From Chloroflexota bacterium (GTDB lineage Bacteria; Chloroflexota; Anaerolineae; Anaerolineales; UBA11858): DNA of 64,000 bases. The DNA lies in contig JAUWCZ010000001.1 in NCBI GenBank assembly GCA_030609055.1, forward strand, positions 17,363-81,362, in the 5' to 3' direction. The notes under the pieces were generated by a model. That model did no database searches. It saw only the letters and a list, made by a program, of their open reading frames with translations, and was not told where the DNA came from. The position numbers and the translations under genes are program-made. This document shows positions 1 to 64,000 of this stretch, one piece after another. Position 1 is the stretch's first letter, and every line of letters begins with the position of its first letter.

Positions 1-80
1 ACTAATCCGAGCTGCACCCCATGGTGATCACCAAATAATGACTCGATACACAATCTTTCTCTCTTTGGAAGCAAACCTTG

Positions 81-117
81 AAAAAATAAACCGCTCAACA
101 TCTTCCGTTGGCGGTTT
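81..117 (-). terminator. Rho-independent terminator downstream of the GTPase locus
   Basis: Read on the minus strand: AAACCGCCAAC-GGAAGAT-GTTGAGCGGTTT stem-loop (one bulge) followed by ATTTTTT. Confidence 0.6.
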
Positions 118-183
118 TACTTTGGTTGACCAGAGAACGGTTAGTTAGATCATTTTTTCCTAAACCGGTCTCTCTCCTAAGTT

Positions 184-834
184 TTAAGGGATCATCTGCC
201 GCGAACTTATCACACTTCCGGCAACATAATAAAGCAATGATTTAAGATTCTCTCCGGTAAGGTTGGAGACCTCTAAACGGGCAAAGTTGCCTTTCCAGCT
301 TGGGCGCATCGCCCGCATTTCATTCGCCAGGTAATCTAATCCTTCTTCGATATCTGCCCGGGTTATTTCCAGGTCATTTTCCCGATCCAGGTGTGTTCCC
401 AACAGAATAAAATGGGTGGCATCATTTAGCAGATCTCCCACTCCATCAATCCAGTAAATCAAATCGTGAAAAGATTCTCGGCTGACCATATCATAAGTAA
501 AAAGCACCACATCTAAGCGGTGGATGGTCGGTTAAAAAATTTCCAACACCTGTTCAAAAGATCGTCCGGTAGGATCACCTTCACCTTGTTTTTGACCAGG
601 AGGAACTAAGAATTGCAAGGTAACAGAATAATGAGTATTACCGATTACCTGTTGGGTGGTGATAAATTCATATTCCATGTTATTGGTTTTCCGGATTTTT
701 TTCAAAACACCTGTATTAGGTAATTCGCCTTTATTTATTAAATCTAATACTTGGGCAACAGTGGTTTTACCAACAGCTCCATTTCCAACTAACATAACGA
801 AACCGGTAACTCGCTCAACTGATAAAGTGTTCAT
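184..834 (-). pseudogene. Ras/MglA-like small GTPase interrupted by a single in-frame TAA (532-534)
   Basis: ORFs 532-834 and 184-510 are in the same frame. The 21 nt between them translate without a further stop (PTIHRLD). The N half has P-loop GNGAVGKT and switch-II VPPGQ (MglA-type xVPGQ). The C half continues with VVLFTYDMVSRESF (Ras beta-4 pattern), a G4-like GTHLD and a G5-like SNLTGEN. Confidence 0.75.
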
Positions 835-1454
835 ACTGGGCGGGAGGGTCTATGCGAGCGGTACTCAAATTGACTGTCATGTCGGACAGGGATCTCCCTT
901 AACTCCTTTCCACAATAATGTCGAATATAAAACCTGTAATTTACTCCACCCATCGCCTTTTCAACCACAACACCCCTTTCCAAACGGGGATGAGAACGAA
1001 CAATATCCGGGATGAAATATTGTACATCACCGTTGCAGACCTCACCGGCAACAGAATACTCCGGTTTGGTCATCGCCATAACCTTGCGTGGAGGCATGCC
1101 AACATGTTCCGCAAATAGAGAATAGGCTTTGGTGTCGCTGATACCTTTTCCAAAAATATCTGCAAAAAGATTCCGGTTAAGAATAGCCAGGGTTAACACA
1201 AATATAGCCCCAAAAAAGAAAATTGCTGTAACCAGGCTCTCCATTCTTAGATTTGGCATTAGATCATAATTCAGGAATTTTAATGCGCTGAAAATATACC
1301 CAAGTAAGAAAAACGAGATCAGGATCGATAGCACGATCCACGGCCTAGCCAGGCTGTATTTCCTGAGAATAGCAATAATCCTGATGGCAAAAAACAATCC
1401 AATCGAGAGTATGCCAGCTCCAATGATCACGATGAAAGCATTACTTAATAACAT
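831..1454 (-). CDS. Membrane protein (about 4 TM helices) with a ~110-aa soluble C-terminal domain of unknown function, coupled to the GTPase
   Basis: Hydrophobic N-terminal segments. Its stop overlaps the GTPase start as ATGA at 831-834. Preferred start is ATG 1452-1454 (MLLSNAF), preceded by AAGGACGAG. The ORF-track start at 1538 is probably an over-extension. Confidence 0.6.
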   Translation of the reverse strand: MLLSNAFIVIIGAGILSIGLFFAIRIIAILRKYSLARPWIVLSILISFFLLGYIFSALKFLNYDLMPNLRMESLVTAIFFFGAIFVLTLAILNRNLFADIFGKGISDTKAYSLFAEHVGMPPRKVMAMTKPEYSVAGEVCNGDVQYFIPDIVRSHPRLERGVVVEKAMGGVNYRFYIRHYCGKELREIPVRHDSQFEYRSHRPSRPV

Positions 1455-1741
1455 CAGTCTCGTCCTTTTAGAAATCAATTCTACAATAAAGCAACAAGCA
1501 TGCAAGTCAACACAACAGGATTGATAATTAGGAATCACTTATTTGGGGTGAAACAACAGAAATGTAAAGTATAAGTTACATAACCCAGGTAGTATCCACC
1601 ATAACCATAAATTTTATTCATGAATGTTGTACTTAATTTACGAAATATGCCCTGACATGTCTATCTTATTAGAAAAAAGAGTATCAACAAAAATCAGCTG
1701 AGATGATTGTGTATAATTGAATCAAGTATGTCCGATATCCC

Positions 1742-2803
1742 ATGACTACACCTTGTCAAGTTTGTGGAGAAAACCACCCTTTTATTGCTTCGTACTTGGA
1801 TATTTGTCCAGAGTGTGCTCGGACACCAAGAGGAGTATCAAAAGCGCAAAGTGCGCATATAGCGGCACGAGCTCTGTTTGGGCTGCCGAAGAATCCACCT
1901 CGCACTAAAGATGGTGTAATCTGTAAGCTGTGCGCCTCTCACTGTGAGATTGGAGAGGGAGAGTTGGGATATTGCGGTTTAAGGACGGTCCAGGATGGAG
2001 TGTTTCGCCATTTGGCAGGAACACCCCGGAAGGGGATTTTGCATTGGTACCGGGACCCACTGCCAACGAACTGTGTCGCTGATTGGGTCTGTTCAGGCAG
2101 CCAAAAGTATGGCAAGCATAATCTTGCTGTATTTTATACCAGCTGCACCCTGGATTGTTTATTCTGCCAGAACTGGCACTACCGCAAAGTGGACCCGGAA
2201 GGAAGTGAGGGGATCACAGCTCAAGCTTTAGCCGATTGTGCGACCAGGTTGTCCTATTGTGTATGTTTTTTTGGAGGAGATCCAGCTTCCCAACTGCCCC
2301 ATGCCTTAGCAACAGCCAAATCTCTGGCGGAAAAAGGGGTGGTAGTGTGCTGGGAAACCGCAGGTACCGCCAATCCAAAGTTAATGGATCGAGCAGTTAG
2401 TTATTCGATCCAAACTGGTGGGTGTGTCAAATTTGATCTCAAAGCCCATTCTGAATCGCTTCATAAAACCCTTACAGGTCGCGGTAACAATCAAACGCTG
2501 GAAAACTTTGCCCGGGCGGGTGGAAAATTCCAGGAACGTCCAGACTCGCCGTTAGTGATCGCCAGTACGTTATTAGTGCCTGGATACATTGGTGTGGAAG
2601 AAGTTCGGCGAATCGCGGCGTTCATTGCGGGGGTAAACCGTGATATTCCCTACGCTCTGCTGGGTTTTTCACCCCAATTCCTGATGAACGATTTGCCCCG
2701 AACTTCAGTTGAACATGCCGAAGCGGCATATCAGGCATCAGTCGGCGAGGGACTTACCAATGTCCGTATAGGAAATCGCCATTTGCTCGGATATGAATAT
2801 TAG
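1742..2803 (+). CDS. Radical SAM enzyme (PflA-like activase family, COG1180-type) with N-terminal Cys-rich ribbon
   Basis: CTLDCLFCQNW matches the CxxxCxxC radical-SAM cluster motif. N-terminal CQVC...CPEC and CKLC..HC..GYCG motifs. Confidence 0.75.
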   Translation: MTTPCQVCGENHPFIASYLDICPECARTPRGVSKAQSAHIAARALFGLPKNPPRTKDGVICKLCASHCEIGEGELGYCGLRTVQDGVFRHLAGTPRKGILHWYRDPLPTNCVADWVCSGSQKYGKHNLAVFYTSCTLDCLFCQNWHYRKVDPEGSEGITAQALADCATRLSYCVCFFGGDPASQLPHALATAKSLAEKGVVVCWETAGTANPKLMDRAVSYSIQTGGCVKFDLKAHSESLHKTLTGRGNNQTLENFARAGGKFQERPDSPLVIASTLLVPGYIGVEEVRRIAAFIAGVNRDIPYALLGFSPQFLMNDLPRTSVEHAEAAYQASVGEGLTNVRIGNRHLLGYEY

Positions 2804-2885
2804 TTAAATTATGGATGAGAATTCCATGAAGGATACGATCCGTTATTTTCTACGATTTATCGATCCTTGATGTATAAATTACTAG

Positions 2886-2911
2886 AAAAGACGCTCAAGG
2901 GAGCGCCTTTT
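2886..2911. terminator. Bidirectional hairpin terminator
   Basis: AAAA-GACGCTC-AAGG-GAGCGCC-TTTT, with an A-run and a T-run flanking a GC stem. Confidence 0.45.
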
Positions 2912-2957
2912 CTAGTAGCGGGGCCAGTATTCGAACCTGGCACATCCGGGGTATGAG
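2909..2957 (-). repeat. Degenerate copy of the 3' half of tRNA-fMet (att-like direct repeat)
   Basis: 45/49 nt identical to 13361-13409 in the same orientation, with runs of 19 and 12 identical nt. No matching tRNA 5' half follows. The T-stem closing pair is broken, so it is not a functional tRNA. Confidence 0.8.
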
Positions 2958-3316
2958 ATAGAGTCCTGACCTTATGGGCTTGGATCTTAAGACCTGGCTC
3001 GTATATAACCTTGCGATTTGCAGTTGATCGGAACCCAGCGATTATTAGGAATAATTATCCTACTCGTAAAGAGACAAACTGGCAGTCACATTTGAGATCT
3101 AGGACAGGAGCCCCACTAGAATCACTTACATATTTCTATGTTACACTTGCAGGTTGAATCTGCAAGGCATCTTCTCTTCTACTAAAGTTTTTGAAGCGAT
3201 TAACCATTTGGAACCATACGTCCTAGCTTGCATGGTTGAGTCAGGGAAACAGATTGGTTTGAAGTACTCGAGCAGATTACCAACAATCAATTCGTCTTTT
3301 CTCGAATAAATCATGC

Positions 3317-4030
3317 TTAGATAGATCCCAAAATACTCTCCACCGTATTCTCTAAGTCTTCAAAACTCACCAGTAGAACATCAGGGGAGAACCGAGCTAG
3401 CTCATCGGTTGAAAACGAACTCGACGCTACACTCACCGTGCGGGCGGAGATTGATTTCCCGGCTTCAATATCGGAAGGAGCATCACCAATCGTGACCACA
3501 CGTGTGCGCGTTGGATTCAGCCCATAATAGTTTAGGGACCGGTCTAGTGCCAGCCGGACTAATTCCTGCCTTGAAAAAACCTCATGACCATATGCACCAG
3601 CAGGAAAATACTTCTTAAGACCACTTCTCGCCAATAGTATTTTGGCTGTCGAACCCAGGGTGCCCGTTGCTAAGGCAAGGTATATGTTTTTTCGCTCCAC
3701 AAGGTTATCTAAGAGTTCATTTACACCAGGCAATAAGCGATTCGTGAGATCTTCTGGAAGCGTCTGTTGCATTTGCTCAGTCAACATCAGCTGAACTCGT
3801 TGGAGGTGACGATTGATCTCTTCCTCTGGCACACCCCCTGCTTTACAGATTCTGCGTATTATTTCTTTTTGGGGGAATCCATACCGCTTACTCTTAGGTA
3901 GTTGATCTGGCACATTCCATACTTCCTTCACGACCTTCGCTACACACGCAATATGGTAGTCGAAAACATCAAGCAACGTACCATCGAGATCAAAAATCAA
4001 TAAGGTGTTGATTTCGTTGTTAGGGGACAT
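3317..4030 (-). CDS. HAD-superfamily phosphatase (phosphoglycolate-phosphatase-like)
   Basis: Motif I LIFDLDGTLLD and a C-terminal GDAPSDIEAG motif. Confidence 0.75.
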   Translation of the reverse strand: MSPNNEINTLLIFDLDGTLLDVFDYHIACVAKVVKEVWNVPDQLPKSKRYGFPQKEIIRRICKAGGVPEEEINRHLQRVQLMLTEQMQQTLPEDLTNRLLPGVNELLDNLVERKNIYLALATGTLGSTAKILLARSGLKKYFPAGAYGHEVFSRQELVRLALDRSLNYYGLNPTRTRVVTIGDAPSDIEAGKSISARTVSVASSSFSTDELARFSPDVLLVSFEDLENTVESILGSI

Positions 4031-4078
4031 TATTTACTTTTGATGATGTTATCAGGTTCCACTCACTGCGATTGTTGC

Positions 4079-4963
4079 TTACGCCAAATCCCACAAATCT
4101 TTGGTCTTCTCAAGTGCCTCTTCTAGCTTCTTTATCTTCGCTTCCTCAAGCGGGAGCAGAGGTTTGCGGGGATAGCCAGGATCCATCCCCCGCAATTTCA
4201 AGATCTCATACGCTGTCGGAATCGAGGAACCAATGTGAAGAATATCCCAGAGTATCAATACTCTCTCCTGCCATTCCTTTGCGTCCACCGCTGAGCCAGA
4301 AAGAACAACTGAGTGGAATTTCTGCATGACCTCAGGGAACGGATTTCCTAAGCCGGCGATGCAGCCTCTCACACCCATGGCGAACGCCGGCAGCATGAGG
4401 CTTTCAGATCCGATCACGAAATCAAAGTCTGACCTCTCTATGGTGCGCATGGCCATATATAATTTTCCAATATCAAAACTTGAATCTTTAAGCCCATGAA
4501 GGCCCAGATTAGCCAATCCATTTAACAGCTCCGGTGTTAATGGGTTACCAGTTGTTTTTGGGTTGTCATAGGCATATACAGGAATCGTCACGGCATTAAT
4601 AATCGCCTCAAAGTGCGCCTGGATCGATCGGGAGTCAGGCGAATAATAAAAAGGCGGAACCGCTGCGACAGCGATCGCACCATGTCTTTCCGCATGACGC
4701 GCCAATCGCACAGCGATTGAAGTTGTGATTGCCCCAACATGAGCAATTAGAGGCTTTTTCCTGACCGTAGCAGATGCAATTTCAAATACCATTTCACGTT
4801 CTTCAGGACTCATAAGAGGTCCTGAACCATAGCTTCCACAAACAAACATCCCGTCGACGAATTTCGACCAGAACTCAAGCAGTACTTCGAAGCGTTTATT
4901 ATCAATTTGCCCTTCCTCATTAAATGGTGTTATGATCGGTGGAAAGATACCTTTAACCTTCAT
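4079..4963 (-). CDS. DapA/NanA-family class-I aldolase (dihydrodipicolinate synthase-like lyase)
   Basis: N-terminus GIFPPIITPFNEEGQID and GSYGSGPLMSPEERE (family GTTGE-type motif); 294 aa. GGGAGA Shine-Dalgarno before the ATG. Confidence 0.7.
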   Translation of the reverse strand: MKVKGIFPPIITPFNEEGQIDNKRFEVLLEFWSKFVDGMFVCGSYGSGPLMSPEEREMVFEIASATVRKKPLIAHVGAITTSIAVRLARHAERHGAIAVAAVPPFYYSPDSRSIQAHFEAIINAVTIPVYAYDNPKTTGNPLTPELLNGLANLGLHGLKDSSFDIGKLYMAMRTIERSDFDFVIGSESLMLPAFAMGVRGCIAGLGNPFPEVMQKFHSVVLSGSAVDAKEWQERVLILWDILHIGSSIPTAYEILKLRGMDPGYPRKPLLPLEEAKIKKLEEALEKTKDLWDLA

Positions 4964-5101
4964 CGAATGTCTCCCTGTCTCTCAGGTTTCATATAAAGTT
5001 ATTAATAAATAATCGATTTTGAATCTAAAACCAAGTGTGTGAAATCTCTCGTGAACCTTGCATTCAATCTGTCATATTGTTTTAATCGCCTTAGTGATGA
5101 C

Positions 5102-5755
5102 TCAAGAAAGTTCCCGTGCTTCTCTAGCAATCCTCAACCATTCGGAAGCTGTAGAAGTTATCATTTCAAACTCACCTTTTTTAACCAACTCTGGATCCAC
5201 AAGGTTTGATGCAGCAGCCACGCCTACTGCACCAGCAACAAACCACTCTGCGAGGTTGTCTGCAGACACACCGCCGACAGCGACCAAGGGTATTTGCTTC
5301 ATAGGTGCATTTACTGCCTTTAGATATTCCGGTCCTGCTGGCATCGCCGGGAATAATTTAACAGCATCAGAGCCCGACTCCCATGCGAGTAAACACTCTG
5401 TTGGTGTGAATCCCCCAGAGAAACTTAACCGACCATAACGCTTGGTCATGGTAATCACTTCGGGACAAACCGTGGGTGAAACGATGAAATCTGCCCCCGC
5501 GAGAATCGCTAAACGTGCCGATGGTGGATCAAGCACAGTACCTGCCCCTATCAAGATATCCTCACCATATTCATCATGGATCCTTGAAATGTAATCAACT
5601 GCATGCGGGGTAACCAGAGACACTTCAATAATATCAATACCACCCTTGAGTAAGGCTTCAATTGTTGGATTGATATCCTCCTGTGAGTCAATCCGGACAA
5701 TCGCCATTACACCAACATCGAAGAAGTGCTGCAACTTTTCAGACATGTGTTTCAT
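5102..5755 (-). CDS. eda: KDPG/KHG aldolase family protein (Eda-like)
   Basis: AIVRIDSQED...LLKGGIDIIEVSL... pattern, 217 aa, typical Eda length. GGAG 8 nt upstream of the ATG. Confidence 0.7.
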   Translation of the reverse strand: MKHMSEKLQHFFDVGVMAIVRIDSQEDINPTIEALLKGGIDIIEVSLVTPHAVDYISRIHDEYGEDILIGAGTVLDPPSARLAILAGADFIVSPTVCPEVITMTKRYGRLSFSGGFTPTECLLAWESGSDAVKLFPAMPAGPEYLKAVNAPMKQIPLVAVGGVSADNLAEWFVAGAVGVAAASNLVDPELVKKGEFEMITSTASEWLRIAREARELS

Positions 5756-5821
5756 TTTTCATACTCCATTCCACACAAAATGTGGGGATACGAAGGTTTT
5801 AATTAAAATCATCAGATCGAT

Positions 5822-6403
5822 TTATTTTATACAGACTGTTACATACAGATCGGCATCCAATCCAAGTTCCCATTTATGTCCTGTCAATTCATTGGAAATA
5901 TGATCAGGTAAAAAGAAATCACTAAACAATTCTACTGCCAGATTATGAATATTCTCTGATAATGTCTTAATGTGCCAACGGACAGGCAATTGTCGAGTGG
6001 GGATGCATATAACCGCATGACTGCCTGGCTTGAGCACGCGACAACATTCAGATAGAATCTTTTCTGGATCCTCCGCGATGTGGATGGTATTGACCAGACA
6101 TATCCCTGTAAGTGTATTCGATCCCAAGGGTAAAAATGCCCCATCTCCTTGAATTCGCTTAATAACCTTTTCCTCGATGCACTCTGTCGAAGCTTGCAAA
6201 GAAACCAAATTGATATCGTAAGCGAGGACTTCAATTTCTTCGTTAACCGACTCCATCAATGCTGCACCAATTCCCATTTCGCTCCCCAAATCCATCACCC
6301 ATCCCGGCTGAAAAATCTTTGCTGCCCATTGATATATTGAGGCGTGCATCAATATATCAGGGCGCTTCTGGATCTGATTCCAAAGAGGAACAATCTCTAT
6401 CAT
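5822..6403 (-). CDS. Class-I SAM-dependent methyltransferase-fold protein
   Basis: Motif I-like VMDLGSEMGIG, post-I AYDIN, and LKPGSHAVI (Methyltransf_11-type layout). Confidence 0.6.
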   Translation of the reverse strand: MIEIVPLWNQIQKRPDILMHASIYQWAAKIFQPGWVMDLGSEMGIGAALMESVNEEIEVLAYDINLVSLQASTECIEEKVIKRIQGDGAFLPLGSNTLTGICLVNTIHIAEDPEKILSECCRVLKPGSHAVICIPTRQLPVRWHIKTLSENIHNLAVELFSDFFLPDHISNELTGHKWELGLDADLYVTVCIK

Positions 6404-6428
6404 TCGTCAACCTGCTTGTAGTGTGACC

Positions 6429-7358
6429 TCAGGCTTGATTAGCGGCATCAAAATCCAACCACCGCGAAGGATTTGTCACAAAAACCTGCTTAATTAAATC
6501 ATCATCCCAGCCATACTTCTGAAGCCGCGGTATAAACTTTTTAATGATATATTCAAATCCAGGACCTCCACCATATCCTTTTAAATATGACCGACGCCCC
6601 ATGTCTCCGGAAATCAATATCCTTTCCGCATGCCCGGAATCTATGAGACGGTTCAACATCAAAATACGCTCTTCATCTGTTGCATATTTAATTTTCGAAG
6701 GACCATCGAACATTACATTCGCACCCCGATCCGCGATCGAATCGAGATATCCAAAATCAAGATTCTGATCCAGATGCGCTATCCCAACCTTCTGTAGATT
6801 TACACCTTCTTGCTCTAACATATCCAATTGCTCATGCGCCATCGTCCCAAGAGTCGTATGCGTAATGATGGGACATCCGGTAATCTTCTGAGTCCGACCT
6901 GCCGCAAGAGTGTAACGCTCCTCTATCGGTCGGATGAACCCATAGCTAGTCCCCGTCTTGACGATACCTGCTCGAGCTTCTGTGTCGTCCATACCCTCTT
7001 GGATGTCTTTCAGGCAGAGATTCGTCATTTCCTCGACCGTCATCGCGCTTAGAACATCATCCGCGTAATCACCACGATTAAATCCTGTAATTGCTACGAT
7101 ATGAACTGGTGTTTTTTTAGCTACCAGAAGAAGGTCCCGGGCATCTCGCCCATAATCAATTGCCGTGGCATCGACAATCGTCCGTCCTCCAGCTTGATGG
7201 AAGAGATCAAGTTCGACAAGTATCTTGGGGATACTATCTAGTACATAATCGGAATCTTCTTGTATCCTCCACAAAGGCGGCCGGGTAAGGATGTGCTCGT
7301 GGGCATAGGTCAGGCCAGCATCAGATGGACCAATCTGTTCCAATACAGTTTGAATCAT
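6429..7358 (-). CDS. Phosphotriesterase-family (COG1735) amidohydrolase, probable phospho-sugar lactonase
   Basis: N-terminal GLTYAHEHIL (HxH metal ligands), 309 aa. GGAGTG Shine-Dalgarno. Confidence 0.75.
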   Translation of the reverse strand: MIQTVLEQIGPSDAGLTYAHEHILTRPPLWRIQEDSDYVLDSIPKILVELDLFHQAGGRTIVDATAIDYGRDARDLLLVAKKTPVHIVAITGFNRGDYADDVLSAMTVEEMTNLCLKDIQEGMDDTEARAGIVKTGTSYGFIRPIEERYTLAAGRTQKITGCPIITHTTLGTMAHEQLDMLEQEGVNLQKVGIAHLDQNLDFGYLDSIADRGANVMFDGPSKIKYATDEERILMLNRLIDSGHAERILISGDMGRRSYLKGYGGGPGFEYIIKKFIPRLQKYGWDDDLIKQVFVTNPSRWLDFDAANQA

Positions 7359-7481
7359 TTTGCTATCACTCCGTGTTTATTTGGAAAAGGGGCATGATTC
7401 CAAGTTTTACTATCACTTATTGGATCATGCCCCTTTAGGATGCAGAGACTGCAGAATTAAAATCAATTTTCAGAGTTACGA

Positions 7482-8885
7482 TCAGTCGCCAAAGGTTTCC
7501 ACAACGGGGGTTTTCTTTGACTGGCTTCGCATTAGCCAGAAGATGGTGACTAACACAACAGCACCGATGATGATCGAAGCGATCCCATAGGTCCCAAAAC
7601 CTTCTACTCGAGACCCACCGATCAGGTTGATGATCCAGAAGACAGGAGCCCACAGAATATAATCACCACCGCCGAAGTTCAAACCAGTTCCAGCAAAGAA
7701 TTCAGCCTGGAGTGGGTAGAGCAATAGCGCTGTTACATCAACGACAATGCCCATGATGGCTCCAGCTACGATTGCACCCACCCAACCGCCATGCTTATCA
7801 CCAAAAACACCTGCGAGGGCGCCATCAAAGAAGAAAAAGATGGGACCAGGGAAGATGATGACCGACATACCGAGGGCTAACTGGACAAGCGTAAAAACGA
7901 CCATAGCCGCAAAGCAAGACAGGAAACCCAGGATGACACCGGTAGGTGAGTACTGGAAGAAAAGTGGTGAATCAAGGGCTGGTTGTGTACCCGGCAGGAT
8001 TCGATTTGCAATTCCTTCAAAGGCTGGGATCATTGCCGCCAGGAACATGCGGACACCAAACAGTACGACAGCAACACCTGCTGCAAAACCAAACCCCTGC
8101 ATGATTAGCCATATAATCCAGTGCTGTCCTCCACTTAACCCCGATACCGCTTCTGCACCAGCGACCACGCCGATCAAAATATAGAGGATCGGGATCAGCA
8201 GAGCAAGCAGGACTGTATAGTCTGTTAACATGGATAAAATGCCGGGGAGTTCAATTTCGCTGCTTTTCTTCGAGGTTACAATTTTCCCTGCTAACGCGCC
8301 AGCTGGCAGGTCCATGGTTTGAAGGTGACCAAGTGTGAACATCCCATCCGTTAATGGCTGTGTGAAGGGACGAGCAATGGCGGGCATGATTGTCCAGAAG
8401 AGTGCGGTTATGACAGTGGCAAAGGCGATTAGCCCGGTTCCAGTCAAACCCAGTGCTGTACTCCCCATGATGGTCGCAATCGATGTGTTAAACAACATGA
8501 TATGTCCAGTAAGGAACACATTCTTAAAAGTAGGCATTGGAAGGATCCGTACCAGGACGAGGTGCAGTACGAATGCACAAACAAATGCAATCGAAATCTG
8601 GACTGCAAAAGTCTGCATCGCCACACCAAAGGGTCCGAAGCAGTCAGGCAACACTCCTGTAACGCCAAAGGCGTTGTTCAGTAGACTGGTGATCGGTAAC
8701 AGCGAACCAAGGAATACGCCAATCCCTGCGTTGAGGATAACAATACCTACCACAGTTTTTACCGTACCTTCGAGAACTTCATCCGCATCCCTTTTTTGCA
8801 TAAGAAGTCCAAAAAGCGCAATCAGGCCCAGGAAAATCGGCGCCTGGATAAACACCTCTTGGATAAGAAAATTTATGACTTGCAT
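7482..8885 (-). CDS. ulaA: PTS EIIC, ascorbate-type (UlaA/SgaT family)
   Basis: 467-aa polytopic protein. The LTGHIM motif and overall pattern match UlaA. GAGGAGAG Shine-Dalgarno. Confidence 0.8.
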   Translation of the reverse strand: MQVINFLIQEVFIQAPIFLGLIALFGLLMQKRDADEVLEGTVKTVVGIVILNAGIGVFLGSLLPITSLLNNAFGVTGVLPDCFGPFGVAMQTFAVQISIAFVCAFVLHLVLVRILPMPTFKNVFLTGHIMLFNTSIATIMGSTALGLTGTGLIAFATVITALFWTIMPAIARPFTQPLTDGMFTLGHLQTMDLPAGALAGKIVTSKKSSEIELPGILSMLTDYTVLLALLIPILYILIGVVAGAEAVSGLSGGQHWIIWLIMQGFGFAAGVAVVLFGVRMFLAAMIPAFEGIANRILPGTQPALDSPLFFQYSPTGVILGFLSCFAAMVVFTLVQLALGMSVIIFPGPIFFFFDGALAGVFGDKHGGWVGAIVAGAIMGIVVDVTALLLYPLQAEFFAGTGLNFGGGDYILWAPVFWIINLIGGSRVEGFGTYGIASIIIGAVVLVTIFWLMRSQSKKTPVVETFGD

Positions 8886-8950
8886 TTTATTCTCTCCTCT
8901 TGATCTAAAGGTTCTTGGATATAAACAGTGAATATATTGTTTTTGTTATC

Positions 8951-9271
8951 TTATTCCTCCTTTACTTCGATTCTGCCTGTCTCTGCAAATTCTGTAAAAT
9001 ATGGACCCAGCAGTTCGTTTAACTCATCCTTATCAATGAAGGACTTCACCGACAGAACTGGAGTACCCCTGATCTTTCCTACACGAGGTGCCAAGTGATC
9101 CTGGGCGACGACAATATCTGATTCATGCCCTTTCGCAGTCCCAGCATCCGCTGCCACGATTGATGTCTTAACTCCATATTCCCTGGCGATCTTTTCGATG
9201 ATTGTCTTTGCCAGAAGACTGCTGCCTAATCCACATCCACACACTGTCACCACTCTAATTCTTCTTGCCAT
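8951..9271 (-). CDS. ulaB: PTS EIIB (UlaB/SgaB family)
   Basis: RIRVVTVCGCGLGSSLL active-site Cys loop, 106 aa. GAGGAGG Shine-Dalgarno. Confidence 0.8.
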   Translation of the reverse strand: MARRIRVVTVCGCGLGSSLLAKTIIEKIAREYGVKTSIVAADAGTAKGHESDIVVAQDHLAPRVGKIRGTPVLSVKSFIDKDELNELLGPYFTEFAETGRIEVKEE

Positions 9272-9367
9272 AAAATCCTCCTCTGCAGATAAGTTTCTAA
9301 TATTCTAGCCATGATGGTGGAATATTGTTTCCTAAATTCACTAAAATTCGCTTGAAAATCAATAATT

Positions 9368-10324
9368 TCACTCTCTAAAAGTCAATGCCCGGGCGGGATT
9401 ATTTGTAAAAATGTCCAAAATTACATCCTCTGCGAAGCCCTGATCCTGCATGCGTTTTACAAACTGGTCGGGGACATAGGCTAAACCCGGGCCTCCTCCA
9501 TAAGAGATAAAATAACTTTTCCTTGCCATATCCCCACCCCATACAACTTGCTTGCCATACCCAGCATCCACCATACCTCGTACGAGGTTGATGAAGGTGG
9601 ATTCGGGAAAATACTTGACCCTCGAAGGCGTATCGTAGAGTAGATAAGCGCCGGTTTCCGCGATTTTGATATGGGTATAGAGATCTGGGTTTCGGTCCAT
9701 GTGACCTACTGTGAAATATTGTGGTTCCACCCCAAAAGACTTAATTAACTCGACTTGTTCAACCCCCATAGTCCCCCTTTCGGTGTGGGATGAAATTGGC
9801 GCACCCGTCTCCTTATGTGCAATTGCCGCTGCTTTGAAAATTCGTTCGTCCTCCGTTGAGATATGTTGATATGGAGTGGTGACCTTGATGACCCCCGCTC
9901 TCGCCTTAACACGATCAATATTCGGACCGTTATAGCTATTTGCGTCCATCCCTTGATTGATTTCTTCAATGAAAATCTCAGCCATTTGTTCAGCTGTATA
10001 AAACGAGCGCCAATGCGAGTCAAGATAGAATTCAGATTTCTGGATACCAGTGGATGCAATAACATGTAAACCCGTTCTCTCTGCTATTTCAATCATAGCG
10101 CGTGGGTTTCTCCCGCATCCGATGGGACTCATTTCGACCATCGCCTTGCCACCAGCCTGCATAAAAAGCTCAACCTCTTGAGTAACTTTCTCGATATCAT
10201 CAATCTTGAAGTCGGGATGCTTAAGTACGATCAAGTCACGGTCCATGATCAAATGACCGTGAGCATCAGTAAATCCCAGATCTTCAGGAGAGACCGATCC
10301 TAAAATTGTCCGAATTTCAGTCAT
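9368..10324 (-). CDS. Second phosphotriesterase-family (COG1735) amidohydrolase
   Basis: GFTDAHGHLI HxH motif, 318 aa. Its start overlaps the upstream FAD gene stop by 8 nt. Confidence 0.75.
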   Translation of the reverse strand: MTEIRTILGSVSPEDLGFTDAHGHLIMDRDLIVLKHPDFKIDDIEKVTQEVELFMQAGGKAMVEMSPIGCGRNPRAMIEIAERTGLHVIASTGIQKSEFYLDSHWRSFYTAEQMAEIFIEEINQGMDANSYNGPNIDRVKARAGVIKVTTPYQHISTEDERIFKAAAIAHKETGAPISSHTERGTMGVEQVELIKSFGVEPQYFTVGHMDRNPDLYTHIKIAETGAYLLYDTPSRVKYFPESTFINLVRGMVDAGYGKQVVWGGDMARKSYFISYGGGPGLAYVPDQFVKRMQDQGFAEDVILDIFTNNPARALTFRE

Positions 10325-11645
10325 TTTTCAACTCACTTATTTCTCTGGGTATCGGCTTGAATAAAGTATCCTGATCGAGTAATGCGCTCCGTAGTTGGGA
10401 GAGCTCAATATGACGCGGTTGGACATCCTCCGAGAGTGCTATCATTGCGGCTACTCCCGCGGCTTCTCCCATGGCCATACATTGAGCCGAATTTCTGGCT
10501 GAGGCCTGAGCCTCGTGGGTGGCACTTAAGCACCTTCCGGCAACGATGAGATTATCTACTTCCGTTGGTAACAATGCTCGGTAGGGAATCTGGTAGTAGC
10601 CATCCCCTTCGACATATTTCCAGTGGACGTCTTTACCAGCGTGATGATCCTCGATCGGGGCTGCACAACAACAGATCGCATCTTCAAATTGTCGACCTGC
10701 AACCACATCTTCCTCAGTGAGGACATATTCTCCAATCAATCGACGTGTCTCTCTAACACCGATATAGCTTGCAGTCATCGCCAGGTAAGCGTCCTCAAAA
10801 CCCTGATGTTCGTTAATGAGAAATTGGGCATACTCATGGGCTTGGTGTCTACCTTCAATTTCTGCCTTCGTAAGAGCAAATGGGTCAATTGCATTAACAT
10901 TTCGAACCCGGGTTAAGTTAGCATGTACAAAACCTGGATGCGGTGTGGGATGTATGGATCCTCCAATCCGTGTAAGTTTATATTTTCCGTTTACCTCTGC
11001 GTCCACCATTAGCTTGGTGCGCTCAGCTTGTGATAAGGAAAAAGCACGTTCATTATCCACGTTGCCCATGTAAAAAATAGTGCTGAGGGATTGAACCGGT
11101 AGCTCGTCCACCCCCGCCAATTCGAGTGAGGCACCTGCGCGCGCAGCGACGTCTGCATCGCCCGTCGCATCAATAACACAATCTGCTTTCACCTTTCTTA
11201 AACCAGCCTTATTTGAAACCAGCACGCTATCTATATTGTTTTCGTCCATTAAAACTTCGGGCACAAAGGAATGGTAAAGTAGCTCTGCTCCCGCTTCGAT
11301 AACCATCTCTTCCAGGAGTATCTTTAACATCTCAAGATCATACGTAACCCCCGTTCCTGCACCAAAGGTATTGGGTCGTAAAAATGCCGCATTCCGGTCA
11401 AATAGCCGCTCAACGATTTCATAGGCAATCCCACCTATAACGCGTGATGTTCGATTTCCTGGACTGAAGAAGCCATAAAAGGTATCCACCCCCATTACTG
11501 TACGGCTTCCACCCAGAGCGTTTTGTGATTCGATGAGCAGCACCTTGACACCCTTGCGCGCGGCAGAAATGGCTGCAAGTGTCCCTGCTGCTCCACCACC
11601 AATCACTGCGAGGTCTGTTTCAAAGAGCAGCTCGTATTTACTCAT
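10317..11645 (-). CDS. FAD-dependent oxidoreductase (FAD_oxidored/GIDA-like Rossmann N-terminus)
   Basis: DLAVIGGGAAGTLAAISAARKG dinucleotide-binding motif. Preferred start is ATG 11643-11645 (MSKYELL), which overlaps the EIIA stop by 8 nt. Confidence 0.7.
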   Translation of the reverse strand: MSKYELLFETDLAVIGGGAAGTLAAISAARKGVKVLLIESQNALGGSRTVMGVDTFYGFFSPGNRTSRVIGGIAYEIVERLFDRNAAFLRPNTFGAGTGVTYDLEMLKILLEEMVIEAGAELLYHSFVPEVLMDENNIDSVLVSNKAGLRKVKADCVIDATGDADVAARAGASLELAGVDELPVQSLSTIFYMGNVDNERAFSLSQAERTKLMVDAEVNGKYKLTRIGGSIHPTPHPGFVHANLTRVRNVNAIDPFALTKAEIEGRHQAHEYAQFLINEHQGFEDAYLAMTASYIGVRETRRLIGEYVLTEEDVVAGRQFEDAICCCAAPIEDHHAGKDVHWKYVEGDGYYQIPYRALLPTEVDNLIVAGRCLSATHEAQASARNSAQCMAMGEAAGVAAMIALSEDVQPRHIELSQLRSALLDQDTLFKPIPREISELKND

Positions 11646-12126
11646 CGTTGAGCTGCTCTGCCTTATCAAAGATTGAATAGATCTCCTCAACATTCATAGC
11701 TTTCAAGAGTTCTTCAACAAGATAATCAGTTGACAGAACCTCGGCGAGTGTTTGCAGTGCTCTAACATGGATATGTTTATTATTAGCAGCCAGACCAAAT
11801 AACAAGATAACTGGATCATAATCAGGATGTCCAAAGTCAAGTGGAGGATTCAATCTCACTAAACTTAGCCCAGTTTCCAATGCGCCATCCTCTGGTCGAG
11901 CATGCGGCAGAGCGATCTGGGGAGCGATCACAATATAAGGGCCAAGTTCCTCGGCGGTTTTTATCATCGCCTCGATATAGCGAGGTTCAACAATCTGTGT
12001 ATCGACGAGAGATTTGCCAGAGATGCGGATCGCCTCTCGCCAGTCCGATGCTTCTACATCAAGAGCAATCCGCTCAGCAGGGATCAGCTCCTTTAGTGAT
12101 GGCAGTGCTTCTTCAGGCTTAGACAT
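11638..12126 (-). CDS. ulaC: PTS EIIA (EIIA-2 / UlaC type)
   Basis: IALPHARPEDG phospho-His loop, 162 aa. Confidence 0.75.
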   Translation of the reverse strand: MSKPEEALPSLKELIPAERIALDVEASDWREAIRISGKSLVDTQIVEPRYIEAMIKTAEELGPYIVIAPQIALPHARPEDGALETGLSLVRLNPPLDFGHPDYDPVILLFGLAANNKHIHVRALQTLAEVLSTDYLVEELLKAMNVEEIYSIFDKAEQLNDE

Positions 12127-12184
12127 GTGTGTATTCCATTCGTTTTATGTTTCCTTAACACTCGTAAACTAAGCCATACTCTTT

Positions 12185-12970
12185 CTAAGGGCTGTAACCC
12201 ATATTCTTCGAAATCTCCATCCCTGCTTGTTGGATCCATCCAATGAGCTTATGATCTTGATCGATCGAGTTTAGTCTTTCGGAAGGACCGCTTATGCTGA
12301 TAGCAGCCACAACACTTCCGCTAAAATCATATATCTGAACCGCCAAACATCGCACGTCATGTTCATGCTCACCATCGTCCTTTGAAAAACCTTGGGATCT
12401 GATTTGCGCAAGATGCTTCATGAGCGTTTCGACGTCAGTGATGGTTTTTCCTGTATACTCAATCATCCCATTTTCTTGATAATAAGCACGCACAATATCT
12501 TGGTCCTGATAAGCCAGCATCACTTTACCAAGTCCCGTGCAGTATGCAGGTGCACGACCACCAACATGTGAAGACATCATTCCGATTGCATGGAGAGTAT
12601 GAAACTTATCAAGATAAACAACTTCCATCTGATCCAAGATAGCTAAATGGACAGTCTCAGAGGTTAGATCACGTAGTTTCTTAAGTTCTGGTCGCGCCTG
12701 TTGACGAATATCAACGCTATCAAGGTAAGTACTTGCCAATTCAAGGCAGGCGAGTCCGAGCTTATATTCGTCAGTGTTGTCATCCTTTTGAATAAAGTTA
12801 TAGCTTGACAACGTCGCTAAGATACGGAATACCGTACTACTGCTGATGGAAATCTCCCGGCTGATGGCAGTCAATGTCCTTGGGATTCCGTCAGAAAGCA
12901 ATTTCAGCACGTTTATTGTTCGGTCGATAACTCGGATATTGTACCGGGTAATTTTGTTTTCCACGACCAA
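12185..12970 (-). CDS. IclR-family transcriptional regulator
   Basis: N-terminal wHTH (IDRTINVLKLL...ISREISISSSTVFRIL) followed by an IclR effector domain pattern. 261 aa, TTG start. Confidence 0.75.
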   Translation of the reverse strand: MVVENKITRYNIRVIDRTINVLKLLSDGIPRTLTAISREISISSSTVFRILATLSSYNFIQKDDNTDEYKLGLACLELASTYLDSVDIRQQARPELKKLRDLTSETVHLAILDQMEVVYLDKFHTLHAIGMMSSHVGGRAPAYCTGLGKVMLAYQDQDIVRAYYQENGMIEYTGKTITDVETLMKHLAQIRSQGFSKDDGEHEHDVRCLAVQIYDFSGSVVAAISISGPSERLNSIDQDHKLIGWIQQAGMEISKNMGYSP

Positions 12971-13034
12971 ACCTTAACAAACCTATTGTTTAGAACTTAT
13001 AATTTGAAATCTTAGAAATTCAGCGAAGGCGCGT

Positions 13035-13051
13035 TTTTCATAGAATGAAAA
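13035..13051. promoter_or_regulatory. Perfect 7-3-7 palindrome, candidate IclR operator
   Basis: TTTTCAT-AGA-ATGAAAA, lying between the candidate promoter and the iclR start. Confidence 0.35.
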
Positions 13052-13070
13052 GTCTTTTTAGTTACTAATA

Positions 13071-13100
13071 ACTATACAGCATATAGTCCTAATGTGTCAA
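13071..13100 (-). promoter_or_regulatory. Candidate sigma-70-type promoter of the iclR-PTS operon
   Basis: Minus-strand TTGACA-N18-TATAGT. Confidence 0.4.
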
Positions 13101-13334
13101 TGTTATATAAATCATTCTATTGAAAAAAAATCGTTTTTCTTTTGGATTCATCCCCTGGGTGTAAAAGCGAAAAACTGCGAAAGTAAGGTTTAAAAGGCAT
13201 CTTTATTCAAGATGTCATTCTGGAGATTCGAACACAGGTTCCAGAGGTTAATGGTTTTAACCCCTTAGATCATTACCCGCAGGGTCTTTAGTCCAATTCT
13301 TGGTTCACCCCTGTTGAAAAGTCGTCTTAAATGT

Positions 13335-13356
13335 AAAAAGCGCCCTCTCAGGCGCT
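13335..13356 (-). terminator. Rho-independent terminator after tRNA-fMet
   Basis: Minus-strand AGCGCC-TGAGAG-GGCGCT followed by TTTTT. Confidence 0.6.
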
Positions 13357-13367
13357 TTGATTTCTAG

Positions 13368-13439
13368 TAGCGGGGCCAGGATTCGAACCTGGGACCTCCG
13401 GGTTATGAGCCCGACGAGCTGCCACTGCTCTACCCCGCG
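13368..13439 (-). tRNA. tRNA-Met(CAT), initiator type
   Basis: CGCGGGGTAGAGCAGTGGCAGCTCGTCGGGCTCATAACCCGGAGGTCCCAGGTTCGAATCCTGGCCCCGCTA folds as a cloverleaf. It has a position 1:72 mismatch and GGG/CCC in the anticodon stem, as in bacterial initiator tRNAs. No CCA is encoded. Confidence 0.9.
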
Positions 13440-13456
13440 TTAATAGTAGGGAGGCG

Positions 13457-13485
13457 ATTATAGCATGGGGGGTAAACCAGGTCAA
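13457..13485 (-). promoter_or_regulatory. Promoter of tRNA-fMet
   Basis: Minus-strand TTGACC-N17-TATAAT ending about 17 nt upstream of the tRNA 5' end. Confidence 0.65.
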
Positions 13486-13859
13486 GGTTTGGTGTCAAAA
13501 AACAGTTCCCACCAGACCCGGAACAAGTTCTGGGGCGGGGGAATAGGTGTTGGTATCAATGTCGGGACCTGAGGTGTGCCTTCTACAGGGATCACAGCAA
13601 CCCGGTGGTCCCCCTCCCGGATCCATTTGCGGTGCGCATATGCCCATTCCTCCACCGCAAGATCTGATTCTGCCCGCACAACCTCGGTCGCCAGAGCGCG
13701 GGTAGTCGCTGTCAAGGCGGCAATAGTCAATTGGGACTGATCATATTCTGCGGAGAGCCGGTTTAAATCGGAGATTTGCCCTCCGAAGACAATCATCCAG
13801 ACAATCACCAGCAGCAGAAAACCCAGTAAAAAAATCGTTTTCCCTCTTTTCAGGTCCAT
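13482..13859 (-). CDS. Septum-formation-initiator-like protein (FtsB/DivIC family)
   Basis: One N-terminal TM helix, a coiled-coil segment, then EEWAYAHRKWIREGDHRVAVIP, which resembles the family C-terminal motif. Confidence 0.55.
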   Translation of the reverse strand: MDLKRGKTIFLLGFLLLVIVWMIVFGGQISDLNRLSAEYDQSQLTIAALTATTRALATEVVRAESDLAVEEWAYAHRKWIREGDHRVAVIPVEGTPQVPTLIPTPIPPPQNLFRVWWELFFDTKP

Positions 13860-13954
13860 ATCTTTATCTTATCTCACAACCATCCGGGACGCAATCACTT
13901 CCCCATCCACCCAGTCAGCTGCTTATTAACCATTAATCGGATCTCGTCTCCTTT

Positions 13955-13987
13955 ATAAAAAAAGTCTCTAACCCGGGGTTAGAGACT
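13955..13987 (-). terminator. Rho-independent terminator after tRNA-Leu
   Basis: Minus-strand AGTCTCTAACC...GGTTAGAGACT hairpin followed by TTTTTTTAT. Confidence 0.7.
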
Positions 13988-13994
13988 GGATCTG

Positions 13995-14079
13995 TGCCGA
14001 AGGTGGGAGTCGAACCCACATGGGCGTAAAGCCCACTACGCCCTGAACGTAGCGCGTCTGCCTGTTCCGCCACTTCGGC
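13995..14079 (-). tRNA. tRNA-Leu(CAG), class II with long variable arm
   Basis: GCCGAAGTGGCGGAACAGGCAGACGCGCTACGTTCAGGGCGTAGTGGGCTTTACGCCCATGTGGGTTCGACTCCCACCTTCGGCA. The anticodon stem is CTACG/CGTAG with loop TTCAGGG. Confidence 0.9.
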
Positions 14080-14104
14080 AAATAAAAATCTTCTTGCAGT
14101 CGGT

Positions 14105-14132
14105 ATTTTACCCTGAGATTAGGTTTTGTCAA
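14105..14132 (-). promoter_or_regulatory. Promoter of tRNA-Leu
   Basis: Minus-strand TTGACA-N16-TAAAAT. Confidence 0.6.
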
Positions 14133-14245
14133 CACTCCCCCCCGATCCCACGGCAGAAATCATTATTCTTCAGCTTTCCTGACCTTCCTGTTAGACGATT
14201 GATGATTGTTTTCCGCTTAGGGAACCCGTGCTATAATTCAGGCAG

Positions 14246-16306
14246 GTGTGTTCTATGAGCATGTTTCAAATCGGACTGAATCCAGCCAATCTACCCCTGA
14301 GATACTTGGGATATACCCTCCTGATCATCCTGATCTGTTCTGCTGCCCTGGCGAAAGTGTTCCGGAAATGGCAGCAAGGCAGATTCCCGCAGGGATTCCG
14401 CATGATCCAGGGTTTGATTGGAGTGACCTTCCTGCGATTGTTGGTTTTCCTAATCACCTACTTCGCCTGGAAAAAGGATCCGGTTCTTTCACCCTCCCTA
14501 CTGGTTCTTGAGCAAGCTTCCTTTGTGATAGGCTTGATGTTAATTCTCTGGTTGTGGTCTTTCCCGGAGCCCAGCCGGAATGCAGATACCGCAGTTTTAA
14601 CTTTGATTTCTATTATCTCTCTATTAATCATCCTGCAAACTTTGTTTCTCCCTTCCTTACTGGAGGGATTTACTGGATCCTTCCTTTTCTGGCAGGTCCT
14701 CTCCATTCTTCTGCTGGTTGTTGGGTGTGTTTTGATCTTCATCCGCAAACCAAATTTCTGGATCTACGGACTTTTTATGGGAGGATTTCTCACCCTCGGA
14801 TCCATTTTAACTCTGATGAGTTCCAGTGTGGATCCGCTCCACCTGGCACAGCTGGCTGCTTATCCCTTGCTGCTGCTATTGGGGGAGCGATTTCCCATCG
14901 GAGTTTCTCTCCTTCAGGAGGGTGCCGATGAGGAGGATGAACTCCAGCGGCGAAGTGCCAGCGTGGATTACCGGACCCTGAAGATTGTCCAAGCGCTGTT
15001 TGATGAAAAGGAACCGGGAGATATCATTTTAAAGATCGCCCAAGCTACATCATATCTGATCCTGGCCGATCTCGCTCTGGTGATTGACACACCGGATGAA
15101 CATGGAAAAATCCGCATCATCGGTGGGTATGATTTAATCCGCGAGGAATCTCTTCAGGCGCATACAATGGAGAGTAAAAGCGTACCCCTTCTTTCCGATT
15201 ACATTCAGCGGGGTAAAATGCTCCACATCCCTGCCAGCAGCACTTCTCGCGACTTATCCCATCTTTCCAAAATACTCCAGCTGACCAAACCGGGACACTT
15301 GCTGGCCTCCCCGGTTCATATTCCCGGCGCAAATAAAACCATCGGCGTGGTTCTATTTTCCCCTTTTTCCAACCGTCCCTGGACTAAAGAAGATCAGGAT
15401 TATTTAAGTTTGCTTTGTCGGTTATATGTGGCTGCCTTTAATTTCCGCCTGGCAAGCCAAAAAGAAGAACCCGATCAGGTTAAGAATACCATCCGTGATT
15501 TGTCTTCCCAATTGACTAAGCTTACCCAGGATAAACAACAACTTAAAGATGAAATAGTGCTGCTATCCAAGGAACACCAAAATCTTCTCTTGGATCAGGA
15601 TTCTCTCAGAACCAAATATAATCAGCTGATGGTAAGGGGAAACGCCCTCCATCGTCATCTCGAGATGCTGGTTGATTTGTCGAAAAAGGAATCCACGGAA
15701 GCCTTACGGAAGTATATCGCTGTGATCGAAAAAGAAGTCGAGCCCATCGGTGAACCTCTGATATCCGAAGCGGTAGTGGAAGAAAAAACCGAGGACAAGG
15801 AACCTGAGGTTCTACCGGATAAGATAGATCCAGCGAGTAAAAGAGGTGCTAAAATTGAAGAAGCGATCCAAACCTGCCTGGAGAATGCTGACACGCTGAT
15901 AAAGGAAAAGAAAATCAAAACTAAACTTGATCTACCAGATGATCCTCCCTTACTGCAAATGAATCACGCGTTATTCCAGGAAATTTTCTCCTTTTTAGTT
16001 TCCAATGCTGTAGAGGAAACCAACCCCAAAGGAGAAATCCTCATCCGAACCCAAATCTACGAGGAAGACCAGACCCAACACTTTGCACATATCAAAATCA
16101 CCGATCAGGGAGATGGATACTTCCCGGATGAAATTGCAGTGGTATTAAATGATCACCTGACTGCAGAAGAGCAGGAAAAACTGACTCAGGTGATGACTAA
16201 TCTATACGTCACAAAGAACCTGGTTGAAAATGAAGGCGGGAGAATGTGGGTTGAAAGCAAACCAGGGGAAGGGACAATCGTAAGTTTGCTGTTAGCTTTC
16301 CAATAG
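14246..16306 (+). CDS. Multi-TM sensor protein with GAF-like region, coiled coil and C-terminal HATPase_c domain (atypical histidine kinase)
   Basis: About 7 N-terminal TM segments. N-box LVSNAVEET, G1 DQGDG and a GEGT G2-like motif. No canonical HisKA H-box. The start is uncertain (GTG 14246 or ATG 14255/14261). Confidence 0.65.
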   Translation: MCSMSMFQIGLNPANLPLRYLGYTLLIILICSAALAKVFRKWQQGRFPQGFRMIQGLIGVTFLRLLVFLITYFAWKKDPVLSPSLLVLEQASFVIGLMLILWLWSFPEPSRNADTAVLTLISIISLLIILQTLFLPSLLEGFTGSFLFWQVLSILLLVVGCVLIFIRKPNFWIYGLFMGGFLTLGSILTLMSSSVDPLHLAQLAAYPLLLLLGERFPIGVSLLQEGADEEDELQRRSASVDYRTLKIVQALFDEKEPGDIILKIAQATSYLILADLALVIDTPDEHGKIRIIGGYDLIREESLQAHTMESKSVPLLSDYIQRGKMLHIPASSTSRDLSHLSKILQLTKPGHLLASPVHIPGANKTIGVVLFSPFSNRPWTKEDQDYLSLLCRLYVAAFNFRLASQKEEPDQVKNTIRDLSSQLTKLTQDKQQLKDEIVLLSKEHQNLLLDQDSLRTKYNQLMVRGNALHRHLEMLVDLSKKESTEALRKYIAVIEKEVEPIGEPLISEAVVEEKTEDKEPEVLPDKIDPASKRGAKIEEAIQTCLENADTLIKEKKIKTKLDLPDDPPLLQMNHALFQEIFSFLVSNAVEETNPKGEILIRTQIYEEDQTQHFAHIKITDQGDGYFPDEIAVVLNDHLTAEEQEKLTQVMTNLYVTKNLVENEGGRMWVESKPGEGTIVSLLLAFQ

Positions 16307-16503
16307 GAAAAATCCCTTGCTGACAAAGGTCACTCTGGTACAGTTCTTGCTACCGTACTTCACAGATCACACTGGCAGGGTAATAGCTCCACGTATACCG
16401 GACATCAGGTTGAAGGTGGACCGGATCAACGGATTTATACTCCGGGATAGTGGTAGGACACCTCCAAAAATGGGGGCTGGCTAGGAAATGGAAATTCCAA
16501 AAT

Positions 16504-17586
16504 ATGCTCAAAGATAAGCGTTTTCTAATTTTAATTATCGGTATTATAGTATTGGGATTTATTTTCCTCCTGCCATTGTTCAACGGGAGGTTAACCTATT
16601 CCGCGACACCGAAAACTAAAGTGGTCTTGCTGGATGCGCCGCCAGGATCTACTCCCACGGCAACCCCTTTTTCGCCCCTCTCATCCACTGCAACCTATTA
16701 CCCAACAGATTATCCGACGCCAACTCCTACAATTACCCCCAAACCGGAGAAGTTCAAACCGGTCAGTAATACCAGAGGGGTAGATCCCATTTCCCAACCG
16801 GTTGGACAGGTCAATATTGTTCTCCTTGGATCAGATCAGAAATTCAAAGGATCCATTGGCAGAACAGATACCATCCTCCTGGTAACGGTAAATACCAAGG
16901 ATGGCACGGTAAGCCTCACTTCAATCCCCCGGGATCTTTACATATATATTCCTAATTGGACTAATCAAAGGATCAATACAGCCTTTGCTCATGGAGGTTT
17001 TAAAAGCCTTCAAGATACCTTCCAGCATAACTTCGGCTTTAAACCGGATTACTATGTTCTGATCAACCTGTGGGCTTTTGAATACTTCATCAATGATTTG
17101 GGCGGGGTCTATGTGAATGTCCCTCGGACCATCTGTGATGATAAATGGGGCGGCGGTGCGTCTCATTGTGTGTCTGCTGGCAATCATCATTTTTATGGTA
17201 GAGAAGCCCTCTGGTACGTCAGATCAAGGATGACAACCAACGATTTTGACCGCAATGTCCGTCAGCAATTGGTGTTTAATGCTGTACTGGACCGCGTATT
17301 TTCTTTAGATACATTTACTAAGATTCCTCAATTGTATAACACCTATGTTAATAACGTGACAACAAATCTTGACCTGGCTACAGTTGTCTCCCTGGTTCCT
17401 ACGGCTACCAAGCTGTCCGACAGATCCCGCATTCACCAATACTTTATCAATCAAGATATGGTAAGTTCTTGGATGACCCCGGGAGGTGCTCATGTACTGC
17501 TTCCAAATTTCAAAGCCATCCGCAATATCCTAAAAGAAGCGTTAAACTCCCCAGAGCCAGGGTCCAATGGAATCGAGATAGGGTAA
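16504..17586 (+). CDS. LytR-CpsA-Psr (LCP) family cell-envelope glycopolymer transferase
   Basis: GSDQKFKGSIGRTDTILLVTVN...SIPRDLYIYIP...RINTAFAHGG. N-terminal TM helix and Pro/Thr linker. Preferred start is ATG 16504. Confidence 0.8.
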   Translation: MLKDKRFLILIIGIIVLGFIFLLPLFNGRLTYSATPKTKVVLLDAPPGSTPTATPFSPLSSTATYYPTDYPTPTPTITPKPEKFKPVSNTRGVDPISQPVGQVNIVLLGSDQKFKGSIGRTDTILLVTVNTKDGTVSLTSIPRDLYIYIPNWTNQRINTAFAHGGFKSLQDTFQHNFGFKPDYYVLINLWAFEYFINDLGGVYVNVPRTICDDKWGGGASHCVSAGNHHFYGREALWYVRSRMTTNDFDRNVRQQLVFNAVLDRVFSLDTFTKIPQLYNTYVNNVTTNLDLATVVSLVPTATKLSDRSRIHQYFINQDMVSSWMTPGGAHVLLPNFKAIRNILKEALNSPEPGSNGIEIG

Positions 17587-17658
17587 TGAGATAGATGGAG
17601 TGGAGAGTAAAAAGTCTGATTGTAGAGATTGGATGATGAGATTGTGTGAGGAAGAGCT

Positions 17659-18756
17659 ATGTTAACCGGAAAAGGTATGTTCATTTGGATAATTCGGAAT
17701 TGTCATAACGGCGATGTTAATGAAATTCTCAGAATAGCCGATCGGGCAAATTACAGCCATGTTCTGATTAAAATAGCCAACGGGATATACAGTTACAACT
17801 ACGATTGGGAAAGGAAGATCGATCTGGTTCCTCCTCTGATACAGGCATTAAAAAGTAAGGGGATTCAGGCCTGGGGTTGGCATTATCTCTTTGGCGACCA
17901 ACCGGGCCAGGAAGCTCAAAAAGCTATCAGCCGCATCCGGGAATTGGGTGTGGATGGTTACATTTTGGATGCAGAAGGTCACTATAAAGGAAAATACAAC
18001 GCCGCAAAAACATTCATGAGCCAGCTCAAAGCTGAGATAAAAGATATTCCGGTTGGACTTAGTTCTTACAGGTATCCATCGTACCATCCCCAGCTTCCCT
18101 GGGATGAATTCCTGAAAAAATGTGACCTCAATATGCCTCAGGTATATTGGATGAATGCTCATAATCCTGGCGCACAACTGGCGAAAAGTGTAGCTGAGTT
18201 TCGAAATCTCACCTACACACCGCCTATTTTCCCAACTGGAGCCGCATATACTGAATTTGGTTGGACACCAAGAGTTTCCGAAGTAACAGAGTTTATGGAA
18301 AAAGCCAAAGCGATGAATTTACCGGGAGTGAATTTCTGGGAATGGTCTAGTCTCCATAATTACCTTCCCGCGGAGATTTATCGGACGATTCGGGATTTTG
18401 ATTGGGATCCAGGTCCAAAACCTCCGGATGACATTGCCGAATTGTTTATTCAGGCACTAAATTCTCACAAAGCAGACCAGATCCAGGCGCTATACCAGGA
18501 CAAGGCAGTACATATCACCAGTGAACGAACAGTGCAGGGGAAAGAAGCCATTAAGAGCTGGTTTACCTCATTATTCACTGAAATATTGCCCGATGGGGTC
18601 TTTAATCTGGCAGGTTTTACAGGAACTGGTAATATCAGGCACATCAGTTGGACGGCGAACTCATCTACCGGAGATGTTCAGAACGGGAGTGATACTCTTG
18701 GGCTGATAGATGGCAAGATCGCCTATCACTTCTCTGAATTCACAGTCAGTAAATAA
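17659..18756 (+). CDS. Glycoside-hydrolase-like TIM-barrel protein fused to a C-terminal SnoaL/NTF2-like domain
   Basis: The N-terminal 250 aa resemble GHL-type putative hydrolases (GMFIW...HVLIKIANG...GYILDAEGHY). The C-terminal ~110 aa match the SnoaL pattern (ELFIQALNSH...LYQDKAVH...). This is a tentative call. Confidence 0.4.
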   Translation: MLTGKGMFIWIIRNCHNGDVNEILRIADRANYSHVLIKIANGIYSYNYDWERKIDLVPPLIQALKSKGIQAWGWHYLFGDQPGQEAQKAISRIRELGVDGYILDAEGHYKGKYNAAKTFMSQLKAEIKDIPVGLSSYRYPSYHPQLPWDEFLKKCDLNMPQVYWMNAHNPGAQLAKSVAEFRNLTYTPPIFPTGAAYTEFGWTPRVSEVTEFMEKAKAMNLPGVNFWEWSSLHNYLPAEIYRTIRDFDWDPGPKPPDDIAELFIQALNSHKADQIQALYQDKAVHITSERTVQGKEAIKSWFTSLFTEILPDGVFNLAGFTGTGNIRHISWTANSSTGDVQNGSDTLGLIDGKIAYHFSEFTVSK

Positions 18757-18777
18757 CCCAAGGGGGGAATTTCCAAA

Positions 18778-21225
18778 TCAATCCTTAGAAACCGGGCGAA
18801 CCATCTCCCAGGGGATCGTAAGCAGAGTCACTTGGTCATCCTCCCGCATTTCCACCACTTCTATTCCTTTTTGAGCGACCCGAGTTTGAACAGGGGCATC
18901 ATCCAGGCGGGTGGATTTTGGTGCAAATTTCTTTAAATGTACTGTCACCCGCATTGTCCCCTTGCCGGCTGCCATCCCGGCTAACGAATCCTCTTCCGGG
19001 AATTTCCAAGCGATCACACCTTTTCCATACCTGCCCTGAATTGGAAAATCATCCTCTTTAACCCGCTTTGCCCTACCCGATGCAGTCAAGAAATACAGCT
19101 CTCCCTTCCTGGGCAGAGTTTCCATGCCAATAATCCGATCCCCTTCTTCTAGTTTCATGCCATTTACTCCGGCAGCCACCAATCCCATCGAGCGTACTTC
19201 TTCCTCACTGAAACGGATTGCCATTCCCTGGTGGGTTGCCAGAAAGATATCCTTTTTCCCGTCAGATAAGCGTATTGAGACCAGCTTATCATTTTTATTC
19301 ACCTTAACCAAAGTGAAGAGCTGTGCATAAGGACCTGGCAGTTCACTGATTTCACTCTTTTTTAGCATGCTTTGTTCAGTCACAGTGATTACATGCCAGT
19401 TTTCATCCCGGTTGTCCTTGGGAGGTAATCCAAACACGGAAGCTAAATTATCACCTTCACTAAAGGGAGTCAGTTTCGAATAATGAGTTCCTTGAGATGG
19501 TTTTTCTGCTTTTGGGACTGTATGGGCAGGAATTGCAGCAGCTTCACCGCTCTCTGAAACCAGGTACAGTGTATCTCTGGTATTGACCCGGACGAGCCAG
19601 TTAGGCACATCCCAACCGCTGGGACGGGGTGGATCATCTCCCAGCGTTCTGGCAACTAGCCCCTCCCGGTTGATCATCACCCAAATATTTTCAGACGGGG
19701 TGAGCTGCGTGATCTGCATCGGTGCTGCTTCAGCACCCCCTTCCACCATTACGATCTGGGTCCGGCGGGGGTCAGCATATTTTTCTTTGGTCTCTTGCAA
19801 CGAAAGCGCGACCACTTCCCGCATCTTTTTAGGAGATTTCAATAAACTGGTCAACTCTTTGATGAGTTTTTTTACTTTCTTATATTCATCTTCTATCTTC
19901 TTCCGCTCTAATCCAGCCAGGCGCCGCAGCGGCATATCCAGGATGGCCTGGGCTTGGATCTCTGTCAGTGAGAACTCCCGCATCAGGTTTTTGCGGGCTG
20001 TCTCTGCCGAACGCGATTTCCGGATGGTATCTATTACTGCATCCAGGTTATCCAGAGCGATCGAAATCCCTTCAAGGACGTGCTCCCGGGCCTGGGCTTT
20101 TTTCAGATCATATTCACTTCTACGTTTTACGATGTTGAGTCTGTGTTTGAGGTATACCTGTAAAGCACCTTTTAAACTCAGAAGTTTCGGTTCATCATCT
20201 ACCAGGGCTAGCATAATGATACTGAAGGTATTTTCCAGGGTGGACCGTTTATAAAGTGTTTCAAGCACCTCTTCTGGCTGAGCCGATTTCATCAATTCAA
20301 TGACGATACGCATCCCCTGGCGATCGGACTCGTCTCTCAAATCAGCAATGCCTTCCAGTTCCTCATCACGCACCAGTTTGGCAATCCGTTCCAATACAGT
20401 GACTTTCTTGGTCATGTACGGAATCTCAGTGATCACAATCCGGTGCCGGCCCCGTGACATTTCTTCTACAATCGCTTGAGCACGGACGCGGACCTTCCCC
20501 CTCCCTGCACCATAGGCGCTTTTTAACCCGCTTCTTCTTTGATCCTCTATGATCACGCCTCCGGTAGGAAAATCAGGACCCTTAATAAACTGGGTCAGTT
20601 CCTCCACAGTGATCTTATCCTTCGATTTCCAATTATTTAGCATATAGTCAAGCGCATCAACGACTTCACCTAAATTATGCGGCGGTATGCTGGTTGACAT
20701 GCCGACAGCTATTCCAGTAACTCCATTTACCATCAAATTGGGGAAAGCTGAGGGAAGCACACCGGGTTCCTGTAAAGTGCCATCGAAATTTTCACGGAAT
20801 TCTACCGTGTCCTTTTCAAGGTCTTCAAGCATCAGTTTCGCCGGAGAAGCCATGCGGGCTTCCGTGTAACGCATAGCTGCTGGAGAATCCCCATCGATAG
20901 ACCCATAGTTGCCCTGTCCGTCAATCAATGGATAACGCATAGAGAAGTCTTGCGCCATCCGGGCCATGGACTCGTATACTGCCATATCACCATGAGGGTG
21001 AAGTTTACCAAGCACTTCACCGACGATGCGGGCGGATTTTCTATAAGGGGAATCTGGACCCATATTCATAGCATGCATAGCAAATAGGATCCTACGATGA
21101 ACCGGCTTTAAGCCATCTCGCGCATCCGGTAGTGCTCTGGAGACGATCACGCTCATGGCATAATCTAGATAGGCTTGTTGCATTTCATCATTAATGTCGA
21201 TAGGCCGAATAAGACCAATATCCAT
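18778..21225 (-). CDS. gyrA: DNA gyrase subunit A (type IIA topoisomerase A subunit)
   Basis: YAMSVIVSRALPDARDGLKPVHRRILFAM, HPHGD and MRYTE (catalytic Tyr). 815 aa with a beta-pinwheel CTD. GGAGGAA Shine-Dalgarno. Confidence 0.85.
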   Translation of the reverse strand: MDIGLIRPIDINDEMQQAYLDYAMSVIVSRALPDARDGLKPVHRRILFAMHAMNMGPDSPYRKSARIVGEVLGKLHPHGDMAVYESMARMAQDFSMRYPLIDGQGNYGSIDGDSPAAMRYTEARMASPAKLMLEDLEKDTVEFRENFDGTLQEPGVLPSAFPNLMVNGVTGIAVGMSTSIPPHNLGEVVDALDYMLNNWKSKDKITVEELTQFIKGPDFPTGGVIIEDQRRSGLKSAYGAGRGKVRVRAQAIVEEMSRGRHRIVITEIPYMTKKVTVLERIAKLVRDEELEGIADLRDESDRQGMRIVIELMKSAQPEEVLETLYKRSTLENTFSIIMLALVDDEPKLLSLKGALQVYLKHRLNIVKRRSEYDLKKAQAREHVLEGISIALDNLDAVIDTIRKSRSAETARKNLMREFSLTEIQAQAILDMPLRRLAGLERKKIEDEYKKVKKLIKELTSLLKSPKKMREVVALSLQETKEKYADPRRTQIVMVEGGAEAAPMQITQLTPSENIWVMINREGLVARTLGDDPPRPSGWDVPNWLVRVNTRDTLYLVSESGEAAAIPAHTVPKAEKPSQGTHYSKLTPFSEGDNLASVFGLPPKDNRDENWHVITVTEQSMLKKSEISELPGPYAQLFTLVKVNKNDKLVSIRLSDGKKDIFLATHQGMAIRFSEEEVRSMGLVAAGVNGMKLEEGDRIIGMETLPRKGELYFLTASGRAKRVKEDDFPIQGRYGKGVIAWKFPEEDSLAGMAAGKGTMRVTVHLKKFAPKSTRLDDAPVQTRVAQKGIEVVEMREDDQVTLLTIPWEMVRPVSKD

Positions 21226-21250
21226 AGTTCCTCCAACTACAACACAACAC

Positions 21251-21292
21251 GGAATACGATGGCAACGGTTCTTTCTCCACGTTTCGTATTCC
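21251..21292 (-). promoter_or_regulatory. Hairpin in the gyrA 5' leader
   Basis: GGAATACGA...TCGTATTCC 9-bp stem with an inner AACG/CGTT stem, between the predicted -10 element and the Shine-Dalgarno. Confidence 0.35.
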
Positions 21293-21337
21293 GTAGTTTA
21301 TCCACTTTAAAATATTCTGGGAAGCTAACCGTTGAGC

Positions 21338-21346
21338 ATTATAACA
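21338..21346 (-). promoter_or_regulatory. Extended -10 promoter candidate for gyrA
   Basis: Minus-strand TGtTATAAT. Confidence 0.45.
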
Positions 21347-21390
21347 TGAAAACTCCGCTCCCCTTAATACTTACCCCAAAAGGCGACTAG

Positions 21391-21477
21391 TAAATAAAAC
21401 GATCCGTAATCCTCAGAGGATTACGGATCGTAGAAATCAACCCAGAGGATACAGTTTCCTCGAAGGAAACTGTATCC
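21391..21477 (-). terminator. Tandem hairpins terminating rpoC
   Basis: Two perfect 13-bp stems (21447-21477 and 21400-21430). The second is followed by TTTTATTT on the minus strand. Confidence 0.75.
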
Positions 21478-21485
21478 CATTTCAA

Positions 21486-24400
21486 TCATCCAACTACAGG
21501 TTCTTCTTCTGCGACGACAGCTTCTTCCTGGCCCTCATCATTGGGCTCCAGGTCGGATTCTGCTTCAGCATCCTCAAGGTCTACTTCATCTTCAGGGAGT
21601 TCCGGGTCAGGCGCAAAAGGACCCTGATGGAAACCTGTTCCAGCCGGAATCAATTTACCGATGATCACGTTTTCCTTTAAGCCAAATAGTGGATCTTCAT
21701 CCCGATTGACTGCCGCCTGGGTAAGGATCTTGATCGTATGTTGGAAAGAGGCAGCTGAAAGGAATGAATCAGTATTCAGGGCTGCTTTAGTAATGCCAAG
21801 TAAAATGTCAATGTATTTTAGCGGACGTTTTCCTTCCTGCAGTAGTTGCTCATTTTCCTGCATTACAGCTATTCTGTTGCTTAATTCCCGCGGTAGGGTT
21901 TCGGAGTCACCGGAATCTGTAACGTTCACACGTGACATCATTTTAGCAATCACTATCTCAAAGTGTTTATCGTGAATGTTCTGTCCCTGGGATCGGTACA
22001 CTTTCTGAACTTCCGAGAGCATATACTTCTGGCAGGCATCGCGTCCGCTGATCCGCAGAATGTCGTGTGTATTCAGTGATCCCTCGGTGAGACGCTGGGC
22101 AGGTTGCACCATCTCTCCACCTTCTACCGCCAATCTGGCGTTGCTCGGGATTTCATAATACTTCTCATCATTAACTTCGTAGGACACAATAATCGTTCTG
22201 CCCTCAATCCGAACCCGACCGTCATTCCTGGCCAGTAATGTATTATCAGCGCCCAGGGAGGCGAGGATATCTCCTTCTTCCACTTTGTCTTCGTCTTTGA
22301 CCCGTTTTCTCCATCGTTTTTCAAGGTCATAAGAATCGCTGACCATTTCACTGTGAGTAACCCGGACCACACGCATATCACTATAGCGGTCCGATTTTTC
22401 AATACTCACATTTCCGGCAATTTCGGTCAGTACTGCTTCCCCTTTAGGTGCTTTTCGGGCTTCAAACAGCTCTTCAACACGGGGCAAACCTGTCGTTATA
22501 TCACTGGCAGCCGCTACGCCTCCCGTATGGAAAGTCCGCAAAGTCAGCTGGGTTCCAGGCTCACCGATAGATTGGGCAGCAACAATCCCAACTGTTGCTC
22601 CAAGGCTAACCGGTTCCCCCCTCCCAAGATCCAGACCGTAACATTTGGCACATAATCCATACTCCAATTCACAGGTTAATGGTGAATAGACCTGGACACT
22701 TTCCACATGGGATTTCTGAATATTGCGAGCGATTTCCCGGGTGACCAAGGTGTCTTTTTCGACAAGGACTTCTCCTGTTTTTTCATCTACCACGTGCCCT
22801 GCCAAAACTCGGCTGAATACCCGGTCCTGCAGAGTCTGCCCTGCAACATCTTCAGAACGCTCCAGCACAATGGCACGGTTGGTTCCGCAGTCATCCGCGT
22901 TAATGATTGCATCCTGGGAGACATCCACAAGTCTGCGGGTCAGGTAGCCAGCATCAGCAGTCCGCAGAGCAGTATCCGCCAGACCTTTGCGGGCACCATG
23001 GCTGGAGATGAAATACTCTAGCGCAGTTAACCCTTCGCGGAAACTGGAACGGATTGGCAGTGGGATTATCTGGCCGGAAGGATCTGCCATTAAGCCACGC
23101 ATACCTGCCAGTTGGGATACTGGTCCAAATCCACCTTTAGTTGCTCCGGAAACTGCCATCACAGCCATGTTGCCATGGGGATCCATGTTGGCTTTCACGG
23201 CATCTCCCACTTCCGCGGTGGTTTTCTGCCAGATATCGATGACCCGATCATCCTGCTCCTGTGCGGTCAATAACCCGCGTCGGAAGCTGCGTTCAACGGA
23301 TCGGACTTTGTCCAGGGCTTCCTGAACGATCTCTTCCTTTTCAGGTGGAATCATTAGATCTGCTACCGCGATTGAGTATCCTGATTTGGTTGCATACTCA
23401 AAACCCAAATCCTTTATCCGGTCAGCAGCGCTGGTAGTGGTTTCATTATCACAGTATTCATATATCTCAGTAATCAGGTCCTTCACATCCCCTTTCACCA
23501 GTGACCAGTTAACAAACTGGACTTCAGGTGGAAGAGCTATATTAAAGATGGCGCGACCAACAGTGGTATCAATCACCCGCTCTTCAGATTGGTCCATCCG
23601 TTCCTGATCATCAGAGTACCAAGTTTCTGCAAGTAGTTTTATTTTAGTGGGGATTTTCACTTGATCTAGGTGATAGGCTATTTCTACTTCATCCACACTT
23701 GAGAAAATCCTACCATCACCCGGATATGATCGGTCATCATCGCGGGTGAGGAAATAAACACCCATGACCATATCTTTAGAGGGTGCAATAATTGGTTCTC
23801 CATTGGCTGGTTTCAGCAAGTTCCTGGTGGAAAGCATCAATTCCCGGGCTTCTTCAACCGCTCTTTTGGATAAAGGCACATGGACTGCCATCTGATCCCC
23901 GTCAAAGTCAGCATTAAAAGCGGGACAAACCAGGGGATGGAGCTGAATTGCACTCCCTTCAATTAGCTGGGGTTCAAAAGCCTGAATGCCAAGTCGGTGC
24001 AGGGTCGGAGCCCGGTTTAGCAGCACAGGACGGCTTTTAATAGCTTCCTCCAGGGCTTCCCAGACTTCCGGTCGGTTGCGTTCAATCAGCCGCTTGGCGC
24101 CTTTAACATTTGTGGCAAAACCGCGCTTCACAAGGATGGAGATCACAAAGGGACGAAATAGTTCCAGTGCCATTTTTTTCGGTAGTCCGCATTGGGACAT
24201 TTCCAACTTTGGGCCCGAGACGATTACTGATCGTCCGGAGTAATCCACACGTTTACCAAGTAAGTTCCTTCGGAAGCGGCCTTTTTTCCCCTTCAACATA
24301 TCACTCAGGGATTTCAATTCCCTTCTACCCCGGCGGGAAAGGGCTTTTCCACGCTGAGAATTATCAATCAAAGAATCGACAGCTTCCTGGAGCATCCTCT

Positions 24401-25787
24401 TTTCATTTCTTACGATGACATCTGGTGCTCCCAGCTCCAGGAGGCGTTTTAACCTATTGTTGCGGTTAATCACTCGCCTATAGAGATCATTCAGATCTGA
24501 GGTAGCAAACCGACCACCGTCCAGCTGCACCATCGGACGCAGGTCAGGCGGAATAACAGGCAGCACGGTCAGAATCATCCACTCTGGCTGGTTTTCAGTA
24601 TTCTGGAAGGAATCTACAACTTTAAGTCTTTTGGTGGCTTTCTTGCGCTTTTGTTTGCTGCCGGTGGTCCTGATCTCATGCCAGAGCTCTTTGGAAAGAG
24701 CATCCAAATCCAAACGTTTCAGAATATCATAAAAGGCTTCTGCGCCCATTTCTGCCTGAAAAATCTGTCCCCATCGGGATCTCAATTCACGGTATTCAGC
24801 TTCCCCAAGGAATATCAGGGGCTGAAGATTAAGCAGTTCCTCACGCAAGCGCTTATATTCTGATTGGGCGGAATCCAACGCGAGGTCCAATTTGTCTCGT
24901 AATTGATTCATGTCCTGGGTTGTTTCAGCTCTTACCCGGGCGACATCCAGTTTGATGTGTTCTAGTTCGTTATCTTTTTCTTCCTGAAGACTTTCTTCAA
25001 TTTCAGTCAATCGCTGCTTAACAACTTCTTGGATATTAGAGATGTGAGAGGTGCTGATCTTTTTACCTTTCTTAACAATCACTACTTCTGTTTCAGGGAA
25101 AATCAGGTCGTCCTTGGCGGTGGTATCAACGCTATCCTGGAGGGTTTTCTCAAGACGTTGCCCCTGTTTAATAACCGGTTCCAGATCTAAAGCAATCTGT
25201 TCGTCAAAACGGGATTTGATTTCATCCTGCTTGGTTTCCAGTTCAGCCAGGCTTTCTTCCCGTTCAATCTCCTTTAAAGTGATTTCTTCGGTGTAGTCCT
25301 TCCCCACCTCACCTTCGCCGGATGTAAACTTGGTATCCAGCTGGTCCAAAGCCTTCTTTCGTCCCTCTTCATCTACGTAGGTTACGATATATTGGGCAAA
25401 GTAAAGCACCCGATCAAGGTCTCGCCGAGACATATCAAGCAATCGTCCCAGAATTGAGGGGATCCTGCGGGAGAACCATAAATGAGCTACAGGAGCTGCC
25501 AGCTCAATATGACCCATTCGTTCTCTGCGGACAGCGGAGCGTGTTACCTCAACACCGCATTTATCACAGACGATCCCTTTATAGCGGATGTTTTTATATT
25601 TTCCACAATGACACTGGTAATCACGGGTTGGTCCAAAAATGGCCTCACAGAATAAACCGTCTTTCTCTGGACGCAAGCGCCGGTAGTTAATGGTTTCCGG
25701 TTCTAATACTTCCCCGTAAGACCAGCTGTGGATGATTTCTGGTGAAGCTAATCCGATTCGAAGTTTTTTTAGCCCCTTAGTTTTCAC
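21486..25787 (-). CDS. rpoC: DNA-directed RNA polymerase subunit beta'
   Basis: Zn-ribbon CHCGKY...[22 protein letters not shown] catalytic loop, [18 protein letters not shown]. 1433 aa. GTG start 7 nt after AGGAGG. Confidence 0.95.
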
Positions 25788-26105
25788 TCGAAAACCTCCT
25801 GAAAGTGTTTATCGCTCAATTGAGCTGAATCAACTTTCCCTCACCCAGGATATGCTGTAAACATCCAGCTGAACTACTCAGATCTTCTAACACGATGGCT
25901 CCTGTTCTGAAAACTCCCGATTAGAGAATTCAGTCTGGAATGCCCATGAACAATTTCAAATCTGAGGTCTGTGTTCTATAAAAACGCGGCACCGCCATGT
26001 AGAACAGATGTTTTAGTACCAGCACGCACAAAAACAAGCACAAAAGAGAACGCTCTTTAGCGCTCGCAATAAAGGAGGGGATTAAAATTTAACATGCAAC
26101 AGAAT

Positions 26106-26134
26106 ATTATACAGGTTGGACGAGCACCAGTCAA
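26106..26134 (-). promoter_or_regulatory. Near-consensus sigma-70 promoter upstream of rpoC
   Basis: Minus-strand TTGACT-N17-TATAAT. It predicts a leader of about 310 nt. Confidence 0.6.
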
Positions 26135-26281
26135 GAGTGTGTTTGCCCAATTCGGGAGCAAAATTTGATCCCATTCTTCATCTTTCCCCCTTGTTTGCCA
26201 CTTATGGTTACCTATAGTTTAATATTGGGTTTTATTAAGCTCCAGGACGAGTCTACCACAATCCCGATCATCTTTCCACAC

Positions 26282-29200
26282 TTATTCCGATTTAACGATC
26301 CTCTCTGGCTGCCGGACTGGAATTGCTAGGTAAAAAGTACTGCCGGATCCCAGTTCACTTTCTACCCAGGCATCCCCACCGTGCCGTTCTGCAATCGATT
26401 TTACAATTGCCAGACCAAGCCCGGTTCCCCCTTGTTTATCCTTCTCCCGGCTTTCAACACGGTAGAATTTTTCGAACAATCGCTGCTGGTCAACCGGAGA
26501 GATTCCAATTCCTGAATCCTCCACCTCAAAAATGATCCGTCCTTCTTCCATCTGATAACGGACCCAAACCTCCCCTCCTTGCTGATTAAAGTTGATCGCG
26601 TTATCAACTAAGTTTCGCAAGGCCTGCTGGAGTAGCGCTTTATCAGCGGAAATAAATGGTATTGTCTGGTTGGGTGGGGAGACACGCAGGTTGATCTTTT
26701 TTTGGCTTGCCCGGATTTTAAAAGTATCAGTAATCTCAGTTACTATATCCGGGGCAGAGACCATATCCAGTTTTAAACCTACCTCAGCTTCAATCCGACC
26801 GAGATCTAATAGATTTTGAACCAGGTGAGACATGCTTTCCACACCTGTGATGATTTTATGAACATAATTTTGCTGCTGCTCATTTAGTTCCCCCACCATT
26901 TCTAGCATGGTCGCATATCCACGCATCAATGTCAATGGGGAGCGCAAATCATGGCTTACTGTAGCCACAAAATCCGATTTTAACTCATCCATTTCCTTCA
27001 ACTGTGAGATATCCCGCAAAACACAGACTCGACCTAATTGGTGCTCTCCGGAAATCACCGGGGATGCTGTGGCCAGGAAGACACGACCATCGTCCAGTTT
27101 AACTTCTTTTGAGATCTTCCCTGCTGCCGAATCATTCAATAATTCGATAAGTTCCTGGTGTTTGGTGACCTGCTCGATTTTCTCTCCGATACCAAGTTCA
27201 CCTTCAAGTCCTATCAGTTCCCCAGCAACTGGATTGGTTAACAACAGATTGTCCTGGTGATCCAGCACCAGAATTGGATCTGGCGTGGAAGCCAGGATAG
27301 CTGCCAGCCGTCTTCGACCAATCTCAGCCCTGCCAAAGAGAGCTGAATTGGAAGCAGCCAGCGCAGCCTGACCCGCCAGGGTGACAATAAAGCGTACCTC
27401 ACTGTCAAGGAAATTATGAGGTTCCAAGTAGGCCAGCCAGATAGCGCCATAATACTGTTGCTCACGCTGCACGGCGACCACTAAGATTGCCCCCGGAATT
27501 GGGTTATCTTCCTTGAGATCAAGCAGTGGCATGCGGGCGGGATTACTAAGCATTACCGGGGAGCGGCCGCGGGCGATTTCCAGGATCTGGGAATCTAAAT
27601 AACTGAAAGCTGTCGTGTCTTCGCCACTTCCAATACATGTCATCTCAGCATTTTCTGAAAAATGTTCCGGCAGGATATCTGCATCCAGGACTATCCTGGC
27701 TGAACAGGCGCCAATCTCCAATGCGGAACTCAGAATGGTATCTACAGCATCCGCCATCTCCAGAGAGGAAGCTACCCCTTGGCTGACTTTCAGAAGCCGG
27801 TTCAGTTCCACCATGCGGTTTTTTAAACTCCGACGCATTTTTTCAAATGCCCGCCGCAGCTGGCCAACTTCGTCCACGCGTCTGGTGATGTGCAGGGGAT
27901 GACCCAACTCACCTTTCGTAATCCGGTCAGCTTCTTCAGTGAGTACATGAAGTGAGTCAGCTACAGAGCTCAATCCGATATACATTACTGCCATCGTAAC
28001 AACGGCAATTAACAAAACTACGCCAGAGAGCGGCGCAGCCAGATCCAGTGCCAGCTGCTGCGCCCTGACAGCTGGTATAGTTAACATAACCGCCCAAGGG
28101 CGGCCTAAAGCAGAACGGATATACATCAGCTGTCGGGTTCCATCAGCAGTGGTTTGCTTCGAAAAACCCTCCTCTAGGGTGATATCAATACTCGGGAAAA
28201 ACAAACCAAACAGGTTTTCTTCAGAGGAGTACAGAACCCGGCCTTGTTCATCCAGCAAATACCCCACTCCACCTAGATCATTGATCCCCCTTAGATCACT
28301 TAAGATCGGCTGAGTAAACGGGTTGGATTCCAGATCTGCCAAGCCCACCAGAACACCTTCTGGCAAACCATCTACTGACGGGATACTCCCTATAAAAGTA
28401 ATCACCGTTCGATTCCCAATCCCGGAGGGAGGTGAGACATTGACTTGAACTGGCACTCCGTTTAATGCCGATCCCAACCCGGATAGAAATTCCGCTGTAA
28501 AGGAGGTATCCGGAATATCCTGGTCAGGATACGCGCCAATTAGATCATTGTTGATGTTAAATACAAATAATTGGGAAAAGAATGGAATGGCTCGAAAACT
28601 TCGCCTTAATACTGGATCCAGATCTTCAGGCGTAGTCATGGAGCCTGATAAATCTGCTGCATATTGACTGATCAAGCTTTGCCCGGTATTAAAGAAGAAA
28701 GGTATTTTATTTGTGGTAGTCCTGGCAATGTTCTCCATTTGAGCCTGGACCATTTTCTCAGCGGATCGCCCTGCAACAAACCAGTTTACCAGTAACAGGA
28801 CCAGAACCAGGACCAAGGTTAACGAGACAACATAATACAAGAACCGAACTTTTATACTGGATTCAGACGGAGAAGGTTTCAGTTTATGTTTGATTCCATC
28901 CACCTGGGGCAGCGCCACCAGAGCGAACTCGGCGACTAATCCAGCCGCTGCGAAACTTCCCCCCAGAGCCGCCACCGCAGACCGGGAATTGGAGATCGCA
29001 AAATCTAAGTTTTCCACAATGGAACCAGAAGCCCAGAAAAATGCCCCTGTTATGATTAACGAGTAATGGACACCAGCAATTAGCAGGCTTGCCAGGAAGG
29101 GACGCCGGAGAATACTAAACACTGCCGTCCGATATCGCTGCCTGATCGCAACTGAAAAAAACAATGAAAAACTAACAAACTCAATAACCGTGAAAGGAGA

Positions 29201-29593
29201 ATGTGTACCCCAATAAGCCAGGCACACTCCGGATAATAAAGCGATCAAAGAGGAGCTGATCGGACCCAGAATCCAACCGGCAATTACGGCTGGAAGGGCG
29301 GCTAAGATCATCAGTGCCCCACCAGTCGGTTCCAGCGACATATCCGGAAGGGGAATAGCACCCCATTGAGGTATTCTGAAACCGAGGAATAAGGCTGTAA
29401 AAGGAGCCAGAGTCATTAATAGTCCAAACAGGAACCACTGGCTTTCTTTCAGATCCCGCTGGTATTCCCGCCAATGCCAATTTCCAATTACGATGCCTAA
29501 GGTCATCACAACCAATACTGAGATACTCAACCTATCTACCGGCCAGATAATATACGCAGGTGAATTAAATAAGGTGAGTATGAACGGCATCAT
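26282..29593 (-). CDS. Multi-domain sensor histidine kinase (polytopic N-terminus, periplasmic-type domain, HAMP, GAF, PAS, HisKA, HATPase_c)
   Basis: H-box FVATVSHDLRSPLT, N-box LVDNAINF, G-boxes EDSGIGI and GTGLGLAI. 1103 aa. Confidence 0.85.
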   Translation of the reverse strand: MMPFILTLFNSPAYIIWPVDRLSISVLVVMTLGIVIGNWHWREYQRDLKESQWFLFGLLMTLAPFTALFLGFRIPQWGAIPLPDMSLEPTGGALMILAALPAVIAGWILGPISSSLIALLSGVCLAYWGTHSPFTVIEFVSFSLFFSVAIRQRYRTAVFSILRRPFLASLLIAGVHYSLIITGAFFWASGSIVENLDFAISNSRSAVAALGGSFAAAGLVAEFALVALPQVDGIKHKLKPSPSESSIKVRFLYYVVSLTLVLVLVLLLVNWFVAGRSAEKMVQAQMENIARTTTNKIPFFFNTGQSLISQYAADLSGSMTTPEDLDPVLRRSFRAIPFFSQLFVFNINNDLIGAYPDQDIPDTSFTAEFLSGLGSALNGVPVQVNVSPPSGIGNRTVITFIGSIPSVDGLPEGVLVGLADLESNPFTQPILSDLRGINDLGGVGYLLDEQGRVLYSSEENLFGLFFPSIDITLEEGFSKQTTADGTRQLMYIRSALGRPWAVMLTIPAVRAQQLALDLAAPLSGVVLLIAVVTMAVMYIGLSSVADSLHVLTEEADRITKGELGHPLHITRRVDEVGQLRRAFEKMRRSLKNRMVELNRLLKVSQGVASSLEMADAVDTILSSALEIGACSARIVLDADILPEHFSENAEMTCIGSGEDTTAFSYLDSQILEIARGRSPVMLSNPARMPLLDLKEDNPIPGAILVVAVQREQQYYGAIWLAYLEPHNFLDSEVRFIVTLAGQAALAASNSALFGRAEIGRRRLAAILASTPDPILVLDHQDNLLLTNPVAGELIGLEGELGIGEKIEQVTKHQELIELLNDSAAGKISKEVKLDDGRVFLATASPVISGEHQLGRVCVLRDISQLKEMDELKSDFVATVSHDLRSPLTLMRGYATMLEMVGELNEQQQNYVHKIITGVESMSHLVQNLLDLGRIEAEVGLKLDMVSAPDIVTEITDTFKIRASQKKINLRVSPPNQTIPFISADKALLQQALRNLVDNAINFNQQGGEVWVRYQMEEGRIIFEVEDSGIGISPVDQQRLFEKFYRVESREKDKQGGTGLGLAIVKSIAERHGGDAWVESELGSGSTFYLAIPVRQPERIVKSE

Positions 29594-29706
29594 ATCCTGG
29601 AAGAGGTCAAAAGGCGCTGGTCTGAATCCATACTCGATTATAGCATGGATCCAAGTTGGTTAAATCCCCCCTACCGGTGGCAGGTGGTGAGAAAATCTAT
29701 AAGTAC

Positions 29707-30417
29707 TTAGTTTATCAGATGTGGGTTACCGGACAGGATTCTCTCATAATCAGCATATACTCCCCGGTATGATTCAGGCAGCAGTTCTGCAATCCGGGCC
29801 ATGATGATGTCCGTATTCTGTTGGCGCATGTTTCGGCGATCCTTCCCTCTACCAGTTAATGGGGGTAGGTGAAATAGGTCGCCAACTATCATTTGAATGG
29901 GAGGTTTTTCCCCCCTCAGCCCCTTAGATAAAAAGTCCATTGTGTTCCCAATGACCGCCACGGGAATGACAGGTATCCGGGCTTGATCTACAATGTAGGC
30001 AACTCCCGGCTTACCACGTCTTAACCCAGGTGTGTGTGACCGTCCTCCTTCTGGGGAGATCATCAGCGGGCGGTTTGACTCACTCGCTTTTTGGATCTGA
30101 GTAAAAACATCGCGGTCAAATTCAGTTCTCTTAACCTGAATACCGGCATAAAGGCGGGCAAGCAGCGCCTGACCGCGACGGTCCCAAACCGCAGCAGCGC
30201 CGATAATCTCTAATATCGTCGGCCAAAAGGCCGCTATTAATGGGACTTCAACCAGGGAGACATGATTAAACGCGATTATATACCGGTTGAATTCAGGGAT
30301 TTTATCCATCCCATGAAGTTTTACCTTCCCTAAGAGACTAAAGACTCCTCGAAAAAAGAGCCGCAGAAATCTGCGGTTTATTTGAATTATCAGGGGTATG
30401 CGGTATTTATCAGGCAT
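29707..30417 (-). CDS. plsC: 1-acyl-sn-glycerol-3-phosphate acyltransferase
   Basis: AFNHVSLVEVP (a variant of the NHxxxxD block) and ISPEGGRS. Its start overlaps the cmk stop by 8 nt. Confidence 0.75.
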   Translation of the reverse strand: MPDKYRIPLIIQINRRFLRLFFRGVFSLLGKVKLHGMDKIPEFNRYIIAFNHVSLVEVPLIAAFWPTILEIIGAAAVWDRRGQALLARLYAGIQVKRTEFDRDVFTQIQKASESNRPLMISPEGGRSHTPGLRRGKPGVAYIVDQARIPVIPVAVIGNTMDFLSKGLRGEKPPIQMIVGDLFHLPPLTGRGKDRRNMRQQNTDIIMARIAELLPESYRGVYADYERILSGNPHLIN

Positions 30418-31114
30418 CTGTTTCGTTGTCTAACTTCCTGGCGTATTCCTCTATCCGGGATACTACATCAGCAACTGATAAGGTATCCGTATTTATTACA
30501 ACAGCATCTGGCGCTGCACGTAACGGAGCAATTTCCCGGGTCGAATCCTTCTTATCTCGTTTTTTTAACTTCTTCAGAATCTTTGGGTAATCCACCTTTT
30601 CGCCGCGGTCTATCCGTTGATGAAACCGCCGCCTCGCTCTTTCTTCAACGGAGGCATCCAGGAAAATCTTCAGGTCTGCTTCCGGTAGGACAACTGTTCC
30701 AATATCCCTGCCTACCATGATCACCTTGCCCCGCAGACCAATCCGGCGTTGTTGTTGGGTGAGTGCTTTCCTAACTATGGGGTATGCTGATACTCTGGAT
30801 ACCTTGGCATCAACTGCGGGTTTCCGGATTTTCCAGGTCACATCAATGCCATCTGCCAGAACGTCATATTCCCGTCCATCATCCTTTGAGGGAGGTTTTA
30901 CATCGATCTGAACACTCTCTGCCAATGAGGAAATCGCAGGTTCATCCTTGGTAGAAATTTTATTCTTTAAGGCAATCCAGGTCACAGCTCTGTACATCAC
31001 CCCGGTGTCAAAAAACAGATAATCCCACCTCTCTGCCAATTGATTGGCGATAGTAGTTTTTCCAGATGCTGCAGGTCCATCAATAGCGACTTTACTCGGA
31101 AAACTCATTCCCAC
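30410..31114 (-). CDS. cmk: Cytidylate kinase
   Basis: VAIDGPAASGKTT P-loop followed by FFDTGVMYRAVT. Confidence 0.9.
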   Translation of the reverse strand: MGMSFPSKVAIDGPAASGKTTIANQLAERWDYLFFDTGVMYRAVTWIALKNKISTKDEPAISSLAESVQIDVKPPSKDDGREYDVLADGIDVTWKIRKPAVDAKVSRVSAYPIVRKALTQQQRRIGLRGKVIMVGRDIGTVVLPEADLKIFLDASVEERARRRFHQRIDRGEKVDYPKILKKLKKRDKKDSTREIAPLRAAPDAVVINTDTLSVADVVSRIEEYARKLDNETDA

Positions 31115-31177
31115 TCCTCAAACCAATAAGATGACCAGGATTCTGCATATAATTAGATCACAGCTAATTCTAAGTTA

Positions 31178-32923
31178 TTAATTCTCCCCGCTCGGATCGT
31201 TAGGTCCGGACAGAATACCTTGTTGTACCCATAGGATTATATTCTCATTCTCAACCGGTCCCTCCCGGAAAGCAATCCAGCTGATCCAGTTATCCGGGAA
31301 TATCCCTTTCCAGGCAGTTTCTGAAGCAATCACAAAATCCTGGCCGCGATAGATAGCAAGCGGCACTGGAAGATTGTCTTCCTCGTTCGTAATCAAAATA
31401 GGGGTTATTAATTCCGGATCGTATCCTTGATAGAATTTAATTTGCCTGTGTTCCCGTAACGCCCATCGCAAAGTTGAATTTCCATTGATAACTGCACCTT
31501 GAATGCTGTCCCATCGGCCAGTTTCAGTAACGCTTACTTCCGCAATTGTATCCAATAGCAGATTAACCTGCCCAGAACCGGATCCTATTGTCCACAGCGA
31601 GCGGGGATCCCCGGCGGCAAGGAATGCACCCTGCACCATAGTTGATAACATATAGATCCCTAAAACGCCGCTCACACCAAGTGCCAGCCCCTTTCGTGAG
31701 GTTGGCCAACCCCACTCAGAGGCGATAATTGTCATCGCAAGTATTCCTAGTGCCAAAGAGGCAGCAATCAAACCCCACTGCAGAAGAACCGCCCGTGGAT
31801 TGCCCTGTTGTAAAATCATTCCTGTAAAGGTCAGCCAATTGAGAACAAATAGTATCGCGATCAACCCTGCAAGTGAATAGGTAACCCAGGTAGACTTAAC
31901 TGATTGGAAAATTCTAACCATCTGCTTGGCAGCACTAACCCAGAGAGGCATCACAACCCAGATTAGGTCAGCTGCCTGTCTTCCTGGATAAAGAACGATC
32001 AAAAACAGGGAAATGCCAAACCAGAGACTGGAGATTTTCCCTATCTGGTCGTTCTCTTTCCAGGCGAATAGGTAACCCAGGCCACCAAAGATAATAATTA
32101 ACGGATTACTAAGAACAGGAGCAACCAGTATATTTAAAACACTCACTCCGGATGGATTTATCCATCCCCATACAAATTCCGACAGTCCTGAGATCCAGGC
32201 ACTCAACCCCTGCGGCTGAGAAAAGAAAAATGATCCAATCCCAAGTACAACCAGGGCTGGAAGGAAATAACCTCTCGCACCGGGCAATGGGGATTTATTC
32301 TGGTTTTTAGAAGCTGAAAACCTGACCTGAAAGTATTGTTTTGGTTCCATATATCGCAGTATCCCACTGAGAACCAATGTGATTCCTAACATCATCACTC
32401 CCAGCCAGAAATTGGGACCAGATAAGAACCCCAGAGAGAGAAATATCAGGCTCCATTTCAGCCTCTGCTGATGGAACATTACACCTGCTAACAAGGTGAA
32501 TACCAAGGCAGGGATTGGACTACCCGCAAATCGGGAAACAGAAACCAAAGCAGGATCTATCGCCAAACCGGCAGCCAGGACCAGAGCAGGTATTCGTCCA
32601 TATCGATTCCTGATAAAAAATGGAACCCAAACGACTAGACTTCCAGCCAGGGCTGGCCAGATGCGGGCAGTAAACTCTCCACTACCAAATATAAAATAAA
32701 AAGCTTCAGTGATGGATAAATAACTCACTAGGGAGCCGAACTGGATGGATTCTCCTTTCCAGATCTGCCAGGCTTGATAAGCCCAGGATGCCTCGTCTTC
32801 CCCCAAGGGATTCCTCCCAAGCAGTGAAAAACGGAGGATGGCGGCCAGGAGAAAGATTAAGCCATAGAGAAAATATTCCGTTGTGATTTTTGTATCTTTA
32901 TTCATACCTATCCCATTTGTCAC
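31178..32923 (-). CDS. GT-C-fold membrane glycosyltransferase-like protein (PMT_2/ArnT-like, TIGR03663-like)
   Basis: Polytopic protein. The first loop has LGRNPLGEDEASWAYQAW (DE motif typical of GT-C). A C-terminal soluble domain follows. Confidence 0.55.
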   Translation of the reverse strand: MTNGIGMNKDTKITTEYFLYGLIFLLAAILRFSLLGRNPLGEDEASWAYQAWQIWKGESIQFGSLVSYLSITEAFYFIFGSGEFTARIWPALAGSLVVWVPFFIRNRYGRIPALVLAAGLAIDPALVSVSRFAGSPIPALVFTLLAGVMFHQQRLKWSLIFLSLGFLSGPNFWLGVMMLGITLVLSGILRYMEPKQYFQVRFSASKNQNKSPLPGARGYFLPALVVLGIGSFFFSQPQGLSAWISGLSEFVWGWINPSGVSVLNILVAPVLSNPLIIIFGGLGYLFAWKENDQIGKISSLWFGISLFLIVLYPGRQAADLIWVVMPLWVSAAKQMVRIFQSVKSTWVTYSLAGLIAILFVLNWLTFTGMILQQGNPRAVLLQWGLIAASLALGILAMTIIASEWGWPTSRKGLALGVSGVLGIYMLSTMVQGAFLAAGDPRSLWTIGSGSGQVNLLLDTIAEVSVTETGRWDSIQGAVINGNSTLRWALREHRQIKFYQGYDPELITPILITNEEDNLPVPLAIYRGQDFVIASETAWKGIFPDNWISWIAFREGPVENENIILWVQQGILSGPNDPSGEN

Positions 32924-32961
32924 ACTGTATATTTAACAATAGCTTGTGCGCCCGCCATTAA

Positions 32962-35448
32962 TCAGGGGCTTGTTTTTGGCGTGTAAATCGACAGCCTCTC
33001 ATTGCGATAGACTGTGATCATATTGGTATTAAACTTTTCTTCAAGTAAACCATTGGGGCAAAAATCTTTCCCCTCTTCATAGGTGGAGTATTCTACATCC
33101 CCCACCACAAGATATCGGACCTGATATTTTTCCAAGATTGCCTTGGCAATCTCCCAGTTATGCGTGCAGTAAAGAACTGCCAGGTCTTCTTTTCTAGGCA
33201 TAACAAGCTCACCGCCACCACGCCATTGAATTTCATGAAAATCCCACCCAAGAACATTCGGCTTTCCGCTGTAAGTTGCCATTCTGGCATGCGATGAGCT
33301 ATAACTCCCTCCCACAGCTTCAGCGATCACACCCGGAGATGCATCCCGGAGCCATTTTGCTGCATCCGCATCAAGGGGAGTATAGTTATAGAAAAATTCC
33401 CCGCCATCCAGTGTTAGCCCCCCTTCCCTCGAGAAGTTGTTAGTCTTGGACTGGATGCTGATAACTGGGTAAAACAAAGCCATGAACATAGATAACATCA
33501 TTCCCGCAAACACAGCATATCGTCCTGGAGAATCAAAGTTGCGGAAAATGGAAATTGTCCCATAGGCAGCGGCCACACTCCACATCAGCCAGGCTTGATA
33601 ATAAAACTTAAAAATAGTATTGATCCTATAACCAAACAAATCCCTCAGAAAAACAAACTCGGGAACCAGGGTCAGAACCATGCCGCCCAGTATAAGCAGA
33701 AGAATAAAATTATCCGGATTGACAGTTTGTCTAGTCTGGTCACTTTCAGGTTCAATCGGGGTGCGGCGGTGAAAAATCAATCCAAAACTCAAGGCAGACA
33801 ATACAAAGAGAGTGATTAAAGTCCCCGGTATGGTGAACCTTCGATAGAAACCCTCTGCTAAAACCTGAGAGAGAGAGGAACCACCAACTGATCCCAGGAA
33901 CAGTTGTACCAGGGGTTCACCTCCATTTCTGATGGGCAGCCAGTTTATGAACCCGATCAGGGCCAGCATAAAGATAAACAAAAATATGATTAGAGTGCCG
34001 GAGAATAACAAGCCTATTTTAAGGTTTCTATCGGCTTTGCGTCTATTCCAGGTTATTATCAACCAGGCAATAATCGGTATCAGGAGCGGTCCAAACATTA
34101 CCCAAAATTGGGATCCCCTGGTGATATACAACACATTGGGTATGCCCCCCCCGGCCTGAGAAGCGAAACCAAGGAACCAAGGTAGATACATTATCGCTCC
34201 GGTGATACCGAGGGTTACTCCCAAAAATAGAAATTCTCGCAGAAGCTCTCCTATAGACCAGCTAAAGCGGTCGCGGTTGTTTTTTAAGACATATGCGCCC
34301 GCCAGAACACCAACATACATGGGAAAATTCCATGTATTAAGGAAAGCCATTCCTCCTGCCAACCAAGCAAGGACACCGAAGAGCAAAGGTGATATTTCAA
34401 GCGGGATAATACCCAGCCAGCGGAAGGAATCATTTTTGGGCTGCAAGTAGAGTTCAAGGGCAAAAATAAGGATCAGAAATACAAAAGGTAGTGACAGGAC
34501 ATGGGGGTGCAGATCAGCCAGCAAAAAAGAGAAAAAAGGAAATTCACTGATAACCTCTTTTCCGAAACCAGAATAATCATAATCCTGTATCACCCGTGAA
34601 GCCCGCCACCACCACCAATGACCGAAAGGAGATCCTGTTGGAGGGGAGACCAGATCCTGGATATCCAGCCATTTCCAGAAAGGTGAAACTAACAGACCTT
34701 CGGAGTTGGTCCTCCAGAAGGCTCCTTGGGCGTGAAGAAAATGCAGGAATCCCTCCCAATTGCTGATGATCAGGGTATAAAAAGGTCCCAATAAAGCGGG
34801 CAGGATAGATGACTTCCAGCGTTGATTAGTCAAAACGCACAAGTTGAACACGATCCCATACGATCCCACAGCAGATAATGAAAAGATCAGCGAAACCCCC
34901 AGGTTAAAAGCCACACTGCCCAGCGTTCCAGCAATTTTGGCTAACATTGCGATCATGATATAACCAAAATAATAATAGGATATTGCATACCCGGAGAGCC
35001 AGGGATCATGGGGAGGGAAGCTCTCCGAATGCAGTATGGCATTGATGAATGCCAATTCCATTGGTTTTTCTGTGCCAAGAATATCCGGATTTAAGGAACG
35101 GATGACAGCCCAGCCTGCAAATGTTATTAAGAATAAAATTTCAGTAGTGATAATCAGTGATCGATACTCACGAATCCATTCCCCTAGTTCCGTTCCCCCT
35201 TTTTTCTGGATAACAAATACGCCCAGACTGACAGTTAGGAGCAGGGTGAACAATAATCCCGCCAGGTTATTATTGGTGATGCCCAATCTACCTAGAATCC
35301 AGTACAGGTATCCCCATAACAGTAAACCAAAGATTTTCGAGAAGGCAACTCCCCTGTCAGGTAAATTTGGCACTAGGTGGAATATCACGGGAAATGATAT
35401 CCATCCCAGTGCAGTAATGATCAAGTACCAGAATATGAAATCTAACAT
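32962..35448 (-). CDS. Chlor_Arch_YYY / DUF2298 family polytopic membrane protein
   Basis: 828 aa and highly hydrophobic, with YAISYYYFGY (YYYxG signature). The C-terminal soluble domain is paralogous to that of the 1604-aa neighbour. Confidence 0.7.
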   Translation of the reverse strand: MLDFIFWYLIITALGWISFPVIFHLVPNLPDRGVAFSKIFGLLLWGYLYWILGRLGITNNNLAGLLFTLLLTVSLGVFVIQKKGGTELGEWIREYRSLIITTEILFLITFAGWAVIRSLNPDILGTEKPMELAFINAILHSESFPPHDPWLSGYAISYYYFGYIMIAMLAKIAGTLGSVAFNLGVSLIFSLSAVGSYGIVFNLCVLTNQRWKSSILPALLGPFYTLIISNWEGFLHFLHAQGAFWRTNSEGLLVSPFWKWLDIQDLVSPPTGSPFGHWWWWRASRVIQDYDYSGFGKEVISEFPFFSFLLADLHPHVLSLPFVFLILIFALELYLQPKNDSFRWLGIIPLEISPLLFGVLAWLAGGMAFLNTWNFPMYVGVLAGAYVLKNNRDRFSWSIGELLREFLFLGVTLGITGAIMYLPWFLGFASQAGGGIPNVLYITRGSQFWVMFGPLLIPIIAWLIITWNRRKADRNLKIGLLFSGTLIIFLFIFMLALIGFINWLPIRNGGEPLVQLFLGSVGGSSLSQVLAEGFYRRFTIPGTLITLFVLSALSFGLIFHRRTPIEPESDQTRQTVNPDNFILLLILGGMVLTLVPEFVFLRDLFGYRINTIFKFYYQAWLMWSVAAAYGTISIFRNFDSPGRYAVFAGMMLSMFMALFYPVISIQSKTNNFSREGGLTLDGGEFFYNYTPLDADAAKWLRDASPGVIAEAVGGSYSSSHARMATYSGKPNVLGWDFHEIQWRGGGELVMPRKEDLAVLYCTHNWEIAKAILEKYQVRYLVVGDVEYSTYEEGKDFCPNGLLEEKFNTNMITVYRNERLSIYTPKTSP

Positions 35449-35466
35449 TAGAAATCCGATTGTCTA

Positions 35467-38400
35467 TTAGTAGGTCGTGAGAGCTTGGTAGATTGTGGTC
35501 TCCTGATCATGGTAGACCGTTTTCCAAAGGATTCCCTCGGCAACCTCAAATTTTTCTATCCCTTCTGGTAAATACTTCGCCCGTTCCAGTTGTCCCAAAA
35601 CAATATACTGGACGTTATATTTTTCCAGGAAATCTCGAGTGAATCCTAGATCTGTGGTGTCATAAAAAGTATTAACATCATCAACCCGGTTGTACACCCA
35701 CTCATGCGGTGTGAGATTTCGCTGCTGGCGTTGATGCCAATTCCAACCTACCACACCGGGCAAACCTGTATAAACAGTGTACCTTGTGGCCCAATGATAT
35801 TCAACCTGGTTTGCTTCCACGATCACTGGTGACCCTTCAATATTATCCTGCATCCAACGGATTGCCTGATAGTCCTGAGAAAGATCGATGGTTGTGTTCA
35901 AATCAACATACTCAGCCTGCAGCATGAAGGCCATCCCGTCTAAGGTATGAGGAGCTTTCATAGCCATTCGGTCTTTGATTTTTGCGACCCCGCCAAGCAA
36001 GGGGTAAAACGCAGCACCGATGACTAATATATAAAAGACACTTTGCCAAGCCGTGCGGAGCCCCGGAATCCACTTCTTTACAGAAACTGCCAGCCAACCA
36101 ATACTGGCGGCTGCGCTGACTGCAAACAGGGTCCAGGCTTGAAGATAGAATTTAAAGACTGTGTTCATCCGTCCAATATCCCCCTCAATATAGATCAGCT
36201 CTACCATCAAGGTCAACGCCAGGCTTGTTCCAGTCAGGAACAAGACAATCTGCTTCGTCAAAGGCAAGCCTGGCCTAAAGATCAGGATTCCAGCCCAGAC
36301 CATCAGGGGCAGTACAATCCAGATAATTCGAACACCTGATCCAAGGATGACAAAACCCTTCAGGTCAATAGGGTTTTCAAGCGTTACGCCAAAACTGACC
36401 ACAATTACTATCAGGCTTAGGATCCCAGATAGAATCAATTCTCTGTATTTGTTCAATTTCCGGAGAGCGGAAACCGGGGTTGTCGCCATCCAATTAATTG
36501 TCTCAGATACCATCCAGGAGAATATTACAAATAGGAATAAACCCCAGTGTGTGAAGTAATCATTTAACGGTGTATTGGTTCCGTACCAGGGCTTGATGCT
36601 GGTATACCCCTGACCGTACCAGTCAGCATAGGGCTTAAATAGGATAAACGCAAAAACAACGAAGGTAATCAACTGGAGAAGGGATCGGAACCAGTTTCCA
36701 TTCTCCCTGGAAATCTCCTTAAAAAAGGAATAAACCAGGGCGGCCATCCCCAGGGCAAGATAAGGATAAAAATCCCAGGTGTTGGTCGGTCGCAATACAC
36801 CAACTGCCAGAGCGCCGAAAAGAGCCACTCCCAGCATATTAATTAATCTAGCTGATTTTTGTTCAGTATTCAGGGTGGATTTCACGACGGAGAGCGCCCA
36901 GGCAATCAATAGTAAGGTGAGCGGGAGAGCGATAAAATGCGCATGCAGATCACCATACAGGAAAGTGAAGAACGGAAACTCCGTGATCGGTCCTCCATGC
37001 TCTGCTCCAATTGTCCGACTTGGGTTCCAGTACCACTCATCAAGCCGGTAATGCAGAGTTTTGGTTTGGATGAGCCGGACAAATCCTAAGAGGGTCCATT
37101 TGAATCTCTGAAAAAAGTCTCCATCCAAAACGTTCACACCACCAGAGGCGAGCCGCTGCAGCCCCTGGAGAAACATCCGGATGATGCCGAGGTTTCCGAA
37201 TATGACCATGCCCAGTACGCTAGCTCCACCCGCCAGGTAGGGCATCCCCTGCTGACCTTCTCCTGATTCGGGATCTCCTCTGGATAGATTCCAGGCAAGA
37301 GAAAATGCACCCAATCCCAACATCATGAATATAGTCGGCAAGATTAGATTATAGGCAAGCGAAGGCATGATCCCCAGTAGTTTTACCAATACACCAACAA
37401 ATACAAATCCATAATAGTAATAATTGATATATCCCCCCGCAAACCAGGGATCATAGGGAGGGAAGGTAGTGCTCTTTAATACGGCATTAAAATAAGAGAA
37501 ATCCATCGGTTTTTCGCCACCCTTCCAGGGATGCCATAAATCGGGATTGCCATACCGAATCAGCAAAGCGATGATAAATAATGAAACCGCCAGGATTTCA
37601 ACGATCAGGTAATATTGCTTCTGCTTCTGCCACTCCTCAAGCAGTGATCTCCGCTGTAAATATCCTGCAAAAACGCCGCCAGCGGCCAGGATCAGGAGAA
37701 TAACAAAGATTGTGACTCGCAGGGTTGGTATCCCAGATGATCCTGCCAACCAGACCAAATATGATAACAACAGCAAACCAAATGTGCGGGCCAGAGGATA
37801 CCCGCGGTCTTTTAGCCCGGAGAGAACATAACGCATCAAGGGATATACCAACAATCCCAGTAGGAAAACACTTCCATACCAAATAAGTACAGCTATAAAC
37901 TGATTACGGTTATATAAGGCTTCCGGATTAAATAGTTCGCTCCAGGTACCTCCTTCCTGCTGTTCAGCCCACCGTTCGGGAGGAAGCATTAAATTGCCCG
38001 GATGAGAATCGGCCTGTTTTGGTGTGACGTGGATTACTTTGCTCAGATCAATTTCACCCAGGATTTCAGCTGCTTGTGCTAAATCAAAGTCAGCTGACTT
38101 CTTAAAAATGAACACTTTGGGGTGATCGTAGACCGTAAATGCCTCTTCTGAGGGTTGGTCATTGATCTCAATTTGACCAAATTGGGGATTAGATTGGAAT
38201 GTCTGAATGAGATCAAACCCTAAATTGCCCTGATAGGTGCCTGGAAGCGCCCAATTGTAACATTGCTCAACACTGATATCAAACGAACATCCTATCAGTT
38301 GGCGGTAATATTCTGTTGTCAGAGGATATCGTTCCTGGACCCGGGTTGTTGTTGCCCATTGTCTGCTGGAAGTAATCAGGATATATTCTGCCTGATCCAG

Positions 38401-40281
38401 CGTGTTTATTAACCGGTCCAGTTTTTCGGGATTATCATCCCAGTACATCTCAAAATTCAGTCCCCCCTTGTAAATTCCGCCATAGGGATCGTATCCATCC
38501 ATCCTGAGAGGCAGTCCGTCATCCCAGGAACTTTCATTGGCAATCCCGGTCCCGTGAAGAATGATTGCCCCCCCAGGATCCTTCACAGATACCAGCAGCT
38601 GATAAACCTGCCCGGGGATAAGCTCTATTGGTTGATTAAAAGTAATTTCCCCTTTAGATTTTCCCTGACTGAAATAAAACTTGCCCTGCTCACTTCCCAA
38701 CACCTCCCCTTCTAGATTATTGAGGGTGATTTCCAGGGTCAGCGGGTTAACTTCTGGATTTTCATTTATGATTTCCGGGAAATAAACGGCTGTTAAAGTG
38801 CCCTCTTCTTTGGGTTCAAAGCTTGTCAGCCAGTTGGTTTCCTGCTGAATAATATTTCCTTCTGGATAGGTCAGAAGCTGTTGATTAGGACCGTCATCTG
38901 TGTTAATGATCAGTGTGGCAGGACCAGGTATATTTTGGAATATCCATCGTGTTGCTGCAACCCGCGGATGCGGATTTGTATAAATCTGGGAAAATGCATA
39001 AGCCCAAGCAGCAGTGAATAAGAGTGCGATTATTCCAGTTGCTGCTAGAATTGGGCGAAGTATTTGGGGAGAAATTGTCCATTTTAGGACCTGGATCTGG
39101 TCATTTTTTAGACTGTCCCAGAGCTCAACCAGAATCCAACCAGCAAAAACTGCCAGGAGGGGATAAATCGGCATCTGGTAGCGCATAGTGCTATTCCACA
39201 GCAGAGATTGCCATAAAAAATATAATCCAGTCCAAAACCAAATCACCAGATGGGATTTCCAAGTTTTCCTGGTAACTATTTTCCAGCCCATCCAGACAAA
39301 ACCGGACCAGGCCAGAATACCATAAGGCAATCCCATTCCCCACAAAACCATATTCTTAAAGGAAAACCAGATCGGTCTTCTAGCCCACTGCAACGCTGGC
39401 GGAAAATCAACATCACCGGAAGTTTGAGCGCGGAGCGATTTTAAACCATCAACCCAGAGAGCATTTAATCTGAAGTTAAAGAATCCCGGTCCGTTGAACG
39501 CGTAAGGCTGAAAGATACGGAACGAAATTAGGCTTACAAGTGCTGCAATTACCAGATACAGGAAAATCTTCGGCGCCAGCAAGCGTTTCTTTTCTGGAGA
39601 AAAACCGGACCAATGGATCAAAGCCGCCAACGGAAGGGTAATTGCCACCGGAGCAGCGTTAATTTTTGAGGCAACTGCCATACCTAGGGCAACCCCAAAT
39701 AACAGATAGGTAACCAGGTTAACCCGCTCATCCTTCGCAGAGACCACTTTCACAGCAAAATAAAATGCCAGTAGAGTGAAAAAAGTGATAAAGGTATCGA
39801 CTGTGAAGAAATGAGATTGTTGGATTTGTAAAACCGCACAGGCCGAAAAAGCAGCAGCAATCAAACCCACGCGGTGATTGTATAACCGTGAACCCACCAG
39901 GAAAACCAGGAATACTGTCAACACATCTGCCACAGTTGACAATAAACGACCGACTAGATAAACATTGCCGTATCCGGATTGACCGCTCCATTCTGCCACG
40001 TAGCGCACAATGAAGATTGGTAATGTCCCATAGACATAAAAACCGTGACCTCTATTGTGCGGATTCAGGGTTGATGATCCTGTGTCAAAATATTCAGCCA
40101 CGCTTTGGACCGGTTCAAGACTTGATTCCACCATGGTCAGGAAACGTTCATCCGGGTGTAAATGTTGTTCCTCATCCCAATCGATACCCGAAATTCGCAA
40201 GGTTCCACCGACATATAATACGAGAATCAATAAGAAGCAAATCAGCAATCGGTATAAAATTGACTTCTTGTTATCGGACAT
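35467..40281 (-). CDS. 1604-aa fusion protein: N-terminal GT-C-like module, central soluble domain, C-terminal Chlor_Arch_YYY/DUF2298 module
   Basis: N-terminus LHPDERFLTMV...GHGFYVYG. The C-terminal half has GGYINYYYYGFVF and ends ...KYNVQYIVLGQLERAKY, parallel to ...KYQVRYLVVGDVEYSTY in the 828-aa protein. Confidence 0.7.
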   Translation of the reverse strand: MSDNKKSILYRLLICFLLILVLYVGGTLRISGIDWDEEQHLHPDERFLTMVESSLEPVQSVAEYFDTGSSTLNPHNRGHGFYVYGTLPIFIVRYVAEWSGQSGYGNVYLVGRLLSTVADVLTVFLVFLVGSRLYNHRVGLIAAAFSACAVLQIQQSHFFTVDTFITFFTLLAFYFAVKVVSAKDERVNLVTYLLFGVALGMAVASKINAAPVAITLPLAALIHWSGFSPEKKRLLAPKIFLYLVIAALVSLISFRIFQPYAFNGPGFFNFRLNALWVDGLKSLRAQTSGDVDFPPALQWARRPIWFSFKNMVLWGMGLPYGILAWSGFVWMGWKIVTRKTWKSHLVIWFWTGLYFLWQSLLWNSTMRYQMPIYPLLAVFAGWILVELWDSLKNDQIQVLKWTISPQILRPILAATGIIALLFTAAWAYAFSQIYTNPHPRVAATRWIFQNIPGPATLIINTDDGPNQQLLTYPEGNIIQQETNWLTSFEPKEEGTLTAVYFPEIINENPEVNPLTLEITLNNLEGEVLGSEQGKFYFSQGKSKGEITFNQPIELIPGQVYQLLVSVKDPGGAIILHGTGIANESSWDDGLPLRMDGYDPYGGIYKGGLNFEMYWDDNPEKLDRLINTLDQAEYILITSSRQWATTTRVQERYPLTTEYYRQLIGCSFDISVEQCYNWALPGTYQGNLGFDLIQTFQSNPQFGQIEINDQPSEEAFTVYDHPKVFIFKKSADFDLAQAAEILGEIDLSKVIHVTPKQADSHPGNLMLPPERWAEQQEGGTWSELFNPEALYNRNQFIAVLIWYGSVFLLGLLVYPLMRYVLSGLKDRGYPLARTFGLLLLSYLVWLAGSSGIPTLRVTIFVILLILAAGGVFAGYLQRRSLLEEWQKQKQYYLIVEILAVSLFIIALLIRYGNPDLWHPWKGGEKPMDFSYFNAVLKSTTFPPYDPWFAGGYINYYYYGFVFVGVLVKLLGIMPSLAYNLILPTIFMMLGLGAFSLAWNLSRGDPESGEGQQGMPYLAGGASVLGMVIFGNLGIIRMFLQGLQRLASGGVNVLDGDFFQRFKWTLLGFVRLIQTKTLHYRLDEWYWNPSRTIGAEHGGPITEFPFFTFLYGDLHAHFIALPLTLLLIAWALSVVKSTLNTEQKSARLINMLGVALFGALAVGVLRPTNTWDFYPYLALGMAALVYSFFKEISRENGNWFRSLLQLITFVVFAFILFKPYADWYGQGYTSIKPWYGTNTPLNDYFTHWGLFLFVIFSWMVSETINWMATTPVSALRKLNKYRELILSGILSLIVIVVSFGVTLENPIDLKGFVILGSGVRIIWIVLPLMVWAGILIFRPGLPLTKQIVLFLTGTSLALTLMVELIYIEGDIGRMNTVFKFYLQAWTLFAVSAAASIGWLAVSVKKWIPGLRTAWQSVFYILVIGAAFYPLLGGVAKIKDRMAMKAPHTLDGMAFMLQAEYVDLNTTIDLSQDYQAIRWMQDNIEGSPVIVEANQVEYHWATRYTVYTGLPGVVGWNWHQRQQRNLTPHEWVYNRVDDVNTFYDTTDLGFTRDFLEKYNVQYIVLGQLERAKYLPEGIEKFEVAEGILWKTVYHDQETTIYQALTTY

Positions 40282-40319
40282 ATCGTTCGATCCTGAAATC
40301 GCTATTGATCAGATTTATG

Positions 40320-41114
40320 CTATTGGGATAACCCAGCAGGAAAATTGGTCCCCTTTTTGGCAATAATAATGATACTCTCTCCCCAGCGTGGGGGGAGAAA
40401 TATCCATCCTGTAAGAGCTTGAAATCCTCCCAGAGAACCGAAAATCAACTTTTGAATTTTTTCTGGAACGAGGGGAATATAAGGTGTGTCCCAGAATCCG
40501 TCTGAGAAAACCTTCTCCACAAGAAGCGCTCCTTCATCTCTTAGAAGACCGAGCCACTCTTCAGGAGGTTTTAATGATATATGGGTCGGATCCTTATAAC
40601 CTATCCAATCTTCACCCTTGATAGGTTTAAGGAGTGAATCAAGGTTGGGTGCTGAGAGAATTAACATTCCTCCGGGAGCCAATGTTCGACCCAACTCCCG
40701 GATAGCTTGTTCAGGTCGGGGTAAGTGCTCCACAACATGTTTGATAATAATAACATCGAATGAGTTGCTGGAAAAAGGTAAGTCTTCAACTGAACCCAGA
40801 GAGAATGAAGTTTGTGGCGCTTCTTTGATTGCTTTTTGTAATGCCCACTGATTCACATCTAACCCATAAGTACAGAATGTGCCCTCAAGCTGCCCGACTA
40901 AATGTCCCAGACCACAACCAACTTCTAATAATAAACCACTGGGTGGACCAAATCGACGGGCAAGATTAGCATAAAATCTATTCGACCACCAGTACTGGCT
41001 ATACTTGGCAAAAGACACATTTTCATAAGTCTCAGTCTCGAAATAGTCTTCATCAAACTTTCGATAAAAACGAGATCGATCACTTTCAGGTTGATTGTTC
41101 GAGTCAGATTTCAT
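40320..41114 (-). CDS. Class-I SAM-dependent methyltransferase
   Basis: LLEVGCGLGHL motif I, plus FDVIIIKHVVEHL and LAPGGMLI. Confidence 0.75.
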   Translation of the reverse strand: MKSDSNNQPESDRSRFYRKFDEDYFETETYENVSFAKYSQYWWSNRFYANLARRFGPPSGLLLEVGCGLGHLVGQLEGTFCTYGLDVNQWALQKAIKEAPQTSFSLGSVEDLPFSSNSFDVIIIKHVVEHLPRPEQAIRELGRTLAPGGMLILSAPNLDSLLKPIKGEDWIGYKDPTHISLKPPEEWLGLLRDEGALLVEKVFSDGFWDTPYIPLVPEKIQKLIFGSLGGFQALTGWIFLPPRWGESIIIIAKKGTNFPAGLSQ

Positions 41115-41268
41115 TTTTCCAATAAATGTATCCAGGAGAGATAAAAGGTGAATAGTGAAGTTTTAAAAACATCCCTGATTATGGAAACCGGCAGGGGACT
41201 GGGTTCCTGTATGGTAAAGACGCGTTCATCATACTGGAAAGTTTTTATTTCCATACATTCTTAATTAT

Positions 41269-43614
41269 TTACTGCAAAACATAAAACAGGATAAAATTTC
41301 TTCCCTCGACCTCAGATTGGTAGGTTATATTGATTCCATCCGGGTACATGTTCTTGAGAATGTCATAAGTTTCCTGGTCATCTGGTTTATAGATATATAG
41401 TTTCGGGGGGGTTATCCCGGATGTTGCTTGAATATCATGCTGCCAAAGGGCGTAATTTTTCACCTGCCCAATTGCGTGAATACCAACCAGGCGGGTATCG
41501 ACCCAATGGGGGTAAGGTACTACCCAGGCGTGATCCTCGTCTCCTATGGTTTCTGAAAAAAGGGCAATCACCCCTCCAATTTCAGACGTATTCCAGGCAC
41601 CATTCTTAAATTGCTGGTAATAATCATCGAATACTAAGTTGGCATTCACCTTTGCGGTTCCTACTAAAAGCAGCAGGACTAACCCCGAGGCAACCCATTT
41701 ACCTCCCCGATATGAAGATAACCTGGATTTCAAATTCGTATATATGTTCTCCACTGCAATGCCAATCACAATAAATACCGGGATGATTGCACCTCCAGCT
41801 CGATTCAAGGCAGGGTTTTCATCCGGAAAGGCGATCGATAGGGCTGAGGGTAGGATCATAAGGGGAATCCAAAGCACTAAAACCAGATCCAGCCAATGCC
41901 AATATTCACGATTTCGCTCCAGGACCAAGAGAGCAGCCAGGATGAATATACCAGCTGCAAGGAAATCTAAAGGCAGAATCAACAGCAGTAAAATCAACAG
42001 CAGTAAAATCAAATCCATCCAATGCCAATTTCTGCGAATACGCACCACGGTCAAGATGACACCCAGGCTGAATAATCCGGCTGAAAAAATATCTAACGGC
42101 AGAATAAACAGGGCTAATATCAGCAGCCCTAGAACCAAATCCATCCAATGCCAATTTCTGAGATTACGCACCAGGATCAGGAGGACACCCAGGCTGAATA
42201 AAGCAGCCGAAAAAATGCCTAGTGCCGGTCTTCCAGTAACAGAATGAACCCAGATGGAGCCATTATCCCATTGGAACATAATCAGCGCTTTCCACATATT
42301 CGAGAAAAAGGTACTGGCTGGGGATCCTGGCAGTGGATGCTCAAAATCAGTCAGGCGGGTTAGCATCCGATAGGCAAAAAGATCATATTCGGTGATGGCA
42401 AACCGCAGCAGGGGAAGGAAAATCACCAGAGAGATTAACCCCACCAGCAGCAGGGCAAATACTGCTTGACGGCGGTTGTTTTTGGAAGATGTGTCCAGGA
42501 AATAAATCAACAAAGTTACCACTACGACCACGGGAACGACCCTGAAAGGACTATAGCCGTGCAATCCCAACCCGAGCGCAAGGCCAGCATAGAGGAAATC
42601 ATTCCAGCGCTTTCTTTTGAGTCCTCGGATCAGGAAAAACAAGGTTGGCGCAGCAAAAACTGGATAAAGTGCAAAACGCAGTGCCACCCGGGAAATAACA
42701 TTCGGCCAATAGGCAACTCCGGCGAAAAACATTGCCAATAAACCAACTTCTTTGTTTTGGATCTCTTTTCCTAGCAGATATATAAAGGGAAGTGTGAATA
42801 ATCCCGCCAGCGAGGTGCCTATTTTTAAGCTCAAGAATGAAATCCCAGTACCGAATGTTTTCACCACAGCTGCCGTGAGATACATCTGAATGGCTTCCCG
42901 ACCGGTATTTCTGGGGAAGAAGATAGAATAATTTCCCCGGAGGACATCTGTAACGTCGATCAGTTTTTCGGCGTGATCGCTGAACATTTCCGGGGGAACC
43001 TGATCAAGTGCATAAAAACGGTATATTCCCGCCAGAACAAATACACCTGCGACCAGCAGACCCCAGGGGGTAAATGTAAATCCTCCTTCCCGGAAGCGCT
43101 GCCAGCCAGATTTGATTTTATCCCACCAATTTTCAGGAACCCAGAATGACCACCAGATTAAACCGAGGGCAATAACCCATAAAGATACATTGATGATAGT
43201 AAATAGGTTGCCAATAAAAAACAAGAACGCCAGGAAAGAAAAAATACTGCCTATCACTAAAGGAATCCATCGGAACGAAAAATCTCCCGCTTCTTCCTTC
43301 TCAGGTATTAAGGGTTCAATATGCCAATTCCTAAATATGATTAAAAGGAGCAGGCTCCCATAAGCTAAGATATACAAGAAAATCAGCAACGGCTTTGACT
43401 TATTATCCGGTTCACTGAAAACCTGGGCAAAAATGGCGAATAAAGGGGGTAGCAGGATAAATATCCCCATCCAGAAACCTTTTTTCGGTTGATCACCAGC
43501 AGGTTCAGAAACAGGTGGTTTCGGAATTTCCTCTCCGGCGGGAATGGTCACTTTACTCTTCCGCCAGAAAGCCAATTTTTCTAGTACATAATCCAATACA
43601 CTTGGTTCATCCAT
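41269..43614 (-). CDS. GT-C-like polytopic membrane glycosyltransferase carrying an internal 3x42-aa tandem repeat
   Basis: 781 aa. ArnT/PMT_2-like first loop (ALDQVPPEMFSDHAEK), many TM helices and a C-terminal soluble domain. Confidence 0.55.
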   Translation of the reverse strand: MDEPSVLDYVLEKLAFWRKSKVTIPAGEEIPKPPVSEPAGDQPKKGFWMGIFILLPPLFAIFAQVFSEPDNKSKPLLIFLYILAYGSLLLLIIFRNWHIEPLIPEKEEAGDFSFRWIPLVIGSIFSFLAFLFFIGNLFTIINVSLWVIALGLIWWSFWVPENWWDKIKSGWQRFREGGFTFTPWGLLVAGVFVLAGIYRFYALDQVPPEMFSDHAEKLIDVTDVLRGNYSIFFPRNTGREAIQMYLTAAVVKTFGTGISFLSLKIGTSLAGLFTLPFIYLLGKEIQNKEVGLLAMFFAGVAYWPNVISRVALRFALYPVFAAPTLFFLIRGLKRKRWNDFLYAGLALGLGLHGYSPFRVVPVVVVVTLLIYFLDTSSKNNRRQAVFALLLVGLISLVIFLPLLRFAITEYDLFAYRMLTRLTDFEHPLPGSPASTFFSNMWKALIMFQWDNGSIWVHSVTGRPALGIFSAALFSLGVLLILVRNLRNWHWMDLVLGLLILALFILPLDIFSAGLFSLGVILTVVRIRRNWHWMDLILLLLILLLLILPLDFLAAGIFILAALLVLERNREYWHWLDLVLVLWIPLMILPSALSIAFPDENPALNRAGGAIIPVFIVIGIAVENIYTNLKSRLSSYRGGKWVASGLVLLLLVGTAKVNANLVFDDYYQQFKNGAWNTSEIGGVIALFSETIGDEDHAWVVPYPHWVDTRLVGIHAIGQVKNYALWQHDIQATSGITPPKLYIYKPDDQETYDILKNMYPDGINITYQSEVEGRNFILFYVLQ
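41836..42213 (-). repeat. Three tandem 126-bp intragenic repeats (42 aa each)
   Basis: The marker AAATCCATCCAATGCCAATTTCTG occurs at 42011 and 42137, with a diverged copy at 41885, giving a period of exactly 126. Peptide units: FSAxLFSLGV..R..RNWHWMDL....LIL..ILPLD. Confidence 0.85.
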
Positions 43615-43640
43615 AATTTCCTGCTCTTTGTCAGACAGAT

Positions 43641-44426
43641 TTACTCAATCCTTCTGGTAACATAAAACGAATATACTCCCTCTTCACTCCGGGGAGACTG
43701 ATCATAATGACGTTCCACAATTTTACGCGTAATTGATAAATTCCACGCTGCGGGTGCCAGTATCCACCCACCGAAAAGGGTTTTACTTACCCAGGAAGGT
43801 ATACCAAAATAGTGTCCCCATTCCAACGTATGCAGCGCTTCTGGTGAAAAATAATGCCACCATTGTTCAACCACAAAACCATATTTCCTTAATCGAGCTT
43901 CCCAAACTTCAGGCTTATCACTATGCGATATTTTCGAAATCCGGTTAAAAAAATCTCGATACGAATCTCCTAGTCGCTTTAATCTAATTCGATCTAAGAA
44001 TTGGCCTATAGAGAGATTATCTAAAAATCGATGGTTCGGAACACAGAATACAAAGGGAGCACCAGGTTGAAGTACGCGAGCGATTTCCTTGATTACTTGA
44101 TCGATATTTGGTATATGTTCTAATACAGAGTTGCTCATGCCGCTATTAAAGTACCGTGAGGGGAAAGGTAAGGTGGCGCTATTAGCACACACAACACTAT
44201 GATAGGTCTCACGCTCACCTGCTTCTTGAATAGACCCCCACAAAGGATCAATACCAATGTCTATTGGGGAATCAAACGCTAACCCCGCAAAATGACCATC
44301 TCCACATCCAATATCAATTGTAGGTGAAGGCAGCTCAAAATCTTCATAAAAACGAGCCTCAACTGCTCTAAGTAAGGCTCGAAAATAGGGGAGTTCCCGG
44401 AGCGAAAGTTCAAGATAATCTTTCAT
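43641..44426 (-). CDS. Class-I SAM-dependent methyltransferase
   Basis: IDIGCGDGHF motif I, plus NSVLEHIPN and LQPGAPFV. ATGA overlap with the upstream GT4 gene. Confidence 0.75.
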   Translation of the reverse strand: MKDYLELSLRELPYFRALLRAVEARFYEDFELPSPTIDIGCGDGHFAGLAFDSPIDIGIDPLWGSIQEAGERETYHSVVCANSATLPFPSRYFNSGMSNSVLEHIPNIDQVIKEIARVLQPGAPFVFCVPNHRFLDNLSIGQFLDRIRLKRLGDSYRDFFNRISKISHSDKPEVWEARLRKYGFVVEQWWHYFSPEALHTLEWGHYFGIPSWVSKTLFGGWILAPAAWNLSITRKIVERHYDQSPRSEEGVYSFYVTRRIE

Positions 44427-45586
44427 TGCAGTTCTTCAAGCAATTCTTGATAAAGCCCTTCATAGGCAGCCGCGTTGGAGAGTGGATCAAATTGCTGAGC
44501 AACCAACTTGGGATCCCCTTGATATCGTAGCGGGTGGGTTAAGACTTTAATCACCGCACTTGCTAATGAAGTTGAATCTCCAATATCAGCGATTTCGCCC
44601 ATACCGGTCATCTTGGACGGCTGACGAACCCCTGGCAAGTTAGATGCCACTGTAGGGGTTCCGTTGATCATGGCTTCAATTTGTACCAAACCAAAGGTCT
44701 CAGTCGAATTGAGACTGGGCACAACCAATACATCAAGTAGGGGATAATACTTAGCCATCTCCTCAGGACTCAGGACCCCCAAGAATTTCCATTGACCAAA
44801 GGACCGGTAATTTTCTATCAGGGGAAGTAAACGGTTGAAATACTCCTCCTCTCCCAACACATTACGATATTGACCGGCATAGAGGACAAGTGTTTCAGAA
44901 TATTGCTCCAAAATCTGTGGTAAAGCTTCGAGCAAAACTTCCACACCTTTCTCGGCTGCAAAACGAGTTGCCATCCCAACAATGGGCGATTTGCCCTCCG
45001 GGTTATGTTCTTTCGTGAAAGCTTCAATTTCCTCTTGAGATGCCTGAGGGAGTTCTACCGGGGGTAAAATAACCCTAACCTTCTCTGAAAAGCGCTGCAG
45101 ATAAGGAGAATGAGAAGCAAAATCTTCTGTATATGCTCCAACGCGGTGTGCTAAGAGCCCCGCCAGATTATTCATATAGCTGACTACAAGGTTGACAATC
45201 TTATTAAGAAACCCTTTTGGAAGAATTAGGTCACAATGATAGGTAATTATGGTTGGTTTCTTAAGCAACCTTCCAAGGAAAGCTACACCGGCAGCATCGA
45301 ATTGAGGGAGATGCATGTGAATGACATCTTGCTCAAGGGCTAATTTCCAGGCTATCCATCCAAAGGTGGGCATAATTACACCTTTACTGATCCGAAACAA
45401 AACCGGAGCACGGATTATCCTGACACCATCCTGAACTTCTTCCCGGGGGAGGTTTTTATCATACTGGGAGGTCAACACGGTCACTTTGTGACCCATCTGA
45501 ACGAGTGACTTCGCCAATCTCTCCCCGTAAATTGTTAACCCACTGGTATGAGGCCGGTAATAGGTAAGAACAGTTAGTATCTTCAT
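44423..45586 (-). CDS. GT-B glycosyltransferase, family 4 type
   Basis: N-terminus MKILTVLTYYRPHTSGLTIY. The C-terminus has the ETFGLVQIEAM motif (EX7E type). Confidence 0.8.
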   Translation of the reverse strand: MKILTVLTYYRPHTSGLTIYGERLAKSLVQMGHKVTVLTSQYDKNLPREEVQDGVRIIRAPVLFRISKGVIMPTFGWIAWKLALEQDVIHMHLPQFDAAGVAFLGRLLKKPTIITYHCDLILPKGFLNKIVNLVVSYMNNLAGLLAHRVGAYTEDFASHSPYLQRFSEKVRVILPPVELPQASQEEIEAFTKEHNPEGKSPIVGMATRFAAEKGVEVLLEALPQILEQYSETLVLYAGQYRNVLGEEEYFNRLLPLIENYRSFGQWKFLGVLSPEEMAKYYPLLDVLVVPSLNSTETFGLVQIEAMINGTPTVASNLPGVRQPSKMTGMGEIADIGDSTSLASAVIKVLTHPLRYQGDPKLVAQQFDPLSNAAAYEGLYQELLEELQ

Positions 45587-45633
45587 TGAAGCTAGTCCAC
45601 TAATACCCTTTCTGTTATCCTACTGGGGAGAAT

Positions 45634-46659
45634 CTAAAATAAATCCTGATGGGCTCGCACCCACTCAAATAACTTATGGATTCCTGTTTCGACATCAGTT
45701 TCTGGTTCCCAATTAAAATCTTGATTTGCTTTCCGAATATCAGCGATAAATACTCGCTGGTCTCCGGGGCGCCAGGCCTGCCAGTCAACCGGAATCTTTC
45801 GCCCGAGTTCCTTTTCCAATAATGGACCAAATTCCTTCCAGATAGCCAAGGTATTCTTTCTACCGCCACCAATATTATATATTTGACCGGCAGTCTTATC
45901 AATATGGGCAACTGCCTGGTCATAGGCGGATAAGAGATCTTCCACATATAGTAGATCCCTGACCTGTTTTCCATCCCCATAAATTGTAATAGGTCTACCT
46001 GTCACCGCAGCAATTACAAACCAGGCTACCCAACCCTGGTCTTCGATTCCGAATTGGTGGGGTCCATAGATGCAGCTTTGGCGGAATACAACAGTTGGCA
46101 GACCGAATATACGGTGATAATCACGGACATATTGATCTCCAGCCCCTTTTGAACACCCGTAAGGAGAATGAAAATCCAATGTTTGGGTTTCCGGAATCCC
46201 TTCAGGATGGTTAGGGAAAAAATAACTATTCTCACCTTCCTTCACTTTTACATCTTCCAGGTCACCATACACCTTGTTGGTAGAGGAATACAGAACAGGT
46301 GGTTGTTTGGCAGATTGCCGGGCAGCTTCCAATACGTTCAGTGTCCCCAAAGCATTGATATCAAAATCGGTTCGGGGGTCGATGACAGATCTTGTCACTG
46401 CTACTTGGGCAGCTAAATGGAGGATCAGATCGGCGGGTTTCACTGCTGTTTTGATCTGATTTTCATCCCGGACATCACCGACGATAAGCTCAAAGGAGCT
46501 CTCTCCGAAGGTTTTCTTAAGCCACTCTATATTACGTGGTGTCCCAGCCCGCGATAAGTTATCAAAGATAATTACCTTGTCCCCTCGTGACAGGAGGTGA
46601 GCTGCATAATTTATCCCGATAAAGCCTGCCCCGCCGGTTATCACTGTACAAGTATTCAT
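45634..46659 (-). CDS. NAD-dependent sugar-nucleotide epimerase/dehydratase (extended SDR)
   Basis: VITGGAGFIGINYA Rossmann motif and the YGCSK catalytic YxxxK. ATGA overlap with the upstream gene. Confidence 0.8.
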   Translation of the reverse strand: MNTCTVITGGAGFIGINYAAHLLSRGDKVIIFDNLSRAGTPRNIEWLKKTFGESSFELIVGDVRDENQIKTAVKPADLILHLAAQVAVTRSVIDPRTDFDINALGTLNVLEAARQSAKQPPVLYSSTNKVYGDLEDVKVKEGENSYFFPNHPEGIPETQTLDFHSPYGCSKGAGDQYVRDYHRIFGLPTVVFRQSCIYGPHQFGIEDQGWVAWFVIAAVTGRPITIYGDGKQVRDLLYVEDLLSAYDQAVAHIDKTAGQIYNIGGGRKNTLAIWKEFGPLLEKELGRKIPVDWQAWRPGDQRVFIADIRKANQDFNWEPETDVETGIHKLFEWVRAHQDLF

Positions 46660-47663
46660 CTATCTTCATCCTTTCTGTGCTGTTTACTGAACTGCCAGAT
46701 ATCCTGCAAAGCATAACCTTCCCTGACTAAAGCAAAGGAACCAAATAGCGTTGTCATCATCAGACTCAAGAAATGACTTGTGAGTGCATAAGCAAAAGCC
46801 ACTGATCGGTCCACTCCGAAAGCTGATAATGCCAGGGTAATACTCGCTTCATAAATACCAATATTTCCAGGGGATGAAGGGACGGACACTCCCAAGGCAA
46901 CTGCCCCCAATACAAATACAGCCCAGAATATTTGGGCATCCGGGATAAATGCTTTCAAAAGGAGATACTGATAGGCAAGTCCTATCGTCCAGCTCAAAAA
47001 CATAAATCCAAATGCCGTCGCCAGTTCCCTGGGGTTTGAGAGGATCTTCAGACCAGAAATAATTGACCGCAACCCCTGAATTAGCCGGGTTTGTGCCCTA
47101 TCCCAGGGAAGGGATAAATTCTCCAGCCAGATCAATACCCGATTTTGATTCTTTACGAGGAGAAATAAAGTAATCAACCCAATCAGCACCAAGCCTGCTA
47201 TCGAGGTCGCATACACGATACCCTGAGGAAAACTTAATGCAAACGGCAGAGCTGCCAGAAATAGGCTGACGGCAAAGATGATATCAAACATTCGTTCCAG
47301 AAGAATGGTTGGTATTGCCTCCCAGAAACTGAACCCTGAAGGAAGCAATAAAAATGCTCTGGTAATTTCACCAATCCTGAAGGGAAAGATGGTGTTAACA
47401 AAATACCCCGCATTCACGATCAAAAAAGACTGTTTGAGTGAAATCCGGTGTTGTAAGATTGTCCTCCAAGCAGCCGACCGGGTAATGATGTTTGCGAATA
47501 ACAAAACCAGAATGGGTGCAATCCAGATCAACTGTATCTGTTTCAGGGCAACATAAACTTCCTTCCCATCAATAAACCAGAGCAGGGCAGTAAATGTTGC
47601 CAAACTGATCAAAATCCCAATAACCAGTCTAATCTGATTCTTTTCAACTCGTTTTTTAATCAT
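46656..47663 (-). CDS. Flippase-like / LPG-synthase-TM (UPF0104) family membrane protein
   Basis: 335-aa polytopic protein with the N-terminal pattern KRVEKNQIRLVIGILISL...LWFIDGKEV typical of this family. Confidence 0.55.
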   Translation of the reverse strand: MIKKRVEKNQIRLVIGILISLATFTALLWFIDGKEVYVALKQIQLIWIAPILVLLFANIITRSAAWRTILQHRISLKQSFLIVNAGYFVNTIFPFRIGEITRAFLLLPSGFSFWEAIPTILLERMFDIIFAVSLFLAALPFALSFPQGIVYATSIAGLVLIGLITLFLLVKNQNRVLIWLENLSLPWDRAQTRLIQGLRSIISGLKILSNPRELATAFGFMFLSWTIGLAYQYLLLKAFIPDAQIFWAVFVLGAVALGVSVPSSPGNIGIYEASITLALSAFGVDRSVAFAYALTSHFLSLMMTTLFGSFALVREGYALQDIWQFSKQHRKDEDR

Positions 47664-47914
47664 CCTCGAGCCTTAATCTTGCTGTATTTACTTGCAAGGA
47701 GATACCCATAGTAGTGATATTTTAGCAACCATATCCCCGGGAAGGATCATCTATCTATTCAAATTTCAATCTTACCATCTTCAGTGACTTGTTAGGTAGG
47801 GTGGATTAGTGAGGCTTTCAATTGTGATAACAGGAAAATTCCAACAAAAGAAATCTATCATCTATAAGGAGTAAGAGAAACAAAGATCTTGAAAATTGGA
47901 TCCATAACACCCTC

Positions 47915-49150
47915 TTACTTTACACGGACAATGGGATACAGAACAAGCATAATCAACCCAATTATGGCAATCCCGCTTCCTACGCCAAAACTATCCACCA
48001 GTAATCCCAGCAAAGGGGCAAACAAGGCTGAGAATAGTGTGGTAAATTGAGCTTCGGTTGATAACCCTGACGCCATCACCTGGGAGGAAATTTGATCACT
48101 GATGATTCCAACGTTGATCGGCCGACGGATATTGTTTATCAAAAACAGGCCGATAAAACATATCACTGCAACCAGGATTATTTGCAATTGGGTCATCACA
48201 CCAGATAAAATTAAAAATCCAATGCCAAATATATAGGAGATGTTGACTGCTTTTGATAAGCTGCTGAACCGTTCACTGAACTGATATGCTCGCCGGGAAG
48301 CCAAACTGGTGAGAATGTAGATCCCAAAATATACTAAACCTATAATCACCGCCTCCCTGCGGGTATCCTCTAGATTATTTAGTAATGCCACAGAGAGGGC
48401 TAGAGCTGCCAGAATTGGTTGTAAATAATCTTTCGCTGATTTAAATACACCCGCAAAACTTGAACTATTTAATAACGCTCTCAAAAATGACTTGTCATAA
48501 AATATCTGCCTAAATTCACCCAATGTGGTATTTATACGGTTCCAGACCTCGGCTTTCCTGATACGCTGGTATTTTCCATCTAGGATTTTTGGATAGGAAA
48601 TTACATTTAATAAATCCAGGAAATAGGGAACAATGGAAGCCAGGAACATCACCCGGTAACTACCGGTGTAAAATACCAGACCGGCGGCAATTAAAGCATT
48701 CACTGCTGATCCAAATTGAGATGCACTTCGGGTTAATCCGTAATAGGCGACTTTTAAATCATTGATACCCTTAATATTCAGGTATTCGAGGATCAATGCT
48801 TTGTGAGTCCCTGAGCGAAACGCCTCTCCAAACGCAAACAGGACCATCGCCAAGGATAGGAAAACCATATCCTCAAAAAAATAAAACATCAAAAATGAGG
48901 CGATGTAAAACAAAAAAGCCGCCACCATAACCCTTCTTCTACCGAATGAATCAGCCACAACACCAGTTGGGATTTCAAGTATATTGGCGGCGACCTCCCG
49001 GATGGAGTACAATATTCCGATTTGTAGATACGTCAACCCATAGGACCGGAAGATTAACAGAATAAAGGGATCAAAAAACCGGAGGTTTTTAAGAAAACCA
49101 TATAATGAGAATCGGTAAAACATGCTGTCTTTGGTAATCATCATTTTCAT
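47915..49150 (-). CDS. MFS-type transporter
   Basis: About 12 TM segments and an ADSFGRRR loop (MFS motif A-like). Confidence 0.65.
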   Translation of the reverse strand: MKMMITKDSMFYRFSLYGFLKNLRFFDPFILLIFRSYGLTYLQIGILYSIREVAANILEIPTGVVADSFGRRRVMVAAFLFYIASFLMFYFFEDMVFLSLAMVLFAFGEAFRSGTHKALILEYLNIKGINDLKVAYYGLTRSASQFGSAVNALIAAGLVFYTGSYRVMFLASIVPYFLDLLNVISYPKILDGKYQRIRKAEVWNRINTTLGEFRQIFYDKSFLRALLNSSSFAGVFKSAKDYLQPILAALALSVALLNNLEDTRREAVIIGLVYFGIYILTSLASRRAYQFSERFSSLSKAVNISYIFGIGFLILSGVMTQLQIILVAVICFIGLFLINNIRRPINVGIISDQISSQVMASGLSTEAQFTTLFSALFAPLLGLLVDSFGVGSGIAIIGLIMLVLYPIVRVK

Positions 49151-49213
49151 TAGTCGTTTACCAGGGATTCAAACTAATCCCGAAACTAATACCCCGATAT
49201 AACCAACTGTCAG

Positions 49214-50077
49214 TCATTTAAATAGGATTGAGATAACAGTTTGGATCACTTCTGCTGAAGCCGCTTCACCAGTGAATTCCAACCAGGCTAAAAATTCCGT
49301 ATTCCCCTCCGGTCCGCGGAGGGGAGATCGGATGAGTCCTTTGATTTGATATCCCAGTTCACCAGCTGAACTCAACACCTCGGTTAGTATCCGCTGGTGG
49401 ATTTCGGGATTATTGATCACTCCTGCTCCCTCGGCTGCCTCCTCTCGCGTGGCCTCAAATTGAGGCTTGATCAAAACAAGCGCTTCTCCTCCCTCGCTTG
49501 CAAACCAGCCTCTTATCACAGGCAGGAGTTTTGTAAGGGAAATAAATGACAAATCTGCAGTAATGAAATCTATTGGTTCGGGCAAGGACGCTATGGATCG
49601 GGCGTTGGTTCGTTCCATCACAATAACCCGCGGATCGTTTCGAAGCCGCCAATCCAGGATCCCGTAACCCACATCGACCGCATAAACTTTTGAAGCACCA
49701 TGCTGCAATAGGCAATCTGTGAATCCCCCAGTTGAGGCACCAAGATCAGCACAAATCTGATCCTGAACGGAAACAGAAAAATAGTCAAGCGCAGCCTGCA
49801 GTTTATCCCCTCCCCGGGAGGCAAATTTCGGTTCCTGAATTAGCGTGAGTTCATCCTGATCAGCAACCTTCTGTGAAGCTTTCATAACTACCTGCTCACG
49901 GTGACGCACTTTTCCTGCCATGATCAAACGTTTGGCTGTCTCTAGATCTTTAACCAAGCCCCTTGTTACCAGGGCTTGATCTACTCTCTTCTTATCTACC
50001 ATACCTTTTATTTTAACACGACCCCCGGTTGGAAGGTCCTCCATGCTATCCTTCCCTACCATGCTGTTGAAAATCAT
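49214..50077 (-). CDS. tlyA: TlyA-family rRNA 2'-O-methyltransferase (S4 + FtsJ domains)
   Basis: RVDQALVTRGLV...AKRLIMAGKV (S4 domain) and ADLGASTGGFTDCLLQHGA (SAM motif). The true start is possibly ATG 50002. Confidence 0.8.
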   Translation of the reverse strand: MIFNSMVGKDSMEDLPTGGRVKIKGMVDKKRVDQALVTRGLVKDLETAKRLIMAGKVRHREQVVMKASQKVADQDELTLIQEPKFASRGGDKLQAALDYFSVSVQDQICADLGASTGGFTDCLLQHGASKVYAVDVGYGILDWRLRNDPRVIVMERTNARSIASLPEPIDFITADLSFISLTKLLPVIRGWFASEGGEALVLIKPQFEATREEAAEGAGVINNPEIHQRILTEVLSSAGELGYQIKGLIRSPLRGPEGNTEFLAWLEFTGEAASAEVIQTVISILFK

Positions 50078-50091
50078 GCTATTATTCCCAT

Positions 50092-50958
50092 ATGATTATC
50101 GCCCTGATTAAATCCATGCGTCCCAAACAGTGGGCTAAGAGCGTTTTTATTTTTACCGCCCTGATCTTCGACAGGAAACTACTGAACCAGAGTGCATTTC
50201 TTCACACCTTGGCAGGTGCGGTCCTTTTTAGCTTGGTTGCTAGCGCTGTTTATATCTTGAATGATATAGCAGATTTGAAAGCAGATCAAAACCATCCCAA
50301 AAAGAAACAACGACCTATCGCTTCAGGCAAACTTCCATTACCAGCCGCCTGGACAACTGCGCTCGGTTTAATCTTGATTTCCCTCTACCTGGCATATCTA
50401 CTTTCCCCTGAATTCTGTTTAATCTGCGCTATCTACCTGAGCTTGAATTTACTCTACTCATCCTGGTTGAAACACATCCCCTTGGTTGATGTGCTTATTT
50501 TGGCATCTTTTTATGTTCTGCGGGTGGAGGCTGGTGTAAATTTGATTGAGGTGAAACGCTTTTCACCCTGGTTGTACGTTGTAACATCCTTATTTGCTTT
50601 ATTCATCGGTTTGGGAAAACGGCGAGCTGAACTTGTATTACAAATAAATAATTCCGGTGGATCACGCCCTGTCCTTGATGGATACTCCATCGGTCTGTTG
50701 GATCAGCTGATCAATATCGTCTCGGGAACAACTATCATGGCTTACAGCCTGTATACTTTTTCTGCGCCAAATCTGCCGGAAAATTATTCTATGATGTTGA
50801 CCATACCATTTGTATTATATGGAATCTTCCGCTATTTATTTTTAATCCAGATTGGAGAAGGAGGGGCACCGGAAGATATCGCGCTGACTGATCGTCCACT
50901 TCAAGCATCTATACTTCTCTGGTCAATGAGCATCTTGCTTATTTTTTACCTTTATTGA
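50092..50958 (+). CDS. UbiA-family decaprenyl-phosphate phosphoribosyltransferase-like enzyme
   Basis: MRPKQWAKSVFIF...LNDIADLKADQNHPKKKQRPIASGKLP closely follows the DPPR-synthase (Rv3806c-type) signature. Confidence 0.75.
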   Translation: MIIALIKSMRPKQWAKSVFIFTALIFDRKLLNQSAFLHTLAGAVLFSLVASAVYILNDIADLKADQNHPKKKQRPIASGKLPLPAAWTTALGLILISLYLAYLLSPEFCLICAIYLSLNLLYSSWLKHIPLVDVLILASFYVLRVEAGVNLIEVKRFSPWLYVVTSLFALFIGLGKRRAELVLQINNSGGSRPVLDGYSIGLLDQLINIVSGTTIMAYSLYTFSAPNLPENYSMMLTIPFVLYGIFRYLFLIQIGEGGAPEDIALTDRPLQASILLWSMSILLIFYLY

Positions 50959-50961
50959 TCT

Positions 50962-51918
50962 ATGCCTGCATTTTCTGCAACCGCCCCCGGAAAGATCATC
51001 CTGTTTGGTGAACACGCAGTCGTTTATGGAGAACCTGCCTTGGCAGTTCCTGTCCCGACTGTCCAGGCCAGGGCTGTGGTCAGTCCAATTATCGATGGCG
51101 ACTCTGGTGATATTCAGATCGAAGCACCTGATATATCCCTATCGGGCGCTGCTGCAGACCTAAATCCCGACCATCCTTTACGGGCAGCTGTGAATGCAGT
51201 GATTGGTGAACGAGATCCAGGCGGTGTACCAGCCTGTAAAATCAACATTTCATCCACAATTCCATCTGCTTCAGGGTTGGGTTCAGGTACGGCAGTTTCA
51301 GCAGCAATTATCAGAGCTTTCTCTGCTTTTTTAGGTCGCAGGCTTACAGATGAACAGGTCTCACAACTCACCTTTGAAGTCGAAAAAATTTACCATGGCA
51401 CCCCCTCCGGGATTGATAATACGGTTATCGCCCATCACAAGCCTGTTTATTATCTCAAAGGAGAGCCATTTAGTTTCCTCTCCATCCTAAAACCTTTTTC
51501 AATTTTGATCGCGGATAGCGGGATTCCCGGTCACACCGGGGAAGCGGTTCACCATGTGAGGCAAAAATGGATCAATGATCCCGAAAGATATGATCAGATT
51601 TTTAAATCGATTGGAGAGATTTCAAAGAATGCCATGGAACTGATCCAAACCGGTTCCCCGGCTATGCTTGGTTCGCTGATGGATGAGAATCACAGTTTGC
51701 TGCAGAGTTTGGAAGTTTCCACTCCGGAACTGGATAATCTGGTGAATGCCGCTAGAAAAGCCGGCGCGTTGGGAGCAAAATTATCTGGCGGCGGCTTAGG
51801 GGGAATTATTATCGCCCTGATAGAAGAGGGAGAGGATCAAATTGCAGAGGAAGTTACCCAAGCCGGTGCAGTTCACGCTATGCTCTCCCGGGTTCCTTCC
51901 AGTCAGTTGCCAGATTGA
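50962..51918 (+). CDS. mvk: Mevalonate kinase (GHMP family)
   Basis: APGKIILFGEHAVVYG and the GHMP motif PSASGLGSGTAVSAA. Confidence 0.85.
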   Translation: MPAFSATAPGKIILFGEHAVVYGEPALAVPVPTVQARAVVSPIIDGDSGDIQIEAPDISLSGAAADLNPDHPLRAAVNAVIGERDPGGVPACKINISSTIPSASGLGSGTAVSAAIIRAFSAFLGRRLTDEQVSQLTFEVEKIYHGTPSGIDNTVIAHHKPVYYLKGEPFSFLSILKPFSILIADSGIPGHTGEAVHHVRQKWINDPERYDQIFKSIGEISKNAMELIQTGSPAMLGSLMDENHSLLQSLEVSTPELDNLVNAARKAGALGAKLSGGGLGGIIIALIEEGEDQIAEEVTQAGAVHAMLSRVPSSQLPD

Positions 51919-52038
51919 TCTTTTCATTAGCTCTTTATCTAAGCCTGTCCTGTACAGGGCAACCGGGTTATATTTTCGTATCTCCCTCTGTCTATGGTAT
52001 GATAGGTTGGAATATTTTTTGAAGGAGAAGAACAAGAA

Positions 52039-53052
52039 ATGAATATCTCGATGTGGCGTAAAGCGTTGCAAATCATCCCCCGGATAAGCAAAGAAGAATG
52101 GGATGAATTGGATCTGGTTTCCCGCTGGTTGATTGCTACCAGGGCAGCCGTTCTTGTAACAACTTTTATGTCTGCATCATTTGCAGGAATATTCGCCTAC
52201 CGCGCAGGTGAGTTTCAACTCTGGCGCTGGTTGTTAGTTACCATTGGACTTTACTTAGCTCATGGAACAAACAATTTCCTGAATGATTATATAGATTTCA
52301 TCCGTGGTGTGGATGTGGATAATTACTACCGGGCCCAGTACGGACCGCAACCGTTACTCCACGGCTTGATGACAAAAAAGGAACTGCTCACTTATGCTGC
52401 TGTTACAGGCGCTGCGGCTGCCGCTTGTGGCATCGCTCTGGGCTTTATGAGGGGGGAGTTAACTTGGTTGTTGATGGGGTCGGGAGTCTTTTTTGTGCTC
52501 TTTTACACCTGGCCTTTGAAATATATCGCCCTGGGAGAATTTGCTGTGTTGGCCGTTTGGGGACCACTCATGGTCGGGGGAGGATATTATGTCATCACCG
52601 GATTACCGTGGGATTGGAATATTGTCTTGGCCAGTTTACCCCACGCCTTTGGCGTAACCGCCATGCTGTTTGGTAAACACATTGATAAACTCCAGCAGGA
52701 CAAAGAATATAAGATTTACACCCTGCCGGTAGTTTTAGGAGAAACGCTAGCCCGCTGGTCCATGACCGCGCTGCTCATATTATCGTATCTGATGGTTTTC
52801 TATTTGATCCTGATTCGTTTCTTCACCCCGGTGATGCTGCTAGTGCTGGTGGGATTACCCACACTCTTTCAAATCTGGCCCATCCTCTCTAACCCGAAAC
52901 CGGATGAGAAACCGGAAGAATTTCCGGATGTCTGGCCAAATTATTTTGTGGCAGCAGCATTTCATCACACCCGTCGCTTCGGCGGATGGTTTATCCTGGC
53001 CGTAATTGCAGATACAGTTGTTAAAGTAATCTGGCCTGCCTTCTGGGGCTAA
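52039..53052 (+). CDS. UbiA-superfamily prenyltransferase (MenA-like)
   Basis: HGTNNFLNDYIDFIRGVD (NDxxDxxxD motif), about 8-9 TM helices. GAAGGAG Shine-Dalgarno. Confidence 0.65.
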   Translation: MNISMWRKALQIIPRISKEEWDELDLVSRWLIATRAAVLVTTFMSASFAGIFAYRAGEFQLWRWLLVTIGLYLAHGTNNFLNDYIDFIRGVDVDNYYRAQYGPQPLLHGLMTKKELLTYAAVTGAAAAACGIALGFMRGELTWLLMGSGVFFVLFYTWPLKYIALGEFAVLAVWGPLMVGGGYYVITGLPWDWNIVLASLPHAFGVTAMLFGKHIDKLQQDKEYKIYTLPVVLGETLARWSMTALLILSYLMVFYLILIRFFTPVMLLVLVGLPTLFQIWPILSNPKPDEKPEEFPDVWPNYFVAAAFHHTRRFGGWFILAVIADTVVKVIWPAFWG

Positions 53053-53162
53053 ACCAGGTCGCCCTAGAATCATTTCTCTGGAGGACCACTATCACAGGGT
53101 GGGTTATCCCCGCCCTGTTGCCATCTCTTGACCCTGAAGAATGCCCTGACTACAATATCCTT

Positions 53163-53987
53163 ATGAACCAAATCGGACCGACTCACTCCGGAAAATCTCT
53201 TGTCTTTCTTAAACTCGGTGGATCATTAATCACCGATAAAAATACTTCTCGATCTCCTTGTTTGAAGGTTATCAACCGCATCGCCCAGGAGATCGCTGAT
53301 TCAGTGAGGGAAAATCCTCAGCTGAGAATTGTGCTGGGGCACGGTTCCGGCTCGTTTGGTCATATGTCGGGTAAAAAACACGGCACACGAGAGGGAGTCA
53401 AAACTTCCCAGGACTGGCTTGGATTCGCAGAAGTGTGGCACGATGCGTCGTCATTAAACCGGATCATCATGGATGTCCTCCAGTCAGTTGGTATTCCCAC
53501 TCTTGCTTTTCCACCCTCGGCAGCTGTAATCTCTCAGGACCGGGAGATTACTGCCTGGAACCTCAACCCCCTCCAGTCAGCTTTAAGGAGAGGGTTACTA
53601 CCGGTTGTGTTTGGAGATGTGGTCTTTGATACTGTCCGAGGGGGCACTATCTTATCGACTGAGGAACTATTCGTTTATCTAGCGGTCCAACTCAATCCGG
53701 CTCGTATTCTACTCGCCGGGCAGGATCCAGGCGTATGGAAAGACTACCCGAACTGTACATCCTTGTTAAAGGAAATCACCTCTGCTGATCTGCCCTCTCT
53801 CCAGGAAAAAATCCGCCCTTCTGAAGCACCTGATGTTACCGGGGGGATGGAAGAAAAAGTGAAAATAATGCTTCAGCTGATAAATCAACTCCCAAACCTG
53901 GAAACAATAATTTTCTCAGGTGAAGACCCCGGTACGATACAGTCTGTCTTGAACGGGGAAACTGCAGGTACCGTACTTCACAGCTAG
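53163..53987 (+). CDS. Isopentenyl phosphate kinase (amino-acid-kinase fold)
   Basis: VFLKLGGSLITDK and VLGHGSGSFGH. Preferred start is ATG 53163 rather than TTG 53118. Confidence 0.75.
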   Translation: MNQIGPTHSGKSLVFLKLGGSLITDKNTSRSPCLKVINRIAQEIADSVRENPQLRIVLGHGSGSFGHMSGKKHGTREGVKTSQDWLGFAEVWHDASSLNRIIMDVLQSVGIPTLAFPPSAAVISQDREITAWNLNPLQSALRRGLLPVVFGDVVFDTVRGGTILSTEELFVYLAVQLNPARILLAGQDPGVWKDYPNCTSLLKEITSADLPSLQEKIRPSEAPDVTGGMEEKVKIMLQLINQLPNLETIIFSGEDPGTIQSVLNGETAGTVLHS

Positions 53988-54079
53988 AGACACCATGTTA
54001 TTCTCCTAATTAACCGCCAGATAAAACGCAATACTGTTTCGGTTATAATGGGTATCACCTTTCAAGATCATGAGGAAGT

Positions 54080-55807
54080 ATGGAAATCCTATCTAAAACA
54101 CAAAAACAGCTCTTAACCCAGGAAAGGGATTTGTTAAATCAGCTCCGTCTTTCTCTGGCTGAATTCGGCGTAAAAGAAGAAGACCAAACAGCTCTGACAG
54201 AATCTATCCGTCAACTGGATGATTTCTTTTTACTGGTTGTGGTCGGCGAGTTTAACGCTGGAAAGAGTGCCTTCATCAACGCACTCCTGGGAGATTATTT
54301 TCTTGAAGAAGGTGTGACTCCGACAACCACGAAAGTTAATATTCTGCGCTATGGGACGAAGAAGAAAAAATCCCATCTATCAGAGAATATTGAGAGCTTA
54401 ACCCTAAATGCGGCATATCTAAAAGAAATCAGCATTGTTGACACACCGGGAACAAACGCTATCATTCGGGAACATGAGGTAATCACCTCTCTCTTTGTTC
54501 CCCGATCGGATTTGATTCTATTTGTCACCTCCGCTGATCGCCCATTCACAGAAAGTGAAAGGCTGTTTTTGGAAAAAATCCAATCCTGGGGGAAAAAAGT
54601 TGTTCTGGTGATCAACAAAATCGATATCCTGCAATCGCCTGACGCACTTGATGAGATCCAAGAGTTTGTGGCTGATAACGTTAAAAAAACCCTAAAAAAT
54701 TCACCGGAAATATTCCCCATCAGCTCCCAACAGGCACTGAAAGCCAAACAGGGGGAGCCATCCTTATGGAACGACAGCCGATTTGAAGCCCTGGAAACCT
54801 ATATCATGACCACTCTGGATCAGGAAAGCAGATTAAGATTGAAATTGCTCAATCCGCTGGGTGTTGGAAGGCATCTATCCAGCCAATATGCAGAATTTTT
54901 TGAACACCGCTTGAAAATGCTCCAGGAAGATTTGGTTTTAATCAAGGATGTGGATGATCAGTTGATCATTTTCCAGAAGGATATGTTGGAAAGCTTTCAG
55001 CTCAGGATGTCAGATATCATCAAAATCCTGCTGGAGATGGAACAACGCGGCGAGGATTTCTTCTCAGAATATATCCGTCTGGCCAGAATCTTTGATTTAA
55101 TGAAAAAAGATAAGATCCAGCGGGAATATGAAGAGCTGGTGGTAGCTGATGTGCCGGCCCAAATCGAACAAAAGGTGACTGCAATCATCGACTGGCTAGT
55201 TGACGCAAATTTGCGGCAGTGGCAGGCAATTACGGACCATATTGCCGAGGGACGTCAAAAGTATAAAGATAGAATAGTGGGGGATATCGGGAGTTTTATC
55301 TATGACCGTGAGCGTTTGATTAACAGCATCCGCAAAGAGGCTAACCGGGTCGTAGAAACCTACGATAAAGCCCGCGAGGCTGATCAAATTGCCCGCAGAT
55401 CACAAAATGCAGTCACCGCAACAGCCGCGATTAGCGCCGGAGCGGTTGGACTCGGGACCCTGGTAACCATATTGGCAACTACTCTTACAACTGATGTTAC
55501 TGGAATCCTGTTAGCAGGGGCTATGGCTGCCCTAGGATTATTTATAATACCTGCCCGCCGCAGGCAGGCAAAGAAAGAAATGCGCACAAAAGTAAAAACG
55601 ATGCGCGATCAGCTGACAGATTCCTTGTCGACTCACTTTTCGCAGGAGATCGAACGCGTTTTGCAAGAAATCAAAGATACCATTGCTCCCTATACCCGGT
55701 TCATCCGGTCTGAAAATGAAAATAATCAACATGCGCATCAAACTCTGAAGAACTATCTAACTGAGATAAATAACCTGACAGAACAGATTGAATCCTCCAA
55801 GAAATAA
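54080..55807 (+). CDS. Bacterial dynamin-like GTPase
   Basis: G1 VVVGEFNAGKSAFINALLG, G3 DTPGTNA and G4 INKIDIL. Long helical stalk and a hydrophobic hairpin (AAISAGAVGLGTLV...LLAGAMAALGLFIIP). Confidence 0.8.
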   Translation: MEILSKTQKQLLTQERDLLNQLRLSLAEFGVKEEDQTALTESIRQLDDFFLLVVVGEFNAGKSAFINALLGDYFLEEGVTPTTTKVNILRYGTKKKKSHLSENIESLTLNAAYLKEISIVDTPGTNAIIREHEVITSLFVPRSDLILFVTSADRPFTESERLFLEKIQSWGKKVVLVINKIDILQSPDALDEIQEFVADNVKKTLKNSPEIFPISSQQALKAKQGEPSLWNDSRFEALETYIMTTLDQESRLRLKLLNPLGVGRHLSSQYAEFFEHRLKMLQEDLVLIKDVDDQLIIFQKDMLESFQLRMSDIIKILLEMEQRGEDFFSEYIRLARIFDLMKKDKIQREYEELVVADVPAQIEQKVTAIIDWLVDANLRQWQAITDHIAEGRQKYKDRIVGDIGSFIYDRERLINSIRKEANRVVETYDKAREADQIARRSQNAVTATAAISAGAVGLGTLVTILATTLTTDVTGILLAGAMAALGLFIIPARRRQAKKEMRTKVKTMRDQLTDSLSTHFSQEIERVLQEIKDTIAPYTRFIRSENENNQHAHQTLKNYLTEINNLTEQIESSKK

Positions 55808-55814
55808 ACGCCGG

Positions 55815-55843
55815 TTGACAGTGTCTCATCCCTGCATTAAACT
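55815..55843 (+). promoter_or_regulatory. Promoter of the dGTPase-like/greA unit
   Basis: TTGACA-N17-TAAACT, followed by GAGGAAG and ATG 55879. Confidence 0.5.
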
Positions 55844-55878
55844 GGATCTGCTACTTGATACCGGGAAGTGAGGAAGCT

Positions 55879-57030
55879 ATGTTATTCAAAAGAGAAAAAA
55901 GAGAAGAACTGGAAGATCAGTCTCTGGCACCGTACGGAATTCGCAGCCAGAACAGCAAAGGAATGGAATACCCCGACTCCACACCTATCTACCGGACCGT
56001 ATTTCAACGTGATCGGGATAGAATCCTGCACACAACGGCTTTTCGTCGTTTGGAATACAAAACACAGGTATTCCTCAACACGGAAGGTGATTACTATCGA
56101 ACCCGATTAACCCACACCCTTGAAGTAGCGCAAATTGGACGCACGGTAGCCCGAGCCTTGGGGGCCAATGAGGATCTTGAGGAAGCCATCTGTCTGGCCC
56201 ACGATTTAGGCCACTCCCCTTTTGGGCATTCCGGGGAGAGGATTTTAAACGAATTAATGAAAAACCACGGGGGTTTTGATCACAATAAACAATCCCTCCG
56301 GATTGTAACCAAGCTTGAAAAACGTTTTCAGGATTTTCCAGGTCTAAACTTAACCTGGGAAACCCGGGAAGGAATCGTCAAACATGAGACCGAGTATGAT
56401 GTCTCAGATGCAGAAGATTTTGATCCGGACCTCCGGGGTCACCTGGAAGCACAAATCGCCAATGCCGCGGATGAATTAGCTTATTCTGCCCATGATCTGG
56501 ATGACGGACTTCGATCTGGATTGATTTCCACCTCCTTACTTGAAGAATTGGCTCTCTGGAAAATCCTGGAAAAGAGTATCAATTGGAAGGGTGGTGACCT
56601 GAACGAACTAGACCGAAAAAGGATCATCCGGAGAATGATCGGTATAGAACTAGAGGATTTACTTAAGAGCACAGCTCAGGCAATCGAGGAAAGCGGAGTC
56701 ACATCTGTAGAGGGAATACAAAAATTACCCCATAATGTGATCCGGTTCAGTGATCAAATGGACAAAAAGAACCGGGAACTTAAGGATTTTTTATTTGAAA
56801 ACCTTTACCAAAATCATCGGGTAATTCGGATGCAGGTAAAAGCTGAAAGGATCATCTGTGATCTATTTTCCGCTTATCAAAGAGACCCTCTGATGCTGCC
56901 GAAACACATTCAAAGCGGAATCGACAAGAAAGGTTTGGAACAATCGATCTGTGATTATGTAGCAGGCATGACTGACCGGTTTGCAATCGACGAACACCAA
57001 AAGCTGTTTGATCCCTCACAGAGACCTTAA
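55879..57030 (+). CDS. dgt: dGTP triphosphohydrolase-like HD-domain protein
   Basis: FQRDRDRILHTTAFRRLEYKTQVF, RLTHTLEVAQIGR and HDLGHSPFGH. Confidence 0.85.
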   Translation: MLFKREKREELEDQSLAPYGIRSQNSKGMEYPDSTPIYRTVFQRDRDRILHTTAFRRLEYKTQVFLNTEGDYYRTRLTHTLEVAQIGRTVARALGANEDLEEAICLAHDLGHSPFGHSGERILNELMKNHGGFDHNKQSLRIVTKLEKRFQDFPGLNLTWETREGIVKHETEYDVSDAEDFDPDLRGHLEAQIANAADELAYSAHDLDDGLRSGLISTSLLEELALWKILEKSINWKGGDLNELDRKRIIRRMIGIELEDLLKSTAQAIEESGVTSVEGIQKLPHNVIRFSDQMDKKNRELKDFLFENLYQNHRVIRMQVKAERIICDLFSAYQRDPLMLPKHIQSGIDKKGLEQSICDYVAGMTDRFAIDEHQKLFDPSQRP

Positions 57031-57058
57031 GCCAAAGCAAATAAAGGATTTAATCAGT

Positions 57059-57532
57059 ATGCAGGGTGAAGGGAAAATATATTTAACTAAAGAAGGGAAA
57101 GAAAAACTTCTATTTGAACTTAAAGAGTTAGAAGGTCCACGGCGGGACGATATTGCTGCCAGGTTAAAATCAGCCATAGAGATGGGAGATCTCTCCGAAA
57201 ATGCTGATTACCACAAAGCAAAAGAAGACCAGGGATTTCTGGAAGGGAAGATTCTGGAAATCAAATATACACTAAATTTTGCAATTATTGTGGAAGAGAA
57301 TGTCAATGGGCAGGATACGGTTAATGTAGGCTGTAAGGTAACCATCCAGGAAGAGGATTTCCCGCCGGAAACATATTACTTGGTCGGCAGTAAGGAAGCA
57401 GACCCAACTGAGAATAAAATTTCCCACATCTCTCCCATAGGCAAAGCCCTACTGGATAAACAAGTAGGAGAGATCGTGCAATTCAAAACGCCGAATGGAG
57501 AAGTATCTCTGAAGATCTTGAGCATTGATTAA
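57059..57532 (+). CDS. greA: Transcription elongation factor GreA
   Basis: LTKEGKEKL..EL..L....R..IA..L..A...GDLSENADYHKAKEDQ. Start ATG 57059 after AAAGGA. The 56981 start is an over-extension into dgt. Confidence 0.9.
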   Translation: MQGEGKIYLTKEGKEKLLFELKELEGPRRDDIAARLKSAIEMGDLSENADYHKAKEDQGFLEGKILEIKYTLNFAIIVEENVNGQDTVNVGCKVTIQEEDFPPETYYLVGSKEADPTENKISHISPIGKALLDKQVGEIVQFKTPNGEVSLKILSID

Positions 57533-57533
57533 A

Positions 57534-57576
57534 TAAAAAAAGCTCCCGGATCTTTGAATGGACCGGGAGCTTTTTG
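57534..57576. terminator. Bidirectional Rho-independent terminator
   Basis: AAAAAAA-AGCTCCCGG...CCGGGAGCT-TTTTT, between convergent greA and the 57579 gene. Confidence 0.8.
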
Positions 57577-57578
57577 CT

Positions 57579-58616
57579 TTAAAACTCGTCAAAATCGAAT
57601 GGTTCAGATTCGCTTGCACCATCATCGGGCCAGACTGACAGCTCAATAGATAGGCGGTCAAAGAAGCTCTCCTCGGGCAGAGGACCTTCGCCATATCCCA
57701 TATCCATTACCCGTCCGATAATGCGGAGATTATTAGTCGCTAGGACAAACTCCACACCTGGATCTGCCAGGACTGGCTCACCTTTCTTTTCCAGTTCTGA
57801 ACGGATTGCCTCATCATAAAAAGCGTGACCGCTCATCAGAACTTTGGTAACTGTCTTGATATCATTCTGGTCAAACAACCAGACTTCAAAGGCGGTTACC
57901 CGTTTCGGTTCCCCTACCCCGATCGCTTCAGAGATTCCTACACCACACTCACCTAGAAATTCGCCGGCAGCGGATTCTATACTGAAGGAATCATCAAAGA
58001 GATTATCCCCCAGGACATAGGTTGTCACAAATTGATGCATGGGGGGAGATTCTTCCCGGTCTCCAAAATCAGTGGGGTCGATCTTGGCTGTGATGTCCTG
58101 TGCCATACCTACAGCGTTTTTGGGAGCGGATCGCCCCGGACTGCGCTTTCCCAGGAAATAGCGGATTACCAGGGCCCCAGCCAAGACAATTGTGATCAGT
58201 AGAGCCCACTTAAGAATGTTATTCCCAGGTTTTTCCTCCGGTGCTATCTCCTCCAGCTCATCTGCCAGGGATGTCACTTCCATCACGGCACGGAAGGTGT
58301 CAATATCGCTGACCAATTGACCAGAAGGGTTGAATTCAATCTCAGATAAAAAGGAAGAAGCCTCCTCTCCAAGTCGATCATAGCGCTCTTCTGCCAACTT
58401 CAGATCCTGATTTATTGCATAGGAATCAATTACCATCCGCAGATAATCTGTTTTCAGATCATCTCTCAATTGAGTGATGTCTCCATCAACAAAGTCTACC
58501 GGAGCAATCACCCAGCCATACAGCAGACCTAAAATGATCCCTACTGCGATACCGACCACAGCCATAATCGGAGCGCTGTTAAAACCTTTTCTAAAACTAT
58601 CCCGGATTGTATCCAT
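57579..58616 (-). CDS. Conserved-looking hypothetical two-TM membrane protein
   Basis: Start ATG 58614-58616 (MDTIRDSF) with GGAG 9 nt upstream. Two TM helices (AVVGIAVGIILGLLYGWVI; WALLITIVLAGALVIRYF) and an acidic C-terminus. No recognisable motif. Confidence 0.5.
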   Translation of the reverse strand: MDTIRDSFRKGFNSAPIMAVVGIAVGIILGLLYGWVIAPVDFVDGDITQLRDDLKTDYLRMVIDSYAINQDLKLAEERYDRLGEEASSFLSEIEFNPSGQLVSDIDTFRAVMEVTSLADELEEIAPEEKPGNNILKWALLITIVLAGALVIRYFLGKRSPGRSAPKNAVGMAQDITAKIDPTDFGDREESPPMHQFVTTYVLGDNLFDDSFSIESAAGEFLGECGVGISEAIGVGEPKRVTAFEVWLFDQNDIKTVTKVLMSGHAFYDEAIRSELEKKGEPVLADPGVEFVLATNNLRIIGRVMDMGYGEGPLPEESFFDRLSIELSVWPDDGASESEPFDFDEF

Positions 58617-58903
58617 AATCAATCTCCATTTGATAATGAAAGTGGAAGCAACTGGAGGCCAGATATTGATATTGTAGACGAGAGATGGTTTTCCTGCAAT
58701 GCTCTCACCTGTTCTGGTCACTCATGCCTTTAGATGCAAGGTCTGTGCCAGAGAGCAGTTTATTTTTCCATTCGAATATTTTCTTAATCAACATACTATA
58801 GTACGAAAAAAGGCTGAGCTACATCGGGAAGACTTGATTCAATCAAATCAGCGGAGGAAAGGTTTTTTCCACCGCTGATTCTTGATCAGAAAATAATTAA
58901 AGA

Positions 58904-61243
58904 TCATCCAGTTTCTTTCAGGACCTGATCAAGTTTATACTCCAATTTGCAGCTTAAACACTGAGCATGGTCTTTATTTGCTGTAACTAAGAGTCCTCCG
59001 CAGCTGGGGCAAGGTTTAGGTAGTGGTCTTTTCCAGGAGGAAAATTCACATTCAGGATAATTTTCACAGCCGTAAAAAAGCCGGCCTTTTCTGGTCCGCT
59101 TTTCAATCAGATCTCCACCATCTTCCGGGCAAATTACGCCAATCCTCTCCACCCAGCGCTCGGTGTGACTGCAGTTGGGTTTATTGCTGCAGCCAATGTA
59201 AAGACCATATCGTCCCCATCTTTGAACGAGATCATGTCCACATTCCGGGCATGACCTTCCAACCGGGATATAAACCGGTTCAATTTTGGGCATTTCTAGT
59301 TTTGCATAATCCAATTGTTTGGCAAATGGTCCGTAAAATTCCCGGACCCGATCCCGCCACTGTTCTGCCCCGGAAGCAACCTGGTCCAGGTCTCTTTCCA
59401 TCTGGGCGGTAAACCCAACGTCCACAATAGATGAAAAGTACTCGGACACCAAATCATTGACAATAAAACCAGTTTCCGTTGGTTTTAATCGGCGGTCATC
59501 CTTCACTACGTAACCGCGCTGCACCAGCTTTCCCATAATGGGCGCGTAAGTGGACGGTCTTCCGATCCCGTTTTCCTCCAGGACACTGACCAGGGACGCT
59601 TCAGAATACCTGGGGGGAGGCTGGGTAAAGTGCTGTTCAGGGAGCAGTTTAACCAAATCTTGCCCCTGACCTACGGAGAGCTGATCCGGTATACGCTCTA
59701 GATCTTTTTCTGCCTGGGATGTTTTTCTGTTGTTCCGATCGTAAACCTTCAAAAAACCTGGGAATTTAATTTTTGAACCTGATGCCCGGAGCACATAAAC
59801 ATGCTCTGATCCATCTGCCCCGATAATTACACTTAAGGTCTCATATACAGCAGGAGACATCTGGGAAGCGACAAATCGCTGCCAGATTAATTTATATAAC
59901 CTGTACTGATCTTTCTTAAGAAAACCCTTTAATGCTTTGGGGGTTCGTGAGACAGACGTCGGACGAATGGCTTCATGTGCTTCCTGCGCCCGTTTGGATT
60001 TGGTTGCATAATGTGGGATTTCTGAAGGAACATAGGTCTCACCATAATTAGCTGTGATAAAATTCCGGGCTTGGTACTGGGAACTTTCGGAAATATTGGT
60101 GGAATCTGTGCGCATATAAGTGATTAATCCAGTTTCTCCGCCATTGCCAACATCTATGCCTTGATAGAGCTGCTGGGCAACTGTCATGGTTTTTTTGGCA
60201 GAATAATTCAACTGTCGGGAAGCATCCTGCTGCAGTGTACTGGTAATAAAAGGCGCATAAGGTTTCCGAACCCGGGTTCCGCGGCGGATCTTCCGTACTT
60301 CATACCGGGCTGATTCCATATCCAGTAATATGGGCTGGAGGGTTTCCCTGGCTTCAATCTTAAGTTTATGGCCATCCACATGGGTCAAGTTGGCCTTATA
60401 GGTATTCTCAATTTCAGCACTGCCCTCTGGACGGAGCTCAGCCTCTATTGACCAGTATTCTTGCGGGATAAATGCCTCAATTTCCCTTTCCCGGTCTATG
60501 ATCAAACGAAGCGCAACTGACTGCACTCTGCCCGCGGTTAAGCCGCCGCGCACCTTCTCCCAAAGGATTGGGCTGATCTGGAATCCAACCAAACGATCAA
60601 CAACCCTTCTTCCCTGCTGGGCGTTAACCAGGTCCATATTCAAAACCACTGGGTTGGCAAACGCCTTCTCAATCGCCTCACGTGTAATTTCATGGAACAC
60701 CACCCGTTTGGTCCGTTCTGGATCCAGCTCGGCAGCTTCCAGTAAATGCCAGGCGATCGCTTCACCTTCCCGATCAAGGTCTGTTGCCAGGTAAATCTCT
60801 TCCGCTTCCTGGCCCAGTTTCTTGATTTCTTTTACAACGTCGCGTTTGTCATTGGGTACCCGGTAAGTAGGTTCAAAATTATTGTCAATATCGACTGACA
60901 ATTTTGATTTTAATAGGTCCCTGACATGGCCAACGGATGCGACTACCTTATAGTCTTTACCCAGGTAACGATTTATCGTCCGGGCTTTCGCCGGAGATTC
61001 GACGATTACCAGCCTCCCTTTGCGGGGTTTTTCCTTCTTGGTCCTCCGCTTGGTGTTTTCGGGGGGAGTTAATCCTTCATGTGCTTCCGTTTTGCCCATT
61101 CGGAACATGGTTGTTCCACAAACTGGACAGATTCCCCGGGTTCCCGGCGTACCAGTAGCAGTAAATTCCGCGTGGGGGGATTCCAGATCTCGTTTTTCTT
61201 TGCACTTCATGCAATAAGCTTCCAAACCAACCTCCACAATCAA
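58904..61243 (-). CDS. topA: DNA topoisomerase I with extra N-terminal zinc ribbon and three C-terminal Zn fingers
   Basis: TOPRIM LVIVESPAKARTI and catalytic region GLITYMRTDS. C-terminal CPECG..C, CPEDGG..C..C and CPSCGG..CLSC. The start is uncertain (TTG 61243 or ATG 61210). Confidence 0.9.
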   Translation of the reverse strand: MIVEVGLEAYCMKCKEKRDLESPHAEFTATGTPGTRGICPVCGTTMFRMGKTEAHEGLTPPENTKRRTKKEKPRKGRLVIVESPAKARTINRYLGKDYKVVASVGHVRDLLKSKLSVDIDNNFEPTYRVPNDKRDVVKEIKKLGQEAEEIYLATDLDREGEAIAWHLLEAAELDPERTKRVVFHEITREAIEKAFANPVVLNMDLVNAQQGRRVVDRLVGFQISPILWEKVRGGLTAGRVQSVALRLIIDREREIEAFIPQEYWSIEAELRPEGSAEIENTYKANLTHVDGHKLKIEARETLQPILLDMESARYEVRKIRRGTRVRKPYAPFITSTLQQDASRQLNYSAKKTMTVAQQLYQGIDVGNGGETGLITYMRTDSTNISESSQYQARNFITANYGETYVPSEIPHYATKSKRAQEAHEAIRPTSVSRTPKALKGFLKKDQYRLYKLIWQRFVASQMSPAVYETLSVIIGADGSEHVYVLRASGSKIKFPGFLKVYDRNNRKTSQAEKDLERIPDQLSVGQGQDLVKLLPEQHFTQPPPRYSEASLVSVLEENGIGRPSTYAPIMGKLVQRGYVVKDDRRLKPTETGFIVNDLVSEYFSSIVDVGFTAQMERDLDQVASGAEQWRDRVREFYGPFAKQLDYAKLEMPKIEPVYIPVGRSCPECGHDLVQRWGRYGLYIGCSNKPNCSHTERWVERIGVICPEDGGDLIEKRTRKGRLFYGCENYPECEFSSWKRPLPKPCPSCGGLLVTANKDHAQCLSCKLEYKLDQVLKETG

Positions 61244-61306
61244 TCAAGTATAAATTATTGTTCTCACCAGCAATATTTATGAGCGTTTATGATTTGATAA
61301 TCTTAC

Positions 61307-62398
61307 TCAAATCAACTCTGAACGTCCTTTTTCTTCCAGTAACTTTACGATCTGGCGGACTTTCTGGGCCTGATCCCGGTCACATATCAACAGAATATCT
61401 CCAGTATCAACCACGATTAAGTCTTTGGCGCCTATGGTGACCACAGTCCTGGGGTTATCCGAGGTAAATATCAAAGTGCCGGATGTGTTGAGGGATATAT
61501 GTTCTCCTCCCAGTGAAATATTGCCATCCTCATCAACCTGCAGAACATCAAATAATGCCTCCCAACTTCCCACATCGTTCCATTCTAAACCGGCAGCAGG
61601 AACCACTGCAACTTTTCTTGCATTTTCCATGATTCCAAAATCGATTGTTTCCGGCTTGATATCAGGCCATATTTTTCTGAGTATCCTGTTCTGATCTGAT
61701 GTTCCCCAGGCATTCCCGATAACATCAAGCTGAGAAGAGAGTTCAGCCATCTGACGGGAGATTTCATTGAGAATGGTCTCTGCCCGCCAGAAGAACATGC
61801 CTGAATTCCAAGCATACTCACCACTGGAAATCATCCTTTCCGCTTCCGGGAGAGCTGGTTTTTCAGTGAATTCTAGAACTTGATAGGCATCTAAATTCTG
61901 ATAACTGCCAATTCTCGCTCCCCGTCGGGTATACCCATAACCAGTTGCCGGGTATGTTGGGGTCACACCAAGCGTGACCAGAAAATCTTCTTCGGCGACC
62001 TGATGTGCGGCGGTTAATATCTGCTGGAAAAGCTTTAAATTACCAATAATATGATCAGCTGTCAAGACAGCCATTACAGCATTTGGGTCCCGTTTTTGCA
62101 AAACGGTTGCTGCATATCCAACCACCGATGCTGTTCCTCTAGGCATGGTTTCCAATAAATAGTTTTCCAGGGGGATTTCCGGACATTGCTCCATTAACCC
62201 AGGAGCCTGCTCTTCCACAGTAATTATGTAGATGCGTTCCGGTGGAAATACTCCCTGGAGGCGATCCACAGCAATTTGAAACAATGTTCGCTCCTGACCT
62301 AATGAAAGCATTTGTTTTGGACGGCTTTTACGCGAAAGAGGCCAGAGTCTGGTTCCTCCTCCGCCTGCCATAATAACAGCAAAATAATTTTCGATCAT
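61307..62398 (-). CDS. Mannose-1-phosphate guanylyltransferase-like nucleotidyltransferase
   Basis: AVIMAGGGGTRLWPLSRKSRPKQ. Start ATG 62398, 1 nt after the dprA stop. Confidence 0.75.
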   Translation of the reverse strand: MIENYFAVIMAGGGGTRLWPLSRKSRPKQMLSLGQERTLFQIAVDRLQGVFPPERIYIITVEEQAPGLMEQCPEIPLENYLLETMPRGTASVVGYAATVLQKRDPNAVMAVLTADHIIGNLKLFQQILTAAHQVAEEDFLVTLGVTPTYPATGYGYTRRGARIGSYQNLDAYQVLEFTEKPALPEAERMISSGEYAWNSGMFFWRAETILNEISRQMAELSSQLDVIGNAWGTSDQNRILRKIWPDIKPETIDFGIMENARKVAVVPAAGLEWNDVGSWEALFDVLQVDEDGNISLGGEHISLNTSGTLIFTSDNPRTVVTIGAKDLIVVDTGDILLICDRDQAQKVRQIVKLLEEKGRSELI

Positions 62399-62399
62399 A

Positions 62400-63536
62400 T
62401 TAGCTTCCTTCTCTTTTCTGGTCCAAATTGAAATGATATCTGGCATTCCATTCCTGAACTGCCATATATTTCATACCAAATGTTTTCCGCACCATTCCCT
62501 TTAATTCCATTAGTGCCAAGGTTGAGGTAACTTCCTCAATGGGCATTTTTACCTGAGCACAAATCTCATCCACATGAAGAGGTTCATCGCCAACTACCTG
62601 ATACAAGGCGACTTCTTTGGGATCACTTGGTAAAGTTTTTCGGACCTCTCTTTGTTCCTCAAGCAGACTCATATTCAGTATATCCAAAACATCCTGCGGA
62701 TCGAGAAGAGGATGGGCGCCTTGTTTAATCAGCAGATTTGAACCTTTACTCGACGGTGCAGATATTTTACCTGGCACAGCAAATACTTCTTTTCCCTGAT
62801 CAGCTGCATAGGAGGCAGTGATCAAAGCGCCGCTTCTTTCTCCTGCTTCTATCACCACAATTACTTTTGACAAACCTGAAATAATCCGATTTCTGGGTGG
62901 AAAGTTCGACCCTTCCGGTGGTGTGCCAAGCGGGTAATCACTAATCAACGCACCCTGTCTTGAAATCTCATCTGCCAGATTACGGTGCTCTGGTGGATAG
63001 ATAATATCTAAACCATTACCCAAGACTGCAATAGTTCTTCCTCCTGCGGCTAAAGCTGCCTGATGGGCAATCCCGTCAATACCCCGGGCAAGTCCACTTA
63101 TGATTGTAATCCCCTGCCGCGCCAGTGTGTGGGATAGCGCTTCAGTTACCTGTCGTCCATACGCACTATATCGTCGGGTGCCAACAATCGCTACTGCCCA
63201 GATATCCTCCGCTAACAATTCTCCTTTAATATAGATGATATACGGAGATTGGTCAATCTGGCGCAGTCTTTCAGGATATTCTGGATCATCCCAGGTAAGA
63301 ACCTGAATTCCCTGGTTCAAAATACATTGTTCCAGATTATCTAGCGATACCTGGTTCCGGACTTCGATCAACCGATTGAGCAACTTCTTATTCAAACCAG
63401 CGGCTTGTAGTTTATAAGACCTGGCTAACCAGGCTGTCCGGATATCCCCAAAATAATTGAGAAGCTTTTCCAGGCGAACCGGGCCAATTCCTTTCACAAG
63501 GTTGAATCCAACCCAATACTTTGTATTATTCTTCAT
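62400..63536 (-). CDS. dprA: DNA processing protein DprA (Smf)
   Basis: SGLARGIDGIAHQAALAAGGRTIAVLGNGLDIIYPPEH, plus a C-terminal wHTH-like domain. Confidence 0.85.
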   Translation of the reverse strand: MKNNTKYWVGFNLVKGIGPVRLEKLLNYFGDIRTAWLARSYKLQAAGLNKKLLNRLIEVRNQVSLDNLEQCILNQGIQVLTWDDPEYPERLRQIDQSPYIIYIKGELLAEDIWAVAIVGTRRYSAYGRQVTEALSHTLARQGITIISGLARGIDGIAHQAALAAGGRTIAVLGNGLDIIYPPEHRNLADEISRQGALISDYPLGTPPEGSNFPPRNRIISGLSKVIVVIEAGERSGALITASYAADQGKEVFAVPGKISAPSSKGSNLLIKQGAHPLLDPQDVLDILNMSLLEEQREVRKTLPSDPKEVALYQVVGDEPLHVDEICAQVKMPIEEVTSTLALMELKGMVRKTFGMKYMAVQEWNARYHFNLDQKREGS

Positions 63537-63588
63537 ATATTGCCCCCAGGTTCAGCCTATCTGAGCTTCTTCCACCCAAGCCGGGCAA

Positions 63589-63618
63589 AGAATACCATAA
63601 TTTTTTAACCTATGTCAA
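63589..63618 (-). promoter_or_regulatory. Candidate promoter of dprA-manC-topA
   Basis: Minus-strand TTGACA-N18-TATTCT. Confidence 0.35.
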
Positions 63619-63751
63619 GAGAGATTACCCAACAGAAAAAAACAGGGCAGGCATAAATTGAAATAAATCTGGATCAACAAGATCTAAATTTTCTTCTGAA
63701 TCTCCCCCTGATAAATTTCCCCTGGTTCAAATCTTTTCCCAAAATTTATGA

Positions 63752-64000
63752 TTACACATCTAATAATCCTGGAAGAATGTGACCCAGAACTTTTCCCTCT
63801 TCCTGGTTGATTTCCAGGACAACCTGATCAATCGCCGGAATCAGAATTTCATTACCCTCGGCGGTTTCAATCAGGTATACATCATTGGCTCCTGTGATGA
63901 GGATCTCTTTGATCCTCCCCAGGTATTGATCTTGGTCGGTGATAACTTCCATGCCCACAACCTGATGGAGAAAAAAATCTCCTTCGGGTAAATCAGGCAT
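63752..64000 (-). CDS. rimM: 16S rRNA processing protein RimM, C-terminal (PRC-barrel) part; the gene runs off the window edge
   Basis: LPEGDFFLHQVVGMEVITDQDQYLGRIKEILITGANDVYLIE matches the RimM PRC pattern. Confidence 0.75.
   Translation of the reverse strand: MPDLPEGDFFLHQVVGMEVITDQDQYLGRIKEILITGANDVYLIETAEGNEILIPAIDQVVLEINQEEGKVLGHILPGLLDV

Follow-up and report, generated by a model that had tools for sequence, protein, structure and literature searches.

In the 64-kb stretch of DNA analysed here (the window), a block of about 10.4 kb with 11 genes, all on the minus strand, lies between an intact initiator tRNA-Met gene and a copy of the 3' half of this tRNA. The intact gene (CAT anticodon; 13367-13439, minus strand) was identified by ARAGORN, and the Rfam tRNA model matched it with 63 bits at 13368-13439. 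It presents the hallmarks of an initiator, namely a C1xU72 mismatch, the A11:U24 pair, and an anticodon stem closed by three G-C pairs, and it is 100% identical to the tRNA-fMet of six related loci (L003, L086, L087, L090, L091, and L093). ARAGORN also placed a tRNA-Leu(CAG) at 13994-14079 on the same strand. At the other end of the block (2909-2957, minus strand) lies the displaced tRNA-fMet 3' half with 6 nt of trailer, whose tRNA part (2915-2957) spans 43 nt from the anticodon loop to the discriminator. In their layout, the former is an attL-type junction and the latter a decaying attR-type scar. The distal flank is formed by a radical-SAM gene (1742-2803, plus strand), recognised by Pfam and by the contexts of its homologues.

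Gene content and composition of the cargo module

The conserved part of the block is a 9.85-kb cargo module (3251-13101, minus strand), delimited by Pfam annotation and by DNA identity to L110, another Anaerolineales contig. From the tRNA side, Pfam identified, all on the minus strand, an IclR regulator (12185-12970), an EIIA (EIIA_2, PF00359; 11638-12126, E = 5.2e-35), an FAD oxidoreductase (FAD_oxidored; 10317-11693), a lactonase-like protein of the PTE family (9368-10324), a IIB (PTS_IIB, PF02302; 8951-9271, E = 2.4e-11), an EIIC of the Asc/Gat type (EIIC-GAT; 7482-8885, E = 8.5e-81), a second PTE-family paralogue (6429-7358), a methyltransferase (5822-6403), a KDPG-type aldolase (5102-5755), a DHDPS-family lyase (4079-4963), and a HAD phosphatase (3317-4030). 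A strong promoter-like site (TTGACA-18-TATAGT; 13071-13100, minus strand) precedes the IclR gene at the very start of the conserved module, and the 11-gene run contains no strong terminator. The initial annotation, made from the sequence alone, had described everything between the repeats as one 11-gene operon. The genes are indeed co-directional, but that description is too strong: about 293 nt (distal side) and about 259 nt (tRNA side) of junction DNA flank the module, and the single operon is a putative one.

The L110 copy of the module lies in a different gene context and has 82-84% DNA identity to the window over 13101-5895 and 5593-3251. Together, the copies in L110, L108, and L116 occupy three other contexts, the one in L116 adjoining an IS3-like OrfA, and the module is carried by other Anaerolineales MAGs too. 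These copies show the module to be a discrete, mobile unit. A tRNA-Pro located 1 kb from the module in L110 was considered as a boundary of that copy and rejected, as no tRNA-Pro repeat bounds it.

The PTS components fit the ascorbate (Asc/Ula/Sga) family, in which EIIC-GAT is accompanied by separate IIB (PF02302) and IIA (PF00359) proteins. Both PTE paralogues had their best PDB matches in 3pnz, 3msr/3ovg, and 1bf6; 3pnz is Listeria Lmo2620 and 3msr/3ovg is Mycoplasma MS53_0025, phospho-sugar lactonases of the PTE family. The module resembles ascorbate-family PTS operons with PTE lactonases in combining EIIC-GAT, IIB, and EIIA_2 with PTE-family enzymes, and differs from them in having two PTE paralogues, the FAD oxidoreductase, the methyltransferase, two aldolase-type enzymes, and the HAD phosphatase. 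This suggests that the cargo could encode an ascorbate-family PTS that takes up and phosphorylates a sugar acid or lactone. The PTE-family enzymes would then hydrolyse the phospho-lactone, and oxidation and aldol cleavage would follow, with IclR as the putative regulator. A tblastn search of the 64-kb window, using E. coli and B. subtilis EI and HPr query sequences, found neither gene; thus, PTS function depends on genes outside the window. In the literature, we found no usable report on PTS in Anaerolineae; the initial annotation had presumed these systems to be uncommon in the lineage.

Using the 64 kb of host sequence in the window as reference, the island was the most deviant 10-kb segment in tetranucleotide usage (r = 0.80 vs about 0.93-0.95), and its RSCU distance (0.267) was larger than that of any of the 26 control blocks of equal size (maximum 0.199). 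Conversely, GC and GC3 were equal to those of the remainder of the window. The compositional comparison proposed in the initial annotation sets the island apart in codons and tetranucleotides, and not in GC.

The tRNA-fMet repeat and its decay

The two copies (2909-2957 and 13361-13409) form a 49-nt direct repeat with 92% identity (45/49), including uninterrupted matches of 19 and 12 nt; no longer direct repeat was reported in positions 1-20000. When the tRNA was compared by BLAST to the whole window, 2915-2957 was recovered at E = 2e-10, with no other match of note. The similarity begins at C32, the 5' edge of the anticodon loop (CTCATA|), and extends 6 nt beyond the 3' end. This reproduces the repeat on which the initial annotation was built, including its abrupt end at the anticodon loop. 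The distal copy carries a G53-A61 mismatch in the T stem and is called a tRNA by neither Rfam nor ARAGORN; its description as a 3' half with a broken T-stem also holds, as the only 5'-half-like stretch is 55 nt off, weak, and older than the 3' half. No inverted-repeat core adjoins the distal crossover point, and an Rfam scan of both junctions with permissive thresholds returned the two tRNAs and noise, and nothing else. A T-arm-like motif at 13213-13255 was dismissed as not significant (57/1000 shuffles).

The same junctions are present in independent assemblies, i.e. L001 (Logan), L002 and L100 (ENA), and L099, L114, and L115 from a sister lineage, which rules out an assembly artefact. The distal copy has four mismatches in the window, three in the strain L001, and nine in L099. 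Comparing the window and L099 scars, we found no shared derived change across the 44 positions of the 3' half, which indicates that the ancestral distal copy was an exact duplicate. The decay of the scar is thus shown to be independent in the two lineages. Since the distal copy decays neutrally, the term "immobilised", used in the initial annotation, is a reasonable reading.

Junction DNA, terminators, and recombinases

Terminator scanning and flank comparison located an intrinsic terminator hairpin directly 3' of the intact tRNA (13337-13358, minus strand), whose stem and spacing are unlike those of the terminators following tRNA-fMet in the relatives. Next to it lies lineage-specific non-coding DNA (13102-13336), which occupies the spot expected for an integrase gene. 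Homology to L110 and L108 ends at 13101, the junction DNA has no counterpart in the module copies of these two contigs, and its six-frame fragments had no Pfam match. The distal junction DNA (2958-3250) is likewise lineage-specific and non-coding, with only about 62% identity between the window and L099 vs 92-99% in the adjacent coding DNA.

A bidirectional terminator hairpin (2880-2917) separates the radical-SAM gene from the tRNA fragment, and it is the best match window-wide (24/26) to the terminator directly following the intact tRNA-fMet in L087. A second terminator, "type A" (88-117), marks the MarR-side edge of the variable zone; in the relatives, it is located directly after an intact tRNA-fMet (L085, L092, and L095) or after a 19-nt tRNA fragment (L091). 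Similar hairpins recur at other intergenic sites of these loci (type A twice in L095, the window type once in L093), and terminator homology is therefore not strong evidence: the similarity is inflated by common hairpin constraints. In L090, the sequence that follows the type A terminator was considered as a possible tRNA fragment in decay; this reading was rejected, the same hairpin-like sequence being present in L095 without tRNA similarity.

None of the 11 genes encodes a recombinase, each having another Pfam assignment. In 2958-3316 and 12971-13366, there is no ORF of at least 80 aa, and six-frame fragments searched against Pfam at E<=10 gave only noise, in agreement with the absence of integrase and excisionase ORFs and the non-coding junctions reported initially. 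Among viral sequences, IMG/VR contigs with one end lying precisely at the TCATAACCCG of a tRNA-fMet 3' half have an adjoining large serine recombinase; on the basis of these contigs with a recombinase at TCATAACCCG, the anticodon-loop sublocation is an att site in use. The serine-recombinase elements at this sublocation in IMG/VR were found only for other tRNA-fMet sequences, and the exact 43-nt half of the window lineage had no match there. The form expected of a cognate attP-integrase element would be a copy of CTCATAACCCGGAGGTCCCAGGTTCGAATCCTGGCCCCGCTAC beside a tyrosine or serine recombinase.

Comparison with related loci

The tRNA-side backbone, comprising a DivIC-like gene, tRNA-Leu, a histidine kinase, and LCP, is common to 10 related metagenomic loci, while the far-side backbone (MarR, 68-75% aa identity; ABC exporter, 82%) is common to L086, L090, and L093. 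None of the 11 island genes is present in any of the 10 syntenic relatives. Homology to the window ends at the tRNA 3' end, and the DNA beyond differs in nearly every relative, with a backbone-to-backbone interval of 13.4 kb in the window, compared with 1.6, 3.9, and 6.3 kb in L086, L090, and L093, respectively. The relatives have tRNA-fMet in single copy at the locus, and L003 and L091 contain a repeat of about 20 nt at the T-loop sublocation. Overall, this shows that the DNA just 3' of the initiator tRNA is a hot spot of gene turnover in the clade.

The initial annotation had proposed that relatives could hold an empty site, with tRNA-fMet directly joined to the radical-SAM flank. No such junction was found among the radical-SAM homologues at 95, 83, 79, 77, 74, and 71% identity, nor in 80 GTDB loci at <=65% (the representatives in GTDB do not include the source genome). 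In the closest relatives, radical SAM and tRNA are separated by other genes, and the radical-SAM gene is part of the wider variable zone, outside the conserved backbone. Relatives with the same gene order and no repeat, which would have spoken against integration, were not found either.

Origin of the island

We consider it probable, at roughly 60%, that the block is a degenerate tRNA-integrated metabolic island, i.e. an old insertion scar without a recombinase gene. An element with the PTS/sugar-lactone module would have entered the resident initiator tRNA gene at its anticodon loop by site-specific recombination, before the split between the window and L099 lineages. A new 3' half and a terminator would have come with the element, the 5' part being that of the resident gene, so that the tRNA at 13367-13439 would have stayed intact. 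The native 3' half (2909-2957) and the native terminator (2880-2914) would have been displaced 10.4 kb downstream, where the half, now functionless, would gather substitutions separately in each lineage. The recombinase module, expected beside the tRNA, could have been deleted later or could never have been in cis, and the remainder would be a fixed island. Coherently with the initial proposal of an attL/attR signature, the geometry of the pair fits the anticodon-loop sublocation; as to the site-specific integration itself, we infer that a recombinase, either tyrosine or large serine, made the junctions. As the relatives of the cargo are all Anaerolineales, the donor may be close, or the module may have moved within the genome.

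In an unlikely alternative, the distal copy would be what is left of a complete second tRNA-fMet gene, which a 55-nt insertion and decay would later have disrupted. This second gene could have arisen as a tandem duplicate or by homologous recombination, through a Campbell-type single crossover of the chromosomal tRNA gene with a circular DNA carrying a whole tRNA-fMet and the module. This origin requires no integrase and would account for the missing one. A weak 5'-half-like stretch lies at about 3013-3044, 55 nt from the fragment and at the homologous position in L099; MAFFT aligned the 5' half to it unaided, and with "either lineage matches" scoring the observed score was reached in 1/300 shuffles. 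However, single-sequence tests (543/2000 and 95/2000 shuffles) and average scoring (72/300) were not significant. Furthermore, shared derived differences amount to 9/30 in the 5'-like stretch vs 0/44 in the 3' half, so that the two cannot stem from a single duplication event of an intact gene. That L099 has this junction too, with its 3' half decaying independently, also argues against a decayed complete second gene, as do the break precisely at the loop edge in both lineages and the single tRNA-fMet of the relatives.

It is similarly improbable that the module arrived in a non-site-specific manner, by illegitimate recombination, IS transposition, or homologous replacement via the backbones, with the tRNA copy as a by-product of local duplication. 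The MarR-to-tRNA interval does turn over in the relatives, mostly without a tRNA fragment, an IS3-like OrfA adjoins the module in L116, no integrase was seen anywhere, and L099 presents a patchwork of identity (99%/62%/92-95%) typical of homologous recombination. Against this origin, the repeat has its boundary at a canonical att sublocation used by recombinase-bearing elements, the repeat is direct, the copy was exact at formation, and IS ends and target-site duplications are absent around the module.

Slightly less credit can be given to the idea that the tRNA-fMet 3' flank is a serial capture site for small integrase-less cassettes served by a recombinase in trans, in which case the PTS module would be trans-mobilisable and not dead. 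Cassettes may then range from about 0.17 kb (L003 and L091) to 10 kb (window), two sublocations may be used, the anticodon loop (window and L099) vs the T loop (L003 and L091), and every event may move the earlier tRNA end and terminator outward. Finally, chance similarity or chimeric assembly, for which solely the general risk of metagenome-assembled sequences speaks, is refuted by the E value of 2e-10 against the whole window and by the recovery of both junctions from several samples, in assemblies made independently, as well as in a diverged sister lineage.

Comparison with known islands

Islander-type islands, reportedly defined by Williams in 2002, are recognised by an integrase together with an intact tRNA and a displaced fragment of its 3' part. 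The degenerate island proposed here resembles them in having an intact tRNA at one end and a same-orientation copy from anticodon loop to 3' end at the other, a cargo absent from relatives, and atypical codon and oligonucleotide usage. Unlike them, it is small, lacks integrase and excisionase genes and any detectable trace of them, has a decayed distal att, and has typical GC.

Within the Chloroflexota, Dehalococcoides harbours tandem ssrA islands with direct repeats of the ssrA 3' end and strain-specific content; for the 15/31 without an integration module, a cis-mobilizable or a fixed state was proposed (PMC3146451). The family is defined by the ssrA target, a 20-bp repeat, and a DsiB/DsiA serine recombinase module (PMC3146451). 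The shared traits are the phylum, the accumulation 3' of one small-RNA gene, the direct repeats of its 3' end as boundaries, the strain-specific content of the zone, and the T-loop repeat of about 20 nt in L003 and L091. In the window, however, the target is tRNA-fMet and not ssrA, the repeat measures 43-49 nt from the anticodon loop, and the cargo is a catabolic PTS module instead of reductive dehalogenases; in none of the loci examined did we find a serine recombinase module of the DsiB type.

CIMEs of streptococcal ICE families carry att-type repeats on both sides and have no genes for recombination or transfer (PMC3146451, PMC5704250). The island is similar in both respects, and differs in that no cognate ICE or IME of the same att specificity is known for its lineage. 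The 4/49 mismatches of the distal repeat and its neutral decay make present-day mobilisation doubtful.

The mechanism itself is not new. The locus adds, beyond the Dehalococcoides ssrA islands, a Chloroflexota example of an integrase-less island bounded by small-RNA gene fragments. For the reading of gene content in MAGs, it indicates that accessory metabolism at this locus is locus-specific and varies among strains or species. Lastly, it documents the gain, as a single unit, of a putatively complete, regulated, PTS-dependent sugar-acid/lactone pathway in an uncultured Anaerolineales lineage.

The tRNA-fMet repeat

The initial annotation had described a repeated 3′ half of tRNA-Met on the two sides of an operon, and a repeat search of positions 1-20000 recovered it as the longest direct repeat: 2909-2957 and 13361-13409 share 45/49 nucleotides, and the similarity ends at the 5′ edge of the anticodon loop. 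The intact gene was called as tRNA-Met(CAT) at 13367-13439 (minus strand, Rfam 63 bits), and its initiator hallmarks could be read off the sequence (C1xU72, A11:U24 and GGG/CCC closing the anticodon stem); tRNA-Leu(CAG) was called at 13994-14079 (minus strand, 50 bits). When tRNA-Met was compared with the whole window, it matched only itself and 2915-2957 (E = 2e-10). In this distal copy one T-stem pair is broken, in agreement with the initial reading, and no tRNA was called there. Both junctions were found again in independent assemblies and in a diverged sister lineage, thus the repeat-bounded structure is real.

Four short Logan contigs with an identical IclR gene (L103, L105, L106 and L107) start ~430 nt upstream of that gene, inside the duplicated part of the tRNA, as expected if the assembler breaks at the 49-nt repeat.

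Gene content and composition of the island

The interval 3317-12970 is occupied by 11 genes, all on the minus strand, in the order IclR, EIIA_2, FAD oxidoreductase, PTE family, PTS IIB, EIIC-GAT, PTE family, methyltransferase, KDPG-type aldolase, DHDPS family and HAD. No recombinase is present among the 11, so the proposed integrase-less, co-directional array stands. The junction stretches are non-coding, as had been claimed, with no ORF of at least 80 aa; decayed integrase remnants, which were thought worth seeking there, did not emerge, and six-frame fragments of both stretches had no Pfam match.

The mechanical ORF of the FAD oxidoreductase (10317-11693, 458 aa) overlaps EIIA (11638-12126) by 56 nt. 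Gene callers on identical contigs place a later start, giving 442 aa and an 8-nt EIIA overlap (L100), and the true start is probably near 11645.

EIIC-GAT, IIB and EIIA_2 form an ascorbate-family PTS. For both PTE paralogues the nearest PDB entries are 3pnz and 3msr/3ovg, which we take to be phospho-sugar lactonases, followed by E. coli PHP (1bf6). The PTS and PTE enzymes, together with the oxidoreductase, two aldolase-type enzymes, the phosphatase and the IclR regulator, suggest that a sugar acid or lactone is taken up and catabolized. The window contains neither an EI nor an HPr gene.

A compositional difference from the flanks, also raised by the initial annotation, was found in part, with these 64 kb as the only reference. 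GC content (45.3% vs 45.8%) and GC3 (0.45 vs 0.46) do not differ between the island and the rest of the window. By tetranucleotides, 3001-13000 deviates more than any other 10-kb segment (r = 0.80 vs ~0.93-0.95 for most), and in codon usage the island lies at an RSCU distance of 0.267 from the remaining genes, farther than any of 26 blocks of the same size made up of those genes (maximum 0.199, median 0.169).

The tRNA-fMet locus in related genomes

A metagenome search with the neighboring histidine kinase gave 13 related loci, and one relative (L003) was reached through its radical-SAM homolog. In every locus long enough to show it, LCP, histidine kinase, tRNA-Leu, DivIC-like gene and tRNA-fMet follow one another in the same order, and tRNA-fMet is identical. 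DNA homology to the window ends at the 3′ end of tRNA-fMet, and the genes beyond it are different in nearly every relative. These are a heliorhodopsin directly downstream in L085 (203-1060, Pfam E = 6e-102), which is a further accessory cargo of the tRNA-fMet hot spot; an aldo-keto reductase with an Fe-S domain in L086; PRAI and PfkB genes in L092 and L095; multicopper oxidase, glyoxalase, esterase, SDR and an aldo-keto reductase with an Fe-S domain in L093; TetR and a ydhR-like gene in L091; and an ABC cluster in L003. None of the 11 island genes occurs in the relatives' loci, and no recombinase was found among their ORFs tested.

At the opposite end of the locus, the window strain (L002), L086, L090 and L093 have MarR and an ABC exporter in common (68-75% and 82% aa identity), and DNA homology ends near window position 1-8. 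The two conserved backbones are 1.6 kb apart in L086, 3.9 kb in L090, 6.3 kb in L093 and 13.4 kb in the window. The PTS island thus makes up the 10.4 kb nearest the tRNA in a larger plasticity zone. Radical SAM and the two genes beside it are likewise variable, and the empty site suggested as a check on integration, with tRNA-fMet abutting the radical-SAM flank, was not found in any of the relatives' contexts examined.

Between the MarR edge and radical SAM (window 184-1538) there are a Ras-like small GTPase-type gene (called as 216 aa on L001/L002) and a gene of 207-235 aa with no Pfam match. A fragment of the GTPase-like gene is also present at L095:1900-2013.

Copies of the module in other contexts

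The IclR protein is identical to an NCBI protein named as from an Anaerolineales MAG, one contig matching the window belongs to GCA_023134595.1, and the best radical-SAM match among GTDB species representatives is 65%. In another Anaerolineales population from the same study (L110), DNA identity is 82-84% over window 13101-5895 and 5593-3251, a block that begins at the -35 hexamer of the IclR promoter and ends 66 nt after the HAD stop. In L110 it is flanked by SorC-like regulator and E1 dehydrogenase genes and, at its other end, by a small ORF, tRNA-Pro and RpiB, with neither tRNA-fMet nor a bounding repeat. A third context (L108) has an Exo_endo_phos gene upstream, and on L116, a contig of the MAG GCA_044344285.1, an IS3-like OrfA ORF identified by eye (7217-7984; ..KRRYTTEQI..YYRWRKEY..) adjoins the HAD end. 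The cargo is a discrete, travelling module; it is rare, as the HAD protein has matches in only 32 protein clusters at E<=1e-40. What sets the window lineage apart is its junction DNA (2958-3250 and 13102-13360).

The L110 copy has lost the methyltransferase 3′ end and the 5′ part of the aldolase gene (L110:10080-10770). Its tRNA-Pro(GGG) (L110:13978-14052) lies ~1 kb past HAD, with the 3′ end toward the module, and no repeat of this tRNA was found at the module.

Use of tRNA-fMet as an attachment site

A degenerate tRNA-fMet 3′ half is matched by 83 IMG/VR contigs, several of which start or stop exactly at TCATAACCCG. In eight of these (starts in L136, L160, L162, L176 and L189; ends in L138, L164 and L187) the adjoining ORF is a large serine recombinase of 480-516 aa (Resolvase, Recombinase and Zn_ribbon_recom domains), which shows that the anticodon loop of tRNA-fMet is used by recombinase-bearing elements; the contig ends probably mark att repeats. 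The exact 3′-half sequence of the window lineage occurs in no IMG/VR contig. The recombinase gene of these contigs directly follows the tRNA, a position held in the window by 259 nt of anonymous DNA.

Two relatives carry another scar (L003:15593-15784 and L091:1710-1887), which consists of the last 17-19 nt of tRNA-fMet, from the T loop onward, is placed ~165 nt downstream of the intact tRNA and has its own terminator. The spacer from gene to scar is homologous between the two, with conserved blocks such as TCGCCTGATCCAT and CTCGCTC beside the repeat, and has no match in Rfam. This may be what a deleted island left behind, or a small element; with the anticodon-loop scar, it indicates that two sublocations of one tRNA were hit in this clade.

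The 45 nt after the intact tRNA-fMet of the relative L087, taken without any tRNA bases, have their best whole-window match at 2886-2911 (24/26), adjoining the scar, which fits displacement of the native 3′ end. Another type of hairpin follows the intact gene in L085, L092 and L095 and the fragment in L091. Within the window it is matched best by 88-117 (L002:6148-6177), at the MarR-side edge of the variable zone, where 27/30 positions are identical to the terminator right after tRNA-fMet in L092 and L095; either this hairpin is left over from the ancestral tRNA flank or it belongs to a family of recurrent terminators. Both matches are only supportive, because such hairpins are subject to common constraints and turn up in other intergenic regions too.

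The same hairpin arrangement is seen at L090:433-469, and L095 has a second hairpin copy at 772-805.

Half-site or decayed gene

The sister lineage (L099, L114 and L115) has the same junction, with 82% aa identity in HAD and 95% in radical SAM. Comparing the 3′ half of the intact tRNA with the two scars, 33 positions are unchanged, 2 are changed in the window only, 7 in L099 only and 2 differently in both. No derived change is shared, so the copy was exact when made and has decayed independently in each lineage since. The scar of strain L001 has one mismatch fewer than that of the window.

It is unlikely that the distal copy derives from a complete second tRNA-fMet gene that was duplicated and then decayed. 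A 5′-half-like stretch does lie at ~3013-3044, 55 nt beyond the scar, and reaches significance only with a score counting a match in either lineage (1/300); it is not significant in single sequences, nor under the average score (72/300). It also has 9 shared derived differences in 30 positions, against none in the 3′ half, and, if homologous at all, would already have been old when the 3′ half was copied. This does not fit the duplication of a complete gene, and the half-site reading was therefore kept.

Identity between L099 and window 1400-3600 is a patchwork: ~60-70% before 1825, 99% over 1825-2924, where most of radical SAM and the terminator lie, ~62% over 2925-3315 and 92-95% in HAD. This pattern suggests that the two lineages, otherwise diverged, recently exchanged the radical-SAM segment by homologous recombination. 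A T-arm-like motif, GGAGATTCGAACACAGG..GGTTAATGG, is found at 13213-13255, ~115 nt downstream of the tRNA and in its orientation. Its similarity to tRNA-fMet is weak (the score is reached by 57/1000 shuffles), and it may reflect chance or an earlier fragment in more advanced decay.

Origin of the island

The nearest described case is that of the Dehalococcoides ssrA islands, which lie in tandem between 20-bp repeats taken from the 3′ end of ssrA; a serine-recombinase module is present in 16 and absent in 15, and for these 15 a cis-mobilizable or fixed state was proposed (PMC3146451). The window island has the repeat, the boundary and the composition of a tRNA-integrated island, its genes are absent from the relatives' loci, and it lacks the integrase. 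We put the probability that it originated by site-specific integration at about 60%. The metabolic island is degenerate and probably fixed, one more example of the already known kind of tRNA-integrated islands.
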